From an uncultured Campylobacter sp. (GTDB lineage: Bacteria; Campylobacterota; Campylobacteria; Campylobacterales; Campylobacteraceae): a stretch of DNA of 64,000 nucleotides. Positions 1-64,000 of this stretch are shown one piece after another. Location of the stretch: NCBI GenBank assembly GCA_963529615.1, contig CAUSAC010000005.1:735-64734 (forward strand). The letters are read 5' to 3'. How positions within the stretch are numbered: the stretch's first letter is position 1; each line of letters opens with the position of its first letter. The notes under the pieces were generated by a model. It saw only the letters and a program-made list of their open reading frames with translations. It ran no database searches and had not been told where the DNA came from. A program made the translations under genes and the position numbers.

Positions 1-874
1 TCTCGCCCGCGGTGAAGTAGCTGATGAGGCTGAGCTTCGCAAAGGAGCGCTTGATGATGAGCTCCAGCCCGCTTTGCTGCGCGCCCAGGCTCTGCAGCAT
101 CTCGTGCGTCTCCTCGTCGCTTAAGCCTATGAGTTCCTCTTCGATCTTGGCGCAGAGCTTGATTACCTCGGCGCCGCGGGCGTTTGCGTATTCTCTTACG
201 CGCGCGACATATTCGTTATCCTGCGCGATGCCGTCTTCGTCCACATTGGCGCCGTAGATTACATCTTTGGCGCTAAGCAGGCGCAGCTCGCGATTTAAAG
301 CGATGTAGCTTTCATCCTCTTTGAGCGCAAAATTTGAAGCGGGCTTGCCGTCGTTTAGATGCGCTAAAAGCTCGTTTGCTACGGCTAGCGCCTCTTTAGC
401 GCCCTTTTGATTTGCTTTGGCTTCCTTGCCGAGACGCTCGATCTTGCGTCCAAGCTGCTCGATGTCCGCTAAAATAAGCTCGGTTTCGATGATCTCGATG
501 TCGCGGATAGGATCGACGCAGCCTTCGACGTGGGTTATGTCGCCGCTTTCGAAGCAGCGCACGATATGAAGGATGATCTCGCACTCGCGGATATTTGAAA
601 GAAATTTATTTCCCAGCCCCTCGCCCTTGCTAGCTCCGCGCACGAGACCCGCGATATCTACAAACTCAATAGTCGAATGCACGATGCGACCGGGCTTAAC
701 GATCTCCGCCAGCTTTGCTAGCCGCGCATCGGGCACGGGCACGACCGCCTTATTGGGCTCAATCGTGCAAAATGGATAGTTTTGCGCCTGCGCGTTTTGC
801 GCGCCGCTAAGAGCGTTAAATGTAGTGGATTTACCGACGTTCGGAAGCCCTACGATCCCTACTGAAAGCCCCAT
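1..874 (-). CDS. ychF: Redox-regulated ATPase YchF (Obg-family GTPase); 3' end runs off the window
   Basis: My reverse translation from the ATG at 874 gives [92 protein letters not shown]. This carries the P-loop and the typical YchF N-terminus. It is missing from the ORF track because no stop lies inside the window. Confidence 0.9.
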
Positions 875-2335
875 TTATGCGTCCTTTAGCTCTTTGGCTA
901 GAGCCTGCAAGAAATATAAGTTTGCTCTCACGCCCGCGCCAGTCGCGCCCGCTGCGTAATAGCCCCACGCCTTTTCCAGATACGCAGGCCCTGCGATATC
1001 AAGGTGCAGCCATTTGTCTTTATACTCGTCTTTTATAAATTTATCCAAAAACAGCCCCGCTGTTATCGCGCCGCCGTATCTGCTCGAAGCGCAGTTGGAG
1101 ACGTCTGCGATACTGCTTTTAATTAGCTCGCGCAGATAATCGTTAAATTCCAAAATGCTAAATAGCTCGCCGCTTGATCCGCTAAGATCTTTAAATTTAC
1201 GCTTTAGCTCCTCGCTGTTTCCCATGATGCCGCTCGTGTATTCGCCCAGGCCCACGACGCAAGCGCCGGTAAGCGTCGCCATATCGATTAGCAGATCAGG
1301 CTCAAGATCCTGCGCGTAGCTTAGGCAGTCGGCAAGCACGAGTCTGCCCTCCGCGTCGGTATTTCGTACCTCGATACTTACGCCGCTGCGACTAAGTAGC
1401 ACGTCGTCGGGTTTATACGAATCGCCGCCGATCATATTTTCAGTAGCGCCGATGACCGCATGTATCTCAAACGGCAACTCAAGCTCGGCTGCGCCCTTGA
1501 TGATGCCCATCGCAGCAAGCGCGCCGCTTTTATCGCTTTTCATCGTAAGCATATAATCGGCAGGCTTAAGGCTTAGCCCGCCGCTGTCGTAAGTAAGTCC
1601 TTTACCGACGAAAACAATGCGCTTTAGGCAGCGCTGCGGCTTATAGATCAGATGGATGAGGCGCGGCGGATGAGCGCTGGAGCGATTGACCGCCAAAAAC
1701 GCATTCATATTCTGCTCGCGCAAAAAATCCTCGTCGTAAATTTTAACGCTCACGTCGTCGTAGTTCGAGGCTAAAATTTCAGCCTCGCTCGCCATCTTTT
1801 CGGGCGTGTAAATTTCAGGTATCTCATTGACGCCGTCGCGCGCGAAATTTGCGGCATTTGCCATCACGGTGCCCTGCTGTACGCCGTAGTTCATCTTTTG
1901 CACGTCGGGGCTACCGCCGCCGTACTCCTGCGTCGAGATTAAAATTTCATTCAAGCTGGAGTTTTTTTTATCGCTTTTGTATTTGTTAAACTCATAACCG
2001 CCCAAAAGCACGCCCTCGACCATCGCCATCGTGCTTCTGCGGTCGCAGCCGCATTTGTAAAAGGCGATTTTGAAATTTTTGATCGCGTAGCCCTTAAGCG
2101 CGTTGTATGCACTTGCAAGTGCTGTGCGGACGCGGTCATATTCTAGCGCCTTGACGCCGATGTACAGCCGCCCGCTCTCGGCAAGCAGCAGATTGCCCTC
2201 CCCTTTGTAATTAAAAAGCGCAAACTTATCCGCGTCTTTAATAAATTCGTGATTTAAATTTTTATCTACAACCAAAATAACTTCAAAATCCGCCTCTATA
2301 TCGTTAATCTTACGATCTAGTAGTTTTACTTTCAT
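875..2335 (-). CDS. pepA: Leucyl aminopeptidase, M17 family
   Basis: 486 aa with the M17 signature NTDAEGRLVLAD and VGKGLTYDSGG. Its stop abuts the ychF start. Confidence 0.93.
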   Translation of the reverse strand: MKVKLLDRKINDIEADFEVILVVDKNLNHEFIKDADKFALFNYKGEGNLLLAESGRLYIGVKALEYDRVRTALASAYNALKGYAIKNFKIAFYKCGCDRRSTMAMVEGVLLGGYEFNKYKSDKKNSSLNEILISTQEYGGGSPDVQKMNYGVQQGTVMANAANFARDGVNEIPEIYTPEKMASEAEILASNYDDVSVKIYDEDFLREQNMNAFLAVNRSSAHPPRLIHLIYKPQRCLKRIVFVGKGLTYDSGGLSLKPADYMLTMKSDKSGALAAMGIIKGAAELELPFEIHAVIGATENMIGGDSYKPDDVLLSRSGVSIEVRNTDAEGRLVLADCLSYAQDLEPDLLIDMATLTGACVVGLGEYTSGIMGNSEELKRKFKDLSGSSGELFSILEFNDYLRELIKSSIADVSNCASSRYGGAITAGLFLDKFIKDEYKDKWLHLDIAGPAYLEKAWGYYAAGATGAGVRANLYFLQALAKELKDA

Positions 2336-2933
2336 CTCGTTCCTTTCTTGAGTTCATAAAGTGATTTTCCATACGTTTAAATAACCTAAAAAATAGATAT
2401 AAAATTCCGCCTATGATAGGTATCGCAAAATACCAGTGTTGCTCGATTAGCCGCAGCCCGCTCCAGATCTCCTCGCCAAAATACCACGCTAAAACCATCG
2501 TCGCACCCGACCAGCACCAAGCACTAAAAAGATTGATAATCGCAAATTTCTTTGCGCTGTAGCGAGTGATGCCGATACTCATCGGGATGATGACGCGGAA
2601 GCCATACATATAGCGCTGCATTAAAATTATCGGCCAGCCGTAGCGTTGCAAAAGCAGGTGTGCGATCGCAAATTTTCGGCGCTGCGCCGCGAGCTTTTTA
2701 CTGATATATTTTTTGTTGTAGCGACCGATATAAAAATAAAACTGATCGCCGCAAAATGCCCCAAGTCCCGCGACAAAGATACCTAGCGGCAAATTTATGT
2801 GCCCCTCGTGCGCCATGATACCGCCCAAAATCAGTGCGATTTCGCCTTCTAAAATACACCAAACGAAAAGCACGATATAGGCGTATTGGTGGTATTCTTG
2901 TAATAAATTTTTAAGTAGCTCTTCCAAAATCAC
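2310..2933 (-). CDS. DedA-family inner membrane protein
   Basis: Multi-TM protein with a DedA-like core (GDQFYFYIGRY...). I trimmed the ORF-track start to the GTG at 2933, which forms a GTGA overlap with the apt stop. The longer ORF would overlap apt by about 100 nt. Confidence 0.8.
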   Translation of the reverse strand: MILEELLKNLLQEYHQYAYIVLFVWCILEGEIALILGGIMAHEGHINLPLGIFVAGLGAFCGDQFYFYIGRYNKKYISKKLAAQRRKFAIAHLLLQRYGWPIILMQRYMYGFRVIIPMSIGITRYSAKKFAIINLFSAWCWSGATMVLAWYFGEEIWSGLRLIEQHWYFAIPIIGGILYLFFRLFKRMENHFMNSRKERDESKTTRS

Positions 2934-3478
2934 GCCTCTAAAACGCAATAAACATTTGTGCGTCGCGAAAACTCGCCTAGATCGTTCAGCTCGCGTAAAT
3001 TTAGCAAAAAGCAGGCTTCGACGCACTTAGCCTGCGTCTGCGCGATGAGATCTAATGCCGCTCGTGCGGTGCCTCCGGTGGCGATAAGATCGTCGATTAG
3101 CAGCACCTTGGCATCTTGCACGCCGGAGAATGCATCCACATGCATCTCGACCTGATCGAAGCCGTATTCAAGGCTGTATTTTTGCGAAATCGTGATGTAA
3201 GGAAGCTTCTTTGGCTTTCTAATCGGCACAAAAGCGACCCTCAACCTAGCAGCAAGCGCCGCTGCAAAAATAAATCCGCGACTTTCTATGCCTACTATGT
3301 AATCAAGTCCGTAATCAGCGTAGCGCTCAGCTAGATGATCAAGCAGGAAATTAAACGCCTCGCGATCGCCTACGAGCGTCGTGATATCGTAAAACAAAAT
3401 ACCGGGCTTTGGGAAGTCGCGCACGGTGCGGATCGAGCGAAATAAATAGCTTTTTTGCTCGCTGCTTAGGCTTTTCAT
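2930..3478 (-). CDS. apt: Adenine phosphoribosyltransferase
   Basis: 182 aa with the PRPP-binding motif VLLIDDLIATGGT and an Apt-like N-terminus (IRTVRDFPKPGILFYDIT). Confidence 0.93.
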   Translation of the reverse strand: MKSLSSEQKSYLFRSIRTVRDFPKPGILFYDITTLVGDREAFNFLLDHLAERYADYGLDYIVGIESRGFIFAAALAARLRVAFVPIRKPKKLPYITISQKYSLEYGFDQVEMHVDAFSGVQDAKVLLIDDLIATGGTARAALDLIAQTQAKCVEACFLLNLRELNDLGEFSRRTNVYCVLEA

Positions 3479-3717
3479 AGCTTACCTCTTTTCAATCTTG
3501 CGTTTTGGATTTTTAAGCTGCAGTTTTCGCTCTCCTCGTTTTGTAGGGCCTCAATGCCGAAGCGAAGGGCAGTTTTAAGCTTTTCGTTATCGCTTTTAAG
3601 CTTTAAAATTTTTTCTTCGCTCTTACGAAGTAAGGCGTAAATTTTAGAATTTTTTCGGATCGATAGAATAAGTAGTGCTGCAAAAAATAGCGCTAAAACG
3701 CCTAATGCTACGCTCAT
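3475..3717 (-). CDS. Small membrane-anchored coiled-coil protein, unknown function
   Basis: 80 aa with an N-terminal TM helix followed by a K/E-rich helix. ATGA overlaps at both ends (rpiB stop, apt start) suggest translational coupling. Confidence 0.5.
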   Translation of the reverse strand: MSVALGVLALFFAALLILSIRKNSKIYALLRKSEEKILKLKSDNEKLKTALRFGIEALQNEESENCSLKIQNARLKRGKL

Positions 3718-5087
3718 TGCTCGCCTCCTTCATTTGAATTTGCAAAGCGGCGCATAGTAGCAGAGGTTGCGCTAAAATAGGCAGAATTTAAGCTTTTAAA
3801 ATCTATGCTAGAAAGATTTGCACCCTTTAAATTTACGCTCGTAATAGCAGAATTCTCATCTGTTAAACCCGCACTAGCGCAATTTGCGTTTTCTGGCTTA
3901 ACGCTCATGCAAACAGAATTTTTAGCCTTGAAATTTATAATTGCTGGGTTCAAACCGACAAAATCTTTGCGGCTAGCTTTTTGAGCGAAATTTTTCTTAC
4001 AAACGCTCGCGCGCGTAAAATTTAACGTAGAATTTGCGCCAGTGGAATTTTTATCTAGCGGATTTTTCTCATTAAAGATTATCTTTGCGTGCGTAGAATC
4101 TAAATTTATATGACGTGCGCCACCAAAGCTTATCAAGGGATTCTTGCCGGTAAATAAGAAATTTTTATCGTTAAGGCTCCGCGCAAAATTTGACGCGAAA
4201 TCCGTGTCGATAGGATTTTTGCTAGAAGTGCTTTTGCCGGCGAAGCTTGATTTGGAATTTCGTCCGTTTAAATTAGCGTCACAGCTTTGTTCCGTAAAAT
4301 TTTGAGCGGAATTCTGCATGAAATTCTCCCCGTCAAATCCAAGCATGCAATTCACACTACCGCAAGCGCCTAGCTTTGCGACGCGCTTAATGTGCCTACC
4401 GCCCGCAAAATCGGTGCTAAAAAACGCCCTAATCATATCTCCGATCACCAGCGCGCCCATCAATCGCTCGCCGAAGGCTAGGACGTTAGCGTCGTTGTGT
4501 TCTCTAGCTAGTCTAGCGCTAGTCGCGTCATGACACAACGCGCAGCGGATGTGAGCGTGGCGATTTGCGGCGATGCTGATACCGATGCCCGTACCGCAAA
4601 TCAAAACGCCGTAAATGCCGTAGTCGGTGGAATTTAAAATTTTATCTTTGCTCGCATTCGAGCTTAAGGCTGCATTTACGCTGGTAGTCATGCTCTCGCT
4701 AGTGTTAAAATTTTGACGACTAGCGTTTTTGGCAGCGTTAAAATTTTCATTTTTCCCGCTACATTGCACGGCGTCGTTAAAATTTCCGCAGCCGTTTATA
4801 CTTGCGACAAAATTTTCGTTACCGCCCGCTTCGTAATTTTCCGCGGCTGCAGCGGAATTTATGCCGTCGTTTTCTTTAAAATTTTCACTTCGCGCGCAGG
4901 CTTCACATTCGGCTAAAATTTTATCCGCCAACGTGTCCGCAAAATCGGGATAGTCCACGCTCGCTTCGGCACTATACGTGCCAAGATCGACCGCTTCGTA
5001 ACCTAAAGCGGCGAGCGCTTTTTTAGCTTGTTCTTTGGCATGAAAGCCCGCGTGATCGCTCGCTATGAAAATTTTATTTATTTGCAT
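3714..5087 (-). CDS. rpiB: Ribose-5-phosphate isomerase B with a large internal low-complexity insert and a C-terminal extension of about 215 aa
   Basis: The RpiB core is clear: KIFIASDHAGF...VDYPDF, then VLICGTGIGISIAANR...HNDANVLAFGERL...GGRHIKRV. The ORF is 457 aa, against about 145-150 aa for typical RpiB. Confidence 0.8.
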   Translation of the reverse strand: MQINKIFIASDHAGFHAKEQAKKALAALGYEAVDLGTYSAEASVDYPDFADTLADKILAECEACARSENFKENDGINSAAAAENYEAGGNENFVASINGCGNFNDAVQCSGKNENFNAAKNASRQNFNTSESMTTSVNAALSSNASKDKILNSTDYGIYGVLICGTGIGISIAANRHAHIRCALCHDATSARLAREHNDANVLAFGERLMGALVIGDMIRAFFSTDFAGGRHIKRVAKLGACGSVNCMLGFDGENFMQNSAQNFTEQSCDANLNGRNSKSSFAGKSTSSKNPIDTDFASNFARSLNDKNFLFTGKNPLISFGGARHINLDSTHAKIIFNEKNPLDKNSTGANSTLNFTRASVCKKNFAQKASRKDFVGLNPAIINFKAKNSVCMSVKPENANCASAGLTDENSAITSVNLKGANLSSIDFKSLNSAYFSATSATMRRFANSNEGGEQ

Positions 5088-5096
5088 TGCCGCTCC

Positions 5097-5942
5097 TTAT
5101 TTTTGCTCATAGATTAGGCTCTCGTCGTTTTGCAAGGTATCGACGAAGCGCCCGATTCGCTCCCAGCGGATCTTGCGATCGGCATCGATACTAAAATATG
5201 TAAACCACGGCTTACCGACGATCAGACGATAGGGTACCGGACCCCAGAAGCGGCTATCGGCAGAATTATTTCGATTATCGCCTATCATAAAATACTCATC
5301 CTGCGGCACTTTGATGTAAAAGGCATTGAAGCTTATCCCCGCAGCTTCGAAGCTATGAGGAATTTCACTTAAACTAATGGGTTTCATAGAAAGCTCACCC
5401 TTCTCAAGTGCGATTTTGACATTTGTTAGCATTGAGTTTCTAGCATTAGGGTCGTAGTGAATGCCCTTAAATTTATACGGCTCTTTGACATATTTTTCGC
5501 CGCCCAAAATCACAATATCGCGGGCATCATAGTTTGCGGCAATGAACTCGTCGCCTTCATGCGGACGAAGGTAGAAATTATTCAGATCAAATATCACCTC
5601 GTCGCCGCCTACGGCAAAATTTCGCTTTACAAAGTGCATTTTTTCATTAAGCGGATAGCGAAAAACCACGATGTCGCCGCGCTTCGGACCCTCGCCGCGG
5701 ATGATATGCCCATCTCCGTCGCTATCAGGAGCCACCTGCCACTCTACAAAGGGAATATGCGGAGTCGGGATACCGTAGCTAAATTTTTTAACGAATAAAA
5801 AATCGCCCTCTAAAAGCGTAGTGCGCATCGATCCGCTGGGGATCACGAAGGCTTGCGCAACAAAAAGAATGACGAATAAAACGACGATGACCGTCCCCGT
5901 CCAACTTGATAAAAAGTGATAAATTTTGCTTAGTATTTTCAT
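5097..5942 (-). CDS. lepB: Signal peptidase I
   Basis: 281 aa with an N-terminal TM helix, PSGSM (catalytic Ser box) and GDNRNNSADSRFWG. Confidence 0.92.
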   Translation of the reverse strand: MKILSKIYHFLSSWTGTVIVVLFVILFVAQAFVIPSGSMRTTLLEGDFLFVKKFSYGIPTPHIPFVEWQVAPDSDGDGHIIRGEGPKRGDIVVFRYPLNEKMHFVKRNFAVGGDEVIFDLNNFYLRPHEGDEFIAANYDARDIVILGGEKYVKEPYKFKGIHYDPNARNSMLTNVKIALEKGELSMKPISLSEIPHSFEAAGISFNAFYIKVPQDEYFMIGDNRNNSADSRFWGPVPYRLIVGKPWFTYFSIDADRKIRWERIGRFVDTLQNDESLIYEQK

Positions 5943-6800
5943 TTAGGCTCTTTGTCTTAAGCGATTTTTCGCCGATTTTATCGTGTTACTCAAAAGCATC
6001 GCAATCGTCATCGGCCCCACGCCCCCCGGTACGGGCGTGATGAACGAGCATTTCGGCGCGACTGCTTCGAAATCGACGTCGCCTCTTAGCTTGCCGTCCT
6101 CGCCGCGATTAATCCCCACATCGATCACCACTGCGCCTTGTTTTACCATATTGGCACCCACAAAATGCGCCCTACCGACCGCCACGACCAAAATGTCGGC
6201 GTCTGCGCAAATCCGCTTTAAGTCTTTCGTCTTGCTATGAGCGATAGTGACGGTGGCATCGGCATTTAATAGCAGGCTCGCCATCGGCTTTCCGACGATA
6301 TTGCTGCGACCCAGCACGACGGCATTTTTGCCCGCAATCTGCACGCCGTATTCCTCAAGTAGACGCATCACGCCAAGCGGAGTGCAAGGCACAAAACCGT
6401 CTGCAAGCCCGCTAGTAAGCTTGCCTATGTTTATCGCGCTAAATCCGTCCACGTCCTTCTGCGGGCTTATTTTTTCTAAAATTTTATTCATATCGATATG
6501 TTTTGGAAGCGGTAGCTGCACCAAGATGCCGTCGATGCTTTCGTCCTCGTTTAAATTTTCTATCAGTTCTAAAAGCGCCGCCTCGCCCACGTCGGAGCTC
6601 AAGCGGTGCGCTACGGATCGGATCCCACAGGCGGCGCAGGCTTTTTCCTTACTCGCGACATAGGTCTTGCTCGCCGCGTCCTCGCCTACTAAAATCACCG
6701 CCAGCGCGGGCTTTACGCCCTTTACGGTAAGATCAGAAACGGCCGATTTGATCTCATCTTTTACCTTGGCGCTTATGCTTTTGCCGTCGATTAAAGTCAT
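5943..6800 (-). CDS. folD: Bifunctional methylenetetrahydrofolate dehydrogenase/cyclohydrolase
   Basis: 285 aa with typical FolD blocks: VILVGEDAASKTYV, GILVQLPLP, VVLGRSNIVGKP, PVPGGVGPMT. The folD-lepB order matches C. jejuni. Confidence 0.95.
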   Translation of the reverse strand: MTLIDGKSISAKVKDEIKSAVSDLTVKGVKPALAVILVGEDAASKTYVASKEKACAACGIRSVAHRLSSDVGEAALLELIENLNEDESIDGILVQLPLPKHIDMNKILEKISPQKDVDGFSAINIGKLTSGLADGFVPCTPLGVMRLLEEYGVQIAGKNAVVLGRSNIVGKPMASLLLNADATVTIAHSKTKDLKRICADADILVVAVGRAHFVGANMVKQGAVVIDVGINRGEDGKLRGDVDFEAVAPKCSFITPVPGGVGPMTIAMLLSNTIKSAKNRLRQRA

Positions 6801-7094
6801 TTAAAGCCTTTTTGAAAAATAAGGCAAATGTTACCCTAAAATTTATAAAATTTAGATTTATTTAGCGGGATTTATGGGAATTTGAAAGAATTTTAAAAAG
6901 AATTTCGTCCTGCTCAAATAAGCCTAAATTTTATCGTCATTATAGACGGATGGACACCTTGGCGCCGCTACATTCAGGCCAAGACGCTGCTAAGGCTTGT
7001 ATTGTGGAATAAAGCCTTGTTTGAGCAAGAACTACGACCTTGTTATTTGCTCGCCTTTAAACGCTCCGTATCGTCGCCCGCCGCGCAATATACG

Positions 7095-7232
7095 CTATGC
7101 GTAATAGTAGCCTGTATAATGGTGGCTCGGTGCCTTATTTTGCTCTGGCTTTGGGACATCTTGCGGTCTGTTCCTAGAGCAGCCGCATATAAACAGCGCC
7201 GCACATAGAAATAAAACGATCTTTTGCACCAT
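7095..7232 (-). CDS. Small putative lipoprotein (45 aa)
   Basis: Internal ATG at 7232 preceded by AAAGGA. The product is MVQKIVLFLCAALFICGCSRN..., a signal peptide with a lipobox-like ICGC. The DUF4810 gene at 63323 has a similar FCGC. Confidence 0.35.
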   Translation of the reverse strand: MVQKIVLFLCAALFICGCSRNRPQDVPKPEQNKAPSHHYTGYYYA

Positions 7233-7570
7233 AGATCCTTTCAAAATCTTTATGATTTTATCTTTGAGTGGTTTCAAAATTTTACAAAATTTAGAAAAGC
7301 ACTCATAAAAATTTTATCCCCTTTGAAATTTAAAATTTTTGGCGAATTCTAACAACACAAATTTCGTCAAAATTTAGACTTCGCGCAAGTTAGAATCTCG
7401 CGAAAAAATCAAAATTCTGGCGATGCAAATCGTATTTAGTGCAATTTTACGCGATACGCGCCGTGCAAGATCGCGCAATCTCCGCCTCGCGCGCCGAAAT
7501 ACCGCGCCAAATAAGCCGCGCCGCTCTAAATTTCAAAATTTAGCTAAATTTTAAAGCACCGCGTTTAAAT

Positions 7571-8785
7571 TTACTCGTTGCGTAGTGTTTGCAGCACGTC
7601 GATCTGCGTGGCTTTTTTGGCAGGATACCACGACGAAAGCGCCACGATAAGCACCGCGCCGATTAAAATCATCGCCAAATCGCCTAGCGAGAGCTCCATC
7701 GGCAGCTTCGAACTTCCGTAAACATCGGCGGGCAGATTTACGATGTCGAAGCTTCCGAGTAGCCACACGCCGAATAGGCCCAAAATCAGCCCAAATATGA
7801 TGCCGCCGCCGCCGATCGTGGCTCCGAGCGCAAAAAAGGTTCTTTTGACCTCCTTTTTGCTGGCACCCAGGCTAAGTAAAAGCGCGATCTCTTGGCGGCG
7901 GTTCATCACGGTCATCAGAAGCGAACTTACGATATTTAGGCTCGCGACTAGGATTATTAGCATCAGCACGATGAAAAGCGCGCGCTTCTCAAGCGCAAGG
8001 GCACTGAAAAAATTGCCGTTTTGCTGCCACCAGCCCACGGCGCTAGTGCCGCTAGGGAGGCTTTTTTTGATGCGCTCCAGATCCTTAAACGGATCGTTTG
8101 AAAAAACATGCACGCCGTCGAATGTCCCCTCGTCGTAGCCTAAAATTTTGGCTAGATCGCTTGCGTCTGCGTAGGAATACGCCTTGTCGTAGGCGATCAG
8201 CCCCGAGCTGAAATCCGCGCGCACGTCAAAGCGCTTCATCTTGGGGATTAGCGCAAAGCCGCCCGGATCGCTCTTCGTAAAGATCATCGTGATCTTGCTG
8301 CCCTCATCCAGCATAAACTCGTCCTTGATCCCGCGCCCTATCATGATGCCGTAGTCCGTTAGATTGGCATCTTTGGCGCCTGCTGCGACGACGGAATTGA
8401 TGCGTTTTTCGTCGTTTAAATTTACGCCAAAAATCAGCCCACCCTCGAGCTTCTCGCCGCTTTTGGCGATGACTTGCGAGCTGATGTAGGGGCTAAAGAT
8501 CAGATCGGGGAAGTCCGCCCGCAGCCCGTCTATGTCGTCTTTTGAAATGCCGCCGCGAAAGTGGCTGTGGATCGTGATCGGGTAGTTCATCGTAAAGAGC
8601 TTGCGCTCGAATTCTTTATCAAAGCCGTTCATTATCGCCATCGCGACAATGAGAACCGTAAGCCCCACGCCGACGCCCAAGAACGCAAGCAGCGCCGAAA
8701 GCGTAATGAAGGGCTGAGAGCGATCGAATCTGAGATATTTGAATAATAAATACTTTACCAAAAAGCCGTCCTTGTAAAATTTCAC
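7571..8785 (-). CDS. Lipoprotein-releasing system permease, LolC/LolE (FtsX) family
   Basis: 404 aa with a conserved N-terminus LVKYLLFKYLRFD, four TM helices and a periplasmic MacB-like domain. The track start is GTG at 8785. A TTG at 8761 with an AAGGA 7 nt upstream is an alternative start. Confidence 0.85.
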   Translation of the reverse strand: MKFYKDGFLVKYLLFKYLRFDRSQPFITLSALLAFLGVGVGLTVLIVAMAIMNGFDKEFERKLFTMNYPITIHSHFRGGISKDDIDGLRADFPDLIFSPYISSQVIAKSGEKLEGGLIFGVNLNDEKRINSVVAAGAKDANLTDYGIMIGRGIKDEFMLDEGSKITMIFTKSDPGGFALIPKMKRFDVRADFSSGLIAYDKAYSYADASDLAKILGYDEGTFDGVHVFSNDPFKDLERIKKSLPSGTSAVGWWQQNGNFFSALALEKRALFIVLMLIILVASLNIVSSLLMTVMNRRQEIALLLSLGASKKEVKRTFFALGATIGGGGIIFGLILGLFGVWLLGSFDIVNLPADVYGSSKLPMELSLGDLAMILIGAVLIVALSSWYPAKKATQIDVLQTLRNE

Positions 8786-8814
8786 ATAAAATTTAGCGCT
8801 AAATTCTATGTGAA
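8781..8814. repeat. 34-bp near-perfect palindrome over the Lol permease start codon
   Basis: TTCACATAAAATTTAGCGCTAAATTCTATGTGAA, with one mismatched pair. It covers the GTG at 8785. Confidence 0.8.
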
Positions 8815-9489
8815 ATTTTAAGTATTTTGGAATTTTAAAATTCCAAAAACGGGTTTTGCGGCGTCAAATATAGAAGCTCCAGCCTGCTTTAAAATTTAAA
8901 ATCGCGCCGAAATCTATTTATACGCAATGAAATTCGCCCCCAAGATATCCGATACGGTAAATCAAACATATCGTCTTGCCAAAACCTCGAAATTTTAAAC
9001 CCGAATTCTAAATTTTAAAATTTCAAACGCCTCGAAATTTTAAAATTTTAGAAATTTAAAACTTTTTTAGAATTTTGAAATTCTTAAAATTTAAAGGCGG
9101 AGTCTGCTTGCAAGCTCGCCCGTAATCGCATAAATTTAAAATTTCAAATGCCACGCAGTGTCCTAGCCGTACGCTAAATTTAAGTATCACGCGCTGATTG
9201 ACTTGCGTTTTGCCGCACCGGCGCACCGCAACGGCGCTACGAAAACAAGTAGCCAAAGGCGCCGAGTGTGCTTTGAAATTTTAAAATTTCAAAACTAAAA
9301 TTACACCCTCTCGCACAGCTTTGCGCGCCGTCCGCGCGGCCTCGCGATCAAACTCCCCTTTAAAATTTTATGACGCCTTCCGCCCTCGACCGATCCGCTA
9401 AATACAAAAGCAAGATTGAAAAGCGCCGATCGCGCAATGCTCACAATCAAGATCACTGATCGCACGATACTTACGACCGATCGCCGCGC
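8786..9489. repeat. RAATTY-word-rich spacer between the Lol permease gene and secA
   Basis: Dense AAATTTTAAAATTT, GGAATTTTAAAATTCC and GAATTC words alternate with GC-rich words. The only long ORF translates to low-complexity sequence. Confidence 0.8.
9275..9290. repeat. Perfect 16-bp palindrome GAAATTTTAAAATTTC (type copy)
   Basis: It is its own reverse complement. Near-identical copies or one-off variants start at 8829, 9009, 9034, 18867, 23573, 23709, 23919, 38960 and 44011. Confidence 0.9.
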
Positions 9490-12108
9490 CTACCTCGCAA
9501 AGCCGCCTTTTTTCGGACCGCCCTTGCCGTGGCAGTCTTTGTATTTTTTGCCGCTGCCGCAAGGGCAAGGATCGTTTCGCTTAGGCTTTTTGTCGCCAAA
9601 CTCTTCTGCGCCCTTTAGCTGTGCTTCATTCGTGCTTGCGGCGGCGAGCTCTTTGGCGTTTGAGCTCTCCATGCGCTCCTGCATCGCGCGCTGTTCGGCT
9701 TCGATCTCCTCCCTAGATTTAAACTGGATCGAATGCAGCAAGCGGATGCTGTCGGATTTGAGGCGCATCACAAGCTCCATAAAAAGATTGTAGCTCTCCT
9801 TTTTATACTCCGTAAGCGGGTCTTTGTGGTTATAGCCGCGAAGTCCGATGCCCGCCTTTAGGATATCCATCTGATACAGATGCTCCCGCCAGTCGCGATC
9901 GACGATCTGCAGATAAAGCATCTTTTCGATACTTTTGCGCTGCTGCGGATCGATCGGCGCCATCTTGTTTTCATACGAAACGGCAAGCGCGCCGATGATC
10001 TTTTCTTTCAGCTCTTTGAAATCATCGACCTTCTCAAGCTCGCTGTTTTCGAGCACCTCGCCCGTTTCTTGAGCGATTTTGGCGACGATCGGGAATTTAT
10101 CGACCTCTTTGATATTTGCGCCGTCGAAAATTTCAAGCTCCTCAAGCACGCTAGAGATGTACTCCTCGCGGTTTTGAATGATTTTATCTTTCAGATCGTA
10201 GTCGGGGTCTAAAAGCTCGTTGCGATATTTATAGATCGTCTTGCGCTGCTCGTTTGCGACGTCGTCGTATTCTAGGATATTTTTACGCGCTTCAAAGTGC
10301 AAGCTCTCGACCTTTTTCTGCGCGTTCTCTACTGCGCGCGAAACCATGCCTGATTCGATATGTTCGCCGTCTTTCAAACCCAAGCGATCCATGATATTTT
10401 TAATCTTGTCGCTGCCAAAAATTCTAAGCAGATTATCCTCCAAGCTTAAGAAAAATCTACTCTCGCCCGGATCACCTTGGCGCCCGCTTCGTCCGCGGAG
10501 CTGATTATCGATACGGCGACTTTCGTGGCGCTCGGTACCTAAAATATACAGCCCACCCAAAGCGCGCACTTCGTCGTCTATGCGGATATCCACGCCGCGT
10601 CCCGCCATATTCGTAGCGATCGTAACTGCGCCCTTTACGCCTGCGTCTTTGATGATCTGCGCTTCACGCTCGTGATTTTTGGCGTTTAGCACGGAGTGCG
10701 CGATGTTTTCTTTAACCAAAAGCTCGTGCAGCTTCTCGCTCTTTTCAATCGATGCCGTACCCACTAGCACGGGCTGACCTTTGGAATTTAGCCGCTTGAT
10801 CTCATTTATGACGGCGTCAAATTTCTCGCGCTCGGTTTTGTAGATAAGATCGTTTTGATCCTTTCTGATGACCGGCACATTCGTAGGGATAGAGACCACT
10901 TCGAGTTTGTAAATTTGAGAAAATTCCGTTGCTTCCGTCTGTGCCGTACCCGTCATACCGGCGAGTTTTTCGTAAAGACGGAAGTAGTTTTGAAAGGTAA
11001 TGTCGGCAAGAGTTTGACTCTCCTCTTGGATCTGCACGCCCTCTTTAGCTTCAAGAGCCTGATGGAGCCCTTCGCTAAATCTGCGTCCCTCACTAAGACG
11101 ACCCGTAAATTCATCCACGATTATGACCTGCCCGTCGCGCACGACGTAGTGCACGTCCTTTTCAAATAGATAATTCGCCTTAAGTGCTTGATCAAGATAG
11201 TGGCTAAGCACGGCATTTTCGAGACTATAGAGATTATCGACGCCAAAAAGCTTCTCGGCTTTTGAAATTCCTGCCTCCGTAATCAAAACGGCGCGGTTCT
11301 TCTCATCTACGGTAAAATCACCCGTCGCCTTGCCTTTCGGATCGGCTGGCGCCTCGCCGCGGATCATTTGGCGAGCTACTTCGTTTGCCTTGATGTAGCC
11401 GTCTAGAGTGCGATTCGTAGGACCTGAGATGATTAGCGGCGTCCTGGCTTCGTCGATTAAGATGCTATCAACTTCATCGACGATTACGAAATTATGCCCA
11501 CGCTGCACCTTTTCATCCGCGCTAAATTTCATATTATCACGCAGGTAGTCAAAGCCAAACTCGTTGTTTGTGCCATAAGTGATGTCGCACGCGTATGCAG
11601 CCTTGCGCTTGGCGTCATCGTATTCGCCGCCTACGATCACACCGGTACTAAGCCCTAAAAATTCATATAGCTCGCCCATTTGCGCAGCATCGCGCTTGGC
11701 CAGGTAGTCGTTTACGGTCACGACATGCACGCCCTTGCCTTCCATCGCATTTAGCACTACCGCCAAGGTCGCTACGAGGGTCTTTCCTTCGCCCGTTTTC
11801 ATCTCGGCAATCGCGCCGTCGTTTAGCACCAAACCGCCTATTAGTTGAACGTCGAAGTGGCGCATATTTAGCACTCTTTTGCCCGCCTCTCGCACGATAG
11901 CAAACACTTCATTAAGCACGTCATCCGTGCTCTTTTCGCCCGCGCGAACTTGCGCTCTTAACGCTTCAAATTCCGCCTTAAGCGCCGCATCGTCCATCGA
12001 CGCGTAGTTTTCTTCAAGCGCACTGATCTGTGCTGCGCGCTTGGCGTATTGTTTGACGATCCTATCGTTTTTAGTACCGAAAATCCCGTGGATGACCTTT
12101 TTAAACAT
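9490..12108 (-). CDS. secA: Preprotein translocase ATPase SecA
   Basis: Starts [16 protein letters not shown]. It has the Walker A-type motif MKTGEGKT, a DEAD-like [19 protein letters not shown], and the C-terminal zinc motif [15 protein letters not shown] moved the start to the ATG at 12108. Confidence 0.97.
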
Positions 12109-12228
12109 CTCAAACCTTAGTTTTAAAATTTTAACCGCGCATATTAACATATTTTTAGTTTCTATTTAATTAAATCCTAGAAAAACGGCTATAATACGCA
12201 CAAATTTTCAAAAATAAAGGCAAAATTT

Positions 12229-12741
12229 ATGAAAAAAACTCTTATTTCTTTAGCGGCAAGCTGCGTTTTTGCGTTTGCGGGCGGAATAGAATTTAACACG
12301 CTGAGCGCAAATTTTTCGCAAACCGTGCAGAGCGACGATGCAAAAATCAGCTACGGCGGCGATTTTAGCGCCACAAAAGAGCACGCCGTGTGGCATTACA
12401 AGACCCCTACGATAAAAAATATATTTTTTAGCTTCACAAAGGTCGTAGTAATCGAGCCGGAACTCGAGCAAGCTATCATCACAAATATCAAAGAAACCCC
12501 GAATTTAACAGCGATCCTAGCGAACGCAAAACCCAATAAAAAGGGCATTTATGAGGCGAGCTTCGACGACGTGAAATATCTCATCGAGATGAAGGGCGAT
12601 CTACCAAGCAAGATCAGCTACACCGACAAAATGGACAATAAGGTCGTCATAAATCTAAGCAACGTCCGTAAAAACGCGCCGGTAAACGAGGCGATCTTCA
12701 AACCCGCAATCCCCAAAAACTACGACATCATCACGCAGTAG
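12229..12741 (+). CDS. lolA: Periplasmic lipoprotein carrier LolA-like protein
   Basis: 170 aa with a signal peptide. It is divergent from secA, as in C. jejuni, and has a LolA-like N-terminal block (FNTLSANFSQTV). Confidence 0.7.
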   Translation: MKKTLISLAASCVFAFAGGIEFNTLSANFSQTVQSDDAKISYGGDFSATKEHAVWHYKTPTIKNIFFSFTKVVVIEPELEQAIITNIKETPNLTAILANAKPNKKGIYEASFDDVKYLIEMKGDLPSKISYTDKMDNKVVINLSNVRKNAPVNEAIFKPAIPKNYDIITQ

Positions 12742-12747
12742 GCGCGC

Positions 12748-13311
12748 GTGAGGCTACTTTTCGTCTGTCACGGCAACATCTGCCGCTCGCCGATGGCGCA
12801 GTCCGTGATGCAAAATTTTATTAATCAAAGCGAGCTTAAAGTACGCGTGAGCGTAGATTCTGCGGCGACACACACCGACGAGATCGGCTCGCCGCCCTAC
12901 TACGAAACGCAGCGCGTGCTAAAAGAGCAAAAGGTGCCGCTCGTAGCGCATCGCGCCGTGCAGGTCACGCCCGCAGACTACGAGCGCTACGATCTGATAC
13001 TTTGCATGGATGATGAAAATATGCGCTCGCTGGGGCGAATTTTTCGCGGTAAGGATATGGCTAAGGTAAAATTTCTTTTAGAATTTGCAGGGGAAAATTT
13101 TACAGACTGCGATGCGCGAAATTTTAAACAAGGCTCAGCAAAACAAACCGGCTTAAATTTAAAAGGCGCCGGTTCAAATTTAACCCATCCCGAACACCTA
13201 CAAATCGCAGATCCATACTACACGCGCGATTTTGAGCGCTGCTACGCAGATATCAAGCGCGGCTGCGAGGGACTCTTGCGATACATTAAAAATTCAGACG
13301 GAATTTGCTAA
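12748..13311 (+). CDS. Low-molecular-weight protein-tyrosine phosphatase with an in-frame insert
   Basis: GTG start. It has the CX5R(S) P-loop LFVCHGNICRSP and a DPYY acid loop. An extra segment of about 38 aa sits between them. Confidence 0.85.
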   Translation: MRLLFVCHGNICRSPMAQSVMQNFINQSELKVRVSVDSAATHTDEIGSPPYYETQRVLKEQKVPLVAHRAVQVTPADYERYDLILCMDDENMRSLGRIFRGKDMAKVKFLLEFAGENFTDCDARNFKQGSAKQTGLNLKGAGSNLTHPEHLQIADPYYTRDFERCYADIKRGCEGLLRYIKNSDGIC

Positions 13312-13376
13312 AATCCGCGATTAAATTTTAGCGTCTTTAAAAAGGCGAGGCTTAAAGTGATGATTCAAGGAAAAAT

Positions 13377-13829
13377 ATGTTTAAGCTTTTGATCGTTCCA
13401 TATCTGATAATTGAGGCATTTACGACCTATTATTTCGTAAGCGCAAACGGCTTCGCGGCGTATGCGGTGGAAATCGTCATAAGCGCGATTTTAGGCGGAT
13501 ACGTCGTAGCAAACCGCTCGTGGATGGGCTTTTTCAATCTAATGAAAATCTCGCCGAAAGAAATTTTAAGCGGCGTGGGCTTCGTCGTAGGCGGCGTTTT
13601 TCTCATTGCACCGGGCATTTTCGGCGATATTTTGGGCGTTTGCATAATCACTGCGTCGTTTTACTGCGTCACCAGCGACGTGCCTAAATTTAACGCTAGC
13701 AGCGAAAATTCCGAAAAAAGAGAGCGAAAATTTTGGCGACGCAGCCGCACAAGCGACGACGTAATCGACGTTGAGGTGATCGAAGAGAACGAAATCGAGA
13801 TTCGAAAAAGCATAGGAGAGAAAAAATGA
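13377..13829 (+). CDS. fxsA: FxsA-family membrane protein
   Basis: 150 aa with TM helices and the FxsA-like motif [12 protein letters not shown], plus a charged C-terminal tail. Confidence 0.7.
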
Positions 13830-14755
13830 AAAATTTGATCATAGCTACGCGCGGCAGCGTGCTTGCGCTGTGGCAGAGCAAACATATCGCATCGCTGCTT
13901 GAAGCTAGCGGCATCCAAACGCAGCTAAAAAGCATGAAAACCAAAGGTGATAAAATTTTAGATACGCCGCTTGCAAAGATCGGTGGCAAGGGACTTTTTA
14001 CGAAGGAGCTTGAGGAGAGCATGCTTCGCGGCGAAACTCACATCGCCGTGCATAGCCTAAAAGACGTGCCCGTGGAGTTTCCGCAGGGGCTCGTGCTAGC
14101 GGCGATATGCGCGCGCGAGGACGCGCGCGATGCGATGATCAGCGAAAAATACTCTAAATTCGGCGAGCTACCCCGCGGCGCAAAAGTCGGCACCACGAGC
14201 CTTCGCCGCAAAATGCAGCTGCTTAGCATGCGGCCTGATTTAGAGATAATCTCCTTGCGCGGCAACGTCCAAACTCGCTTGCGAAAGCTCAAAGACGGAG
14301 AATTCGACGCGATCATCTTGGCGATGGCGGGCATCAACCGATTAAATTTGCGCGCCGAGGTAAAGCATGTAGCGCCCTTTGAAATCTCGCAGATGATCCC
14401 CGCGATGGGGCAAGGAGCGCTCGGCATCGAGGCGGTGGACGAGCCGCAAATCCTGCGCGCGATAGAATTTCTAAAAGATGAACGCGCGATCATTGAAACG
14501 ACCGTGGAACGGGATTTCGTTAGGGTTTTGGAGGGCGGCTGCCAGGTGCCGATCGGCATCAACGCGCGCCTTGAGGGCGAAAATATCCACATCAGCGCGA
14601 TAGTGGGCCTGCCCGACGGCAGCGAGAGTATCCGTCAAAGCATCGTCGCGCAAAAATCTCAATACCAAAGCGTAGGCACGGAGCTAGCACGCGTTTTTAT
14701 CGAAAAGGGCGCAAAGCAGCTTCTTGCGCGCGCCGAAGCGATGGCGAGCCTATAA
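13826..14755 (+). CDS. hemC: Hydroxymethylbilane synthase (porphobilinogen deaminase)
   Basis: 309 aa with [23 protein letters not shown] and HSLKDVP. It has an ATGA overlap with fxsA. Confidence 0.95.
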
Positions 14756-14849
14756 AAACGAAATTTACGGAGTTTTAAAATTTGCAAAATTTTGAAATTT
14801 CTAGAATTTATGGACTTTTTAAATTTATAAAATTTCCAAAGGTTAAATT

Positions 14850-15491
14850 TTGAGCTTATTTAGATTTTTTAAAACGGCGGGATTTTCAAAAATTTTTGCC
14901 TCGCTCATACTTTGTGCAAGCTGTGCGCTAAGTCTAAACGCGAGCTCTAACGAAGAGCTCGTCCGCTCGCTGTTTAGCGACGCGAACTTCGATAAAAATC
15001 TTCATTTTAAAGGCGAGATGAGAAGCTATTTGAAGCGTAAATTCTACGCGGCGGATAATTATAGCGAAATCACGGTTGCTCCGCTTGGACGAAGCGACGA
15101 ATTTAGCGAGATTTTTCACGTATTTTTGGGCTCCAAAGAGAAGCACTTCGATCTTTACGTCTATACTAAAGAGGACGGGATCTACGCCGTGCGGGTTTTG
15201 GCGCAAACCGCCATTATTGAGGCTATCGTAAGCGAATATGAAAAATTTAACGAGGCGCAAAAACGCGAATTTGAGCAAAGAACCGATGCAGATATCGTAA
15301 ATTTAAAGCTAATCTTAGCGCCCGATAAAGAACTTATGGAGTTCGGTAAGCAAAATCTAGCGGTATTTGAAAAAATTTACGAGCTTTACGCTAGCGACGA
15401 GTCCGAGCGCGCAAAGGCGGAGATCAAAAGCCTGCATCTCTCTCACGCCGAGACGGAGGGCAAAAAATTTATGCTGCTTATCGGCGGGTAA
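14850..15491 (+). CDS. Hypothetical secreted protein
   Basis: 213 aa with a TTG start and a signal-peptide-like N-terminus (ILCASCALSLNA). I recognise no family. Confidence 0.45.
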   Translation: MSLFRFFKTAGFSKIFASLILCASCALSLNASSNEELVRSLFSDANFDKNLHFKGEMRSYLKRKFYAADNYSEITVAPLGRSDEFSEIFHVFLGSKEKHFDLYVYTKEDGIYAVRVLAQTAIIEAIVSEYEKFNEAQKREFEQRTDADIVNLKLILAPDKELMEFGKQNLAVFEKIYELYASDESERAKAEIKSLHLSHAETEGKKFMLLIGG

Positions 15492-16021
15492 CTCCGTGGG
15501 CTTTTTGCGGGTGCAAGATGAAGCAGACCTGCCGCAAATGAGTCCTAGCGAGTTTATAATGATAGAAAAATTGCGCCGAATTGGTATCTTTTTAAAACCA
15601 CATAAAAAGCCGCGCCGCAAGCGGGTTTGAAGCTTCGCGGCGATCTAAATTTAAAAGCGATACCCGCAGCTTAACTGCACCGCCGATCAAAAATCGCGCG
15701 AATTTTAAATTTAAACAGACGATCTGTAAATTCTGCACGCCGTAAATTTTTAAAGAATTTTAAAAATTTTTTGAAGTCCAAATTTAAACAAAGTGGTTAC
15801 AAAGCGCACCGCGATAAATTTAAACATGGCGGCGAAAGAGGCTTAAACATAGCGCTCACAAGCAATACGCTTAAAAACGACACCCGACCCGGGCTAAACT
15901 GCGCAAAGTCCACTCCCGTCGCGTCCAAAACCGCCCGCGAATAAAAATAGAGGCTGTAAAATAGCTCATCGTCGTAAAAGTACTCCTCCCAGCGCTCCTC
16001 GTCATTCTCATCGCTCTGCGG

Positions 16022-16861
16022 TCACAGATATTTTTCCGCAAGCATATCCGAAAAGTTCGCCAGCGGCGCTGCGTGCGAGATCTTATCGGCATCATCGCAA
16101 ATCTCAATCATAAACGCAAAAAATCCGCCGAGCCGAGCCGCGATAAAGCCCGCCGCTTCGTTTTCGCCGTTTTCGTTTTTTCCGTTTATCTCCGCAACGG
16201 CGTTTTGATTATTTTTATTCGCGTTTTTGCCCGCCACAGCGCGAGCCTGCATAAAGATGCGCGCCAAAAACAGCAGCGCAAAAGGGATTGCGTGCCAAAG
16301 CGTACTTTGATGCTCTATCTCGTTAAAAATCTTACTAAGAGCGTCCTGAAGGGCTTTGGTATCAAATTTCTCCCGCTCGCTCGCATCCGAGCTCTTATTC
16401 GCCGCGCTCGTTTTAAATTTACTAGCCTGGCTCGCTTTAAATTTTATCGCCGCGCTATCCGCACTCTTAAATTCCGCCTTGCCGCACTTCGCCGCGTCTG
16501 TTTTAAGCTCCGTCTCTCCGCCCGCTTTAAATTTCGCAGCCTCGTTATCCGCCTTTTGAAATTTGGACTCGCTCGTTTGCGCTAAATTTACGGAATTTTG
16601 CGCCGCGCCGCATCTTGCTGCATCCGTAGAATTTTGCCCGCAACCGAGCTCGCTTTTTAAATTTTGCCCTGCTCCGGGCTTGCTTTTTAAATTTTGCTCG
16701 CCGCCCAAGCCGCGCGCCTCATCACAAGCTTCGATTGCCCGCGCGAGTTTCTCAAAAATTTCAGCAAACTCGCTCGCCCTGCCGTAAGCGGTCGTGAGCC
16801 TACTCCACGGCACGTCCTGCACTTTTAAATTTGCGATATATTTCAAATTTTGCTCATTCAT
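16022..16861 (-). CDS. Hypothetical HEAT-like protein with a large low-complexity insert; possibly truncated by an in-frame TGA
   Basis: The N-terminus VPWSRLTTAYGRASEF and the later block IEHQSTLWHAIPFALLFL resemble an uncharacterised family with a W-x-x-L-x-x-AYG N-terminal motif. The middle 120 aa is KFK/NLK-rich. Confidence 0.5.
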   Translation of the reverse strand: MNEQNLKYIANLKVQDVPWSRLTTAYGRASEFAEIFEKLARAIEACDEARGLGGEQNLKSKPGAGQNLKSELGCGQNSTDAARCGAAQNSVNLAQTSESKFQKADNEAAKFKAGGETELKTDAAKCGKAEFKSADSAAIKFKASQASKFKTSAANKSSDASEREKFDTKALQDALSKIFNEIEHQSTLWHAIPFALLFLARIFMQARAVAGKNANKNNQNAVAEINGKNENGENEAAGFIAARLGGFFAFMIEICDDADKISHAAPLANFSDMLAEKYL

Positions 16862-16977
16862 CCGCGCTCCTTGCGAATATTTTTAAATTTAAGCCTCGCG
16901 AGCCGCTAAAATCTGCGCTCTCGGTTCAAATTTAGCCTCTTTCGCACGCAAATTTAAACCGAGCCCGGGCGCAAATT

Positions 16978-17334
16978 CTACCTCGTAAGCTCCCTACTCT
17001 GCTCGATTAGATCCTCAATCTGTTCGCGCGGCACCGCATCAAGGCAGACGCTGATCCAGTGCTTTTTATTCATATGATAGGCTGCAAAAATTCCCTTTTC
17101 ATCGCGCAAAATCGCCGCCAAATCAGGCGAAACTTTTAAATTTATCACATCGCTTGAGCCAGGAAGCGCGCGACCGAGTTTTTCATTAGCAAGCCCGCGC
17201 ATCAGAAGCGCAAACCACTTGCGCTTCCCTCCTGCGTGACGAAAAACCGCGAAATTGGGATATTCATCCCACAGATACTCGCCATCCGCGCCGTAGCGCT
17301 GCTTCATTAGTTTTAGGACGCTGCTGAAGTTCAT
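16978..17334 (-). CDS. MmcQ/YjbR-family DNA-binding protein
   Basis: Starts MNFSSVLKLMKQRYG at the ATG at 17334, 3 nt after the rarA stop. It has a YjbR-like core: YPNFAVFRHAGGKRKWFALLM...YHMNKKHWISV. Confidence 0.8.
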   Translation of the reverse strand: MNFSSVLKLMKQRYGADGEYLWDEYPNFAVFRHAGGKRKWFALLMRGLANEKLGRALPGSSDVINLKVSPDLAAILRDEKGIFAAYHMNKKHWISVCLDAVPREQIEDLIEQSRELTR

Positions 17335-17336
17335 TC

Positions 17337-18533
17337 TCACTCCTTGATATCGATCTTTTCTTTGCGCAATCGCGCCAGCCACTCATCCAGCGTCTTTTCA
17401 AAGCCAATCCCCTTGCTTTCGTAAAATTTCGCCGCCTCGCTCATATAGGCTTGCTCGACCCAGCCACCGAAGTCGTGCGGGTATTTGTAGTCTGCGATCT
17501 GCTTGTCCGAGTTGATGAGATAGCGCGGCGTAGGTAGCGGTGCAGCGGAGCGGACGAACTTTAAAGCGGCGTTGATGCCCAAATACGCGGCGTTTGATTT
17601 GGGGCTGTGCGCCAGATAGATCGCGCATTGCCCTAAGATAATGCGAGCTTCGGGGTAGCCGATCTTGCTGACGGCAGTTAGCGTACTAACCGCGATATTT
17701 AGGGCGTTTGGATTGGCATTGCCGATATCCTCGCTAGCTAGGATCACCATCCTGCGCGCGATAAAATCCGCGCTCTCGCCCGCATCTATCAGCCTCGCGA
17801 CGTAATACAGCGCGGCGTCGGCGTCGCTGCCGCGTAGGCTTTTTATCATCGCGCTGGCAAGCTCATAATGCAGATCATCGCTGCTAACGCCTGCAGCCAC
17901 GGCATTTGCGCGCAGCGTGCGAAGCGTATCCAGCGTAATGGCGCTGTCTGCCAAAAGCGCAAATTCCAGCAGATTTAGCATACTCCTTGCATCGCCGCTG
18001 CTGGAGTTTAGCAGGTATTTTCGTGCCTCTTCGTCCATCTCAAAACCGATCTCGCCCTGCACCCGCGCCAAAAGCGCCTCCAAATCCTCGTAGCTAAGCG
18101 GTTCGAACTCAAAGATCATCGAGCGCGAGCGGATGCCGCTACTTAGCACGAACTGCGGATTTTCCGTCGTCGCGCCGATGATAATCGCGGCGTAGTTCTC
18201 CATCGGGATTAGCAGCACCTCCTGCTGCGTCTTGCTGAGGCGGTGGATCTCATCGATGAAAATGAGCGGCTTGATGAGCGAGCCTGCATGCGAGGATAGA
18301 ATTTTGCGGATATCCTCGACCTTCAGGCTCGTGGCGTCAAGCTCGTAAAAATCGTAGTTCAGCTCGCTTGCGATCACGCGCGCCATCGTCGTTTTGCCGC
18401 TGCCTGCGGCGCCGAAAAATATACTGTGCGGGATGCTGCCTGCGGCGACGAATTTTTTAAAAACCGCTACGATCTTGCCCTGCCCCACGATCTGCTCTAA
18501 GCTTTTGGGGCGAAATTTCAAGCTCAAACTCAT
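17337..18533 (-). CDS. rarA: Replication-associated recombination protein A (AAA+ ATPase)
   Basis: 398 aa with FRPKSLEQIVGQ, Walker A GAAGSGKTT, Walker B IFIDEIHR, and the MgsA C-terminal domain (ALYYVARLIDAGE). Confidence 0.93.
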   Translation of the reverse strand: MSLSLKFRPKSLEQIVGQGKIVAVFKKFVAAGSIPHSIFFGAAGSGKTTMARVIASELNYDFYELDATSLKVEDIRKILSSHAGSLIKPLIFIDEIHRLSKTQQEVLLIPMENYAAIIIGATTENPQFVLSSGIRSRSMIFEFEPLSYEDLEALLARVQGEIGFEMDEEARKYLLNSSSGDARSMLNLLEFALLADSAITLDTLRTLRANAVAAGVSSDDLHYELASAMIKSLRGSDADAALYYVARLIDAGESADFIARRMVILASEDIGNANPNALNIAVSTLTAVSKIGYPEARIILGQCAIYLAHSPKSNAAYLGINAALKFVRSAAPLPTPRYLINSDKQIADYKYPHDFGGWVEQAYMSEAAKFYESKGIGFEKTLDEWLARLRKEKIDIKE

Positions 18534-19234
18534 TTTGCAACCTTAAAAATTTTGCCTCGATGATAGCGTTTTTATGATTAAATTTTGAAATTCGGCTAAA
18601 TTTAAAGAGCGGTTTGGGTTTTATACGGCGAGGATTTGAAATTTATGCACGGCGCGGGCTTAGAATTTGAGGCGCGCAGTGAGTTTTAAAATTTCAGTAG
18701 AATTTTAAAATTTTGTGCCGCACGCGCGGGCTGGCGATATAAAATTTTGCGGCGAAAACAGATCGCGCAGATTTGGCGGGCCTAGGCAGCTTTAAATTTA
18801 ATGCCCTGCGTTTCGCGGTCGCGCCGTCATACATAGCGCGCCCGCAATCAGCTCGGCGCGCAAGATGAAATTTTAAAATTTAGCCCTATTTTGGGGCTAA
18901 ATTTTATCTCGCAGCGAGCGACGAGCTGATAAATCAACAAATTAATAAACGCAAAATCAGCAAAGCTAAAAAATCGTTGCCCTTTCATAAAGTCATCGCG
19001 CAACCATCGCGACTATCGCCTCGCTCGCGCAGAAACTATCGTATTAATTCTCGCGCCTACGTAACGCGAAAATGTAAAACATAATCGCGTAATCGTCTCA
19101 ATAACCCGCGCGATTGCGCAAAACTCATCGCGCCAATTCCGGCGCCAGCGTGAAATTTAATCTCGCGAAGCTGCACGTCTGCGTAAAATGCGTAAAATTA
19201 CCGCGCTAACGCCGCACTGGCGCAAAACCGCCGT
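18534..19234. repeat. RAATTY-word-rich spacer between rarA and cysK
   Basis: It uses the same vocabulary. The right half is rich in ATCGCG-type words. Confidence 0.7.
18876..18904. repeat. Second copy of the AAATTTAGCCC-N7-GGGCTAAATTT hairpin
   Basis: The 11-bp arms are identical to those at 28751-28779, with a different loop (tattttg). It lies about 330 nt downstream of cysK. Confidence 0.6.
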
Positions 19235-20149
19235 CTATTTGAAAAGCTCGGTAGAAAGATACCTCTCGCCGGTATCGCAGAGGATCGTAACGATCACTTT
19301 GCCCTTGTTCTCGGGCTTGGCGGCGATCTGCGCGGCAGCATAAACGTTCGCGCCGCTTGAAATGCCCACGAGCAGGCCCTCTTTTTGTGCCAGCTGTCTA
19401 GCTGCCGCAAACGCATCGTCGTTCTCAACGCTCAAAAAGCCGTCGATGACGCTTCTATCAAGATTAGCTGGGATAAAATTTGCGCCGATACCCTGAATTT
19501 TATGCCCACCCGCACTGCCGCACGTAAGAAGCGGCGAGCTAGCAGGCTCCACGCCGTAGGCTTTGAGGTTTGGATTTTTAGATTTTAAACATTTCGCCGT
19601 GCCGCTGAGCGTGCCGCCGGTACCAAATCCTGCGACTAAAATATCTACCTTACCGCCGCTTTGCTCCCAAATTTCAGGTCCAGTGCTTTGAAAATGCGCT
19701 TTTGGATTGCTCGGGTTATCAAACTGGCTCGGGATGAAGCTATTTGGGGTACTCGCAGCCAGCTCATTTGCCCTATCTACCGCGCCTTTCATTCCAAATT
19801 TCGGATCGGTCAGCTCGATTTTAGCCCCGAATGCGGCGATGAGCTTTTGGCGCTCGATACTCATCGAGCTTGGCATCGTTAAAATTAGCTTCATACCGAG
19901 CTTCGCCGCGATCATCGCAAGCCCCACGCCCGTGTTTCCGCTGGTAGGCTCTATCAAAACGCTATTTTTATCGATTTTGCCCGAGCTTAGCGCGTCTTTT
20001 ACGATCTGCCACGCGATGCGATCCTTGACCGAGTGGCTTGGGTTTAAAAATTCCGCCTTGGCTAGGATGAGGGCATTTTTGCCAAACGTATTGATTCTGA
20101 CTAACGGAGTATTACCAATGAGCTCCGTAACATCGTTTGCTATTTTCAT
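19235..20149 (-). CDS. cysK: Cysteine synthase (O-acetylserine sulfhydrylase), PLP-dependent
   Basis: 304 aa with the PLP-lysine block NPSHSVKDR, TSGNTG and GTGGT. CysK versus CysM cannot be decided from sequence alone. Confidence 0.9.
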   Translation of the reverse strand: MKIANDVTELIGNTPLVRINTFGKNALILAKAEFLNPSHSVKDRIAWQIVKDALSSGKIDKNSVLIEPTSGNTGVGLAMIAAKLGMKLILTMPSSMSIERQKLIAAFGAKIELTDPKFGMKGAVDRANELAASTPNSFIPSQFDNPSNPKAHFQSTGPEIWEQSGGKVDILVAGFGTGGTLSGTAKCLKSKNPNLKAYGVEPASSPLLTCGSAGGHKIQGIGANFIPANLDRSVIDGFLSVENDDAFAAARQLAQKEGLLVGISSGANVYAAAQIAAKPENKGKVIVTILCDTGERYLSTELFK

Positions 20150-20158
20150 ATTTTTCCT

Positions 20159-20572
20159 TTAAATGCTGAAATTTAAATACTGGACGCTTCGCGCCATCAT
20201 CTCCTCGTAGCTGCTTAGAGGCTCGTTAAATATCTCTGCCAGCTTGACGTCAAATTTCTCAAAAAACGCCCGCAGTCCGGGATCACTCATCTGAATGCTA
20301 GTCATCCGCAGATCCTTTTCAAGAGCGGTAAAAATTTCACCGAAAGAAATCTCACTAGCATCTCTGGCTAGGTGATAACCGCCGTTTTTACCTTTGATGC
20401 TACACACTAGCTTTTCGTTTCTAAGGGTATTTAGAATTTGCTCCAAATAATTCTTAGAAACTCCCGTGCGCTCGGCTATCTCTTTTATACTTATCGGCGC
20501 TACTTCGCTAGCTTTGGCGATCTGCAAAATCGCAGCCAGCCCATAAACGCCCTTTGTGCTTAAAAGTGCCAT
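20159..20572 (-). CDS. Rrf2-family transcriptional regulator lacking the Cys cluster (CymR-like)
   Basis: 137 aa with the N-terminal wHTH MALLSTKGVYGLAAILQIA...ISIKEIAERTGVSKNYLEQIL. There is no three-cysteine Fe-S ligand set. The start overlaps the metY stop (TAATG). Confidence 0.85.
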   Translation of the reverse strand: MALLSTKGVYGLAAILQIAKASEVAPISIKEIAERTGVSKNYLEQILNTLRNEKLVCSIKGKNGGYHLARDASEISFGEIFTALEKDLRMTSIQMSDPGLRAFFEKFDVKLAEIFNEPLSSYEEMMARSVQYLNFSI

Positions 20573-21843
20573 TATTTCAGTGCCTCACTAAGATCGGAAA
20601 TCAAATCGTTCGCATCCTCTATACCCACGCTTAGGCGGATTAAGCTCGCAGGCACGCCAGCGCGGTTTAGCTGCTCCTCGTTTAGCTGCGAATGCGTCGT
20701 GCTCGCAGGATGAGTGATGATCGACTTCGTATCGCCGATATTTGCTACGACGGAGAAAATTTTAACCTTACTAACCGCTTTTAGCGCTGTTTCTTCGCTA
20801 TCTACGATGAAACTCATCAGACTGCTTGCATAGCAGTTTTTAAATTTCGCTTTGATCGCGGCATTAAATGGCGAGCTTGCAAGCCCCGGATAATTGACCT
20901 GCTTTACCTTCGGATGATTTTGTAAAAATTCTGCGATCTTTAGCGCGTTTTGGGAGTGCTTTTGCATCCGAAGCGGCAGTGTTTCAAGCCCTTGGATGAG
21001 CTGAAACGCATTAAACGGCGATAGCGTCGCACCAATATCGCGAAGCAGGGACAAGCGAATCCTAAGCGTGTAAATGTCGAAATTATCTACTAAATCTGCA
21101 TAAACTAAGCCGTGGTAGCTCTCATCAGGCTCGTTGAAATGTGCGTAACGCGGATTGCCTTTGAGTTTGGAATTTAATCCTTTGCCCGCAACGATCGCGC
21201 CAGCGATACTAAGCCCCTGTCCACTTATATATTTGCTAGCGCTGTGGATTACAACATCGGCGCCGTCATCAAGCGGATTGTAAAGCGCAGGGCTTGGGAT
21301 CGTGTTATCCGCAATCGTTACTACGCCGTGCTTATTTGCGATTGTAGCGATTTTAGCGGTATTTGCAACCGAAATTTGAGGATTTGAAAGCGTCTCAAAA
21401 AAGATCGCTCTAGTCTTATCGTCGATTAAACCTTCCAAATTATCTGCTGTTTCGGAGTCAAAAACCCTAGCTTCGATGCCGAAACGCTTGATCGTATGCG
21501 CCAAAAGCGTAGTTGCGCCGCCGTAAATTTTCTCCGCGATGATGATATTTTCGCCCGCCGCGGCTAAATTTGCCACCGCAAAAAATATTGCCGCCTGCCC
21601 ACTAGAGACCGCGATTGCGGCTTTGCCGTTTTCCAGCGCCGCAAGTCGCGCCTCAAAAACATCAGTAGTAGGATTTGTCAAACGCCCATAAATCGGCCCT
21701 AAGTCACGCAGCGCGAAGCGATCGGCAGCCTTTTTGCTCGTGCCAAAGTTAAACGCGGTGCTTTGATAAATGGGAACTGCCATCGTGCCGTAGCCTGCGA
21801 CGGAGTCGTAACCAAAATGAGTTGCGAGGGTTTCTTTTTGCAT
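20572..21843 (-). CDS. metY: O-acetylhomoserine sulfhydrylase (Cys/Met-metabolism PLP enzyme)
   Basis: 423 aa with the PLP-lysine block HSASKYISGQG and a MetY-like N-terminus (GTMAVPIYQSTAF). Confidence 0.9.
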   Translation of the reverse strand: MQKETLATHFGYDSVAGYGTMAVPIYQSTAFNFGTSKKAADRFALRDLGPIYGRLTNPTTDVFEARLAALENGKAAIAVSSGQAAIFFAVANLAAAGENIIIAEKIYGGATTLLAHTIKRFGIEARVFDSETADNLEGLIDDKTRAIFFETLSNPQISVANTAKIATIANKHGVVTIADNTIPSPALYNPLDDGADVVIHSASKYISGQGLSIAGAIVAGKGLNSKLKGNPRYAHFNEPDESYHGLVYADLVDNFDIYTLRIRLSLLRDIGATLSPFNAFQLIQGLETLPLRMQKHSQNALKIAEFLQNHPKVKQVNYPGLASSPFNAAIKAKFKNCYASSLMSFIVDSEETALKAVSKVKIFSVVANIGDTKSIITHPASTTHSQLNEEQLNRAGVPASLIRLSVGIEDANDLISDLSEALK

Positions 21844-21870
21844 TTTCGTCCTTTGTAAAAAATTTGGCGA

Positions 21871-21899
21871 ATAATAGCTAAATTTTAAAATAAAGTCAA
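21871..21899 (-). promoter_or_regulatory. Candidate promoter for the metY-rrf2-cysK operon
   Basis: On the minus strand: TTGACT (21899-21894), a 17-nt spacer, then TATTAT (21876-21871). It ends about 27 nt upstream of the metY ATG. Confidence 0.5.
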
Positions 21900-22037
21900 G
21901 TATTTTTATATGATTTTAAAATGCCTATAATACAGGATTTATAGAAAAAATGTTATTAAAATATAGTTTTACAATATGCGTAATTTTGCCAAAATTTCGA
22001 ATTTTGCTATAATGCGCGCTTTAATTAAGGAAAGATC

Positions 22038-22394
22038 ATGCAAATCAAAGAAAAAGATGAGCGCGTTAAATATATCCGCGCATTAGAACGCTTCGTAAAA
22101 TCCGCCGTAGCACTGCTAAAGCGCGAGGATTTCGACGCAGAGCTTTTTGCGAAGCGAATAGCTAAAAACTACGAAATTTTATCTAAAACGGCCGCCGTAA
22201 ATTTAGATAGCCCCTACACCAAAGCGCTTGAAAGCTTTGCCAAAAACGTCCTTGATGCTAGCGAGGCAGGACAGATCAGCGATGCTACGTTTAGATCGGC
22301 GCTACAGCATGAAGCAAACGCCTTGCAAAAGCTCAAAAACAATAAAAGTTACAAAAAAGACAAGCATAAAATCGATTTTTTAAAGGATTACTAG
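22038..22394 (+). CDS. Hypothetical helical protein
   Basis: 118 aa. A TATAAT lies upstream at about 22005, and the stop is immediately followed by the ATG of the next gene. I recognise no family. Confidence 0.5.
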   Translation: MQIKEKDERVKYIRALERFVKSAVALLKREDFDAELFAKRIAKNYEILSKTAAVNLDSPYTKALESFAKNVLDASEAGQISDATFRSALQHEANALQKLKNNKSYKKDKHKIDFLKDY

Positions 22395-23306
22395 ATGAAA
22401 ACTGTGATTTTTGATATGGATGGCACGCTGCTCGATTCCTCGCGCGCGATCGAAATCAGCGTCAATAACACTCGCCGCGAGCTCTACGGCCTAGCGCCAC
22501 TGCAAAAGAATTTCATCGTCCACACCATCAACGATCCAAGCAAAAACGCCTTTTTGGAATTTTACGGCAAAACCGAAGCGAGCGCCGAAGAGCTTGCTTT
22601 TTTCGAGAAGGAATTCGTAAGCAATTACCGCGATTTTGCCGTGCTTTACGAGGGTATCGAAGATCTTTTGCACTCGTGCAAAAAAGCAGGATTTTTTCTC
22701 GCAGTCGCCTCCAATGCACCTTCCTACACCCTAAGCGCGATCTTAGAAAAAACGGGCGTGCGCAGGCTATTTGATCTGGTCGTAGGCGCGGACGAGCAGA
22801 TGCCATCAAAGCCCAACCCTGCGATGCTGCTACACGTAATCGCGCGCTCACCGCACAAAAACGCGATTTTTTTAGGCGATAGCAAAAAAGATGAGCTAGC
22901 CGCGATCCGTGGCGCGGAATTTTTACAAAATTTAGAATTTCAAGGCGGCAATGACGGCGAGAGCTTAAATGCCAGCCGCGATACGAGTAGAAAGAATTTC
23001 AGCGCTAGTGAGGGCTTAAACTCTTGCGACGAAAATCTTAACGCGGATGAAAAATTTCGCCCTAACGACACAGGTGCTGACGGAGCGGCAACGCTAAGTT
23101 TTAAAGGCGCCAGAATTTCCGCAAAAGCAGAAGCGACAAAGGAGGCACAAGCTGCGGCAGCACGATGTTTTCAGGCAAACTTGGCAGATCTAAGAGGCGC
23201 AAAACTTGAGTATTTGCAGGTATGCTGGGGGTTTGGCGAGCCTAGCGAACTAAGTCGCAATGCCCTAAGCATCGCACAAGCGCGCGAAATCATCGGCAGA
23301 ATTTAA
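22395..23306 (+). CDS. HAD-superfamily hydrolase (phosphoglycolate-phosphatase-like) with an in-frame insert of about 95 aa
   Basis: Motif I is VIFDMDGTLLDS, motif II is AVASN, and motifs III/IV are SKPNP...FLGDSKKD. The last conserved block (VCWGFG) is separated from the rest by low-complexity sequence. Confidence 0.8.
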   Translation: MKTVIFDMDGTLLDSSRAIEISVNNTRRELYGLAPLQKNFIVHTINDPSKNAFLEFYGKTEASAEELAFFEKEFVSNYRDFAVLYEGIEDLLHSCKKAGFFLAVASNAPSYTLSAILEKTGVRRLFDLVVGADEQMPSKPNPAMLLHVIARSPHKNAIFLGDSKKDELAAIRGAEFLQNLEFQGGNDGESLNASRDTSRKNFSASEGLNSCDENLNADEKFRPNDTGADGAATLSFKGARISAKAEATKEAQAAAARCFQANLADLRGAKLEYLQVCWGFGEPSELSRNALSIAQAREIIGRI

Positions 23307-24238
23307 AGCAGCCCGGCTTTTTAGGCATAGCTAATTAAAAGCAGTATTGCAGCATGGCAAAAATCACGCTTAACTCTTAAAACAGAGCAAATTCCATCCT
23401 CGCGCGCAACGTAAGCGAGGTTAAATTTAAAAATAATCCTTGCGCGAAAAGTTCCGCTAGCACGAGAAACTGGGATTTCATCTGCGCAAGTGGAATTTAA
23501 AATTTTAAAGTATCTTTTGTAGTGCGCGATTTTATCTGCGTGAAAAATGAAATTCTATCTGTAAAAGGTGGCGAAATTTTAAAATTTAAAGACGCCTTCT
23601 CGCGGCTTAATTTAAAATTTGCCTCGAAAGCCAGACTTAAAATTTAATGCCAAACGCGATTTTGGAATTTTGCTGCGTCCATGGAGTTTCAAATTCTCGC
23701 AAAGCGGCGGAATTTTAAAATTTTAAAACGCCTGATCTGTGTTATGCACGCGAGTAGATTTTGCATAAGTAGAATTTATCCGCCGTGCAGAAATCAAAAT
23801 TTTACCGCACAAGCAAAGCTAAAATCCTCTCCGCCTACGCAAAATTCAAGAATTTTACCGCTCAAGCAAAGCGAAATTCTATCCACTCACGCGAAATCTA
23901 AAATTTTACTCGCGCCACAAAATTTTAAAATTTCCGTAAAAATCAAGCTGTTTATCTGTAAATTTAAAATTCCGCCTTCTGCAAAGCTTCGCGTTTAATC
24001 CGCCACGCGACCAAGATTAAATTTTTAAATTCCGCTCGCTCTGCCTATCTCGCAAACAAGTAAAATTTTAAAATTGCGAAATCTAAAGCCCAAAATCCCG
24101 CGCTTAAGCTTAAAATTTACCGCACGCAAGCGCAAAATCTGCGCAATCGCTCCTGTTTAAAAACCCCGATAGTTTGCCGCGCCCTAACCTAAATTAAATT
24201 TTACATTTGCTATAATCGCGAAATTTTAAGGAAGGTAA
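23307..24238. repeat. RAATTY-word-rich spacer of about 930 bp
   Basis: It uses the same vocabulary and contains three degenerate units of about 52 bp, starting at 23798, 23851 and 23902. Confidence 0.8.
24208..24216 (+). promoter_or_regulatory. Extended -10 element upstream of the small ORF-ispB-hemA-proS operon
   Basis: TGcTATAAT, 22 nt upstream of the ATG at 24239. Similar gcTATAAT elements occur at 22005, 12190 and 51616. Confidence 0.45.
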
Positions 24239-24484
24239 ATGGATATTTTTGAAAGCAGCCCAAGAGAGAAATTTTTTGAAATTTTATCCGCTGCAAGCCC
24301 TACTTTAGTGCAAAACGAAATCGAAGAAGCTCTAATCCGCCTCATCGCCTGTGAGCGGCTCTGCGAAGCGCGCGGCATTAGCGAGCGCGAGATCGAAAGC
24401 TTCATCGCGCAGCAGGATCTACAAGACGAGCTAAACGACAAATTTTTGCAAATGAGCGGAAATATCCTAAGCAATAACGAATAA
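24239..24484 (+). CDS. Small helical protein, possibly DUF2018-like (H. pylori HP0241/0242 neighbourhood)
   Basis: 81 aa. It sits directly upstream of ispB-hemA-proS, as small hypothetical genes do in H. pylori. The family assignment is from memory only. Confidence 0.45.
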   Translation: MDIFESSPREKFFEILSAASPTLVQNEIEEALIRLIACERLCEARGISEREIESFIAQQDLQDELNDKFLQMSGNILSNNE

Positions 24485-25476
24485 TGCAAGATCAAATTGA
24501 TTTAATTATGAAAAGCTTCATCGCAGACTGCGGATATGAGCCCGCTAGCGAGATGTTTGACAGGCTAAGCCCCGGCAAAAAACTGCGCTCCAAGCTGCTG
24601 CTAAACATCGCGCAAAAGGATGAAAAATCGCTGCACCTGTGCGCTATCATCGAGCTCATTCAAGCTGCGAGCCTGCTGCACGACGACGTCATCGACGAAA
24701 GCTCGATGCGCCGCGGCAAACCCTCGATCAACGCTACCTACGGCTCCAAAAACGCCGTGATGCTGGGCGACATACTCTATTCCAAGGCATACTTCGAGCT
24801 TAGCAAATTTGAAAGCCGTATCGCCGCTGCGCTTTCGCTCGCCGTCACAAAGCTAGCCGTGGGCGAGCTGATGGACGTGAGCTTAAGCAACGATTTCAAC
24901 TACGATGCGAGCAAATATCTGCAGATGATCTATCTAAAAACCTCCGCTCTCATAGAGGAGGTCGCGCGCTGCGGGGCTTTTTTGAAATTCGGCGGCGCAG
25001 AAAATCGCGGCGAAATTTCAGATATTAACGGCGCAAAAAACGAGGGCAGGAATCCGAACGCCGCGAAAGATCATGATAAAATTTCAAGCGCGAGCGCAAA
25101 ATTCGGCGAATACGGCAAAAACCTTGGGCTTGCCTTTCAGATTATCGACGATATTTTAGACGTTACGCAAAGCTCAGAAGCGCTCGGTAAGCCGAGCCTT
25201 AGTGATTTTGCGGAGGGCAAAACCACCCTGCCCTACATCTATTTATACGAAAATTTAAATGATTCCGAGCGGCAAAAGCTAAAATCATTTTTTAAAAAAC
25301 AGCTTTGCCAGAGCGAAATTTCATGGATCAAGGCGAAGTTTAGCGAGCACGGCATCATCGAGCGCTGTATAAACGAAGCTCGCGCCTACGGGCAAAAGGC
25401 GCTTGAAGCCGTGGCGGAATTTAAAAACGACAAGCTAGAGCAAATCGTGCGAGATATGATAGATAGGGAGTTTTGA
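24484..25476 (+). CDS. ispB: Polyprenyl (octaprenyl) diphosphate synthase with an in-frame insert
   Basis: First DDxxD is LLHDDVIDES and second is QIIDDILD. An extra G/N/K-rich segment of about 40 aa lies between them. Confidence 0.88.
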   Translation: MQDQIDLIMKSFIADCGYEPASEMFDRLSPGKKLRSKLLLNIAQKDEKSLHLCAIIELIQAASLLHDDVIDESSMRRGKPSINATYGSKNAVMLGDILYSKAYFELSKFESRIAAALSLAVTKLAVGELMDVSLSNDFNYDASKYLQMIYLKTSALIEEVARCGAFLKFGGAENRGEISDINGAKNEGRNPNAAKDHDKISSASAKFGEYGKNLGLAFQIIDDILDVTQSSEALGKPSLSDFAEGKTTLPYIYLYENLNDSERQKLKSFFKKQLCQSEISWIKAKFSEHGIIERCINEARAYGQKALEAVAEFKNDKLEQIVRDMIDREF

Positions 25477-27032
25477 TGGCGTATATGAGCGTGAGCTTCA
25501 CCCACAAAAACACGGACATCACGGTGCGCGAGAAGCTGTCGTTTTCAAACGACGTGCGCAAGAAAGAAATTTTGCGCCTTTTAGCTTCAAACTCCGCAAT
25601 AGAGGAGTGTTTGGTGCTTAGCACCTGCAACCGCGTAGAAATTTTTACCGTCGTAAGCGACTTTGACGAAGCGCAAAAATTCGTGCTTTTGGCACTTTCG
25701 CGCATTAGCGGCGTGAGCTTTGAAGAGCTGCAAAACCTAGCCGATATATATGAGGATCGCGGCGCGATACACCACCTTTTCGCCGTCGCAGCATCCCTTG
25801 ATAGCCTCGTAGTGGGCGAAACGCAGATCGTAGGTCAGCTCAAAGACGCCTATAAATTCGCAATGCAAAACGCTCGCGCCGGCGCTCAAATCGCAAAAGC
25901 CATAGATGAAGCGCTAAAGTGCGCGGCGCGCATCCGCAATCAAACCGAAATTTCAAAAAATCCAATCTCGGTCTCAAGCGTCGCCGTAGCGATGGCAAAA
26001 GACAGGCTGGGCTCCTTGCAGGGCGCGGACGCCGTGGTAGTGGGCGCGGGAGAGATGAGCGAGCTAGCGTGCAAACACCTGCTCGCAAACGGCGCGAATA
26101 TCACGATCTTAAATCGAAATTTAGCCGGCGCGCAGAGGCTAGCCGCCTCGCTACTTGGCGAGAATTCCTTGGATGCGAAAGATTGCGCGGATGAAAATCC
26201 CGGCACAGGAAAAAATTCAGACGGCTTAAATTCCGAAAATGTCGCGAATTTCGCGGGCGAAAATGTCGCGCAAAAACAAAATTCCAAAGACGGCGTAAAT
26301 TTTAATAAAGAGATTTTCGCAGACGGCAATGAATCTCGCATAGCAGGCGAAAATTCCAAAGGCGATAAAAATTCTGCCGCCTTCGTGAATTCTGCCGCGC
26401 AGGCACAATCCCGCATCAAAATCGATAGCCTTGATAATCTCAAAAAATATCTGAACGTAAATAGCCTATTCTTCAGCGCTACAGGCTCGCAAGAGCCGAT
26501 CATTACCGATAGCTTGCTTGAGCCCAAAAGCTTTAAGCGATATTTTTTCGATATAGCCGTGCCGCGCGACGTAGAGCTTAGTCAGAGCGAGGACGTCGAG
26601 GTTTACAGCGTCGATGATTTGGAGGAGATCGTAAAGAAAAATTTGATCCTTCGCGAGGAGCAGGCGCAGATCGCTTACTCGATCGTGGCGAAATGCACGA
26701 ATGAATTTTTCAAATGGCTCAAGGCAGCGGCATCCACGCCGATCATCAAGGCTTTGCGCCAAAGCGCGAAACAAGTAGCCGAGCTAGAGCTAGCCAAGGC
26801 GCTTAAAAAGGGCTATCTAAAGCGCAGCGATGCACAGGAGGCGCGCAAGCTGATCCATCAGGTTTTTAAAGCGTTCCTGCACGCTCCGACGGTAAATTTA
26901 AAAAACCTTGGCGACGCGGATAATGCCGATAACGCGGTAAACGCGCTGGTCGAAATTTTTGAACTGCAAGAAAACTACGAAAAATTTTTAAATCAAGAAA
27001 ACGAGAAAAAGGACAGACAGAATGAAATTTAG
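25476..27032 (+). CDS. hemA: Glutamyl-tRNA reductase with an in-frame insert of about 85 aa
   Basis: SFTHKNTDITVREKLSF, STCNRVEIF (catalytic Cys) and the NADPH site VVVGAGEMSE. The ATG at 25476 overlaps the ispB stop (TGATG). The length is about 518 aa; C. jejuni HemA is roughly 430 aa as I recall. Confidence 0.93.
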   Translation: MAYMSVSFTHKNTDITVREKLSFSNDVRKKEILRLLASNSAIEECLVLSTCNRVEIFTVVSDFDEAQKFVLLALSRISGVSFEELQNLADIYEDRGAIHHLFAVAASLDSLVVGETQIVGQLKDAYKFAMQNARAGAQIAKAIDEALKCAARIRNQTEISKNPISVSSVAVAMAKDRLGSLQGADAVVVGAGEMSELACKHLLANGANITILNRNLAGAQRLAASLLGENSLDAKDCADENPGTGKNSDGLNSENVANFAGENVAQKQNSKDGVNFNKEIFADGNESRIAGENSKGDKNSAAFVNSAAQAQSRIKIDSLDNLKKYLNVNSLFFSATGSQEPIITDSLLEPKSFKRYFFDIAVPRDVELSQSEDVEVYSVDDLEEIVKKNLILREEQAQIAYSIVAKCTNEFFKWLKAAASTPIIKALRQSAKQVAELELAKALKKGYLKRSDAQEARKLIHQVFKAFLHAPTVNLKNLGDADNADNAVNALVEIFELQENYEKFLNQENEKKDRQNEI

Positions 27033-28731
27033 CAAGCTTTTCGCTCCGAGCCTAAAAGAGGCCCCCAGAGACGCGGTACTACCTAGCCATGCGCTTTTGA
27101 TCCGCGCGGGATTTATCGAGCAGCTGGGCAGCGGGCTTTATAATTTTTTGCCGCTAGGAAAGATAGTGCTGGAGCGGATCTGCGCCGTCATCAGGCAGGA
27201 GATGGACGCTGCGGGCGCGCAGGAGATCTCTTTTAGCGTCGTGACGTCCGCGGATGCGTGGAAAAAAAGCGGCCGCTACGCCAAATACGGCAAGGAGCTG
27301 CTACGTTTCAAAGATCGCAAGGATAATGACTTCGTGCTAAGCCCTACCAACGAGGAGGCGGCGGTTTTGATGGTAGCGGATAAGATCACGAGCTACAAGC
27401 AGCTGCCGCTAAATATCTATCAGATCAATACGAAATTCCGCGACGAGGCGCGCCCTCGCTTCGGGCTTCTGCGTGGACGCGAGTTTACGATGAAGGACGC
27501 TTATAGCTTCCACGCAGACGCTGCGGATATGAAGCGCGAGTTTGAGGTGATGAGGCAGGCGTACTCGCGGATTTTTACGCGACTTGGATTAAATTTTAGA
27601 GCGGTCGATGCGGACAGCGGCGCGATCGGCGGCAGCGGCAGTAAGGAATTTATGGTGCTAGCGGATAACGGCGAGGATGATATCGTCGTGTGCAAGCGCT
27701 GCGAGTATGCCGCAAACATCGAGGCTGCGCGCCGTGCGCCAAAAACCACGAACGTCGCCGCGCCCGAAACCGACGGCATGATGAAATTTAAAACCCCCGC
27801 GATGAAAACGATCGACGCGGTGGCGGAATTTTTCAAAGTGGATAAATTCTACACCATCAAGGCGGTGATCAAAAAAGCGCTATACGAGGATCGCAGCGAA
27901 ATCGTAGCGTTTTTTATCCGCGGCTGCGATGAGCTGCAAGAGACCAAGGCGCAAAACGCCTGCAGTGCGCTGGAGCTAGTCGATGCTAGCGAGGAGGAGA
28001 TCGCGCGAGCTGGCTTTACGGCGGGCTTTTGCGGACCTTTCGGGCTCAGCGAAGGGGCAAAATTTTATATCGACGCTGAGCTAAAAGGAGCGCGCGAGAT
28101 GATCGCGGGCGCGAACGAGCCCGATTACCACTATGTGGGCGCTAGCGTAATAAATTTTAACGAATCGCGCTTTGCGGATCTTACTGCCGTGGGCGCGGGC
28201 GACGCTTGTCCGTGCTGCGGCGGAGAGCTTGGCATCACAAAAGGCATCGAGGTGGGCCATATCTTTCAGCTCGGCACGCGCTATTCAGAGCCGATGGGGG
28301 CACGATTTTTGGACGCAAACGGCAAGGCGCAGCCTTTTTACATGGGCTGCTACGGCATCGGCGCAAGCCGCCTTATCGCCGTGGCGATCGAAAGCAGCCA
28401 CGATGAGCGAGGCTGCGTGTGGCCGCGCGAACTGGCGCCTTTCGAGCTTGAGATCATCATCTCAAATCACAAAGACGCGGCAGCGGTAGAATTTGCCGAG
28501 AAACTATACGAGCAGTGCTGCGCACTGGGCGTCCGCGTGCTACTCGACGATCGCACAGAGCGCTTCGGCGTGAAAATGAACGACTTCGAGCTGATGGGCT
28601 TTCCGTACGCGGTGCTCGCGGGCAAAGCCCTAGCGGAGGGAAGCGTCGAGTTCATCACCCGTGCAGGCCTAAAGCGGCAGAACGTAAGCGCGGATAAAAT
28701 TTTAAAACTTATCGAGAAGAAATTAGCCTAG
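27022..28731 (+). CDS. proS: Prolyl-tRNA synthetase (bacterial type with editing domain)
   Basis: 569 aa with class II motifs: FRDEARPRFGLLRGREFTMKDAYSF and GCYGIGASRL. Confidence 0.96.
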   Translation: MKFSKLFAPSLKEAPRDAVLPSHALLIRAGFIEQLGSGLYNFLPLGKIVLERICAVIRQEMDAAGAQEISFSVVTSADAWKKSGRYAKYGKELLRFKDRKDNDFVLSPTNEEAAVLMVADKITSYKQLPLNIYQINTKFRDEARPRFGLLRGREFTMKDAYSFHADAADMKREFEVMRQAYSRIFTRLGLNFRAVDADSGAIGGSGSKEFMVLADNGEDDIVVCKRCEYAANIEAARRAPKTTNVAAPETDGMMKFKTPAMKTIDAVAEFFKVDKFYTIKAVIKKALYEDRSEIVAFFIRGCDELQETKAQNACSALELVDASEEEIARAGFTAGFCGPFGLSEGAKFYIDAELKGAREMIAGANEPDYHYVGASVINFNESRFADLTAVGAGDACPCCGGELGITKGIEVGHIFQLGTRYSEPMGARFLDANGKAQPFYMGCYGIGASRLIAVAIESSHDERGCVWPRELAPFELEIIISNHKDAAAVEFAEKLYEQCCALGVRVLLDDRTERFGVKMNDFELMGFPYAVLAGKALAEGSVEFITRAGLKRQNVSADKILKLIEKKLA

Positions 28732-28750
28732 AAAAATTAGTAAGCGCATG

Positions 28751-28779
28751 AAATTTAGCCCTAAATTTGGGCTAAATTT
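28751..28779. terminator. Bidirectional terminator hairpin between convergent proS and the cyclophilin-like gene
   Basis: AAATTTAGCCC-taaattt-GGGCTAAATTT followed by T. The stem is a perfect 11 bp, A-rich on the 5' side and T-rich on the 3' side. Confidence 0.6.
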
Positions 28780-28828
28780 TGCCGACATATTTTGAAATTT
28801 GCGAGCTGATTTTACGGCTACGGCGGAT

Positions 28829-29245
28829 TTATTTTGCTGGCTCTATCCTGATCTCTGCATCTTTTGCAACCGAGCTCACGTCGCCCTCGATCACGCCCAA
28901 GCGTACGATGCCTTCATAGTAGGGCTGATAGCCGTAGTAGATAACGAAGTTATTCCACAGAGCAAAGTATGAGATCTCGCCCTTTTTGCCGTCGCTGCCA
29001 CTCGGAGCGCCTCTTGTATCAAGCGGTTTTGGCAGCTTAGCGACCTTCTCGCGTCCGCCGTAGTCCTCTAAATTTAGCGTTAGCGGTAACTGTGCGGCAA
29101 AGCTTCTTGCCGCTGCCGTATTATCTAGGATAGCCGTCGCTTCGCCGTTAGAGCCCTTTAGGACTATCTTTAAATTTTGCATTTTCTCTCCTGCTGCTAA
29201 ATTTAACCCCGCAAAAAGCATAAAGACGGCTAAAATTTTTCTCAT
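28829..29245 (-). CDS. Secreted cyclophilin-like-fold protein
   Basis: 138 aa with a signal peptide. The pattern LDNTAAARSFAAQLPL...GEISYFALWNNFVIYYG...VRLGVIEG fits the cyclophilin-like superfamily that often accompanies hydrolase or flavodoxin genes. Confidence 0.65.
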   Translation of the reverse strand: MRKILAVFMLFAGLNLAAGEKMQNLKIVLKGSNGEATAILDNTAAARSFAAQLPLTLNLEDYGGREKVAKLPKPLDTRGAPSGSDGKKGEISYFALWNNFVIYYGYQPYYEGIVRLGVIEGDVSSVAKDAEIRIEPAK

Positions 29246-29298
29246 TTTTACCTCCCTTATCTCTCGGATTTACCCCCGCAAGGTGCAGGGGCGGCGGT

Positions 29299-30381
29299 TT
29301 ATTTCAAATTTGCTTTGAAAAATTCCTCAAATTTATCGTATGGGATCTTGTTGTTTTTATTATCATATAGGTCTGTATGCACGGCGCCCGGGACGATAAC
29401 TAGCTCTTTATTTTTGTTGCCAAGAGATTTAAAAGCGTCCTCGCTAAAGTATCTTGAGTGTGCTTTCTCGCCGGCTACAATAAGAGTCGGAGTTCTCATC
29501 TCGCTTGCGTAGGCAAGGATCGGCATATTTATAAACGAGATAGGATTTGTGACGATCCAGCCGCTCTCTCCGCTGTTTGAGTTTACAGAGCGTTTGTGAT
29601 AGCCCCGCGGCGTGCGGTAATAGTCCGCATATTCAGCGATAAACTGCGGCGTGCTTGCATCTATCTTTTTTGGATCAACGTTTATCGCACCAGTATATGT
29701 CGGTTTGCCATTTTTAGCATCGACCCAGCGTTGCTCGGCTAGCTTCTTTTTAGTTTCATATCTCTCATCGGCGCCCACGCTATCGTTGTAGCCTTTTGCC
29801 ATCACTCGCGTCATATCATACATCGTGCTGGTTGCAACCGCCTTTATGCGAGGATCGGCAAGAGCTGCGTTTAGAGCAAAACCGCCCCAGCCGCATATGC
29901 CTAAAATGCCGATCTTATCGCGATCTATATTGCTCTGGGTGCCTAGAAAATCCACCGCGGCACTAAAATCGTCAGTGTTTATCTCCGGGCTTGCTAAATT
30001 TCTTGGCTCGCCGCCGCTCTCTCCGGTGTAGCTCGGATCAAAGGCAAGCGTGATAAAGCCGCGCTCGGCTAAAGTTTGGGCGTAAAGGCCGCTTGATTGC
30101 TCTTTAACCGCGCCAAAAGGTCCGCTAACCGCGATCGCAGCAGCTTTGCCATGCAAATTTTTAGGCGTATAAAGATCGCCGACTAGCTCTACGCCGTAGC
30201 GATTTTTAAATTTAACTTTCTTGTGATCTACTTTATCGCTTTTGGCGAAAACTTTATCCCACTCGCTTACCATTGATACCGCTTCTAGCGGTGATTTTGC
30301 CACGTTCGTACCTGCCATTGCATTACCTCCTAAAATAAAACTTGACGCTACAAGCGTCGCCGCAAATTTCTTAAGATTCAT
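29299..30381 (-). CDS. Secreted alpha/beta hydrolase, dienelactone-hydrolase-like with a Cys in the nucleophile elbow
   Basis: 360 aa with a signal peptide (NAMAG). The nucleophile elbow reads G-I-C-G-W-G, with Cys in place of Ser, as in dienelactone hydrolases. A C-terminal GAVHTDLY may supply the catalytic His. Confidence 0.75.
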   Translation of the reverse strand: MNLKKFAATLVASSFILGGNAMAGTNVAKSPLEAVSMVSEWDKVFAKSDKVDHKKVKFKNRYGVELVGDLYTPKNLHGKAAAIAVSGPFGAVKEQSSGLYAQTLAERGFITLAFDPSYTGESGGEPRNLASPEINTDDFSAAVDFLGTQSNIDRDKIGILGICGWGGFALNAALADPRIKAVATSTMYDMTRVMAKGYNDSVGADERYETKKKLAEQRWVDAKNGKPTYTGAINVDPKKIDASTPQFIAEYADYYRTPRGYHKRSVNSNSGESGWIVTNPISFINMPILAYASEMRTPTLIVAGEKAHSRYFSEDAFKSLGNKNKELVIVPGAVHTDLYDNKNNKIPYDKFEEFFKANLK

Positions 30382-30440
30382 CTCTTCTCCTTTAAATTTT
30401 TTGATATTTTGGCGAGCTTTGGATTTTCCTTGTCCCGCAT

Positions 30441-30504
30441 ACCGTTTTGTTGTGGCGCATTATATTTGTATGTTAAATTTTACGTTACCTAAATCGGTAA
30501 ATTT
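30441..30504 (-). promoter_or_regulatory. Shared promoter/operator element, copy A (upstream of the hydrolase gene)
   Basis: The minus strand reads AAATTTACCGATTTAGGTAACGTAAAATTTAACATACAAATATAATGCGCCACAACAAAACGGT. It is near-identical in layout to copy B and contains a TATAAT. Confidence 0.6.
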
Positions 30505-30739
30505 ACTTTTGCGACTTATCTACGCAAATAGCTTTGGTAAGCTTCGTAGTTAGCGGCGAGATTACAAGTATGCTAGGATACGCCACAGCGAAAGCTTTTG
30601 CGTAACCGGCCATCCAAATGCCAAAAAAACCATCGGCAAACCCCAAATTTACGTATGTAAGTACGCCTGAGATGATAAGCGACATAAAAAGCGCCATAAT
30701 AAACGCGAAAACAAACCTAAAATACCTAATATCTATCAT
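30503..30739 (-). CDS. DUF2798-like small two-TM membrane protein
   Basis: ATG at 30739 behind AAGGAGAAAAA. The 78-aa product, MIDIRYFRFVFAFIMALFMSLIISGVLTYVN..., has two hydrophobic helices. Confidence 0.55.
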   Translation of the reverse strand: MIDIRYFRFVFAFIMALFMSLIISGVLTYVNLGFADGFFGIWMAGYAKAFAVAYPSILVISPLTTKLTKAICVDKSQK

Positions 30740-30827
30740 TTTTTCTCCTTTTTTAAAGTCTAGTTTGAGACGGTTTTTACGCCAACACATTCGGCGACGC
30801 TCTCACAAAACCGTCTAAATTTAGTTT

Positions 30828-31535
30828 TTATTTGCGGGGCTTCATCTTGCTAAAAGAGTAATTGCTTTTTAGCGCAAAACCCTCAAACATAGCAACCATA
30901 TCGTCGCGCGCCTGCACAAACTCCTTAAAATGCGGCGTCTGCCTGTGCGCCTCATACGCGGCCTGGCCAGCGTAAATTTCAAAAAATATCCACTGGTTCG
31001 GCGCATCTTTTAGCGTGAAGGTAAAAAGCGCCAGCACGCCGCTTTCTTTGGCGAGACTTGCTTTCATCTCCTTCATCAAAATTCCTTCAAATTTGGCGTT
31101 GTCTTCAGGTCTAACCGTAATCTTAGCTAGGCGCATATGGGCACTATTTAGCGCAGCCTCGCTAAGCTTCTTCTGTCCTAAAAATTTGGTCTCTACGTCA
31201 AATTTATGCTTACTTGCGAGCAGATTCGCGCTACCGTTTAAAAATCGCTTGAAATGCTCCGAGCTCGCGTGCCGCTCATAGGCCGCCTCGTCTGCGTAAA
31301 TTTCAAGCACGTAGATCTTTTCGGGCTCGCCCTCTGCGCTCGTAAAAAACATCGCCAAGGTGCCGCTTTCAAGCTTTTGCGAGTTTGAAAGATTGTCCAT
31401 ACCTAGAGCCGTGAGCTCATTTAAATGCTCAGGCGTCGTTTCAAGCGCAAACAACCCTACTTTAGGCTCCGCAGCCAGTAAATTTAAAGCAGTCAAGCAC
31501 GGCAAAATAGCTTTTTTAATCATCATTTTCCTCAT
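30828..31535 (-). CDS. Secreted tandem ABM (antibiotic-biosynthesis-monooxygenase/quinol-monooxygenase-like) domain protein
   Basis: 235 aa with a signal peptide. Two ABM-type repeats end in LEIYADEAAYERHASSEHFKRF and FEIYAGQAAYEAHRQTPHFKEF. Confidence 0.7.
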   Translation of the reverse strand: MRKMMIKKAILPCLTALNLLAAEPKVGLFALETTPEHLNELTALGMDNLSNSQKLESGTLAMFFTSAEGEPEKIYVLEIYADEAAYERHASSEHFKRFLNGSANLLASKHKFDVETKFLGQKKLSEAALNSAHMRLAKITVRPEDNAKFEGILMKEMKASLAKESGVLALFTFTLKDAPNQWIFFEIYAGQAAYEAHRQTPHFKEFVQARDDMVAMFEGFALKSNYSFSKMKPRK

Positions 31536-31575
31536 TTATTATCTCATCAAGTTCGTTAAATTTCACCTCGATCTA

Positions 31576-32541
31576 TTACATCGAGCCTTCCCACTCGCCC
31601 TTGACCGTTACGCCTGTTTGCTTGGCGGCGGCTTCCAGTTGCGCTACCTCGTCCGTGCTCAAGCTTATCTCGCTAGCGCGCTCGGCGTCGTCCACTTGCT
31701 CTTTTTTAGTAACGCCGATGATCGGCACCGCGCCCTTTGCGATCGCCCATGCCGTGGCTATTAGCGCTGGCGTCGTGCCGTATTTTTTAGCGAGGCTTCG
31801 TTGCACCTCAAAAAGCGGCTCTAATCTCGCAAGCGTTTGCGGCAGAAAGGCCTCTCCGCGGCGAGTGCCTGCAGGCATCGGGTTATCCTTCGTGTATTTA
31901 CCGCCCAGCGCGCCTTGCTCCAGCACCATGTAGGCAAATACCGCTATGTCCTCGTCTTTGCAATACTTCAAAATCCCGCCATCCTCGATATTCGTGTAAA
32001 GCAGGCTGTAATGATTTTGGATTGCGTCTAGCTTGAACCCTACCTTTTTTAATAGCTCGTTTACGAATTTTATCTGTTCCAAGTTGTGATTTGAAACGCC
32101 TACTTTTCGCACTTTGCCCGATTTTAGCAATGGTACGAACTGCGCGCTCCAGCGCGGCACGTCGTCGGTATTGTGGATCCAGTAAATGTCGATTGCGTTC
32201 TTGTGCAGCGTTTTTAGGCTACCCTCTAAAAACTCCTCCATCGCTTCGTCGCCCCTACCTTGCGCTAAAATCGGCGTAAATTTGGTCGATATTATCGCAT
32301 CTTTGCGCTCTTTTACGAACTCGCCTAAAATTTTTTCGCTGGCGCCGCTTCCGTAAACCGTGGCCGTGTCCCAAAGAGTGAGTCCCTTGCTCATCGCGTA
32401 ATCAAAAACTGGCTTAAGCTCCGCCTCGCTTAGGCGGTTGCCAAACACGCTGTCGCCTCCGGCGATACCGCCAAACCCCCACGACCAAGTGCCAAGTGCG
32501 ACTGCCGGGATTTTAAGCTCTCCTAATGAAATTTGCTTCAT
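31576..32541 (-). CDS. Aldo/keto reductase
   Basis: 321 aa with AKR blocks: LGTWSWG, LWDTATVYG, VGVSNH, and a C-terminal IIGVTKKEQV. Confidence 0.9.
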   Translation of the reverse strand: MKQISLGELKIPAVALGTWSWGFGGIAGGDSVFGNRLSEAELKPVFDYAMSKGLTLWDTATVYGSGASEKILGEFVKERKDAIISTKFTPILAQGRGDEAMEEFLEGSLKTLHKNAIDIYWIHNTDDVPRWSAQFVPLLKSGKVRKVGVSNHNLEQIKFVNELLKKVGFKLDAIQNHYSLLYTNIEDGGILKYCKDEDIAVFAYMVLEQGALGGKYTKDNPMPAGTRRGEAFLPQTLARLEPLFEVQRSLAKKYGTTPALIATAWAIAKGAVPIIGVTKKEQVDDAERASEISLSTDEVAQLEAAAKQTGVTVKGEWEGSM

Positions 32542-32587
32542 GATTTCTCCTTTGATATCGTACGCTGTGATCTAAAATCCTCAGCGA

Positions 32588-32655
32588 CCGCTTTGTTTTA
32601 TGGAGAGCATTATATCTGTATTCTAAATTTTACGTTAGAACGATTCTGTAAATTT
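32588..32655 (-). promoter_or_regulatory. Shared promoter/operator element, copy B (upstream of the AKR-ABM operon, facing the AraC gene)
   Basis: The minus strand reads AAATTTACAGAATCGTTCTAACGTAAAATTTAGAATACAGATATAATGCTCTCCATAAAACAAAGCGGT. Confidence 0.6.
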
Positions 32656-32686
32656 CATGCCTAATCCTGCAAATTTTCTAAAAAGT

Positions 32687-32694
32687 TGTATAAT
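32687..32694 (+). promoter_or_regulatory. Candidate -10 element for the AraC-family regulator
   Basis: TGTATAAT, 30 nt upstream of the ATG at 32724, back to back with element B. Confidence 0.4.
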
Positions 32695-32723
32695 TTTGCA
32701 AAATTTAGTTTGGAGGCGCAAAA

Positions 32724-33629
32724 ATGGCTGATATAAATTTACTAAAAGAGCAGACAAAAGAGTTTTTATTAGACAGATACGGCATAGTGGGATCTACGCA
32801 AAGTGATATCGACTCGCTTGACTTTTATATCAGCGACAAAACGCATGATTTTATCAGCGCGGTTTATGAGCCGTCATTGTGCATAATACTACAAGGGGCA
32901 AAGGCGATCGGCTTTGGCGATGATATGTACGGATATGACGAGCGAACCTATGCGCTGGCTTCTACTCATGTGCCATTAAATGTAAGCCTAAAGGACGCCT
33001 CAAAAGAGAAACCATACATCTCGCTTCGCATTAAATTTAGCCTTGATGAGGTCTATGAAGTGCTAAAAGGCGTGGACATAAAAGAGCAGAGCCTACAAAA
33101 AAGCGAAAAAGGCATATTCTTTGGCGAGCTAACGGATGAGATATTAGAGCCTGCTTTGAGGTTTGTTTGGCTGCTAGAAAAGCCAAAAGAGAAGGTCAAA
33201 TTTCTCTCAGACCTTGCTAAAAAAGAGATACTTTACATGCTCGCAACAAACGACAAAAGCGGCTATTTTTTAAGTAAATTTGCGATGCAAGGCAGCGTTT
33301 CAAATAAAATTTCAAAAGCCGTAGCAAAGATAAAAAACGAGTTTTCGCAAAAACTAAATATGAAAGACGTCGCGTGCGAATGCGATATGAGCGAGTCTTC
33401 GCTATATCATAACTTCAAAATCGTAACCTCGCTAAGCCCCATAGCTTTTCAAAAAAAGATCCGCCTAGAAGAGGCAAAAAATCTGCTCGCAACCAAAAAG
33501 ATCGGCGTTGCGCAGGCCGCCTTTGACGTAGGATACGAGAGCGCGTCGCAGTTTAGCCGCGAATACGCAAGGATGTTTGGCGTACCGCCTAAAATTCACA
33601 GCGAAATTCTACGCTCCGGCGTGGCATGA
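32724..33629 (+). CDS. AraC-family transcriptional regulator (AraC_N-type sensor domain plus double HTH)
   Basis: 301 aa with the C-terminal HTH MSESSLYHNFKIVTSLSPIAFQKKIRLEEAKNLL...GYESASQFSREYARMFGVPP. It is divergent from the AKR gene. Confidence 0.9.
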   Translation: MADINLLKEQTKEFLLDRYGIVGSTQSDIDSLDFYISDKTHDFISAVYEPSLCIILQGAKAIGFGDDMYGYDERTYALASTHVPLNVSLKDASKEKPYISLRIKFSLDEVYEVLKGVDIKEQSLQKSEKGIFFGELTDEILEPALRFVWLLEKPKEKVKFLSDLAKKEILYMLATNDKSGYFLSKFAMQGSVSNKISKAVAKIKNEFSQKLNMKDVACECDMSESSLYHNFKIVTSLSPIAFQKKIRLEEAKNLLATKKIGVAQAAFDVGYESASQFSREYARMFGVPPKIHSEILRSGVA

Positions 33630-33719
33630 GTTTAAATTTAGATCAAATTTAATGGCACAAAGGGCAGGGTAAAATTTCTACTGTCTAGCTTATAAATTTG
33701 CGCTAAAGTCTGCTTAAAT

Positions 33720-34298
33720 TTAGCCGAAAACCCTTTTTAAATGCGCTTCGTAATCTCTCATAAAACGCTCTACATCAGGATTTTTAACGACGTCGTTACA
33801 CATAAAAGTAGGCAGCCTTTTCGTGCCTAAAAACTCATTTGCCTTATGAAAATGCAGATAAACGCCGTCCACGCCCACGCCCTCGAAAAAATCCCCGGGC
33901 TTATCAAACGCTTGAAGCGGTGCATTCCAAGTGACGCTTAGCATGTGTGATTTGCCCTTTATCAGTCCGCCCGTGCCGTAGCCTTCGTTTGGGCTCGCGC
34001 TGTGCCGTCCGTCGTTTGCCACTATCTTGCCTATGCCGCCCATAAACACCTCGTCTACGTATTTTTTGACTAACCAAGGCTCGCCCATCCACCACGCAGG
34101 CATCTGCCAGATCACAGCGTCCATCCATAGAAATTTTTCTACCTCGCCCTCTATATCGTAGCCCTCAAATATCGTAGTTTCGCGCGTTTCGTGCCCTAGG
34201 GCTTGTAGCGTTTTTTTGGCTAACTCGTGCAAAGTTTTGTTTAGCTTGCCGCCTTTGCCGTTAAACGGCACTCCGCCGTTGATAAGTAGTATTTTCAT
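33720..34298 (-). CDS. mdaB: NAD(P)H:quinone oxidoreductase MdaB (flavodoxin-like fold)
   Basis: 192 aa with MKILLINGG...FLWMDAVIWQMPAWWMGEPWLVKKYVDEVF, which is typical of MdaB. Confidence 0.85.
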   Translation of the reverse strand: MKILLINGGVPFNGKGGKLNKTLHELAKKTLQALGHETRETTIFEGYDIEGEVEKFLWMDAVIWQMPAWWMGEPWLVKKYVDEVFMGGIGKIVANDGRHSASPNEGYGTGGLIKGKSHMLSVTWNAPLQAFDKPGDFFEGVGVDGVYLHFHKANEFLGTKRLPTFMCNDVVKNPDVERFMRDYEAHLKRVFG

Positions 34299-34387
34299 TT
34301 TAGTTCCTTTTGATTAAATTTATTCGTTAGCGACTCACCGCGCCTAAGTTCAAATTTCACCTCGCAGCCCTATGCAAAAATATAAGC

Positions 34388-34420
34388 GTAAATTTTACGA
34401 AGCGTTTAATTACTAAATTT
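34388..34420 (-). promoter_or_regulatory. Weaker third copy of the operator core upstream of mdaB
   Basis: The minus strand reads AAATTTAGTAATTAAACGCTTCGTAAAATTTAC. It shares the AAATTTA-spacer-CGTAAAATTTA layout (spacer 12 nt in copy A, 13 nt in copy B, 15 nt here). It sits at a similar distance from the start codon (90-122 nt). Confidence 0.35.
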
Positions 34421-34437
34421 TGCTTTCACGCCGCAGT

Positions 34438-35055
34438 TTACCGCCCCAAAATTTCAAATTTATCGCCGTGCACCGCGATCGCTTCGGCGTTATTTATCGG
34501 CACCAATTTTAACTTGCCGCCGTAAGCTTTTAAAATTTTAGCCGTGCTTTGCACGAAGGGCTCCTCGCCGTAGTGTACTACTGGATAGAATTTAACAAGA
34601 TCTAGCCCCGTTTGCGCCGCGGCCCCGTAGTCGCCCGCATCGTCCATCACGCTCGCGTACTCCACGCTGGGAGCCGCGATCATCGCGCCCGCCGACTCGC
34701 CTACGTACACGAGCTCGCCGCTTCGGACGCGATCTGCGATGAGGCTGGCAAGACCTTTCTTTTTAAGCTCGCGCAAAAGATAAAATGTGTTGCCGCCGCT
34801 TACGTAGAGCACCTGCGCTGCGCCGATCTTTGCCTTCGCTTCGGCCTCGCTCGCTTTGGAAACGTCTAAAATTTGAACCTCAAAGCCCATTTTGGCAAAC
34901 GCCTCTTTCGCCTCATCCACGTAGTCTCGGTACTCCTCTACGTTTGCGGCGGTCGGTATAAAAAGCACCTCCTTAGCGCGGATATTTTGCTCGGCAAAAT
35001 CCTCAAAAAGCGTCGCCGCGCCCGCAAAATAGGAGCATAAAAACATCTCTATCAT
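34438..35055 (-). CDS. Peptidase E-like (S51) / class I glutamine-amidotransferase-like protein
   Basis: 205 aa with S51 blocks: LYVSGGNTFYLLRELKK and YVGESAGAMIAAP. Confidence 0.72.
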   Translation of the reverse strand: MIEMFLCSYFAGAATLFEDFAEQNIRAKEVLFIPTAANVEEYRDYVDEAKEAFAKMGFEVQILDVSKASEAEAKAKIGAAQVLYVSGGNTFYLLRELKKKGLASLIADRVRSGELVYVGESAGAMIAAPSVEYASVMDDAGDYGAAAQTGLDLVKFYPVVHYGEEPFVQSTAKILKAYGGKLKLVPINNAEAIAVHGDKFEILGR

Positions 35056-35441
35056 CGTTTTTCCTTTAATTAAATTTTCACTGATTTAAAGCGCTCGTAA
35101 AGCTTGGCCGAAATGACTGCGAGCAAACGTATTTCAAAACGAGTAGATCAAATTCTACCGCGCCCACAAAGCAAGCGCACGATGAAAAATAGCGCGGACG
35201 GAATTTCACCGATAAAAGGGCAAAATTTACCGCCGCAGCGATTACAAAATACGCCAAAACCCAAACGGCAACACAAACCACTCCACAATCACCAACTGCC
35301 TGGCGATTTCAAACTTCACTGAAACGACGCGAGCCTATCAAATCGAGCTGGCTAGAGGAGTCGATCAGAGCGAACGATCAAAACGATCAAATTAAGCCGA
35401 TCGATCTAACCGATCACGGCAAGTCAGCCAAGGCAAAACGG

Positions 35442-36392
35442 CTAGTGCTTTTTATCTTTAAAAAATCTAACGATCTTAGCCTGTAGCTTGAACCACTCGC
35501 CAAGCTCCATTATAGGATGCCCTGCGTAGTTTTTGCCGCCCGCTAGATCCTTGCTTATACCGCCGCGCGCCGCGATCTGAGCGAAATCGCCCACGCTTAC
35601 GTGCCCGCCGCTGCCGCTCTGTCCGCCCATCACGACGTTGCGTCCAAGCGTCGTCGAGCCCGCAAGCCCCACCTGAGAGACGATGAGGCAGTTGTGCCCG
35701 AGCTCGCAGTTGTGCCCGATCTGAACGAGATTGTCGATCTTGCTGCCGCGCTTAACGATCGTAGAGCCGAACACCGCGCGGTCGATCGTCGTGCACGCGC
35801 CGATCTCGACCTCGTCTTGCAGCACGACGTTGCCGTTATGATAAATTTTAACGTGCTCGCCCGTTTTGGTGTGCGCGTAGCCGAAGCCGTCGCTTCCGAT
35901 GACGGCGTTTGCGTGGATTATGCAGCGCTCGCCGATGATCGCGTCGTTGTAGATGACGGCGTTTGCGTGGATCACGCAGCCGCTTCCGATATGCACGTCA
36001 TCGCCGATATACGCGCCGCTTAAGATGACGCAATCCTCGCCGATCGTGGAATTTACGCCGATATGCACGCCCTGCCCGATCTGCGCGCTGGCGGCGATCT
36101 TTGCGGGCGCGCCGCTGCGAATGAGCGGCTTAGCAAAATGCGCGCTTAAGATCGCAAAGGCTAGATGCGGGTTTTCGCACTCCAGCACTCGCACGCCGCT
36201 TGGGGCTGCGGTGCCGATTTTTACCAATACGGCGGCTGCTTTGGTGGCAGATAAAAATTTCTCGTTTTTGTCGCTATCGCAGTAACTCAGCTCGCTTTGC
36301 CTTGCGTTTTGAAGCGAATTTATCGCGGTGATCTCCGCGTCCGCTCCGCTAAGCTCTATATTTAAAATTTCGGCAATTTTTGATAATTTCAT
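35442..36392 (-). CDS. lpxD: UDP-3-O-acylglucosamine N-acyltransferase
   Basis: 316 aa with an LpxD N-terminal domain followed by hexapeptide repeats (IGDDVHIGSGCVIHANAVIYNDAIIGERCIIHANAVIG). Confidence 0.93.
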   Translation of the reverse strand: MKLSKIAEILNIELSGADAEITAINSLQNARQSELSYCDSDKNEKFLSATKAAAVLVKIGTAAPSGVRVLECENPHLAFAILSAHFAKPLIRSGAPAKIAASAQIGQGVHIGVNSTIGEDCVILSGAYIGDDVHIGSGCVIHANAVIYNDAIIGERCIIHANAVIGSDGFGYAHTKTGEHVKIYHNGNVVLQDEVEIGACTTIDRAVFGSTIVKRGSKIDNLVQIGHNCELGHNCLIVSQVGLAGSTTLGRNVVMGGQSGSGGHVSVGDFAQIAARGGISKDLAGGKNYAGHPIMELGEWFKLQAKIVRFFKDKKH

Positions 36393-36423
36393 TTACGCTC
36401 CTTTGGTTAAATTTTATCGCCGC

Positions 36424-36894
36424 TTACATATCCAGCGCGACGCTGCCGCCGCGGACGACGTCGATCGGATTGTATTTTTTTATCGTCTTTAAAAAGCCGT
36501 CGATGCGGTCTGCGTCGTCGCACGCCATGATGACGATCTTGCTGTCGTCGCTGTTTGCGATGCTGCCGTTGTAGGCTTTTAAAACGGCATCAAGCCCCGC
36601 TAAATTTTCACCCAGCGCGATCTTTACCAAAACCATCTCCTTTTCGACGAATTTTGCATCATCGATGACCTTGTAGACGGGGATCAGCTTATGAAGCTGC
36701 TTAGTGATCTGCTCTATGACGCGCTCGTCGCCCGAAGTAACGATGCTAAGGCGCGATAGGCCGGTATTTGGGATCGGCGCAACGGTGAGGCTGTCGATAT
36801 TATAGCCGCGTCCCGCAAAAAGCCCCGAGATCCGCGACAAAACGCCGTGCTCATCGGTAACGACGACCGAGATTACTCTTCTTATGCTATTCAT
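36424..36894 (-). CDS. ilvH: Acetolactate synthase small (regulatory) subunit
   Basis: ACT domain: RRVISVVVTDEHGVLSRISGLFAGRGYNIDSLTV. The ATG at 36894 lies 1 nt after the ilvI TAG stop. Confidence 0.9.
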   Translation of the reverse strand: MNSIRRVISVVVTDEHGVLSRISGLFAGRGYNIDSLTVAPIPNTGLSRLSIVTSGDERVIEQITKQLHKLIPVYKVIDDAKFVEKEMVLVKIALGENLAGLDAVLKAYNGSIANSDDSKIVIMACDDADRIDGFLKTIKKYNPIDVVRGGSVALDM

Positions 36895-36895
36895 C

Positions 36896-38590
36896 CTAAG
36901 ACTCCTGCTCAAAAATCATATTATAAAGCGCGCCGCCTGCGGGCACCATCGGCCAGACGTTTTCGAAGCGATCGATCTTAGCCTCGATGACGCTTACCTT
37001 TTTGCTAGCAAGAGCCTGCTTCAGCGCGTCTTCAAATTCCGCTTTTGTGCTAACGCTAAAGCCCACGCCGCCGAAGCCCCCCGCAATTTTTACGAAATCA
37101 GGCTGCGAGCTAAGATCGGTCGATGAAAAACGCTGCCCGTAAAATAGGCTCTGCCACTGCCTCACCATGCCTAAGAAATTGTTGTTTAATACGATATTTA
37201 CGACATTTAGGCCGCTCGCGCTCGCCGTCATCAGCTCTTGGATATTCATCAAAATCGAGCCGTCGCCACTGAAATTTATAACCGGTCTGTCTCCCGCATA
37301 GGCCTTCGCGCCCAATGCCGCAGGAAGGCCGTATCCCATCGTGCCCTGCCCGCCGCTACTTAGCAGAGTGCGCGGCTTGCAAAACGGATAAAATTGCGCT
37401 ACCCACATCTGATGCTGTCCCACGTCCGTAGCGATGATAGCGTCCTCGCCCGCAATTTTTGCAGTACTTTGGATAACCCACTGCGGCTTTAAAATTTCAT
37501 CGCTGTCGTTAAATTTAAGCGGGTGAATTTCATCGTATTTGCGGATGAGCTCGCGCCACTGCTCGAAATTTTGAGGGCTGACCTCGTTTTTAATGCGCGG
37601 CAGCATCTCCTCTAGCACCGATTTCACATCGCCCACGATCGGATAATCCGCGTTTATGATCTTTGAGATAGAGCTGGGATCGATATCTACGTGGATGATC
37701 TTTGCGTTTTTGCCGAATTCGCTAAGCTTGCCGGTGACGCGATCGTCAAATCTCGCGCCCAGGCAGATTATCAGATCCGACTCGCTAAGCGCCATATTTG
37801 CGGCGTAGCTGCCATGCATTCCTACCATACCGAGGCGGTTTTTATCATCGCTTCGCATAGCCCCCAGCGCCATAAGGGTTTCAACGACAGGGATCTGCGC
37901 AAACTCGCTAAGCTCGCGTACCAGCTCGCTTGCGCCCGCGCTGATGACGCCGCCTCCGATGTAGAGGATAGGCTTTTTGCAGCTTGCGATTAGCTCGACG
38001 GCTTTTTTGATCTGCTTAGCGTTGCCCTTATAATTCGGCTTGTAAGTCTGCATCTTGATTTCGCTAGGATATTCAAAAACGCCAAGCTTCGCCGTTACGT
38101 CCTTCGGCACATCGACATGCACGGGCCCCGGTCTGCCGCTGCGAGCGATATAAAAGGCTTCTTTTAAAATTCTAGGCAGCTCTTCGATCGTTTTAACCAG
38201 ATAGTTGTGCTTGACGCAGGGGCGTGAAATTCCGATCGCATCAATCTCTTGAAAGGCGTCGGTACCGATAAGCGAGGTCGCCACCTGCCCGCTAATAAGC
38301 ACGATCGGGATGCTATCGCTATACGCCGTAGCAAGCCCCGTAAGCGCGTTCGTAAATCCAGGACCGCTCGTGACGACGGCCACGCCGACCTTGCCACTAG
38401 CGCGCGCGTATCCGTCCGCAGCCATCGCCGCGGCCTGCTCGTGGCGCACCAAAATGTGTCTGAAGTATTTTTGTTTGTAAATTTCATCGTATATGTTCAG
38501 CGCCGCGCCGCCAGGATAGCCGAAAACCACCTCGACCCCCTCCTGCCGCAACGCCTCCACGATCATCTGCGATCCGCTAATTTCTTTCAT
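36896..38590 (-). CDS. ilvI: Acetolactate synthase large subunit (ThDP-dependent)
   Basis: 564 aa with the ThDP motif [12 protein letters not shown] and an N-terminal [12 protein letters not shown]. Confidence 0.95.
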
Positions 38591-39043
38591 ACGCCCATCC
38601 TGTTTCGTTGGAATAATTTTGTGATTATATTATTTTGTAAATTAAATTTCACGAATTTTAGGCGCTAAATCGGGTCGAATTTCAAATTTAATAGCGGCGC
38701 AGACGGGGCGAAATTTTGGAATTTAGAAAGAGTGGAAAAGGCAAATTTAAAATTTAGCCATAAATTTAAAACGGACGGGATGTTCGGATTTAAAATTTTA
38801 AAGTGCAGATTTGTTTCGACCAAACGCGGCACGGAATTTTTAACGTAAAATTTTGGCTTGAAATTTTACCACGCGAGGCTTGGATTGAATTTATAAAATT
38901 TTTTGGAATTTTATCGTAGCGCGAAGCAACGCCAGCGTAAATTTTAAATTCTACGTTACGAAATTTTAAAATTTAGCCGTAAATTTAGGGCGGGCGGAAT
39001 CTCGATTATAAAATTCTAAAATCCCGCCCGCATAAAATAAATT
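38591..39043. repeat. RAATTY-word-rich spacer
   Basis: It uses the same vocabulary, for example GAAATTTTAAAATTTA at 38960-38975. Confidence 0.7.
38990..39031 (-). terminator. GC-rich hairpin downstream of the ComEA-like gene
   Basis: GCGGGCGG...26-nt loop...CCGCCCGC, 13 nt after the stop at 39044. Confidence 0.35.
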
Positions 39044-39766
39044 TTAAAACCCTCTATCTACCTGCACGCCTACGCCCACACTAGCGCAGTTGCCGCTTTG
39101 CGGATCGCAGTCGCCGAAGCTTGTGACGCTACTGGATCTTTTTGAGCGGATCGTTCCCATATGCATAGGCACCGGCATGTTACGGCGCGAGCTTCCGCCG
39201 ATTTCGCTATCGCTCATACTATTAGAACTTCTCCTGCGAGAATAATCATCGCGCGGAGGTGGCGGTGGCGGAGGAGGTGGTTTTATACCTCCGTGCGGAG
39301 GTGGTGGCATGCCGCCAGGAGGCGGGGGAGGAGGCGGCATCATGTCGCCGTGCCTACCATATGCTCGCGGAGGAGGCGGCGGTAAAGTACCGGTCTCTGT
39401 GATCGTGATGCCATTGCCGTAATTTTCAACGCGTTTGTAAGTATAGCCTCCGTAAACCGTGCGGGTGCGGGTCTTTTCGACTACGACTATATCGCGATCA
39501 GGCTGCACCGGCTGCTGCACATTAGCTCTAGGCGATATTTCAAAGCTCTTCTGCAGTTTAGCAGTATCGTAACTTGCAAAGCCGTTGATGCCCTTTAGCT
39601 CATCTGCACTTGAAATTTCGCGCTTTTGGCGGTATTGCATAAGCATATCCGCCCTGCCCGCATCAAGCCCACCGATCGTCATCAGCTCGTAGCGACTAGC
39701 TTCATTTATGTTGATTTTCGCCGCGGCGAGGCTCACTAAAAGAGCCAAAATCACTAAATTTTTCAT
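39044..39766 (-). CDS. Secreted ComEA-like helix-hairpin-helix protein fused to a polyproline-rich region
   Basis: ATG at 39766 behind AAAGGGG. A signal peptide is followed by KININEASRYELMTIGGLDAGRADMLMQYR (ComEA-type HhH). Then come PPPPP...PPPPPPP...PPPPPPPPP runs and an S/R-rich tail. Confidence 0.6.
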   Translation of the reverse strand: MKNLVILALLVSLAAAKININEASRYELMTIGGLDAGRADMLMQYRQKREISSADELKGINGFASYDTAKLQKSFEISPRANVQQPVQPDRDIVVVEKTRTRTVYGGYTYKRVENYGNGITITETGTLPPPPPRAYGRHGDMMPPPPPPPGGMPPPPHGGIKPPPPPPPPPRDDYSRRRSSNSMSDSEIGGSSRRNMPVPMHMGTIRSKRSSSVTSFGDCDPQSGNCASVGVGVQVDRGF

Positions 39767-39879
39767 GTGCGCCCCTTTGTTGGAAGTTACCAAATTCTAA
39801 ACCCTCACGATAAATCTTTGATTAACACGCAAGCAAAATTTTGCTACAATTGCCTATCTTATTTCAAAAGGATCAACCG

Positions 39880-41478
39880 ATGAACGGAATTTTGCTCCTA
39901 TGCGACGAGCCTGTCGCCTACCAATCCGAACTAAAAAAACTAGATAAAATTTTATCCATGAGCTTTCACAACGTTTTGCAACTTTGCATCGCGGGAGAAA
40001 ATGCTCTTTTTGGCAGAAGCGAACTTGAAAGAGCGCTAGCGGACGGGCAGGATGAGCGCGTGCGAAAGGCGGCAATAGAGCGCTTCGCACAAATTTTAGA
40101 GCAGTGTAATTTTGTGCTGGTTCGCGGCGTAGCGGGAGCCGATCTGCGCGAGCTAAATTTACAAATCGCAAAGGATCTAAATATTCCCGTTTGCGGATTT
40201 TATCCTAACGAAATTGCCGCGCGCATCGGCACGCACTCGATCGCTGCAGCAAAAGCGGTAAGCTTTGCCAGCATATATGAAGGTAAAATTTCATTTTCCG
40301 CGCTAAGACCTGCACAAGAGGGTGTAAATTCTAAAAAATTGGAGCTTTGCGGCAAAAATTCTGCCTGCGAAAGCGATGCAAAATTTCACGACGAAAATTC
40401 CGCTTGCCAAAGCGGCGCGATAGAGCTTGATAAAGTCGTTGCCGACAAAAGCTACTTCACTGACGCCGCAAACTCCACGCGCTGTGAAATTCTAACTCCG
40501 TTGAAATTTGAAAGCAAGCTATACGCCAAGGCTCGCGCGAACGTTAAAACCGTCGTACTGCCCGAAAGCGACGATGAGAGAATTCTACGCGCGGCTGCAA
40601 TTATAAAACAAAGCGGCGCTGCAAATTTGATCCTTTTAGGACGCGAGGATGAAGTGCAAAAAAGCGCAAGCAAGCTAGGTCTCGATCTAGCGGGCGTTAA
40701 AATTTTAGATCCGCAGACGGATGCGAGCTTGGAAAAATTTGCGCGCGATCTATATGAGCTTCGCAAGGCAAAGGGTATGAGCGAGGCGCAGGCGCGCGAT
40801 TTAGTGCGCGACCGCACCTACTTCGGCACGATGCTCGTGCATGAAGGGCTGGCCGATGCGATGGTAAGCGGTGCCAGCACGACTACTGCGGAGACGATCC
40901 GCCCCGCGCTTCAGATCATCAAGACAAAACCGGGCATCGCGACCGTTAGCGGCGCGTTTATAATGTGCCTGGATACGCAGGCGCTGCTTTTTGCCGACTG
41001 CGCCGTAGCGCCGAGCCCGAGCGCGGAGTATCTGGCGGGTATCGCGATCTCAAGCGCCGCGACCGCAAAGGCGTTCGGGCTTGAACCGCGCGTGGCGATG
41101 CTAAGCTACTCAAGCGGCGATAGCGGCAGCGGCGACAGCGTAGAATTTATCAAAACGGCGACGCAAAAAGCGCGCGAAAAGGCGCCGGAGCTTCTAATCG
41201 ACGGGCCGCTACAATTCGACGCCGCAGTCGATGCCGCAGTCGCTAAGAAAAAGATGCCGGGCTCTGCGGTCGCAGGGCGCGCGAACGTATTTATCTTCCC
41301 CGATCTTAACTGCGGAAATATCTGTTATAAGGCCGTGCAGCGCACCGCAGGCGCCGTGGCGATCGGACCGATTTTACAGGGCTTAAAAAAGCCGGTAAAC
41401 GATCTAAGTCGCGGCTGCAAGGTCGCCGATATCGTAAACACGATACTTATCAGCGCAATTCAAGCGGGAGAGAATTAA
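39880..41478 (+). CDS. pta: Phosphate acetyltransferase
   Basis: The C-terminal PTA_PTB domain is clear: VVLPESDDERILRAA...MVSGASTTTAETIRPALQII...FPDLNCGNICYK. I chose the ATG at 39880, which follows AAAGGA. Confidence 0.92.
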   Translation: MNGILLLCDEPVAYQSELKKLDKILSMSFHNVLQLCIAGENALFGRSELERALADGQDERVRKAAIERFAQILEQCNFVLVRGVAGADLRELNLQIAKDLNIPVCGFYPNEIAARIGTHSIAAAKAVSFASIYEGKISFSALRPAQEGVNSKKLELCGKNSACESDAKFHDENSACQSGAIELDKVVADKSYFTDAANSTRCEILTPLKFESKLYAKARANVKTVVLPESDDERILRAAAIIKQSGAANLILLGREDEVQKSASKLGLDLAGVKILDPQTDASLEKFARDLYELRKAKGMSEAQARDLVRDRTYFGTMLVHEGLADAMVSGASTTTAETIRPALQIIKTKPGIATVSGAFIMCLDTQALLFADCAVAPSPSAEYLAGIAISSAATAKAFGLEPRVAMLSYSSGDSGSGDSVEFIKTATQKAREKAPELLIDGPLQFDAAVDAAVAKKKMPGSAVAGRANVFIFPDLNCGNICYKAVQRTAGAVAIGPILQGLKKPVNDLSRGCKVADIVNTILISAIQAGEN

Positions 41479-42710
41479 TGGATATCCTAGTCATAAATTC
41501 CGGCTCGAGCTCGGTTAAATTTAAATTCCACGATATGCTAAATCACGCCTGCATTGCAAGTGGGCTCATCGAGGAGATCGGATCGACGCACGCAAGCGGA
41601 AGCATCAATTGCGCCAATGGACGAGGCATAAAGGTTGAAAACGAGCAAATTCCAAATCACGAAACCGCGATTGCGATTGCGATTGATCTTTTAAAACAAA
41701 GCGGAGTAATCAACGATCTAACTCAAGTAGGCGGCATCGGGCATAGAATAGTCCAAGGTGCGGATTATTTCGACGCTCCTGCACTCATAGATGAGGACGT
41801 AATGGCTAAAATCGCCGAGCTTGCGCCGCTTGCACCACTACACAATCCCGCAAATTTAGCAGGCATTAAATCCTGCCTAAAGATTGCTCCTAAAATTCCA
41901 AACGTTGCGGTTTTCGATACGATATTTCATCAAAGCATCCCGCCTTATGCGTATATGTACGCGCTGCCGTATGAATTCTATGAAAAATATAAGGTTCGCC
42001 GCTACGGCGCGCACGGCACATCGCATTGGTTTGTCTCGACGATGGGGGCGAAATTTTTACGTAAGAAATACGAAAACTTCAATGCCATTACGCTACATCT
42101 TGGCAACGGCTCGAGCGTGAGCGCCATAGAAAACGGCAAGTGCATCGACACCTCAATGGGGCTAACGCCGCTTGAGGGGATCATCATGGGCACCAGATGC
42201 GGCTCGATCGATCCTGCGATCATCCCATACATCGAGCGCGTCGCGGGCTACAACGCGCAGGATATGGACGTCATAATGAACAAAAAAAGCGGACTGCTCG
42301 GCATCTGCGGCGCAAGCGATCTGCGAAAAGTATATGAAAAGATGGAGGATGGCGAGCCGCGTGCGAAACTTGCGTTTGAGATGCTAGTTTACAGCGTCGT
42401 TAAGATGATCGGAGCGTATTATGCCGTGCTCGGGCGTGTGGACGCTTTGATCTTTACCGGAGGTATCGGCGAGAACGCGCCGCATTTTAGGCAAAATGTC
42501 TGCGAGAGACTCGCTCATATCGGCATCGAAATCGATGCGACAAAAAACGCCAAAAATACTGGATCGATTAGAAATTTAAGCGCGGCGGATAGTAAAATCA
42601 AAACGCTCGTAATCCCTACCAACGAGGAGCTGGCGATCGCTGAAGCTACGGTCGATACGATCAACAAAAATTCCGCGCAGATCGACTATCAGAAATACTC
42701 GGAATTTTAA
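41478..42710 (+). CDS. ackA: Acetate kinase
   Basis: 410 aa with ILVINSGSSSVKF, HRIVQG, PLHNP and TGGIGEN. It has a TAATG overlap with pta. Confidence 0.96.
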   Translation: MDILVINSGSSSVKFKFHDMLNHACIASGLIEEIGSTHASGSINCANGRGIKVENEQIPNHETAIAIAIDLLKQSGVINDLTQVGGIGHRIVQGADYFDAPALIDEDVMAKIAELAPLAPLHNPANLAGIKSCLKIAPKIPNVAVFDTIFHQSIPPYAYMYALPYEFYEKYKVRRYGAHGTSHWFVSTMGAKFLRKKYENFNAITLHLGNGSSVSAIENGKCIDTSMGLTPLEGIIMGTRCGSIDPAIIPYIERVAGYNAQDMDVIMNKKSGLLGICGASDLRKVYEKMEDGEPRAKLAFEMLVYSVVKMIGAYYAVLGRVDALIFTGGIGENAPHFRQNVCERLAHIGIEIDATKNAKNTGSIRNLSAADSKIKTLVIPTNEELAIAEATVDTINKNSAQIDYQKYSEF

Positions 42711-42922
42711 ATTTTATCTAGCGGGATTCCGCGGTTATTTTGCGAGCAGCGACGCCAACTTGCCTTTTTTGTTAGGCAATTAAAGTTTGGGACTTGGCTG
42801 TGAGCTTGCATGAAATGAAAGGGCTTTCTTTATTTTAGTAGCTTTCTCGCTCCGACGATACGAGAAGTTGCTACGCTACATACGAGTTTGTGCTTTTCTT
42901 GATAAGGCTTAAATTCTTCCTC

Positions 42923-42969
42923 GGGGGCGGAAGGGGTTCTACTTACGAAGCGTCGCCCCTTCCGCCCCC
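42923..42969. other. Perfect 14-bp GC-rich inverted repeat of unknown function
   Basis: GGGGGCGGAAGGGG-19 nt-CCCCTTCCGCCCCC, followed by AACCCCCCCAC. It is unlike any other hairpin in the window. Confidence 0.6.
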
Positions 42970-43184
42970 AACCCCCCCACTATCCCCACTTGCACGTTAG
43001 AGGTGGCAAAGCTTTGTTTTTAAACAAATCTTTGCTGGTTAAATTTAATAAATTTGGTTTCAAATTTGACCGCAAAATTCCAAAACAGCTCCTTATTGTG
43101 AAATTTACCGGATAATAAGGCATAAAATTTTAAAATTTAGCGCAAGCCGGGTTTTGCCGTAAAGATTTATTAAAGGAGCGAACG

Positions 43185-43478
43185 ATGAGCGATTTGCTAA
43201 ATTCACAAGGCACGCAAGAGCAAGAGGCGCCGTATCCCGATACGAAATTTATCAAATTTTTCGGGCGACTTTACGCGGCAGTTTTTGCGCTGTTTGCGAT
43301 CACGGCGCTTAGCGTATTCGAGCTACCCGAAAATATTTTAGACGTAAGCGCAGCATGCGCGGACTTCGTTAGATTTATGAAGCGGTTTTTTCCAAACATC
43401 GCCGCAATCGGCAAAATAAGCCCACATACGCAGCTTGCGGAATTTTACGTCGCGGCATTGTGTGGGTACCTATTTTAA
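43185..43478 (+). CDS. Hypothetical membrane protein, possibly the 5' part of a disrupted gene
   Basis: 97 aa with one clear TM helix. It is in the same frame as ORF 43557-43760, and two stops lie between them. Confidence 0.3.
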   Translation: MSDLLNSQGTQEQEAPYPDTKFIKFFGRLYAAVFALFAITALSVFELPENILDVSAACADFVRFMKRFFPNIAAIGKISPHTQLAEFYVAALCGYLF

Positions 43479-43556
43479 CGGCTTTCGCGCTAAGCTGCGT
43501 GTATTGCCACATTCTTATACAAAAAAGAGCTTCCCGCCGTCAAGACGCAGCTAATT

Positions 43557-43760
43557 ATGCTTATCGGCATACCTTTTATCTATTGGCTTCTAAATAATTA
43601 TTTCTACGCCGATTTTGCCGTAAACGGCATCCCACACAGAGTAGGCAACGGGCGGACGTTTCCTACTTTTGCGAGCAGAGAAAGCCTTTTTGGTTGGCTA
43701 TCGTTTTTTGGAGGCGGCTCAATGTTTTTTTGGTATGTCTGTTCCGATTTTATTCAGTAA
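43557..43760 (+). CDS. Hypothetical membrane protein, possibly the 3' part of a disrupted gene
   Basis: 67 aa and hydrophobic, with no convincing RBS of its own. Confidence 0.25.
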   Translation: MLIGIPFIYWLLNNYFYADFAVNGIPHRVGNGRTFPTFASRESLFGWLSFFGGGSMFFWYVCSDFIQ

Positions 43761-44042
43761 TATAGTCCACTGGATATCTATCGAGAAATAAAAGCTAAAT
43801 TTTATGAAATCATGGACTAATAAAATTCCGCACCAATAACTTTCAGGGTCATTTTACGAGCGCAAAGCGAGCGAGCGATAAAATTCTGCGCTCCGTTTTA
43901 GAACAAAAACAAGCGACGATTAAATTTAAACGCTCCGGCAATTAGAGCCTTTTTGCGCGGAATTTAAGCGAGCAAACTACGATTAAATTTAAACCGTAAG
44001 CGGCCGCTTTTAAATTTTAAAATTTCACTAAATTTTAAAATT

Positions 44043-45215
44043 TTACTCTCGCCACGTAAGGCGAAAGGTCGTTATCTCGCCCGGCACGCTGTCGTAAGAG
44101 ATAGAAAAGGAGTATTTTTTGCAGACCTCGCTTACGATGCTAAGCCCGATTCCAAAGCCGCCCTCGCTTGAGTTAAAACGCGCAAAACGCCTGAAAATTT
44201 CGTCGCCCCTTTTCTTATTGATCCCTTCGCCGCTATTTGAGATCGCTAGCTCGCCGTGCCTTAGCCGCACATCCACGTAGCCGCCTGCATCGGCGTATTT
44301 TACGGCGTTACTTAGCAGATTGTCGATGAGGCGCGAAATTTCATAGACATTCGCGCTCATGCTCGCATCGGAAAGATCGGTTTTAAGGCTTAGTCTGCGT
44401 TTTTGAATAAACGGCGCAAAATATTCGCAGCGCGAAGCGACGAGGCTCTTTAGATCGATCAAGCTAATCTCGCCCTCCTTATTCATACCGAAGGTCAAAA
44501 ACACGAGATCCTCGTAGATGCGCGAAAGCGTTTTGGCGGCAAGATCGATATTAGCGACGCGATTGGCATTGTATTCTCCAAGCTCTGCGTGCCGCATCGT
44601 CTCAACGCTCATGGAGATGATGCTAAGTGGAGTATTGATCTCGTGGGTGCTATCCTTGATAAAGCGATTTAGCGTGTCAATCTTATCGTAAAGCGGCTTT
44701 GTGCCTAGCCGCACCAGATAAAACGCCACGGCTAGGATTACGCCCAAAAGCGCTATCATCATCGCTGCTGTTTTGATACGAAGCGTTAAAATTTCGCCCT
44801 GCACGCTACTTCCAAGCAGGATGATTTTAGCCTTGGAAAAGGCGTTTCGCTCCTCCATATTTTGCAGATTCTCATAAATTCCTAGCCTTCCGCCACTTAT
44901 AAATTCCGCCTTTAGCTTCGCTTTATCAAGTGCTCCGAGCTCACCGCCGCAGCCGTAAATTTCATCAGAGTTTGGCTTAAATATACACGCATTTACGCCC
45001 TTTTCGCGCTCGAAGTCCGCTAGCGATTCCAGCCCATCCATACTTGCTTTCATATAGATCATCATTTTGATCTCTTTTAGCTCTTTTATCCTGTGCGAAA
45101 GCAGCGCGGCTTCGTTCATCCTGTAATTTATCTTGAAAAAATATCCTAAAAACAATGCACTTGAAATGAGATATAAAGATAGAATTTTAAGCGTTAAAGC
45201 GGTCTTTTCAGACAT
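44043..45215 (-). CDS. Two-component sensor histidine kinase
   Basis: 390 aa with two TM helices flanking a periplasmic domain, the H-box STHEINTPLSII, an N-box LLSNAVKY and a G-box GGFGIGLSIV. Confidence 0.88.
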   Translation of the reverse strand: MSEKTALTLKILSLYLISSALFLGYFFKINYRMNEAALLSHRIKELKEIKMMIYMKASMDGLESLADFEREKGVNACIFKPNSDEIYGCGGELGALDKAKLKAEFISGGRLGIYENLQNMEERNAFSKAKIILLGSSVQGEILTLRIKTAAMMIALLGVILAVAFYLVRLGTKPLYDKIDTLNRFIKDSTHEINTPLSIISMSVETMRHAELGEYNANRVANIDLAAKTLSRIYEDLVFLTFGMNKEGEISLIDLKSLVASRCEYFAPFIQKRRLSLKTDLSDASMSANVYEISRLIDNLLSNAVKYADAGGYVDVRLRHGELAISNSGEGINKKRGDEIFRRFARFNSSEGGFGIGLSIVSEVCKKYSFSISYDSVPGEITTFRLTWRE

Positions 45216-45870
45216 ACAGATACCCTGCGTTGCGGCGGTTTATGATGTGCTCTTCGCCTAGAACGCGACGTAGATTTTTGATATAAGTTCGCAGCGCTTC
45301 TTCGCTTGGCGTTTCGCCCCACGTATAGATCGCAGAGAAAATTTCATCCTTGCTCAAAAGTCTGTTTTTATTTTGCAAAAAAAGCGCCAGCAACTCGCGC
45401 TCTTTGTTTGAAAGCGCGACGGGCACGCCCGATCTGCGTAGCTCTTTGCTTGCAAAATAAAATTTAAACTCGTCATCGATCGTCACGAAATCATCGAAAT
45501 TGTGGCTGAAATTTCGCTTTATGAGCGAATTAACGCGCAGCATCAGCTCTTTTAGTTCATACGGTTTTTTGAGATAGTCGTCGCAGCCGCTTTTAAAACC
45601 GACTTCAAGATCATCAAGCGTATTTAGCGACGTGGCGAATATCGCAGGGGTGCGATCGCCGCTCTTGCGCAGCTCTTTTAAAAGTGAAAATCCGTCGCCT
45701 TTGGGGATTTTTACGTCAAAGATAAAAAGATCAAATTTTTGTTCATAAGCAAGATCCGCGGCGCTTTGAGCGTCGCTGCAAACGCATACGTCAAAGCCCG
45801 CGTCTTTTAGATATTCGCCGATGAGATCGCAAAGGGTCTCATCGTCCTCTACGAGTAAAATTTTACTCAC
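45208..45870 (-). CDS. OmpR/PhoB-family response regulator
   Basis: 220 aa with a GTG start. The receiver domain has ILLVEDDE...DLFIFDVKIP, followed by a winged-helix output domain (LSNKERELLALF...YIKNLRR). Confidence 0.92.
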   Translation of the reverse strand: MSKILLVEDDETLCDLIGEYLKDAGFDVCVCSDAQSAADLAYEQKFDLFIFDVKIPKGDGFSLLKELRKSGDRTPAIFATSLNTLDDLEVGFKSGCDDYLKKPYELKELMLRVNSLIKRNFSHNFDDFVTIDDEFKFYFASKELRRSGVPVALSNKERELLALFLQNKNRLLSKDEIFSAIYTWGETPSEEALRTYIKNLRRVLGEEHIINRRNAGYLYV

Positions 45871-46103
45871 TACATCTCTTTTTTCATCTCTTTTTTCATC
45901 TCGCCTTTCATCTCATCTTTCATATGTTTACCCTCTTTCATAGCATCCTTGTGCATATCCTTCATATCGCCCTTCATCTCTTTCGCACTATTATGCATTG
46001 ATGTATTGGCGTCCTTCATCTCATCTTTCATGCCCATATCGGCAGCTACGGCAAAAGTGCCAGCAAATAGCGCACTAAGCGCAAACAAAGTAAGTTTTTT
46101 CAT
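45870..46103 (-). CDS. Secreted Met/Lys/Asp-rich pentapeptide MXKDX-repeat protein
   Basis: ATG at 46103 behind AAGGAG. A signal peptide MKKLTLFALSALFAGTFAVAA is followed by MGMKDEMKDA...EMKGDMKDMHKDAMKEGKHMKDEMKGEMKKEMKKEM. Its stop overlaps the regulator start by 1 nt. Confidence 0.65.
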   Translation of the reverse strand: MKKLTLFALSALFAGTFAVAADMGMKDEMKDANTSMHNSAKEMKGDMKDMHKDAMKEGKHMKDEMKGEMKKEMKKEM

Positions 46104-46131
46104 TACGTACTCCTTAAAAAAAATTAGCGGA

Positions 46132-46164
46132 ATTATACTTCCGTAAAAGTGAAGTAAGTGTGAA
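46132..46164 (-). promoter_or_regulatory. Promoter with tandem 11-bp direct repeats (candidate OmpR-family binding site) for the MXKDX-RR-HK operon
   Basis: The minus strand reads TTCACACTTAC TTCACTTTTAC ggaag TATAAT. The two 11-mers are 9/11 identical and abut the -35 position. Confidence 0.5.
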
Positions 46165-46538
46165 ATTCCGAAAAAATTCAAATTTAAATTTAAACGCCTG
46201 TAATTTCAAACGCGGAGCGGCTTAAATGCGCTCGATCGGTCGCGATCCCTGAAATTTAAATCACCTCGCTACGGCTAGTCGAATTCTAAACGCAAATCAA
46301 AGCTAGCCAGAGCGCACGCCAACAGCGCATCGCCGAGCTTACTTTATCGAGGCAAAATAGAAATTTAAACCACTCTCGTCATAATTAATTAAATTTTATA
46401 ATGCCACGGCTCGGTCGTTAAATTTAAAACGCCGAGCCAGCCTTTGAGTTCGCGACCTCGCCTGAGCTTTTAAATTCGCCATGCCGCATAAGCCCTTAAA
46501 TTTAGTGCGGCGCAAGCGCACAGGACGCGAAATCGCAC

Positions 46539-47528
46539 CTAGATCGTGGCGCAGCTTTTGATCTCATCCTCGCTTACGATCTCGTAGATTACGCCCGCGT
46601 TTTTGATAAACTCCTCCACGCGCGCGACGTGTGCGGGCTCCACGTTGATCACGAGGCTTCCGACGACGTTTTTATCAAGGCGCTCGAGCTTGCCCCAGAC
46701 GATGTTAAAATTTATCTCCAAAGCGCGCGCCATATGCGTGATCACGCTGTCAAACGCAACCGCGGGCGGGAAAAAGAGCCTGATATTCACGCCGCTTGCG
46801 GGCAGCACCTCCTCCTCGCCCAAAAACTCCTTCATATTCTCATCCGGGTGCAAAAACAGCGAGACGATATCGCCCGAGTTGCTTACGCGCCCGCCCTTAA
46901 GCAGGATCGCGCGCTGCGCGATGCCCTTTACGACCTCCATCTCGTGCGTAACAAGCACGATCGTAATGCCCAGCTCGCGATTGATGCGGCGCAGAAGCGA
47001 TAAAATTTGAGCGGTGGTGTTAGGATCAAGCGCCGAAGTCGCCTCGTCGGAAAGCAAAATTTTAGGGCTTAATGCAAGCGCGCGCGCGATCGCTACGCGC
47101 TGTTTCTGTCCGCCGCTAAGCTCACTAGGATAGGCGTTTGCTTTATCCGCAAGCCCCACGAGCTCCAAAAGTTCGGCTACGCGGCGCTTCGTGTGATCTT
47201 TCGAATATCCCCAAAATGCTAACGGCGTGGCGACGTTTTGCGCGACGCTGCGGCGGCTCATAAGCGCGAAGTGCTGAAAAATCATACCGATATTTTTACG
47301 CAGCTCGCGGATCTGCGCGGCGCTTAGCTCTCTTACCTCCCTGCCCTCTACTTTGAGGCTTCCTTCTTGATAGTCCTCAAGGCCGTTTATGCAGCGCAGC
47401 AGCGTGCTTTTACCCGCGCCGCTGCGACCGACGATGGCAAAAATTTCGCCCTGTTTCACCTCCAGGCTCACATCGTCAATCACGCAGGTTTTGCCGTAAA
47501 ATTTCTTTAAATTCTCTATCTTTATCAC
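46539..47528 (-). CDS. metN: Methionine-type ABC transporter ATP-binding protein with a C-terminal NIL domain
   Basis: 329 aa with Walker [10 protein letters not shown], the signature LSGGQKQR, Walker [13 protein letters not shown], and an NIL-like C-terminus. Confidence 0.88.
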
Positions 47529-47571
47529 TCAGATTTCCTCGTTCGTAATTCCGCCGAAACGCCCCCGAAAT

Positions 47572-48558
47572 TTATAAAATTTCGCGCCTTAGTTCATCTG
47601 CGCTCTTTGGCGAAAGGAGCGCCGGAGCGATGTCAAACACACTAAATGCGCCGCGCTCGCCCTTTTGCGCCAAACGATACGCCGCGCGGGCGTAGGCTAC
47701 GAGCACGCTTGCGGTAAATTCGGGATTTGAGTCAAGCTTTAGCGAAAACTCGATCAAATGTTTATTTTCGCCGCGCTCGCCCGTCGCTCCGCTTCGCAAA
47801 ACGAATCCTCCGTGAGGGATGCCGCCGTGTTCTTTTTTAAGCGTCGCAAGATCTACGAAATGCACGCTCGTGTCATAGTCGGCGAAGTAATTGGGCATCG
47901 TTTTTATCTCACGCTCGATGCGCGCTTTATCGGCGCCCTCTTCGGCCACGACGTAGCACTCGCGCAGATGTTTTTCACGCGTAGTTAAATTTGGATTTTC
48001 GCCCGCGCGAACTCGCTCAAGAGCGCTTTCTATCGGCACGGTATATTGGCGCGCATCCACGACGCCCTCGATCCTGCGGATAGCGTCTGAGTGACCTTGG
48101 CTCACGCCTTTACCCCAAAACGTATAACTGCTGCCGTTTTGCAGCACGCTCTCGCCAAGCAGTCTATTTAGCGAAAACAGACCCGGATCCCAGCCAACGG
48201 CGATGATGCTTACATTTCCGCCCGCTTTGGAGGCGGCGTCTACCGCGGCGAAGTGCTCCGGGATTTTTGCATGCGTATCGAAGCTATCGACGACGTTAAA
48301 GCTCCGCGCAAACTCGGGCGTCTGCGTCGGTAGATCCGTCGCGCTACCGCCGCAAAGAACTAAAACGTCAAATTTGCCATTGTGCGATAAAATTTCATCC
48401 GCGCTGAATACCGGTGCGCCGCATGTTTTTACTTCGCTTGGATTTCTGCGGCTAAAAACGGCCGAAAGCTCTAAATCCTTGCTATTTCGCGCGGCAAGCT
48501 CTACGCCGCGACCTAAATTTCCATATCCCAAAACCGCTATTTTTATTTTTTCGTTCAT
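47572..48558 (-). CDS. ddh: meso-Diaminopimelate D-dehydrogenase
   Basis: 328 aa. It aligns along its full length with the Corynebacterium Ddh as I remember it: IKIAVLGYGNLGRGVE, GWDPGLFSLNR, FWGKGVSQGHSDAIRRI, MPHGG-like IPHGGF, LDSNPEFTAS. Confidence 0.88.
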   Translation of the reverse strand: MNEKIKIAVLGYGNLGRGVELAARNSKDLELSAVFSRRNPSEVKTCGAPVFSADEILSHNGKFDVLVLCGGSATDLPTQTPEFARSFNVVDSFDTHAKIPEHFAAVDAASKAGGNVSIIAVGWDPGLFSLNRLLGESVLQNGSSYTFWGKGVSQGHSDAIRRIEGVVDARQYTVPIESALERVRAGENPNLTTREKHLRECYVVAEEGADKARIEREIKTMPNYFADYDTSVHFVDLATLKKEHGGIPHGGFVLRSGATGERGENKHLIEFSLKLDSNPEFTASVLVAYARAAYRLAQKGERGAFSVFDIAPALLSPKSADELRREIL

Positions 48559-48618
48559 TTTTTATCCTTGATAAATTTTAAAATTTAGCGCGTAAAACGA
48601 CGCGCCGCCGATTAAATT

Positions 48619-48762
48619 TTACTTCATCAGCAAATAATAAATCACGTATATCCAACTTAAAAATCCGTGAATTATCGCCCACAATATGCTTTTATTAGCT
48701 CCCCACGATAGCGCGACGGCTATGACTGTTCCTAATGTAAATCCACCGATACTGCCTTTCAT
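48619..48762 (-). CDS. Small hydrophobic protein (47 aa), below the ORF-track cutoff
   Basis: My translation is MKGSIGGFTLGTVIAVALSWGANKSILWAIIHGFLSWIYVIYYLLMK. A strong AAGGAGAAAAA precedes the ATG at 48762. The gene lies between valS and ddh on the same strand. Confidence 0.45.
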   Translation of the reverse strand: MKGSIGGFTLGTVIAVALSWGANKSILWAIIHGFLSWIYVIYYLLMK

Positions 48763-48802
48763 TTTTTCTCCTTGATTTAAAATTTGGGTTCAAACGAGCG
48801 GA

Positions 48803-51418
48803 CTACTCGCCAAACGCCTTTAGCTCGTCGCATACTTTGGCGAATTTTTCCTGCGCGCTTTGCAACCCTTCGCGGTTCGCGGCGACGACGTCAGCGGGCG
48901 CGGAGGAGATAAATTTTTCATTGCCAAGCATTGCAGAGAGCTTTTCGATCTCTTTTTGCAGCTTGGCTTTTTGCGCGTTAAGGCGCGAAATCACGCCGCT
49001 AAGATCGACCCCCTCGAGCGGCACGAAAGTTTCTAGGCTCTCGCTCACATCGCGCGCGGAATTTGCGATATTTTGCTGCGTAAATTCCACTTCATCTACC
49101 TTGGCAAGCGTTTTGATGTAGTCCGCAGCGGCGCTTAGATCGACTGCGGATTTGACGTAGGCTTTTGCTACGCGCGCATTGCCGAGCTCGATCGTCGCCT
49201 TTGCGCGGCGAATGCTAACGATCGCTTCGATAACGAGCAAAAATAGCTCCTCAATCCGCTCGTCGCGCCCATCTGGCTGCGGATATCGCATCACCATGAT
49301 GGAGCGCGCGTCTTGCAGCTTCGTGCCGCTTAGCTCCTGATACAGATACTCGCTTAGAAACGGCATAAACGGGCTTAGCAGCTTCATCGCCTCTTTAAAA
49401 ATCATCCCTAACTCGCCTATCGCGGCCTTGTCCGCCTTGCTAAGCTCGATGCCCCAGTCGCAAAACTCGTCCCAAAAAAACTTATAAAGCTCGGTTGCAG
49501 CGTCGTTGAAGCGGTATTCGTCTAAATTTTCCCGCACCGCGCTCACGCAGCAGTTAAAGCGCGAAAGCATATATTTGCCGAGGCTCGTTTTGATCCGTGC
49601 AGCGTCTAAATCATCGAATTTAGAAGCGTTTAAAAGCAAAAATTTGCTCGCGTTATAAAGCTTATTCGTAAAATTTCGATATATCAAAAGCTTGTCGTCG
49701 CTAAGGCGCAGATCGCGCCCCTGCACGCACAAAATCGTAAGGGTAAAGCGCAAAATATCGGCGCTAAATTCGTCTATTTTTAGCAGCGGATCGACTACGT
49801 TTTTGCTCGATTTGCTCATCTTTTTGCCGTCTTTGTCCTTAACCAAGGCATGCAGATAGATGTCGCGAAACGGCAGCTCGCCCATGGCGTTTTGGCACTG
49901 AAACATCATGCGCGCGACCCAGAAAAATAAAATGTCAAAGCCCGTAATCAGCATGGTATTCGGATAGAATTCGCTCAAATCCTCCTCAAACCACTTCTCG
50001 TTTTTCAGCGCCTCGCCGTTGCCCCAGCCAAGCGTGCTGATCGGCCAAAGACCGCTTGAAAACCACGTATCGAGCACGTCGGGATCTTGAGTAAAATTTT
50101 TGCCGCCGCATTTCGGGCAGGCATCGGGGGCTTCTCGCTCATCCGCCCACTGATGACCGCAGTCGCAGTAAAATACGGGAATTCTATGCCCCCACCACAG
50201 CTGGCGGCTGATACACCAGTCCTTCAGCTCGCGCATCCATGCGTTAAAGCTGTTGATCCAGTGCTTCGGGAAAAATTCCGCCTCGCCGGAATTTACTTTG
50301 GCAATTGCTTCTTTTGCAATATCTGCGCGCACGAACCACTGCTGCGAGATGTACGGCTCGACGACGTTTTTGCAGCGGTAACAGTAGCCGACTTGATTTT
50401 CGTAATCCTCGATTTTTTCTATAAAGCCCAGCCGCTCAAGCTCCGCTACGATCTGATCGCGCGCGGCAAGTCGCTCTAAGCCCCCGAATTTACCGCACTG
50501 CTCATTTAAAATTCCTTTTTCGTCAAAAACGGTGATAAACTCCAGCTCGTGGCGCTTGCCGACCTCGTAGTCGTTGGTATCGTGCGCGGGCGTGACCTTC
50601 ACGGCACCCGTTCCGAAGCTCATATCGACGTATTCGTCGGCGATGATCTCTAGCTCGCGGCTGATTAGCGGCAGCACGACTTTTTTACCGACCAAATTTT
50701 TATAGCGTTCGTCCGCGGGATTTACCATTACGGCGGTGTCGCCGAAGTAGGTTTCAGGGCGCGTCGTCGCGACAACAATAAATTTATCTTGCTCGTCCGC
50801 AAAGTAATAACGCAAATAATAGAGCTTGCCCTTGTTCTCCTTATGCTCGACCTCCACGTCGCTTAGTGCGCCGTCGTGCGTGCACCAGTTTACCATGTAG
50901 TTTCCGCGCACGATGAGCCCCGCGTCGTATAGGCTTACGAAGGCTTTGCGCACGGCGTTTTTAAGCCCTTCATCCATCGTAAATCGCTGCCTGCTCCACG
51001 CAGGCGTGACGCCAAGGCGCTTCATCTGCTTTACGATCTGCCCGCCGCTTTGCTCCTTCCAGTGCCAAACGTGTTTTAAAAACTCCTCGCGCCCTATCTC
51101 TTCTTTTTTAATCCCTTGCGCCAAAAGCTCGCGCTCGACGACGTTTTGCGTTGCAATGCCTGCGTGATCAAGCCCCGGCTGCCACAGCGTGCGGTAGCCG
51201 TCCATTCGCTTGTATCGCGTCATTATGTCTTGCAACGTAAAAGTGAGCGAGTGCCCGATATGAAGCACTCCGGTGACGTTAGGAGGGGGCATCATAATGC
51301 AAAAGTTTTTGCCTTTTTGCTGGATATCTTTATTGCCGTCGATCTCGAAATAACCGCGCTGCTCCCAAATTTTATAAAAGCTCTCCTCTACGGCTTTCGC
51401 GTCGTAAAAATCTGCCAT
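48803..51418 (-). CDS. valS: Valyl-tRNA synthetase
   Basis: 871 aa with the HIGH-type motif PPPNVTGVLHIGH, KMSKS, and a C-terminal coiled coil. Confidence 0.97.
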   Translation of the reverse strand: MADFYDAKAVEESFYKIWEQRGYFEIDGNKDIQQKGKNFCIMMPPPNVTGVLHIGHSLTFTLQDIMTRYKRMDGYRTLWQPGLDHAGIATQNVVERELLAQGIKKEEIGREEFLKHVWHWKEQSGGQIVKQMKRLGVTPAWSRQRFTMDEGLKNAVRKAFVSLYDAGLIVRGNYMVNWCTHDGALSDVEVEHKENKGKLYYLRYYFADEQDKFIVVATTRPETYFGDTAVMVNPADERYKNLVGKKVVLPLISRELEIIADEYVDMSFGTGAVKVTPAHDTNDYEVGKRHELEFITVFDEKGILNEQCGKFGGLERLAARDQIVAELERLGFIEKIEDYENQVGYCYRCKNVVEPYISQQWFVRADIAKEAIAKVNSGEAEFFPKHWINSFNAWMRELKDWCISRQLWWGHRIPVFYCDCGHQWADEREAPDACPKCGGKNFTQDPDVLDTWFSSGLWPISTLGWGNGEALKNEKWFEEDLSEFYPNTMLITGFDILFFWVARMMFQCQNAMGELPFRDIYLHALVKDKDGKKMSKSSKNVVDPLLKIDEFSADILRFTLTILCVQGRDLRLSDDKLLIYRNFTNKLYNASKFLLLNASKFDDLDAARIKTSLGKYMLSRFNCCVSAVRENLDEYRFNDAATELYKFFWDEFCDWGIELSKADKAAIGELGMIFKEAMKLLSPFMPFLSEYLYQELSGTKLQDARSIMVMRYPQPDGRDERIEELFLLVIEAIVSIRRAKATIELGNARVAKAYVKSAVDLSAAADYIKTLAKVDEVEFTQQNIANSARDVSESLETFVPLEGVDLSGVISRLNAQKAKLQKEIEKLSAMLGNEKFISSAPADVVAANREGLQSAQEKFAKVCDELKAFGE

Positions 51419-51592
51419 CTTTAGCCTTTTTTTAAAATTTTAAATTTTGCGATTTTAGCGGAATTTATGTAAAGCGCTCATTAAAGCGTGCCAATTCTGC
51501 ATTATACAATAAAATGTAGTATTTAAATATATATATAAATATCGAATTTTAGAATATTTTAGATAAAATTTTAAAAAATCATATAAAAACAC

Positions 51593-51621
51593 TTGACATT
51601 AAAAATTCTACCTGCTATAAT
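51593..51621 (+). promoter_or_regulatory. Consensus sigma70-type promoter for metQ
   Basis: TTGACA (51593-51598), a 17-nt spacer, then TATAAT (51616-51621). It ends 30 nt upstream of the ATG. Confidence 0.6.
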
Positions 51622-51651
51622 ACCGCGAAATTTTAACCAAAAGGATTAAAT

Positions 51652-52428
51652 ATGAAGAAATTTCTTCTCGCTTCGCTTCTTAGCGCCAGCGTCGTCAGCT
51701 TCGCTCTTGCCGAAAAAATCGTAGTCGCCGCTACTCCGATACCGCATGCCGAAATTTTAGAGCAGATTAAGCCTGATCTAAAAGCCCAAGGCTACGATCT
51801 TGAGGTCAAGGTTTTCAACGACTACGTAACCCCGAACCTCGCTACCGATAGCGGCGACGTAGATGCCGGATTTTTCCAGCACGTGCCATATATGGAGGAA
51901 TTTAACGCTAACAAAGGCACAAAGTTAAAAGCGACCGTGGGCGTACATTTAGAGCCGATGGGCATCTACAGCCATAAGATTAAAAATTTAAAAGATCTTA
52001 AAAACGGCGCCAAAGTTGCCGTACCGAACGATCCGACCAACGAAAGCCGCGCTCTTGATCTGCTCGTAGCCGCGGGGCTCATCGAAGTAGATCAAAACGC
52101 TAAGCTTCGCACGCCGTTAGATGTCACGAAAAATCCTAAAAATTTAGAAATTTTAGAGCTTGAAGGCGCCGCGCTTCCACGCACCCTGGGCGATGTCGAT
52201 ATTGCAGTCATCAACTCAAATTTTGCCTTTAACGCAAATTTAAACCCAATCAAGGATTCGCTATTTTTAGAAAAGGCTGAGGGCAATCCTTACACAAATG
52301 TCATTAGCGTTAAAGAAGGCAACGAAAACAGCCCTAAAATCAAGGCGCTAGATAAAGCGATTCAAAGCGAGAAAGTGAAAAAATTTATCGAGACACAATA
52401 TAAAGGCGCAATCATCCCGTCGTTTTAA
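51652..52428 (+). CDS. metQ: MetQ/NlpA-family methionine-binding periplasmic protein
   Basis: 258 aa with a signal peptide but no lipobox Cys. NlpA-family blocks are present (VAVPNDPTNESRAL, INSNFA). Confidence 0.88.
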   Translation: MKKFLLASLLSASVVSFALAEKIVVAATPIPHAEILEQIKPDLKAQGYDLEVKVFNDYVTPNLATDSGDVDAGFFQHVPYMEEFNANKGTKLKATVGVHLEPMGIYSHKIKNLKDLKNGAKVAVPNDPTNESRALDLLVAAGLIEVDQNAKLRTPLDVTKNPKNLEILELEGAALPRTLGDVDIAVINSNFAFNANLNPIKDSLFLEKAEGNPYTNVISVKEGNENSPKIKALDKAIQSEKVKKFIETQYKGAIIPSF

Positions 52429-52442
52429 CTCCTCTCTTTTTA

Positions 52443-52471
52443 AAATTCGGCGCAGGATTCGCGCCGAATTT
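52443..52471 (+). terminator. Terminator hairpin after metQ
   Basis: AAATTCGGCGC-aggattc-GCGCCGAATTT. The perfect 11-bp stem begins 15 nt after the stop. Confidence 0.7.
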
Positions 52472-52542
52472 GCTGGCATTCGCTATTTTATTTACTATCT
52501 TTTTTTATAATTGCGCGAAATTTACCGAGTAAAGGAAAAATA

Positions 52543-53367
52543 ATGAAAAGAATTTTATCTTTCAGCTTTGTTGCCGCTATGGCTATATCTTCGCTTAATG
52601 CAGGCGTTTTGGCTACTGCAAAAGACGCAAATATCACTATTACGGATGAGGATGTTGCACCGTTTTTGGCTCAAGGTATGCAGCACGGCGGACAGGAACC
52701 GACCGCCGATGAGAAGAAAAAACTAATCGACGATCTAATCAAATACAAACTCCTAATCGCAGAGGCGAAAAAATCAGGCATTGAAAACAGCGACGAATAT
52801 AAGCATCAGCTAGAGCTTGCTAAAGATGGCATCGCATTTAATCTATGGCAACGCGAACAGGCTAAAGACGTAAGCATCAGCGACGAGGAAGCTAAAAAAA
52901 TTTATGATGAAAATAAACAGAATTTCATACAACCAGATTCCGTTACCGCAAGTCATATCTTAGTAGCAGACGAAAAGGCTGCTAAAAACGCGATTGCGAA
53001 ATTATCAAAAGTTAAAAAAGAGAATTTAAAAGAGGAATTTAATAAGCTAGCTAAAGAAATTTCAATCGATCCAAGTGCGAAAGAAAACGGTGGCGATTTG
53101 GGCTCTTTCGGCAAAGGGATGATGGTGCCGGAGTTTGAAAAAGCAGCGTTTGCGCTAAAAGATGGTGAGATGAGCAAAACGCCGGTAAAGACACAATTCG
53201 GATATCATGTAATCTACAAAGAAAGTAGCAAAAAGGCCGAGACTATGCCGTTTGAAAAGGTAAAAGATCTTATCAAAAATCAGCTACTTCCAAGCAAAGT
53301 AAACAAAAAAATCGATGATAAGGCTAACGAGCTATTCGGCAAACTAAACATCGAATACGCAAAATAG
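52543..53367 (+). CDS. peb4: Periplasmic parvulin-type peptidyl-prolyl isomerase / chaperone (PEB4-like)
   Basis: 274 aa with a signal peptide and the parvulin core ASHILV...GGDLGSFGKGMMVPEFEKAAFALK...TQFGYHVI. It closely resembles C. jejuni PEB4 (Cj0596). Confidence 0.85.
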   Translation: MKRILSFSFVAAMAISSLNAGVLATAKDANITITDEDVAPFLAQGMQHGGQEPTADEKKKLIDDLIKYKLLIAEAKKSGIENSDEYKHQLELAKDGIAFNLWQREQAKDVSISDEEAKKIYDENKQNFIQPDSVTASHILVADEKAAKNAIAKLSKVKKENLKEEFNKLAKEISIDPSAKENGGDLGSFGKGMMVPEFEKAAFALKDGEMSKTPVKTQFGYHVIYKESSKKAETMPFEKVKDLIKNQLLPSKVNKKIDDKANELFGKLNIEYAK

Positions 53368-53601
53368 TTTTAATTTTAAGGCGCGAGGCTATTAAATTTA
53401 TAATGTAAGTTCGCTGCGGCAGTAACTTGCAAGGATAAATTTTAGCCCGCGCCTTTGTTTTATATGCGCTAAATTTCACGAAATTTTAAGCCACTCTTAT
53501 ATTGCCGGGTTGTTAAATTTCAAACTTATTTGCTTTGCTGATGCTAAATTCCGCGAAATTTTAAGCGTATCTGGTTTTTTACATTAAATCAAGGAATTCA
53601 A

Positions 53602-54201
53602 ATGCTTTCTAATATCGTAAATTTTATCGTAGAATTTGTCGCAGGTTGGGGATACCTTGGCATTTTTGTGATGATGTTTTTAGAAAGCAGCTTCCTTCCT
53701 TTCCCAAGTGAAGTCGTGATGATCCCTGCAGGCTATCTGGCCTCAAAATCGCAGATGAGCTTTGTTCTAGCATTTGTTTGTGGGCTTGGCGGCAGCATCA
53801 CCGGCGCGCTGTTTAATTACTATCTATGCTACTTTTTTGGACGTAAGATTATCGCTAAATACGGCAAATACGTAGGCATCACCGAGGAGAAATTTGCAAA
53901 ATTCGAAGCTTTTTTTAACCGCCATGGCGAAATTTCAACGTTTAACTGCCGCCTAATCCCAGGTATTCGTCAATACATCAGCCTTCCTGCGGGGCTTGCA
54001 AAGATGAATGTCGCGCGCTTCGTGCTATTTACCGGGCTTGGAGCTGCAATTTGGACATTAATACTGATGAGCTTAGGATATTTCATAGGCGAAAACGAGG
54101 AGCTAATCAAGCAAGATCTGCATCTAATTACGATCGCTCTGTTCGCCATCGTCATTATAATCTCGCTCCTATATTTTTATTTTATAAAACGCAAAAAATA
54201 G
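53602..54201 (+). CDS. DedA-family inner membrane protein (second paralogue in the window)
   Basis: 199 aa with the DedA core FLESSFLPFPSEVVMIPAGY...RLIPGIRQYISLPAG. Confidence 0.85.
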   Translation: MLSNIVNFIVEFVAGWGYLGIFVMMFLESSFLPFPSEVVMIPAGYLASKSQMSFVLAFVCGLGGSITGALFNYYLCYFFGRKIIAKYGKYVGITEEKFAKFEAFFNRHGEISTFNCRLIPGIRQYISLPAGLAKMNVARFVLFTGLGAAIWTLILMSLGYFIGENEELIKQDLHLITIALFAIVIIISLLYFYFIKRKK

Positions 54202-54516
54202 CTCCGCGCTAGTAAATATAAATACAATGAAAAATTCCATTTTATCGCCTTTAACTTCAAATTTTTCAAATTATAATTTAAGCTAAACAAGAATTTTTAT
54301 AATTTCACTTTCATAATCTGCGTGCAATACGATATTTCTATTAAAGTGTAATTATGCCTTAGTAGCGAATTCCAAAATATTTTTTAAGTAAAATTCTATT
54401 TAAAGCCTTAAACAATTATACTAATTTCTAAATTTTAATTTTTCGTTACGTTTTAAGCTGCTTTTAATACTAAAAGCTTTAAAATTCCATTAACAATTTC
54501 AACGAAAGGACTTATT

Positions 54517-55923
54517 ATGGCAAAGACCAGAAAAGAACACGATTTCATCGGTGAATTAGAAATTTCCGACGATTTTTACTACGGTGTGCAAACATTTAGG
54601 GCACTAGAGAACTTCCATCTAAGCGGACGAGCGCTCAAAGACTATCCGTTTTTTATCAAAGCATTTGCACAAATCAAAAAAGCAGCTGCACTAGCCAATA
54701 AAGAGGTCGGAGTCCTAGACGTACAAAAAGCCGATGCGATCGCAAAAGCTTGCGACAGGCTCATCGCAGGAGAGTTCAGAGATCAATTCGTAGTCGATAT
54801 GATCCAAGGCGGCGCCGGAACTTCGACGAATATGAATACCAACGAGGTCATTACCAATATAGCTTTGGAGAGTATGGGACATAAAAAGGGCGAATACCAA
54901 TACCTCCATCCAAACGACCACACAAATTTGGGTCAAAGCACCAACGATACCTATCCTAGCTCGATCAAAGTCGCCGCTTACGCCAAGCTAACCGATCTAC
55001 TAAAAGCTATGGAAAATTTGAAAAAAGAGCTTGAAGTTAAAGCCAAAGAATACAAAGATGTCATCAAAATGGGAAGGACGGAGCTTGAAGACGCCGTTCC
55101 TACTACTCTTGGAAACACTTTCAATGCTTTTGCTACCTACATCAAAACCGATATCGCGCTTATCAAAGCCGCTAGAGAGTCGATGACTTACCTAAATATG
55201 GGCGCTACGGCGATTGGTACGGGCATCAACTGCCACCCTGATTACAAAAACGTAGTCGAGAAAAAGCTAGGCGAGATCACCGGCGTTAAATTTAAAGCCG
55301 CAGAGGACTTCATCGCCGCCACACAAGACACTGCGGACTTCGTCCACGTTAGCGGCGCGTTAAAAACAGCAGCCGTCCGCCTAAGCAAAATCGCAAACGA
55401 CCTACGTCTTATGAACTCCGGTCCTAGATGCGGACTAGGCGAAATCGAGCTTCCTAAGATGCAACCGGGCAGCTCCATCATGCCGGGCAAAGTAAACCCA
55501 GTCATCGCCGAGGTCGTAGGCGAGGCTTGCTATGAGGTAATCGGCAACGACGTTACGATTATGCTTTGCTCCGAGCGCGGAGAATTCGAGCTAAATGCAT
55601 TCGAGCCTGGCATCGCATATGCGCTATTTAACTCGATCGTGCTCTTGGAAAATGCGATGAATACACTAGCTGAAAAAGCTATCAAACATCTAAAGGCAAA
55701 TCCTGAAGCTTGCCTAAAATCGGTGCTAAATTCTGTCGGTATCGTTACGGCGTTTAATCCTTACATCGGCTACGAAAAATCCGCAAGTATCGCCAAAGAG
55801 GCACTTCAGACCGGAAAATCCGTCGGCGAAATCTGCTTAGAGCGCGGATATTTGAAAAAAGAGGAGATCGATAAGATCCTAGAGCCTAAATCTATGCTCA
55901 ACCCACATATGAGCAAAAAATAG
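54517..55923 (+). CDS. aspA: Aspartate ammonia-lyase
   Basis: 468 aa with the fumarate-lyase signature GSSIMPGKVNP and TNMNTNEV. Confidence 0.96.
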   Translation: MAKTRKEHDFIGELEISDDFYYGVQTFRALENFHLSGRALKDYPFFIKAFAQIKKAAALANKEVGVLDVQKADAIAKACDRLIAGEFRDQFVVDMIQGGAGTSTNMNTNEVITNIALESMGHKKGEYQYLHPNDHTNLGQSTNDTYPSSIKVAAYAKLTDLLKAMENLKKELEVKAKEYKDVIKMGRTELEDAVPTTLGNTFNAFATYIKTDIALIKAARESMTYLNMGATAIGTGINCHPDYKNVVEKKLGEITGVKFKAAEDFIAATQDTADFVHVSGALKTAAVRLSKIANDLRLMNSGPRCGLGEIELPKMQPGSSIMPGKVNPVIAEVVGEACYEVIGNDVTIMLCSERGEFELNAFEPGIAYALFNSIVLLENAMNTLAEKAIKHLKANPEACLKSVLNSVGIVTAFNPYIGYEKSASIAKEALQTGKSVGEICLERGYLKKEEIDKILEPKSMLNPHMSKK

Positions 55924-55941
55924 TTCCAAACTAGGTGCGGC

Positions 55942-55980
55942 GCGGAATTTCGTCGGTTAATTTAATAGGCGAAATTCCGC
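55942..55980 (+). other. Perfect 11-bp inverted repeat between aspA and dcuA
   Basis: GCGGAATTTCG-17 nt-CGAAATTCCGC, with no U-run. It may be an attenuator or an RNA-processing element. Confidence 0.35.
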
Positions 55981-56210
55981 AAAGTAGAATTCTAAATAGA
56001 TAAGATTGATCGTGCAGAATTCCGTAGATGCAGAATTTCATCAAGTTAGATTTAGCTTCCGTGGAGTAAAATTCCACTTGCGAAATTTTAGGATAAAATT
56101 CCGCATAGAATTCCGACCACTGAATTATAAAGATAATTCGGATTTTACCTGCTGAAATCTTTAGAATTCTGCGCGCCGTTAAAAAAAATTACTTTATAAG
56201 GAGTTTTGCA

Positions 56211-57554
56211 ATGGACTTTATGGTGATATTGCAATTTATCGTTTTGCTAGGCGGCATCTACCTAGGCGTTAAGCTAGGCGGCATGGGCGTCGGTTATGCA
56301 GGCGGTTTGGGCGTCGTTGTCCTAGCCATTTTGGGCATGAAGGTCGATATGAAGGATATTCCGATTGACGTTATCCTAATTATCGCATCGGTAATCTCCG
56401 CGATTACAGCGCTGCAAGTCGCAGGCGGACTTGATTATTTGGTGCAGGTAGCATCTAAAATTTTAAGGAAAAATCCTAAGCAGATCAACTTCCTAGCGCC
56501 TATCGTTACCTATCTACTTACGATACTTGCGGGCACCGGACATACTGCATTTTCTATGATCCCGGTTATCGTCGAGGTCGCAAAGACGCAGAACATCAAG
56601 CCTTCCGCTCCTCTTGCACTCTCAGTCGTTTCATCTCAGGTAGCGATCACTGCGAGCCCTATTTCGGCGGCGTTCGTCGCTATGAGCGGTCTGTGCGAGA
56701 AGCTAGGCGTTAGCTATCCTAAGCTTTTGTTTATCTGCATCTCTACTACCTTCGTAGCTATGATCATCACGGCTTTCATCGTAAATAAATTTTACGATCT
56801 CGATCTTTCAAAAGACCCTGTTTACAAAGAGAGACTTTCAAAAGGTCTTGTAGCCGAGATCAAAGCCGAGGAGTATAAAGAGCCGAAGCCTTACGCGAAA
56901 AGATCGGTTGCGATATTTGCCGTCGGTGTTTTGATCGTCGTTTGCTATGCGCTTGCGATCTCAAAGAGCGTCGGCTTGGTAGAAAAACCGATCCTTTCAA
57001 GAGATAGCGCGATCATCAGCTTTATGCTAACTATCGGCTTTCTTATCGCTGTTTTGTGCAAGATCGATACGGGCAAACTGCTCTCTACCAGCACTTTCCA
57101 AAGCGGTATGAATGCGTGCATCTGCGTCATCGGTATCGCATGGCTCGGTACTACTTTCGTAAACGGTCACATCGACAGTATCAAAGAGGTAGCTAAAAAC
57201 GTCGTTACGCAGTATCCTTTCGTACTAGCCGTCGCGCTATATTTCCTAAGCTGCTTGCTATACTCGCAGGCTGCGACTACAAAGGTTATGATGCCTGCCG
57301 TTGCCGCTGCGCTTGGAATGACTAGCCCTGAAAATTCCGGTCAAATTTGGATCTTGGTCGCATCGTTCGCAGCCGTTTCGGGCTTGTTCGTGCTCCCTAC
57401 CTATCCTACGACGCTCGGCGCGATCGCCATGGACGATACCGGAACGACTAGAGTCGGTAAATTTGTATTTAACCACTCGTTTTTCCTTCCGGGAACCATT
57501 ATGGTTGCGCTTTCGGTTGCTCTAGGATTTTTAGTAGCTCCTGCGCTAATCTAA
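56211..57554 (+). CDS. dcuA: Anaerobic C4-dicarboxylate transporter, Dcu family
   Basis: 447 aa and polytopic. It follows aspA as in C. jejuni (aspA-dcuA). Confidence 0.92.
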   Translation: MDFMVILQFIVLLGGIYLGVKLGGMGVGYAGGLGVVVLAILGMKVDMKDIPIDVILIIASVISAITALQVAGGLDYLVQVASKILRKNPKQINFLAPIVTYLLTILAGTGHTAFSMIPVIVEVAKTQNIKPSAPLALSVVSSQVAITASPISAAFVAMSGLCEKLGVSYPKLLFICISTTFVAMIITAFIVNKFYDLDLSKDPVYKERLSKGLVAEIKAEEYKEPKPYAKRSVAIFAVGVLIVVCYALAISKSVGLVEKPILSRDSAIISFMLTIGFLIAVLCKIDTGKLLSTSTFQSGMNACICVIGIAWLGTTFVNGHIDSIKEVAKNVVTQYPFVLAVALYFLSCLLYSQAATTKVMMPAVAAALGMTSPENSGQIWILVASFAAVSGLFVLPTYPTTLGAIAMDDTGTTRVGKFVFNHSFFLPGTIMVALSVALGFLVAPALI

Positions 57555-57574
57555 GATTAGTATTCCTTTCATTT

Positions 57575-57600
57575 GCGCCGAATTTTTCGGCGCATTTTTT
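57575..57600 (+). terminator. Rho-independent terminator after dcuA
   Basis: GCGCCGAA-ttt-TTCGGCGC (perfect 8-bp stem) followed by ATTTTTT. Confidence 0.85.
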
Positions 57601-57837
57601 ATCCCATTTAAAATTTTTAATACAATTTAATAGATAAAATTCTATCGATTTTGGGGCCTGCCCGTATTTGCTTATAAATTTAACTTCTAATCGCATGCAA
57701 AAACTACAAGCCTGCCAGTAGTATTTGAGTGGAAGTAAAATTTTATTTGAAATTTCATATCCATATTATGATAGATGATAAATCAAAATTTCAGCCAAAA
57801 AACATATAATGTAAGAAATTTCAAACAAGGAGAAAAT

Positions 57838-58365
57838 ATGAAAAACCTAATCATCATCGCTCATCCCGATATGGCAAGCTCGCACGCAAATAAGGCGTGG
57901 CGCGAGGTAGCCAAAAAGCAAGCGGATAAATTTGATATTCACGAAATTTACGCTACTTATCCGAACGGCAAAATCGATGTTGCGCGCGAGCAGGAGTTAC
58001 TTTTAAGCCACGATAAAATTATCATTCAGTTTCCACTTTATTGGTACAGCTATCCGCCGCTTTTAAAGCAATGGTTCGACGATGTATTCGCCTACGGCTG
58101 GGCTTACGGCAGCACCGGCGGCAAGCTGAAAGGTAAAGAATTTTCCCTAGCGATCACTATCGGCGATGAGCAAAACAACTATAAAAAAGACGGCACGATC
58201 GGATTTGGCATAGAAGAAGTTATCGCGCCTTTTAAATGCGCGATGAATTTTACGGGTGCTAAACTGCTGCCATGCCACTTTGGCTATGGATTTTCATTTC
58301 ATCCAGATAGCGAATATATCGCAAAAAGTGCAGAAAAATACAAAGAATTTTTAGCAAAATTTTAA
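57838..58365 (+). CDS. Flavodoxin-like-fold NAD(P)H oxidoreductase (KefF/KefG / general-stress-14-like)
   Basis: ATG at 57838 behind AAGGAG. MKNLIIIAHPD...IIQFPLYWYSYPPLLKQWFDDVF is typical of the Flavodoxin_2 family. Confidence 0.8.
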   Translation: MKNLIIIAHPDMASSHANKAWREVAKKQADKFDIHEIYATYPNGKIDVAREQELLLSHDKIIIQFPLYWYSYPPLLKQWFDDVFAYGWAYGSTGGKLKGKEFSLAITIGDEQNNYKKDGTIGFGIEEVIAPFKCAMNFTGAKLLPCHFGYGFSFHPDSEYIAKSAEKYKEFLAKF

Positions 58366-58418
58366 AATTTACAAAGGCAAAATCGCTTTTTAGTCGCAAA
58401 TTTTATTTTAAAAAGTGA

Positions 58419-58443
58419 CGGATGAAAATCATCTTTTCATCCG
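58419..58443. terminator. Hairpin after the flavodoxin-like gene; T-run only on the minus strand
   Basis: CGGATGAAAA-tcatc-TTTTCATCCG, a perfect 10-bp stem. On the minus strand it is followed by TCACTTTTTAAAATAAAATTT. Confidence 0.45.
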
Positions 58444-59843
58444 CACTACTCGATACGCTTCCTGCATCGCTATTTTTGCGTTGCACACACAGCTTACTGA
58501 CGTAATCCCACGCCCTTTTGATTGTAAATTTTACTCCACCTCCCTAATGGCGCAAAATTTACGTTAAAATTTATACGAAATTGCCGTATGAAGTATGCTT
58601 TAGTGCAGCCATATAAAAATCAGTGAGCATAAAATTTTACCTAAAAATTTGCACCCGCTCGCAATAACACTCGTCTTAAATTTCCACAAGACGTTAAAAA
58701 AACTATGCATATCCGCCACAGCACTCAGCTCAAACTCTCCGCTAAATTCATAAAACGCTGCGAACTACGTGCTTACCGCTACTGAGCTTGTATATGCTGT
58801 CTATGCGCCCACCAAGCTCATCCTCATTAATGCTAAAACAGCATTAATCATATTGCTAGAAAGCGTGTCAGCTGGCAGGTATCAAGGAGAGTTACTGCGA
58901 AAGCGGTGCAAAATACGATGCCTCCGCGCCAAGCTGCTTAGCGCTTGCTGCTCTGCGCGCGCAAACCCAAGATCCAAAAAGAGATTTAAAGTAAAGTAGC
59001 GCCTGCCACCCTACGCGCGTGCAAACAGCTCAAAGCTGCCAAAAAGTTTGCGCTCACTTCGCCACTGAGCGCAATTTACCTATTGCACAGTTATTAATGC
59101 TTTCAGATTTCAACCTGTTTGCTTTTACTTTTCGTCTTTTAAATGCCTGCGCGCAGCTAGCTGCAAAGACGTATTCGCTGGATACGCCTTGTAGCTTGCC
59201 CCCCATACCCTAGATAAAAATCCGCCGTAATTTATGTAGATATTTGACAGCAGGATCGTTTGGATACGATCTTTCTTTTATATGAAGCCTAAAGCGCTAC
59301 GCCAATACAGATACTCGCACCATTTTTTTTGCTCTGCGCGCGCTGCCTGCGTCGCTGCGGTCACAATTTTTCTGATACTACATTTAAAGACAACCTATCG
59401 CAAAACTACCGAAAAGCTTTTAACCTTGTTTTTTCTGCTTTAGAATTTAGTCTCAATCAGTTCTTTGCTAATAAACCTACAGAATTTCCATGCTTTGATA
59501 TAACCCATCCACGCGGAATTTAGCTAAATTTATTTGGATTCTTAAAAACGTGCCAACTTTTCTATCGCGTCTTATTTCGAATCGCAGCAAAATTCTACCG
59601 CCACACTGCAAAGAGTTAAATTCTATCGAGCAGATTTATTAAAAATTTTAAGAGTAGCAAAAGCAGTAATAGATGATTAATGCTTTTCCAAATGGATACC
59701 GCTACCATTAAAATTTTAATCAAAAGATATCCATTAAATTTACGCTCTTTAAATTAGCCAGCAAAAGCTTAATTTTCACAAGGTTTCCTGTGAAAGCAAA
59801 CCCCGCAATACTTCATTAAGCAGCGCAAAAGCCGCTTTAAATT

Positions 59844-60527
59844 TTATCCGGCAACGCGATTTACCCAGATCAAAAACTCATCGCTCGGGTTCTCGTCGTC
59901 CAAATGCGCGGGCGTGACGAGCTCAAGCGCAGTTTGCGGGATCGTCGTTTTAAACGCGTCCTTGAGCCACTGCTGAAATTCTACGTTTGGATGCACGAAA
60001 AAATCGTCCTCCTCGCTATTTGGCGGCGCGTTAAAATCCTCATCCCAGCAGATCTCATCGTAACCGATCGCGAGCAATCGCAAAAAATCAAGCCCGCTAT
60101 GAGCCAAAACGCAGGTCATGGTCGAGCCCGAGCCGGAGCCCATGTGCACGATCTTCGTCTCGCCCGCATCGTCCAGCCACAGCGCACACATCGAGCCCTC
60201 CGAGCCGCTGCCTGCGAACACGCAAAGCCGCTGCTTGATCTCCGCGGCAAGCTCGCGATCCTCGCCGTAAAACCAATACCTTAGCTCCTCGTCGCGATTT
60301 TTCGGCTCATCCGTGAAAAAGACGATGTCCGTGCCGCCCTCGCGCTCATCATCGCTCCAACTCTGCCGCAGCCGATCCTGCGGGTAGAGATAGCCGCGTC
60401 TGCGCCCGCCCGCGTCGTCATAAAAGCCGTTTGCTTCGATCCACGCATAAAGCGTCTCAAGTTCGCTCGGCACGCGCATGCCCTGCGGTAGCGCCTCGCG
60501 CAACTGCGCTAACAATGAATTTTCCAC
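59844..60527 (-). CDS. Hypothetical acidic protein, tentatively SMI1/KNR4 (SUKH)-like
   Basis: 227 aa and D/E/W-rich. The N-terminal LPQGMRVPSELETLYAWIEANGF resembles the SMI1/KNR4 N-terminal pattern. The gene looks noticeably GC-rich relative to its flanks. The assignment is weak. Confidence 0.4.
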   Translation of the reverse strand: MENSLLAQLREALPQGMRVPSELETLYAWIEANGFYDDAGGRRRGYLYPQDRLRQSWSDDEREGGTDIVFFTDEPKNRDEELRYWFYGEDRELAAEIKQRLCVFAGSGSEGSMCALWLDDAGETKIVHMGSGSGSTMTCVLAHSGLDFLRLLAIGYDEICWDEDFNAPPNSEEDDFFVHPNVEFQQWLKDAFKTTIPQTALELVTPAHLDDENPSDEFLIWVNRVAG

Positions 60528-61067
60528 GATCGCTCCTTTTGCTAAATTTGCCGATCGAATTTTACTGCGTTTCGGCTAAATTTACGGATATTTTGTCAGA
60601 TATTTGCGACGTTTTACGCGCCCCGTCGCCGCAAGCGCAAATCGGACTTTTAAAATTTAGCCGATTTGCGATACGCACGCGGCGGTGTGAGCGCATATTT
60701 GAAAAAAGGTATGAGAATTTTTAGTAGAAAAATGCGTAAAATTTTACGACTTAAATTTTACTATTTTAAGGCCTCTTTGCTTCTTTGTAGAAATTTACGG
60801 TTTTAAATTTAGCTCGTCGCAAAGAGTAAAATTTTAGCAATATCTATAAATTTAAAATTTCCCACGCCTTTTGTTTGCGCGCCTCAAATTTTTGCTCAAA
60901 TTCCGCGCGCCTTTGCAGCTCGTTTTTTGCCTCTATTTTGGTGTATCCCGAGCCTCGCCCCAGAAAATATATATAGCTCGTATTCTAAAATTTCGTTATA
61001 AACGGCACTTTGTCATTATTAAATTTACAAATTTTGACGTCGTCTGATCGGACGAGCGAAATTTCGT
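60528..61067. repeat. RAATTY-word-rich spacer
   Basis: It uses the same vocabulary: GCTAAATTT, AAAATTTAGCC, TAAATTTAAAATTTC. Confidence 0.7.
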
Positions 61068-61754
61068 CTAAATTCCAAGCTCGGCTCTTACGAGCGCTTC
61101 GTTTTGCGGCGTCAAAAAGCCCGCGATATCCTGCCACATCGAGTGAAAGCCGTATCCGCCGTCTATCATCTCGCTGCGCGCGGCGTCCAGGCTCCAGCCC
61201 TGATAGATCACGCGGTACATCGCCACCACAAGCCCCGTGCGATCGGCTCCGTGATAGCAGTGCACGAGCACGGCGCCCTCCTTTTGGCGCTCACGAATGG
61301 TGCGCAAAATCTCCGCGATCTGCGCGGGCTTTATATCCCAGCTTTGAAGCGGCTTGTTTGCGAGCCAAAATTGATCCCCAAACGCCCTTCTATCGCCGCC
61401 TCTGCTGAAATGGCGCAGATTTACGATACTTTTGATGCCTAGCTCGTGTAGCTTCGCGGCGTCGCTTCCGTCAAGCTGAGCGCTGCGAAATAGCAGCTCG
61501 TCCACGCGGTAGAAATTTTTCGCTTCGTCGACGAGGATCGCTTTTTGCGATGAGTTTGGGGTTGCGCTGCGCGCCGCAGTATCTGTGCTCTTAAATCGCG
61601 CGTCTTTAAATTTGGCGTTTTTTGTGTTCGCGAGATTTAGCTTCGCGCCGCTCGTTGTTTTGGAATTTATAGAATTCGCTTCTATCGCGAGCTCTGCATT
61701 TACGCCGGTCGCAAAGCAAAATACAGCCGCCAGCGCAAGGGGTTTAAATTTCAA
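61068..61754 (-). CDS. Secreted protein-tyrosine/dual-specificity-phosphatase-like protein
   Basis: 228 aa with the signal peptide MKFKPLALAAVFCFATGVNA, the PTP loop VLVHCYHGADRTG (HCX5R) and an upstream GIKSIVNLR block. Confidence 0.8.
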   Translation of the reverse strand: MKFKPLALAAVFCFATGVNAELAIEANSINSKTTSGAKLNLANTKNAKFKDARFKSTDTAARSATPNSSQKAILVDEAKNFYRVDELLFRSAQLDGSDAAKLHELGIKSIVNLRHFSRGGDRRAFGDQFWLANKPLQSWDIKPAQIAEILRTIRERQKEGAVLVHCYHGADRTGLVVAMYRVIYQGWSLDAARSEMIDGGYGFHSMWQDIAGFLTPQNEALVRAELGI

Positions 61755-62170
61755 ATTTCATCCTTTAAATTTGGCTAAATTTTATGATTTTTGTAAAATT
61801 TAACGCCAGACGGGTCAAATGCAAAATAGCAAGCGCGCCTTAATTTAACGCAAAATTTGAGCGTCAAATCCACCAAAATCGCCATTAAATTTTGCCGAGA
61901 GCCAGCAAGCTGCGCCGTTAAAATCAAAATTTCGTTTTAAATTTCCCCGTTCCCGCCCTCGGTATCGCTAGATCAGCATTAGGTAGTTACATTGCGTAGT
62001 CACATTGCCCCTGTAAATTTACTGAAAATAAATCGTAAAAGGGGTGCGCCATTTCCGCGAGCGCTAGAGTTCCGTTGTAGGGAAGGTTTTTATGCTCGCC
62101 TCTTGCGATACTTACCCGAAATTTTATTTTTCGCGAAATCCTTTCAAATTTCGCCGCCAAATTTGACGCT

Positions 62171-62626
62171 TTAATCGATCAGATCGGTCTGCCAGTTCGC
62201 GCCTTGCAGCGTCGTATCAAGCTGTCTGATCTGCCTAGCTAGTTCGTCCACCTGCTTTTGCAGCGCCGCGACATTGACCGTGCTTAGGATTTTAATCTCG
62301 CTGCGCGAATAAACGTCCGCCTTTTGCGCGGCGACTTGCGCGAATGTTCGCAGCGCGCCCGCTTTTAACGTGAGTACGTCGCGCTTGGCGATCAGCTCGG
62401 TTAGGCTCTTGCCGTCTGTCTTTGCGGTGCAGTTGGTTAAATTTATCCGAACGATTAGCCGCTCAAGCTCGCCGCTTAGCGCGTCTAGCTCGGCTAGCAG
62501 CGCATTAGGCTCCTCGCTGGGCCTCTCGCCCTCTTGCACCTTTGCATTGTACGCGAGCCTTGATTTTAGCTGCTCGATGCGTTTTTGTATGTCGGCGCGC
62601 AGTATCAGCGCCTCGGCTAGTTTCAT
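62171..62626 (-). CDS. DIP1984-family (septicolysin-like) helical protein
   Basis: 151 aa. MKLAEALILRADIQKRIEQLKSRL...NWQTDL matches the family pattern as I recall it. Confidence 0.65.
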   Translation of the reverse strand: MKLAEALILRADIQKRIEQLKSRLAYNAKVQEGERPSEEPNALLAELDALSGELERLIVRINLTNCTAKTDGKSLTELIAKRDVLTLKAGALRTFAQVAAQKADVYSRSEIKILSTVNVAALQKQVDELARQIRQLDTTLQGANWQTDLID

Positions 62627-62645
62627 TTTCGTCCTTTTTTAAAAT

Positions 62646-63326
62646 TTATTTGCCGCCGCCAAGTTGTCGATCTTGTCCGTAGTGCGGCGAATACGGGCCG
62701 TAGAGCAAGCATTTGTTGCAGTTTTGGCCCAGCAGCATCGCATCTGCGCTCGCAGAGAGCTTGTATCCCGCGTCGGAGACGGTATCGCCGATCTGTTTGA
62801 TAACCGCGGAGATCAGCATGCCTACAAGATCGCTACTGCCTCTGCTTGAGTCGTCGCTTACCTGCGCCGAGCCCTCCCAGAGCGTTGCGCCGCTTCGCAG
62901 ATCCACGAGCTTGGCATTGACCGCCACGACGCTTACGCTATTTAGCAGCATATACGAAGTGCCGTATTTGACGACATCCATGTATAGCACGGCGTCCGCG
63001 CCGAAAATCTGTCTTAGCTTGTGCGCGGAGATGTTTTGGATCTCGCTTGCCTCGTAAATTCCGTTATTTTTGAAGGTCTCATGCACGAGCGCGGGCGAAA
63101 ATACATAATATCCCGCCTCGCTAAGCGGATAGATCGCATGAGTAAGCACGGCAGCGCCTGCGTCTACTTCGGTAGTTTCGTTGCTCGGCATCAACACCAA
63201 AATCGATCGCGGCTTAGCCTGCTGAAGCGCCGAGTAGTCGTAAATTTCAGGCTGCGAGCTTGCGCACGCGCTAAAAAACAGCGCCACGAATACGCTAAAA
63301 ATCGCTATTTGAGCTTTATTTTTCAT
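62646..63326 (-). CDS. DUF799 (GNA1162-like) lipoprotein
   Basis: 226 aa with the lipobox FFSAC. Family blocks are present: ILVLMPSNETTEVDA..., YYVFSP, and ADAVLYMDV followed by KYGTSY. Confidence 0.72.
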   Translation of the reverse strand: MKNKAQIAIFSVFVALFFSACASSQPEIYDYSALQQAKPRSILVLMPSNETTEVDAGAAVLTHAIYPLSEAGYYVFSPALVHETFKNNGIYEASEIQNISAHKLRQIFGADAVLYMDVVKYGTSYMLLNSVSVVAVNAKLVDLRSGATLWEGSAQVSDDSSRGSSDLVGMLISAVIKQIGDTVSDAGYKLSASADAMLLGQNCNKCLLYGPYSPHYGQDRQLGGGK

Positions 63327-63805
63327 TTTTTAGCCTTTTTATTCGTTTTACCGCCCTGCTTTGCGGCAGCTTTGCCTTGCTTTGCAGAGGCTGCTTTAGC
63401 GGCTTCGCGTTCGCTTGTAGCTTTCGTTTCATCAGACTTAGCCTCTGCTTTTTTAAGCGCGGCTGGGTTTGTAACGAAGGTCAAAAACGGCTTTGATTCA
63501 GGGAAGGCCTGAGCTTCTTTCTCGAAATTCTCCCTCGCCCTCGCGCCGTTGCCCGCGTTTAGATATAAAAGCCCCAGATGCGAATAAAGCCCCGGCGGGA
63601 CCTTACGCCCCTTTTCGTATGCCTTTTGGATAGATTTTTCAAGCGCTTCGATCTGTTCGCCTACGTCGCCTTCCTGCTTAAGATACTGATAGGTCGAGTC
63701 CGTGTAGCTGCCGTCCCAGTAATAAATTCGATCTCGGCTCCCGCCGCCGCAGCCGCAAAAGATCACGGCCGCAGCAGCAAGCGCAAGAGCGCCACTTGCT
63801 TTCAA
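63323..63805 (-). CDS. DUF4810 lipoprotein with a Lys/Ala-rich C-terminal tail
   Basis: 160 aa with the lipobox-like FCGC, YYWDGSY, PPGLYSHLGLLYLNAGN and FEKEAQAFPES. The tail reads KKAEAKSDETKATSEREAAKAASAKQGKAAAKQGGKTNKKAKK. Confidence 0.68.
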   Translation of the reverse strand: MKASGALALAAAAVIFCGCGGGSRDRIYYWDGSYTDSTYQYLKQEGDVGEQIEALEKSIQKAYEKGRKVPPGLYSHLGLLYLNAGNGARARENFEKEAQAFPESKPFLTFVTNPAALKKAEAKSDETKATSEREAAKAASAKQGKAAAKQGGKTNKKAKK

Positions 63806-63814
63806 ATTTTATCC

Positions 63815-64000
63815 TTATCTTAGTTTAAACGCGCCGTTTTCAAGGCCGTTTACGAGATTATTGACCGCTTCGATGATCGCTAGGCTTAGCACCTTGCCGT
63901 TTAGCGTCGAATCATAGCCCGCAGTGCCGCCGAAACCTAGCACTTCGCGGTTTGATAGCTCATACTCGCCCGCGCCTTGGGTTGAAAAGACCACCTCGGA
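63815..64000 (-). CDS. CsgG/HfaB-like lipoprotein, C-terminal 61 codons only (5' end off the window)
   Basis: My translation is SEVVFSTQGAGEYELSNREVLGFGGTAGYDSTLNGKVLSLAIIEAVNNLVNGLENGAFKLR*. Its position upstream of DUF4810 and DUF799 fits the conserved three-gene cluster. Confidence 0.55.
   Translation of the reverse strand, partial: SEVVFSTQGAGEYELSNREVLGFGGTAGYDSTLNGKVLSLAIIEAVNNLVNGLENGAFKLR

Follow-up and report, generated by a model that had tools for sequence, protein, structure and literature searches.

RAATTY enrichment in an uncultured Campylobacter extends from spacers to genes and across the genus, consistent with a methylation-dependent uptake tag

Why is the non-coding spacer between secA and a lolC-like permease gene of an uncultured Campylobacter sp. 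crowded with copies of the degenerate palindromic hexamer RAATTY? A sequence-only reading of the window (the whole 64-kb stretch of DNA analysed here) had proposed that RAATTY is an uptake or methylation tag that this lineage amplified in dispensable spacer DNA in the manner of the DUS and USS, often as inverted pairs that double as terminators. Our analysis partly supports this proposal: the signal is real, yet it is genus-wide and partly known already. The SecA encoded in the window shares 99% identity with its counterpart in an 'uncultured Campylobacter sp.' MAG and 78% with C. hominis SecA, and on such sequence comparison the host is assigned to Campylobacter, in a lineage near C. hominis.

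Shuffled versions of the spacer contain 1.1 (mononucleotide), 5.2 (dinucleotide-preserving) or 6.5 (trinucleotide-preserving) RAATTY sites, against 23 in the actual sequence (z = 8-21; Table 1). A recount of the densest cluster confirmed the ten sites given by the sequence-only reading, and the words that it had quoted are present, with GGAATTTTAAAATTCC at 8829-8844, where it is invariant across three genomes, and AAATTTTAAAATTT at 9010, 9035 and 9276. The eleven long gaps that it had listed as RAATTY-rich are each enriched, and they hold 168 sites versus 11.4 in mononucleotide, 39.8 ± 5.4 in dinucleotide-preserving and 56.1 ± 5.7 in trinucleotide-preserving shuffles, a count that none of 300 shuffles reached (spacer z = 20-24). 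The composite 14-mer RAATTTTAAAATTY occurs in 15 copies, 14 of them intergenic, with GC-rich flanks unique to each copy.

Table 1. Coordinates of the spacers, palindromes and genes discussed in the text, numbered along the window
Feature	Positions	Strand	Remarks
rpiB ORF, 457 aa	3714-5087	-	enlarged by in-frame RAATTY-rich inserts; 19.7 sites/kb
Spacer lolC-like gene / folD	6801-7570	.	18 RAATTY sites, 23/kb
lolC-like FtsX permease gene	7571-8785	-	flanks spacer 8786-9489
Non-coding spacer secA / lolC-like gene	8786-9489	.	23 RAATTY sites, 32.7/kb (counts and shuffles)
Palindrome ATAAAATTTAGC/GCTAAATTCTAT	8786-8809	.	beside lolC-like start codon; conserved in L001 and L083
GGAATTTTAAAATTCC	8829-8844	.	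core of perfect 24-nt palindrome (8825-8848); 45 nt upstream of lolC-like start codon
Densest cluster, overlapping A/T palindromes	8990-9105	.	10 RAATTY sites in ~110 nt
TTTGAAATTTTAAAATTTCAAA, perfect 22-nt palindrome	9272-9293	.	two RAATTY sites
secA	9490-12150	-	flanks spacer 8786-9489
Spacer	18534-19234	.	15 RAATTY sites
Spacer	23307-24238	.	29 RAATTY sites
Spacer downstream of ComEA-like ORF	38591-39043	.	22 RAATTY sites, 48.6/kb
ORF with signal peptide, ComEA-like helix-hairpin-helix domain, then proline-rich tail	39044-39793	-	Pfam HHH_3, E = 3.6e-6
Spacer	60528-61067	.	18 RAATTY sites

The window as a whole carries 669 RAATTY sites (10.5/kb), about nine times the base-composition expectation, whereas Markov models of orders 0, 1 and 2 predict 75, 220 and 184 sites, respectively. 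The baseline of about 1 site/kb assumed earlier is right for equiprobable sequence, and the composition of the window, with a GC content of 47.7%, gives 1.17/kb. RAATTY covers 6.3% of the bases of the window and 11% of its A/T bases, and AAATTT, with 440 copies, is the commonest hexamer. Models of order 3 and order 4 absorb the signal because they include sub-words of RAATTY, and tetranucleotide-preserving shuffles of short spacers are uninformative because the sequence is barely randomised. The sites are clustered, with a coefficient of variation of the gaps between them of 1.27 versus 0.99 under random placement, which rules out even spacing. As to other short palindromes, an apparent enrichment of GATC (1.98-fold at order 1) was rejected upon falling to 1.07, the expected level, at order 2, and the local GATC density at 9300-9489 is unexceptional.

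The enriched unit is exactly RAATTY, with the R and Y flanks both required. Specifically, the observed/expected ratio in the window is 4.1 for AAATTT, 3.1 for AAATTC, 3.1 for GAATTT and 2.2 for GAATTC, whereas the twelve remaining NAATTN words are all depleted (0.19-0.80), and this pattern is separately true for coding and non-coding DNA. RAATTY accounts for 85% of NAATTN words in the window, versus a share of 0.2-0.6 in those well sampled of 79 secA loci from unrelated bacteria, which a SecA search had returned beside one Campylobacter locus and which served as composition controls.

The enrichment had been tied to the gaps, but coding DNA also carries 7.3 sites/kb, and AAATTT has an order-2 observed/expected ratio of 4.4 there, versus 3.2 in non-coding DNA. 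The idea of amplification in dispensable spacer DNA therefore stands as regards amplification and fails as regards the spacers, since genes are, in relative terms, equally enriched; the higher density of the spacers stems mainly from their greater AT-richness and weaker constraint. Synonymous-codon shuffling yields 148.5 ± 8.2 coding sites versus the 362 observed (z = 26), with AAATTT as the top hexamer outlier (z = 25.6). The coding sites are spread over the three codon frames (131/102/129), and 50 of 51 genes are enriched. AAA-TTY is used for 86 of 90 Lys-Phe pairs, and the isoleucine codon ATT is chosen in 102 of 113 cases (90%) in the RA_Y context versus 7 of 56 (12%) in the RA_R context. 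GAATTC shows no enrichment in genes (14 versus 14.7 in synonymous shuffles), so the signal is weighted towards AAATTT. The inserts that enlarge rpiB, at about 4623-4910 and 3717-4370, encode ENF/KNF/QNF motifs, and the orthologue measures 174 aa in relatives L081 and L085 and 312 aa in relative L083. Taken together, RAATTY is enriched in every compartment, including spacers, each of the codon frames and the lineage-specific insertions within genes; it is favoured at the DNA level, not through protein, and behaves like a selected or driven tag.

The gap between secA and the lolC-like gene measures 842 bp in a relative with 95% identical SecA and 15-204 bp in more distant Campylobacter. The spacer can be aligned with its counterparts in relatives L001 and L083, the indels having lengths not divisible by three, and its L083 copy contains a 98-bp tandem duplication; the lolC-like/folD gap spans about 350 bp in L081 and about 1.9 kb in L083. 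Within non-coding DNA, substitutions inside versus outside RAATTY sites amount to 3.9% versus 10.1% for L001 and 5.6% versus 17.4% for L083, and within coding DNA to 2.0% versus 5.2% and 6.3% versus 11.5-14%, respectively. RAATTY sites change 2.5-3 times more slowly than adjacent bases, as measured on BLAST alignments that are partly anchored by the conserved words themselves. Additionally, composite words in the spacers are conserved whole, beyond the hexamers, so the constrained unit may exceed six bases.

Site density, which the sequence-only reading had suggested comparing among related species, is conserved: nine of nine Campylobacter chromosomal loci, with GC contents of 32-50%, carry 8.5-13.4 RAATTY/kb. 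Across these nine loci the density of non-RAATTY NAATTN words drops from 8.7 to 1.4/kb. A density of about 10/kb has been kept while the remaining genome moved from about 32% to about 50% GC. Sulfurimonas loci, with 2.3-3.1 RAATTY/kb, show no enrichment. In line with these densities, C. jejuni has 27,514 methylatable RAATTY positions, or 8.4/kb (PMC4294202), and comparable totals are known for C. coli (28,482; PMC8627207) and C. fetus (24,750; PMC13436318). A lineage-specific amplification is contradicted by the seven relatives tested, all of which are likewise dense in non-coding DNA (13-40/kb). With genes enriched and relatives enriched, the RAATTY excess is neither spacer-specific nor lineage-specific. 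What sets this lineage apart is its GC-rich background and enlarged spacers, not RAATTY enrichment, and these two properties give the spacers their look of RAATTY words interspersed with GC-rich ones. On the conjugative plasmids pTet and pVir, which as a control belong to another species (C. jejuni) than the window host, the order-2 observed/expected ratio is 0.8-1.0, the RAATTY fraction is 0.34-0.37, and the switch to the isoleucine codon ATT is almost absent. A prophage-like stretch of C. geochelonis has a modest deficit (6.7 versus 9.4 RAATTY/kb) that is not decisive.

What could maintain such a density? Beauchamp and colleagues, in a 2017 abstract, reportedly termed RAATTY an overrepresented 6-bp sequence, and the same work is said to have found a single methylated site enough for transformation, which would weaken the case for a pressure that keeps 10 sites/kb. 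C. jejuni takes up only DNA that is methylated by CtsM at RAATTY (PMC10046745, PMC8468864), which backs what the sequence-only reading had stated. CtsM or RAATTY methylation has been reported in C. coli, C. peloridis, C. subantarcticus, C. fetus and C. hyointestinalis (PMC8437040, PMC13436318). The suggestion that such amplification had not been described before does not hold for C. jejuni, in which RAATTY, present about every 60 bp, has been referred to as a palindromic uptake sequence (bioRxiv 10.1101/2024.09.10.611283). In the literature searched, we found no report of the codon-context imprint, the better site conservation or the constant density across GC contents. Among the ORFs scanned within the 64-kb window, a search for a methyltransferase gene returned none. 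The ORF upstream of the spacer 38591-39043 matches NCBIfam comEA models with scores below their cut-offs and possibly represents a candidate competence DNA-binding protein; further competence genes are located beyond the window.

The host of the window shares with the C. jejuni CtsM/RAATTY system the identical hexamer with degenerate flanks, the genus and the chromosomal enrichment (8.4/kb there, 10.5/kb here). It differs in being uncultured, in its GC content (~48% versus 30%) and in that a RAATTY methylase, RAATTY methylation and methylation-dependent uptake are putative here; the higher GC content makes the excess over composition about 9-fold here versus about 2.3-fold in C. jejuni. With the Neisseria DUS and the Pasteurellaceae USS, RAATTY has in common that these are over-represented chromosomal self-DNA tags, found between genes and within genes, where they shape peptides, and that upkeep by transformation-linked drive is plausible for both. 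The DUS and USS are non-palindromic sequences of 9-12 nt that are read directly, occur about once per kb and often form inverted pairs in GC-containing terminators. RAATTY is instead a clustered, 6-nt degenerate palindrome at ~10/kb that is read, in C. jejuni, only if methylated, and the 14-nt composite numbers only 15 copies. The proposal that inverted RAATTY pairs double as terminators finds no counterpart in the two spacers scanned, 6801-7570 and 8786-9489, which contain no terminator-like site and stems of A/T only; terminator patterns in the scanned region show no excess over shuffles, though A/U hairpins with energies of -9 to -15 kcal/mol could form. An A/U palindrome also lies at 44012-44043. 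Likening RAATTY to DUS/USS therefore survives as to tag behaviour at the DNA level, which is borne out by synonymous shuffles and conservation, and not as to the DUS/USS traits of a non-palindromic 9-12-nt word, terminators and even spacing. Another parallel is the cyanobacterial HIP1 (GCGATCGC), a highly iterated short palindrome that is a methyltransferase target across genes and spacers and for which a methylation-dependent boost of transformation has been reported (bioRxiv 10.1101/2024.09.10.611283). HIP1 differs in motif and phylum, its role is still debated, and homology is not implied.

We consider that the RAATTY excess, which is chromosome- and genus-wide in Campylobacter, is on balance probably maintained by the CtsM-uptake system known from C. 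jejuni, with the involvement of CtsM being the part that we infer. In such a scheme, an orphan adenine methyltransferase would mark RAATTY, as CtsM does in C. jejuni, and the competence machinery would admit only DNA bearing methylated RAATTY. Site-richer fragments or alleles would then be imported and recombined more often, resulting in a transformation-linked drive that, along with purifying selection, would hold the site density on the chromosome and not on conjugative plasmids. We put forward tentatively, and at clearly less than an even chance, a more specific version, in which transformation-linked drive on an epigenetically read tag holds ~10/kb genus-wide regardless of base composition and is, in this lineage, strong enough to dictate synonymous codons and to fill new spacers and in-frame inserts (ENF/KNF/QNF).

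Enrichment, specificity and conservation would fit any function exerted via a RAATTY-specific protein, and RAATTY methylation may serve another role, for example in organising the chromosome, in timing replication or in the regulation of genes by an orphan methylase, under ordinary organism-level selection. Orphan RAATTY methyltransferases that act on the same methylated motif occur in Spirochaetaceae and Akkermansia muciniphila, in papers that do not report an uptake role (PMC4752239; bioRxiv 10.1101/2022.11.07.515285; PMC12118455), and here spacers that contain promoters have the highest density of sites and composite palindromes. However, Dam-type regulatory motifs normally lack a several-fold genome-wide enrichment, as GATC does here relative to the trinucleotide expectation, and plasmids of the same cells lack the RAATTY bias. 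Growth of a C. jejuni ctsM mutant is reportedly normal, again according to Beauchamp and colleagues in 2017, and we regard this explanation as unlikely, though deserving of weight. If the words formed a structural or protein-binding vocabulary unrelated to methylation, for instance narrow-minor-groove AATT blocks for a nucleoid protein or curved promoter-upstream DNA of the type (A3-4T3-4)n, RAATTY would be only a convenient label. Such a vocabulary would account for the R/Y flanks as avoidance of flexible YR steps beside AATT, for the dominance of AAATTT over GAATTC, for composite words conserved whole, and for composites such as GAAATTTTAAAATTTC, which are found mostly in spacers and are reminiscent of classical bent A4T4 DNA. 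Yet A-tracts free of YR steps are unenriched or depleted, with AAAAAA at 0.31-0.75 and AAAAAT at 0.83-1.44 of expectation and AAGTTT and AAACTT depleted, so A-tract structure by itself is no explanation for the RAATTY excess. GAATTT and AAATTC break a pure A-tract and are nonetheless enriched 2-3-fold, genes are equally enriched in every frame, and the bias is absent in Sulfurimonas and in Campylobacter plasmids of similar composition. A vocabulary of A-tract curved DNA or UP elements was accordingly rejected, as general AnTn enrichment is absent and the RAATTY excess is equally strong in genes, and we hold the structural explanation at large to be improbable.

It is more doubtful still that a neutral, context-dependent mutation or repair bias of Campylobacter replication makes and preserves functionless RAATTY sites. 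An absorbing word would likewise reach high frequency with low apparent divergence, and the uniformity of the signal over nearly all genes would suit such a bias; the bias would, however, have to equal the CtsM recognition sequence exactly, degenerate flanks included, to spare pTet and pVir, which replicate in Campylobacter cells, and to keep the density constant across an 18-point GC shift. The notion that the spacers are decayed genes or copies of a mobile or repetitive element (MITE- or REP-like) that carries RAATTY draws on their being lineage-specific insertions relative to relatives with 75-81% identical SecA, and on the tandem duplication within the same spacer of L083. An all-against-all BLAST of 21 spacers, in contrast, returned only matches of 20-70 nt made of A/T words and no longer common unit, and a MITE/REP-like family, which would share a unit of tens to hundreds of nucleotides, was rejected. 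The flanks differ at all 15 composite 14-mers, housekeeping genes show the same enrichment, and the open frames within the listed spacers resemble chance translations, rich in NFK. An Rfam scan of the window at gathering thresholds, the secA/lolC-like spacer included, gave no match. This last explanation is largely refuted, and we assign it hardly any probability.

To our knowledge, no uptake tag other than RAATTY is known whose reading depends on methylation, and functional proof for RAATTY exists in one species only. Its constant density on Campylobacter chromosomes of 32-50% GC, its imprint on codon choice, its better conservation and its absence as an excess from two C. jejuni conjugative plasmids extend the likely reach of the system towards C. 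hominis and its side of the genus. The analysis also provides two indices of RAATTY pressure that are computed from sequence, namely the proportion of NAATTN words that are RAATTY and the switch of the isoleucine codon ATT between RA_Y and RA_R contexts. These indices could help to sort metagenomic contigs into Campylobacter chromosome and mobile DNA, and could inform how transforming DNA is designed for species that cannot be cultured or are hard to transform. If true, the reading in which transformation-linked drive holds the density would represent the clearest genomic footprint yet of a methylation-dependent uptake signal.

The spacer between secA and the gene for a lolC-like FtsX permease contains 23 RAATTY sites by direct count, compared with 1.1, 5.2 and 6.5 in mono-, di- and trinucleotide-preserving shuffles. 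The ten sites that the sequence-only reading had counted at 8990-9105 were reproduced. In the eleven long intergenic gaps that it listed, 168 sites are present against 11.4, 39.8 ± 5.4 and 56.1 ± 5.7 in the respective shuffles. Because all 300 shuffles fell short of the observed total, its view that the spacers are saturated with RAATTY is correct, and the density lies well beyond chance. The window as a whole carries 669 sites (10.5/kb), and AAATTT is its commonest hexamer, with 440 copies, twice the next.

Positions of the features discussed, in window coordinates
Feature	Position	Strand	Remarks
rpiB ORF	3714-5087	-	19.7 RAATTY sites/kb
lolC-like FtsX permease gene	7571-8785	-	
Palindromes ATAAAATTTAGCGCTAAATTCTAT and TTTTGGAATTTTAAAATTCCAAAA	8786-8848		immediately 5' of the lolC-like start codon
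RAATTY-rich spacer	8786-9489		between secA and the lolC-like gene
secA	9490-12150	-	
Small ORF region	16978-17382	-	resembles real protein
hemA (glutamyl-tRNA reductase) ORF	25473-27032	+	519 aa; 13.5 RAATTY/kb
ComEA-like ORF	39044-39793	-	signal peptide and helix-hairpin-helix domain
Small ORF region	43134-43757	+	resembles real protein
Palindrome pair	44012-44043		begins at stop codon

All sixteen NAATTN words were tabulated on both strands against a second-order Markov model. In the window, the four RAATTY words show observed/expected ratios of 4.1, 3.1, 3.1 and 2.2, versus 0.19-0.80 for the remaining twelve, and 94% of AAATT occurrences have a pyrimidine as the next base. The same split recurs when non-coding DNA and genes are analysed separately. 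Among the 64 palindromic hexamers, AAATTT ranks first and GAATTC second, and most of the rest are under-represented, a common situation in the presence of active restriction systems. Additionally, GGCC-type words (GGCC itself at 0.26 of expectation; also GCCGGC, CGGCCG and TGGCCA), GAAGA, CATG and GTAC are strongly depleted across the window; this depletion persists against synonymous shuffles and looks like avoidance of restriction targets. When the window is compared with the secA loci of relatives L081-L087, AAATTT, AAATTC and GAATTT account for the RAATTY excess. In these relatives GAATTC is rare (1-5 sites per 22 kb), and its scarcity might stem from an EcoRI-type system in some lineages; an EcoRI-like methylase has been reported in C. 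fetus (PMC13436318).

The excess extends into genes, where codon context provides the sharpest evidence that the signal acts on DNA and not on protein. The 51 ORFs that are 120 codons or longer contain 362 sites, spread over the codon frames as 131/102/129. Synonymous shuffling within each gene, which keeps protein and codon usage, yields 148.5 ± 8.2 sites (z = 26), and codon-order shuffling 91.6. AAATTT is the strongest outlier of all 4096 hexamers under synonymous shuffling (z = 25.6), followed mostly by its own overlapping extensions, and 50 of the 51 genes show the RAATTY excess; GAATTC by itself shows no excess in genes (14 vs 14.7 expected). Lys-Phe pairs are written AAA-TTY in 86 of 90 cases, AAG-TTY occurring 4 times against 32 expected. 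Isoleucine is encoded by ATC 717 times and by ATT 287 times overall, and ATT is used at 102 of 113 positions where the preceding codon ends in RA and the next starts with Y, completing RAATTY, but at just 7 of 56 where the next codon starts with R.

The window SecA shares 99% identity with its counterpart in a metagenome-assembled 'uncultured Campylobacter sp.' genome; identity is 81% with Campylobacter sp. VBCF/JMF isolates, 78% with C. hominis and 75% with C. geochelonis. Stretches of about 22 kb spanning secA were taken from seven further relatives. Across nine Campylobacter chromosomal loci, from 32% to 50% GC, RAATTY stays at 8.5-13.4/kb, while the other NAATTN words drop from 8.7 to 1.4/kb and the RAATTY share of NAATTN climbs from 0.58 to 0.88 with rising GC. 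The isoleucine switch is present in all nine (ATT fraction 0.75-0.98 in RA_Y versus 0.05-0.35 in RA_R context). Two Sulfurimonas loci (33-34% GC) show neither the RAATTY pattern (2.3-3.1 sites/kb, NAATTN share 0.24-0.29) nor the switch, and in 79 unrelated bacterial secA loci the share is about 0.2-0.6 where NAATTN words are reasonably numerous. Published methylome tables list 27,514 methylatable RAATTY positions in C. jejuni (8.4 sites/kb), 28,482 in C. coli and 24,750 in C. fetus (PMC4294202, PMC8627207, PMC13436318). The comparison that the sequence-only reading had proposed, asking whether relatives conserve density and not sequence, gives a positive result, but for the genus Campylobacter and not for this lineage.

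Existing sites are better preserved than neighbouring positions. In alignments of the window with two close relatives, L001 (93% DNA identity) and L083 (84-87%), non-coding substitutions amount to 3.9% and 5.6% inside RAATTY versus 10.1% and 17.4% elsewhere, and coding substitutions to 2.0% and 6.3% versus 5.2% and 11.5% at all other positions (5.4% and 14.0% at other A/T positions), figures to be read knowing that conserved words can anchor alignments. In non-coding DNA compared with L083, AAATTT is among the best-conserved hexamers (0.75 fully conserved vs 0.39 overall), and AAAAAT (0.40) and AAAAAA (0.11) are not. Since words overlapping AAATTT inside composites are conserved equally well, spacers may be constrained in units longer than six bases. 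The palindromes ATAAAATTTAGCGCTAAATTCTAT and TTTTGGAATTTTAAAATTCCAAAA are almost invariant across the three genomes and may be an operator or promoter element.

The sequence-only reading also saw inverted RAATTY pairs as possible terminators. A consensus scan of 6700-9600 found no site resembling an intrinsic terminator in either of the two spacers there, and terminator-like counts in this region are no higher than in shuffles. The spacer palindromes have A/T-only stems, zero-length loops, no GC stem and no U tail; as RNA, their predicted folding energies are -9 to -15 kcal/mol (z -3.4 to -4.2). These results lend no support to a terminator role, although the palindromes might still act in that way.

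The secA-lolC gap measures 15-41 bp in C. geochelonis, L087, L081 and L085, 141-204 bp in L086 and C. hominis, 704 bp in the window and 842 bp in L083. The L083 spacer contains a 98-bp tandem duplication (~12760-12960, aligned to window ~9330), which shows local duplication as a way in which spacers grow. Coding density is ~78-84% in the window, 76% in L083 and 81-96% in other relatives; intergenic DNA is therefore enlarged in the window lineage. No single element is copied across the spacers: when all were compared with one another by BLAST, the only matches were 20-70-nt runs of A/T words, and the fifteen RAATTTTAAAATTY composites each have different GC-rich flanks. They have no Rfam match, the lengths of their indels, compared across the three genomes, are not divisible by three, and their open frames resemble chance translations. 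Two small-ORF regions (table) would count as gaps in a scan for long ORFs alone; they hold one ORF of 118-134 aa starting MNFSSVLKLMKQRYGADGEYLWDEYPNF and two hydrophobic ORFs. Non-coding RAATTY density is 21/kb with our gene set and 30/kb in the eleven gaps, within the 13-40/kb of relatives. What sets the spacers apart is their GC background (~0.45 in L083 and 0.34-0.46 in the larger gaps, versus 0.18-0.32 in other relatives), and because it is high, GC-rich words appear to alternate with RAATTY words. The predicted rpiB product has 457 aa here, 174 aa in L081 and L085 (SecA identity 81%) and 312 aa in L083 (SecA identity 95%). The additional residues make up a loop insert plus a predicted C-terminal extension with many ENF, KNF, QNF and NS motifs, of which ENF, KNF and QNF are in-frame translations of RAATTY words. 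DNA of the spacer kind is found within genes as well. The hemA ORF has its Shikimate_DH domain broken into two stretches, which suggests a further in-frame insert.

A neutral mutational bias could yield RAATTY, but a general bias of Campylobacter cells would be expected to mark their plasmids as well. The conjugative plasmids pTet and pVir of C. jejuni 81-176, a control drawn from a species other than the window organism, carry 5.6-6.0 RAATTY/kb at 26-29% GC without excess (order-2 observed/expected 0.8-1.0, NAATTN share 0.34-0.37) and nearly without isoleucine switch (0.58-0.63 vs 0.45-0.47). The RAATTY-specific, DNA-level excess is found in nine Campylobacter chromosomal loci and not in two C. 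jejuni plasmids, which fits a process tied to chromosomal recombination, as such a process would be expected to spare plasmids. Alternatively, the words could be a structural or protein-binding vocabulary independent of methylation. A-tract structure by itself does not account for the pattern: AAAAAA and AAAAAT are not enriched, and AAGTTT and AAACTT, likewise words of a purine run followed by a pyrimidine run, are strongly depleted. RAATTY methylation could also serve uses other than DNA uptake. No ctsM is present among the ORFs scanned in the window; its sole competence hint is the ComEA-like ORF, which scores below curated cut-offs. Behind its helix-hairpin-helix domain comes a long tail of poly-proline and Ser/Arg-rich sequence. 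Cj0011c, the ComEA homologue of C. jejuni, is much shorter.

The comparison with DUS and USS, the uptake signals of Neisseria and Haemophilus, stands in logic only; RAATTY in the window lacks the motif length, the direct reading as sequence, the terminator pairs and the even spacing that define those systems. As for the novelty that the sequence-only reading had supposed, RAATTY is reportedly termed an overrepresented 6-bp sequence in the abstract of Beauchamp et al. 2017. The concept is not new, because earlier work has described RAATTY as an abundant palindromic uptake sequence of C. jejuni (bioRxiv 10.1101/2024.09.10.611283). In the searchable literature we found no extension of the tag to this GC-rich Campylobacter lineage, constant density across GC, exact R/Y flank specificity in all codon frames, better conservation of sites or chromosome-plasmid contrast.

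C. jejuni imports DNA only if the orphan methylase CtsM has methylated it at RA(m6)ATTY (PMC10046745, PMC8468864), and for at least six species of Campylobacter the methylase or RAATTY methylation is on record (PMC8437040, PMC13436318). Taken together, the enrichment in the window works like the C. jejuni RAATTY tag and is most likely that tag. The CtsM/RAATTY uptake system would then operate in this organism too, with transformation-linked drive and purifying selection together holding RAATTY density.

What the first reader, a model, noticed from the sequence alone, without database searches (positions are those of the whole stretch)
26154..26414. HemA carries an in-frame insert of about 85 aa made of spacer-like RAATTY-rich DNA
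The conserved HemA blocks are intact on both sides (NADPH site up to about residue 227, resuming near IKIDSLDNLKKYL). Between them lies a G/N/S/K/E-rich segment: ENSLDAKDCADENPGTGKNSDGLNSENVANFAGENVAQKQNSKDGVNFNKEIFADGNESRIAGENSKGDKNSAAF. The DNA contains nine RAATTY hexamers between 26162 and 26392, against almost none in the flanking hemA sequence. The same phenomenon recurs in at least five other conserved enzymes in this window (listed separately). It resembles the in-frame insertion of Rickettsia palindromic elements into essential genes. Here, though, the inserts share word composition rather than a consensus sequence.
Basis: partly seen in the sequence, partly recalled or inferred. Interest (0 to 1): 0.7.

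Follow-up and report, generated by a model that had tools for sequence, protein, structure and literature searches.

The report
Hypervariable disordered loop inserted in HemA
A housekeeping haem-synthesis enzyme of a Campylobacter gracilis-like bacterium carries an extra, floppy 85-residue loop. The loop is built from short repeats of the DNA word RAATTY, and it is one visible symptom of a genome-wide pressure that packs this word into every tolerant stretch of DNA.

Summary
hemA (25476-27032, 518 aa) has an in-frame extra segment of about 85 aa at 26154-26414. It holds nine RAATTY hexamers, all read as AAT-TYN.

In diverse HemA proteins this loop is 0-9 aa long, including C. sputorum, C. canadensis and C. 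ureolyticus. All 49 full-length hemA genes from the C. gracilis-like clade carry 31-85 extra residues. A good AlphaFold model places the segment between helix 216-227 and strand 314-318 of the NADPH domain, as low-confidence coil.

The DNA is a degenerate 18-nt repeat. Natural 66- and 90-nt length variants break inside GGCGAAAAT repeats. Diversity is flat across codon positions, and dN/dS is 0.52 against 0.095 in the flanks. Two unalignable insert types coexist on flanks that are 91-94% identical.

It is not a Rickettsia-type palindromic element. It has no copies elsewhere, no consensus and no hairpin.

RAATTY occurs at 9 times the base-composition expectation across the window. It is 2.4-fold enriched (z=20) even in ordinary genes after synonymous-codon shuffling.

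Best reading: a slippage-generated, nearly unconstrained expansion loop that accumulates a genome-favoured word.

Speculative lead: RAATTY is the Campylobacter methylation and DNA-uptake motif.

The parts
25476..27032 (+). hemA (glutamyl-tRNA reductase) CDS, 518 aa plus stop. The start ATG overlaps the ispB stop (TGATG).
   Evidence: ORF list. Three Pfam GluTR domains. PDB sequence hits 4N7R at E=2.5e-42 and 1GPJ at 3.3e-26. Foldseek top hits are all GluTR structures.
26121..26156 (+). Helix aB of the NADPH-binding Rossmann domain (aa 216-227, AGAQRLAASLLG). This is the last conserved element before the insert.
   Evidence: AF2 model on alignment A2 gives H216-227 with pLDDT above 85. Alignment to 1GPJ ends at query residue 229.
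26154..26414 (+). In-frame expansion segment (aa 227-313; net excess about 85 aa). It is rich in Asn, Ala, Gly, Ser, Asp, Glu and Lys and is predicted to be disordered. It holds nine RAATTY words, all read as AAT-TYN.
   Evidence: In the AF2 model, residues 231-301 have pLDDT below 50 and no secondary structure.
26209..26391 (+). Degenerate codon-phased repeat family. Six copies of a 24-nt unit centred on AAAATTC lie at spacings of 18, 51, 54, 18 and 18 nt.
   Evidence: the repeat finder family D1. RAATTY spacing is 51, 15, 18, 33, 18, 54, 18, 18.
26234..26270 (+). Exact 13-nt direct repeat CGAAAATGTCGCG (26234-26246 and 26258-26270) with a 77% copy between the two.
   Evidence: the repeat finder family D2.
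26370..26398 (+). Exact 11-nt direct repeat AATTCTGCCGC, two copies 18 nt apart.
   Evidence: the repeat finder family D4.
26201..26266 (+). 66-nt block absent from a natural allele (L021, 496-aa HemA). The breakpoints lie in two GAAAAT..CG words.
   Evidence: Junction analysis. Protein alignment, rows P0004 and P0024.
26256..26345 (+). 90-nt block (5 x 18 nt) absent from the 488-aa alleles (L025-L032, L052). The breakpoints lie in a 10-nt direct repeat GGCGAAAAT(G/T).
   Evidence: Junction analysis. Alleles listed.
26415..26429 (+). Strand b3 of the Rossmann domain (aa 314-318, IKIDS), where conserved HemA sequence resumes.
   Evidence: AF2 gives E314-318 with pLDDT above 90. Alignment to 1GPJ resumes at query residue 320.

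Best explanation
The 261-nt segment is translated as part of HemA. It forms a disordered surface loop of about 85 residues between helix aB and strand b3 of the NADPH-binding Rossmann domain. By general Rossmann topology (inference), a helix-to-strand loop lies on the edge of the sheet opposite the cofactor. It is therefore expected to be catalytically inert.

It is a lineage-specific expansion segment of the C. gracilis-like clade, not a mobile element. It was built, and is still being remodelled, by duplication and deletion of short codon-phased units of about 18 nt. These events arise from slipped-strand mispairing or microhomology-mediated recombination. The units are centred on the word AAATTC/GAAAAT.

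Selection keeps the segment open, in frame and hydrophilic, and otherwise hardly constrains it.

Its RAATTY richness reflects a DNA-level pressure acting on the whole genome of this lineage. The word accumulates wherever protein constraint is weakest, namely in spacers and in tolerant loops of many enzymes.

Shown here:
- the insert position and its lineage restriction;
- the repeat structure and the length variants with breakpoints inside repeats;
- the flat codon-position diversity;
- the genome-wide RAATTY excess.

Inferred:
- slippage as the generating process;
- lack of catalytic function;
- translation of the segment.
For: Position and restriction:
- The loop is 0-9 aa in 55 of 57 diverse HemAs and 88 aa here.
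- All 150 best 50%-identity cluster representatives match in two stretches broken at this point.
- C. ureolyticus reads LINELNA|DIKYEPF. C. sputorum (435 aa) reads LGIN.

Structure:
- AF2 on 60 sequences gives mean pLDDT 84. Residues 231-301 are below 50 and coil, between H216-227 and E314-318.

Repeats and indels:
- There is an 18-nt periodic family and exact 11-nt and 13-nt direct repeats.
- Alleles carry 85, 63 or 55 extra residues (type A) and 84, 80, 55, 54, 50 or 31 (type B). All length differences are multiples of 3 nt.
- The 66-nt and 90-nt variants break inside GGCGAAAAT repeats.

Weak constraint:
- dN/dS is 0.52 in the insert and 0.095 in the flanks.
- Nucleotide diversity by codon position is .087/.060/.088 in the insert and .025/.026/.148 in the flanks.
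- Type A and type B inserts are 48-56% identical, which is the level of shuffled sequence. Their flanks are 92-93% identical.

The DNA word, not the peptide, is primary:
- Asn is AAT in 14 of 14 codons (background 54%).
- Ser is TCT, TCC or TCA in 9 of 9 codons (background 21%; AGC 53%).

The frame is kept open:
- Only 3.4% of 261-nt intergenic windows are free of stops.
- The frame is open in all 49 genomes.

Genome-wide pressure:
- RAATTY occurs at 10.5 per kb, 8.9 times the base-composition expectation. Same-composition control words occur at 0.3-1.6 per kb.
- AAATTT is the most over-represented hexamer.
- RAATTY is enriched 2.36-fold (z=20) over synonymous-codon shuffles in 44 ordinary genes.
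- In the same four genes the ratio is 2.35 here and 1.22 in C. ureolyticus.
Against: - No protein-level evidence shows that the loop is present in mature HemA.
- Diversity in the insert (0.078) is below the third-position diversity of the flanks (0.148), and dS is lower in the insert (0.13 against 0.26). The segment is therefore either under some uniform constraint or its type-A allele is younger than the flanks. I cannot tell which.
- Most lineages keep the full 84-85 residues in both types. This could mean that length matters.
- Low pLDDT may partly reflect that only 3 of the 60 aligned sequences have residues in these columns.
- Slippage is inferred from repeat-bounded indels. It has not been observed directly.
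Confidence: 0.7

Rival explanations
1. The RAATTY density is not a passive mutational signature. It results from a molecular drive like that acting on DNA uptake sequences. In Campylobacter, RAATTY is the target of a conserved m6A methyltransferase, and methylated RAATTY is what lets C. jejuni take up DNA. On this view, fragments dense in the motif are taken up and recombined preferentially. The motif, and repeat units that carry it, would then spread into spacers and tolerant protein loops such as this one.
For: - The enrichment has exactly the R...Y specificity. AAATTY outnumbers AAATTR by 543 to 34 here, against 50 to 23 in C. ureolyticus and 13 to 9 in an unrelated bacterium of similar GC.
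- YAATTR is depleted to 0.48-fold and RAATTY enriched 2.36-fold over codon shuffles.
- Density rises as constraint falls: 6.3 per kb in ordinary genes, 19.7 in spacers, 27.1 in inserts.
- Absolute density (10-14 per kb) is as high as in the AT-rich C. ureolyticus locus (8 per kb), although GC here is 48%.
- The hemA flanks are recombination mosaics.
- Literature: RAATTY methylation is conserved in Campylobacter (PMC13436318, PMC4294202). Uptake in C. jejuni requires CtsM-methylated RAATTY (PMC10046745, PMC8468864). Uptake sequences accumulate at poorly conserved protein positions (PMC2817400).
Against: - Nothing here shows that this lineage has a CtsM orthologue, methylates RAATTY or is naturally competent.
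- A context-dependent mutation bias, or selection for A-tract/T-tract DNA geometry, predicts the same gradient.
- GAATTC itself is not enriched (O/E 1.3).
- RAATTY words inside the insert are only slightly, and not significantly, better conserved than the rest of it (0.055 against 0.085, p=0.12).
Confidence: 0.2
2. The loop is a selected functional module of HemA in this clade. It might be a regulatory or degradation tag, a docking site for a partner such as HemL, or a solubility-enhancing 'entropic bristle'. The two insert types would then be alternative functional alleles.
For: - dN/dS is 0.52, below 1.
- The frame is kept open in all 49 genomes.
- Both unrelated types have nearly the same modal length, 85 and 84 aa.
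- Divergence in the insert is lower than at synonymous sites of the flanks.
Against: - Natural alleles lack 22, 30 or up to 54 of the residues.
- The two types share no recognisable sequence.
- Diversity across codon positions is flat.
- Codon choice follows the DNA word, not the genome's usage.
- The same kind of segment sits in unrelated enzymes.
- No structure is predicted for the segment.
Confidence: 0.08
3. The segment is a decayed insertion of a small mobile element of the RPE or MITE type. It would have landed in frame, as Rickettsia palindromic elements do.
For: - It is an in-frame addition in a surface loop of an essential enzyme.
- Similar additions occur in several genes and in spacers of the same genome.
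- The insert gives many more weak word-level matches to the window than shuffled versions do, 56 against 4.
Against: - The best match elsewhere in 64 kb scores 29.7 bits, equal to the best score from shuffled queries.
- There is no hairpin. The folding z-score is +1.0, and 172 of 200 shuffles fold at least as well.
- There are no terminal inverted repeats at the borders and no target-site duplication.
- The internal structure is a codon-phased tandem repeat.
- Two unrelated sequences occupy the same site.
Confidence: 0.03

Closest known systems
Rickettsia palindromic elements (RPE) inserted in frame in protein-coding genes
   Same: Extra peptide segments are added in frame to conserved, essential proteins at tolerant surface positions. 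The same kind of DNA is also found between genes, and many genes in one genome are affected.
   Different: RPEs are copies of a defined 100-150-nt palindromic consensus that spread as a selfish element. The segment is a local tandem repeat, and two unrelated versions occupy the same site.
Low-complexity (Asn-rich) insertions in housekeeping proteins of Plasmodium falciparum and similar 'expansion segments' (from my own knowledge)
   Same: These are hydrophilic, disordered, fast-evolving and length-polymorphic loops inside otherwise conserved enzymes. They are generated by slippage, and their composition mirrors the genome's oligonucleotide bias.
   Different: This is a bacterium with a balanced GC content of 48%. 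The bias concerns one specific hexamer class (RAATTY) and not general AT richness.
DNA uptake sequences (USS/DUS) of Haemophilus and Neisseria in coding regions (PMC2817400)
   Same: A short DNA word is strongly over-represented genome-wide, inside genes beyond what codon usage explains. It is concentrated at poorly conserved protein positions and read in tolerated frames.
   Different: USS and DUS are 9-12-nt words with proven uptake bias, and they do not build long inserts. Here the word is a 6-mer. Its link to uptake is known only for C. jejuni, through methylation, and is untested in this lineage.
Ehrlichia ruminantium tandem-repeat expansion and contraction, and its long spacers (from my own knowledge)
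   Same: The lineage has unusually long intergenic regions, about 22% of this window. The HAD-ispB spacer is 1174 nt here and 278 nt in C. ureolyticus. The spacers appear to be shaped by repeat turnover.
   Different: In Ehrlichia the repeats are clear tandem arrays, mostly non-coding. Here the repeats are degenerate, word-based and also lie within enzymes.

Membership tests
Glutamyl-tRNA reductase (HemA/GluTR) | Three-domain architecture: N-terminal catalytic domain, NADPH-binding Rossmann domain and C-terminal dimerisation helix domain | tested here: met
   Pfam finds GlutR_N (1.5e-43), Shikimate_DH (4.6e-31, split by the insert) and GlutR_dimer (1.2e-22). Foldseek top hits are 5CHE, 5YJL, 4N7R and 1GPJ, with E from 5e-23 to 4e-19.
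Glutamyl-tRNA reductase (HemA/GluTR) | Conserved catalytic Cys in the S-T-C-N-R motif and the G-x-G-x-x-G nucleotide-binding motif | tested here: met
   T50, C51, N52, R53, G190 and G192 are invariant in the 60-sequence alignment A2.
Rickettsia palindromic element-like selfish insert | Copies elsewhere in the genome that share a consensus sequence | tested here: not met
   blastn of the insert against the 64-kb window gives a best score of 29.7 bits, equal to the maximum from shuffled queries. Only one window was searched, not a whole genome.
Rickettsia palindromic element-like selfish insert | Palindromic sequence able to form a stable hairpin | tested here: not met
   MFE is -64.9 kcal/mol against -69.8 +/- 4.7 for shuffles, giving z=+1.03.
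Rickettsia palindromic element-like selfish insert | In-frame insertion at a tolerant surface position of a conserved protein | tested here: met
   The insert lies in the loop between helix aB and strand b3 and is predicted to be coil.
MITE / IS-derived insertion | Terminal inverted repeats at the borders and a target-site duplication | tested here: not met
   The only inverted repeats are 10-14-nt imperfect arms inside the segment or in the flank upstream of it, not at its borders. No flanking duplication was found.
Intein | N-terminal Cys/Ser, C-terminal His-Asn followed by Cys/Ser/Thr, a splicing domain of more than about 130 aa | tested here: not met
   Read directly from the sequence. The segment starts ...LLGENS and ends ...AQAQSR|IKID, and is about 85 aa (31-85 across alleles). 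Pfam reports only the three GluTR domains for the protein.
Slippage-generated low-complexity expansion segment | Internal short direct repeats with a period that is a multiple of 3 | tested here: met
   18-nt family D1 and exact repeats D2 and D4. RAATTY spacings are all multiples of 3.
Slippage-generated low-complexity expansion segment | In-frame length polymorphism among close relatives, with breakpoints in the repeats | tested here: met
   Nine length classes occur among 49 genomes. The 66-nt and 90-nt variants are bounded by GAAAAT/GGCGAAAAT repeats.
Slippage-generated low-complexity expansion segment | Relaxed selection on the amino-acid sequence, and disorder | tested here: met
   dN/dS is 0.52 against 0.095. 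Codon-position diversity is flat. pLDDT is below 50 and the segment is coil.
Uptake-sequence-like driven motif | The motif is over-represented beyond base composition and beyond codon usage | tested here: met
   8.9 times the composition expectation. 2.36-fold over synonymous-codon shuffles, z=20. Specific to the lineage.
Uptake-sequence-like driven motif | The organism's uptake machinery prefers DNA carrying the (methylated) motif, and the cognate methyltransferase is present | not testable with these tools
   This is known for C. jejuni only (PMC10046745, PMC8468864). I had no CtsM sequence to search with and no methylome data for this clade.

The most novel reading that the evidence does not exclude
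In the C. gracilis-like clade, the Campylobacter methylation and DNA-uptake motif RAATTY behaves as a driven 'selfish word'. Preferential uptake and recombination of motif-dense DNA would have inflated spacers to about a fifth of the genome. The same drive would have seeded codon-phased RAATTY repeat loops into many housekeeping enzymes, including HemA, RpiB, IspB and a HAD hydrolase. The protein inserts would then be a by-product of transformation bias and not of protein function.
Probability: 0.2. Interest if true: 0.8.

Novelty: new variant of a known kind. Interest (0 to 1): 0.6.

Why it matters
It shows a free-living, host-associated bacterium with a balanced GC content whose essential enzymes carry long, hypervariable and apparently functionless loops. 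The make-up of those loops is dictated by a DNA-level preference for one hexamer.

That hexamer is the conserved Campylobacter methylation motif, which gates DNA uptake in C. jejuni. The system therefore offers a way to test whether transformation bias can reshape proteomes and genome architecture far more strongly than classical uptake sequences do.

There are practical consequences too. The inserts inflate protein lengths and split domain hits. They create dimorphic alleles that confound orthology calls and species delimitation in this MAG-rich clade. They could also serve as high-resolution strain markers.

Tried and rejected
- AlphaFold on the shallow clade-only alignment A1 gave an unusable model with mean pLDDT 38. 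The 60-sequence alignment A2 was needed.
- RNA evidence is weak. No public run holds more than 21% of the words. Contigs of one run guessed to be RNA cover 25890-26444 without any joint, but DNA contamination cannot be excluded.
- Rfam found nothing in the whole window.
- Promoter-like and terminator-like sites in hemA are at the level of shuffled sequence.
- Tandem Repeats Finder did not call the insert because its repeats are too degenerate. It found only a 27-nt repeat at the 3' end of the gene.
- I looked for homology between the type A and type B inserts. Only the first 60 nt show marginal similarity (z of about 2.2-3.2). The middle and the end are at shuffled level. This leaves open whether the two types share ancient common ancestry or arose as independent expansions.
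- The idea that RAATTY words inside the insert are specially conserved was not significant (p=0.12).
- Literature searches for C. gracilis protein inserts or comparable bacterial cases returned nothing relevant.
- An intein, an assembly artefact and a pseudogene were considered and rejected. The segment has no splicing motifs. It appears in 49 independent assemblies, including C. gracilis records named by NCBI. The frame is always intact.
Full report
**What is there.** The finding lies inside hemA (glutamyl-tRNA reductase), window 25476-27032 on the + strand, 518 aa.
- Pfam finds all three GluTR domains. The NADP-binding domain is reported in two stretches.
- The nine RAATTY hexamers are at the stated positions. 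All nine sit in one codon phase, AAT-TYN, giving Asn-Ser or Asn-Phe.
- Density is 34.5 per kb. Ordinary genes of the window have 6.3 per kb, and base composition predicts 1.2 per kb.
The rest of hemA holds 12 RAATTY in 1296 nt.

**It is an insert, and it is lineage-specific.**
- Against the M. kandleri structure 1GPJ, the alignment stops at query residue 229 (chain residue 214) and resumes at 320 (chain residue 219).
- An exhaustive search of 1.8 billion cluster representatives returned 150 best HemAs. All matched in two stretches broken at this point.
- In an alignment of 57 of them, the loop is 0-9 aa in 55. The two exceptions have 22 and 31 aa. Here it is 88 aa.
- Named relatives without the insert are C. 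sputorum (435 aa, loop LGIN), C. canadensis (414 aa), H. pullorum (443 aa) and C. ureolyticus (LINELNA|DIKYEPF).
- The organism belongs to a C. gracilis-like complex. The nearest proteins are 'uncultured Campylobacter sp.' and C. gracilis.
- All 49 full-length hemA genes of the complex, the window plus 48 of the 57 loci fetched from one-genome-per-species contigs, carry extra residues here.

**Structure.**
- A shallow alignment gave a useless model.
- With 60 diverse sequences, AlphaFold gave mean pLDDT 84 and pTM 0.73. Conserved parts score above 90.
- Residues 231-301 score below 50 and have no secondary structure. They lie between helix 216-227 and strand 314-318.
- Foldseek confirms the GluTR fold.
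- A helix-to-strand loop of a Rossmann fold lies on the edge opposite the cofactor. This is established topology applied by inference. I did not measure distances in the model.

**Anatomy of the DNA.**
- The segment is a degenerate tandem repeat with an 18-nt (six-codon) period built around AAAATTC. It also contains exact 13-nt and 11-nt direct repeats. RAATTY spacings are 51, 15, 18, 33, 18, 54, 18 and 18 nt.
- Codon choice shows that the DNA word, not the peptide, is what recurs. Asn is AAT in 14 of 14 codons (genome 54%). Ser is TCT, TCC or TCA in 9 of 9 (genome 21%; AGC is 53%). Lys is AAA in 7 of 7.
- The 5-mer make-up scores +0.10 on an intergenic-versus-coding log-odds scale. That is inside the intergenic distribution (+0.15 +/- 0.18) and above 99.5% of coding windows (-0.18 +/- 0.10).
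- It is nevertheless not a piece of spacer. Spacers show RAATTY doublets 7-8 nt apart (AAATTTTAAAATTT), which the insert lacks.
- Only 3.4% of 261-nt spacer windows are free of stops in a given frame.

**Evolution.**
- Among the 49 genomes the insert falls into two sequence types. Type A (35 genomes, including the window) has 85, 63 or 55 extra residues. Type B (14 genomes, including C. gracilis) has 84, 80, 55, 54, 50 or 31.
- All length differences are multiples of 3 nt.
- The 66-nt and 90-nt type-A variants have their breakpoints in GAAAAT/GGCGAAAAT direct repeats, with up to 10 nt of microhomology. This is the signature of slipped-strand or microhomology-mediated events.
- Types A and B are 48-56% identical in global alignment, the same as shuffled sequence (50 +/- 1.5%). 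Their flanks are 92-93% identical. Only the first 60 nt show marginal similarity.
- Flank identity is almost the same within and between types: AA 0.93-0.94, BB 0.92-0.93, AB 0.91-0.92. An N-terminal haplotype is shared across types. The locus is therefore a dimorphic cassette in a recombining complex.
- Within type A, dN/dS is 0.52 in the insert and 0.095 in the flanks.
- Nucleotide diversity by codon position is flat in the insert (.087/.060/.088) and strongly periodic in the flanks (.025/.026/.148).
- Total divergence of the insert is lower than third-position divergence of the flanks. This means either some uniform constraint or a younger allele. That point is unresolved.

**Not a mobile element.**
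- blastn of the insert against the window finds nothing better than shuffled queries do (29.7 bits), though it finds many more weak word-level matches (56 against 4).
- The RNA/DNA strand has no excess folding (z=+1.0).
- There are no terminal inverted repeats or target duplications.
- Intein features are absent.

**The wider pattern.**
- RpiB (3717-5096, - strand) has about 96 extra residues between positions 58 and 61 of the solved enzymes, plus a C-terminal extension of about 215 residues. It holds 24 RAATTY in the Asn phase.
- IspB has about 32 extra residues relative to the H. pylori structure. The insert is present in all clade loci, with sequence variation.
- The HAD hydrolase has about 96 extra residues relative to C. 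ureolyticus. Across the clade its insert is 99-152 aa, and one lineage (L044) has an unrelated 152-aa version.
- An LMW phosphatase is also affected. The Pta linker and an unassigned ORF (16025-16882) look similar.
- In the ORF at 16025-16882 the word is read both as Lys/Glu-Phe and as Asn-Leu/Ser. This again points to the DNA word as primary.
- Syntenic HAD-ispB-hemA-proS genes are 213, 302, 436 and 570 aa in C. ureolyticus and 303, 330, 518 and 569 aa here. The HAD-ispB spacer is 278 nt there and 1174 nt here.
- About 22% of the window is intergenic.

**A genome-wide RAATTY pressure.**
- RAATTY occurs at 10.5 per kb in the window, 8.9 times the base-composition expectation. The five same-composition control words occur at 0.3-1.6 per kb.
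- AAATTT is the most over-represented hexamer under a dinucleotide model.
- AAATTY outnumbers AAATTR by 543 to 34. The counts are 50 to 23 in the C. ureolyticus locus and 13 to 9 in an unrelated genome of similar GC.
- In 44 ordinary genes without inserts, RAATTY is 2.36-fold above synonymous-codon shuffles (z=20), and YAATTR is depleted to 0.48-fold.
- For the same four genes the ratio is 2.35 here (inserts removed) and 1.22 in C. ureolyticus.
- Density follows constraint: 6.3 per kb in genes, 19.7 in spacers and 27.1 in inserts.

**Interpretation.**
- The best-supported account is a slippage-generated, nearly unconstrained expansion loop in a permissive position of HemA. Its composition is set by a lineage-wide DNA-level preference for RAATTY.
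- The cause of that preference is open.
- RAATTY is the target of the m6A methyltransferase conserved across Campylobacter (PMC4294202, PMC13436318). Methylated RAATTY is required for DNA uptake in C. jejuni (PMC10046745, PMC8468864).
- Classical uptake sequences accumulate at poorly conserved protein positions (PMC2817400).
- An uptake-driven 'selfish word' model therefore fits the pattern. However, it rests on properties not shown for this lineage, and a mutational or DNA-geometry bias predicts the same gradient. I give it about 0.2.

**Novelty.**
- Lineage-specific low-complexity inserts in housekeeping proteins are a known kind.
- I found no report of this case.
- Three features appear to be a new variant: a bacterium with balanced GC content, a single palindromic word class, and a dimorphic cassette inside a core enzyme.

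Noticed in passing
window 3717-5096 (- strand): The RpiB-like ORF is 457 aa from its Met, where about 150 aa is usual. About 96 extra residues lie between positions 58 and 61 of solved RpiB structures, and there is a stop-free C-terminal extension of about 215 residues. The ORF holds 24 RAATTY in the Asn-Ser/Phe phase.
   Followed up: partly
window 24982-25099 (ispB, 24484-25476): The octaprenyl-diphosphate synthase has an insert of about 32 aa relative to the H. pylori structure 3TC1 and to C. ureolyticus. The insert is present in all 47 clade loci checked, mostly at one length, with variable sequence. Its variants do not follow the hemA insert types, which indicates recombination.
   Followed up: yes
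window 22911-23199 (HAD hydrolase, 22395-23303); locus L044: The HAD-family hydrolase has about 96 extra residues before the C-terminal WGFG motif, where C. ureolyticus has 6. Across the clade the segment is 99-152 aa. L044 carries an unrelated 152-aa version.
   Followed up: yes
whole window; e.g. 8864-9492, 23304-24477, 38630-39046: About 22% of the window is intergenic. The spacers are packed with AAATTTTAAA-type words: the 10-mer occurs 62 times counting both strands, and RAATTY doublets lie 7-8 nt apart. The HAD-ispB spacer is 1174 nt here and 278 nt in C. ureolyticus, and it ranges from 1038 to 1183 nt across the clade.
   Followed up: partly
whole window: RAATTY, the conserved Campylobacter m6A and DNA-uptake motif, occurs at 8.9 times the composition expectation. 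It is 2.36-fold enriched (z=20) over synonymous-codon shuffles in ordinary genes. AAATTY outnumbers AAATTR 16 to 1. GAATTC alone is not enriched.
   Followed up: yes
window 16025-16882 (- strand): This 286-aa ORF has no Pfam match. Its central ~130 aa are low-complexity repeats, with RAATTY spaced 30 nt apart. The same DNA word is read as Lys/Glu-Phe in one part and as Asn-Leu/Ser in another.
   Followed up: no
window 41476-44045 and 58363-59846: These two stretches, 2.5 kb and 1.5 kb, have no ORF of 130 aa or more, are dense in RAATTY and have no Rfam match. Their nature was not examined.
   Followed up: no
window 26953-27010: A 27-nt tandem repeat (2.1 copies, 84% matches) lies at the 3' end of hemA. 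It encodes the conserved C-terminal tail ...FELQENYEKFLNQENEKK.
   Followed up: no
window 25940-26527 (- strand): A 195-aa antisense ORF spans the insert. One antisense frame of the insert is also free of stops. It is probably a by-product of the stop-poor word composition. There is no evidence that it is a gene.
   Followed up: no
hemA N-terminal region, window about 25710-25760; loci L001-L053: Two haplotypes of a short segment (SFEELQNLADIYEDR and SYDELAERADIYEDY) are distributed across both insert types. This shows a recombination mosaic within the species complex.
   Followed up: partly
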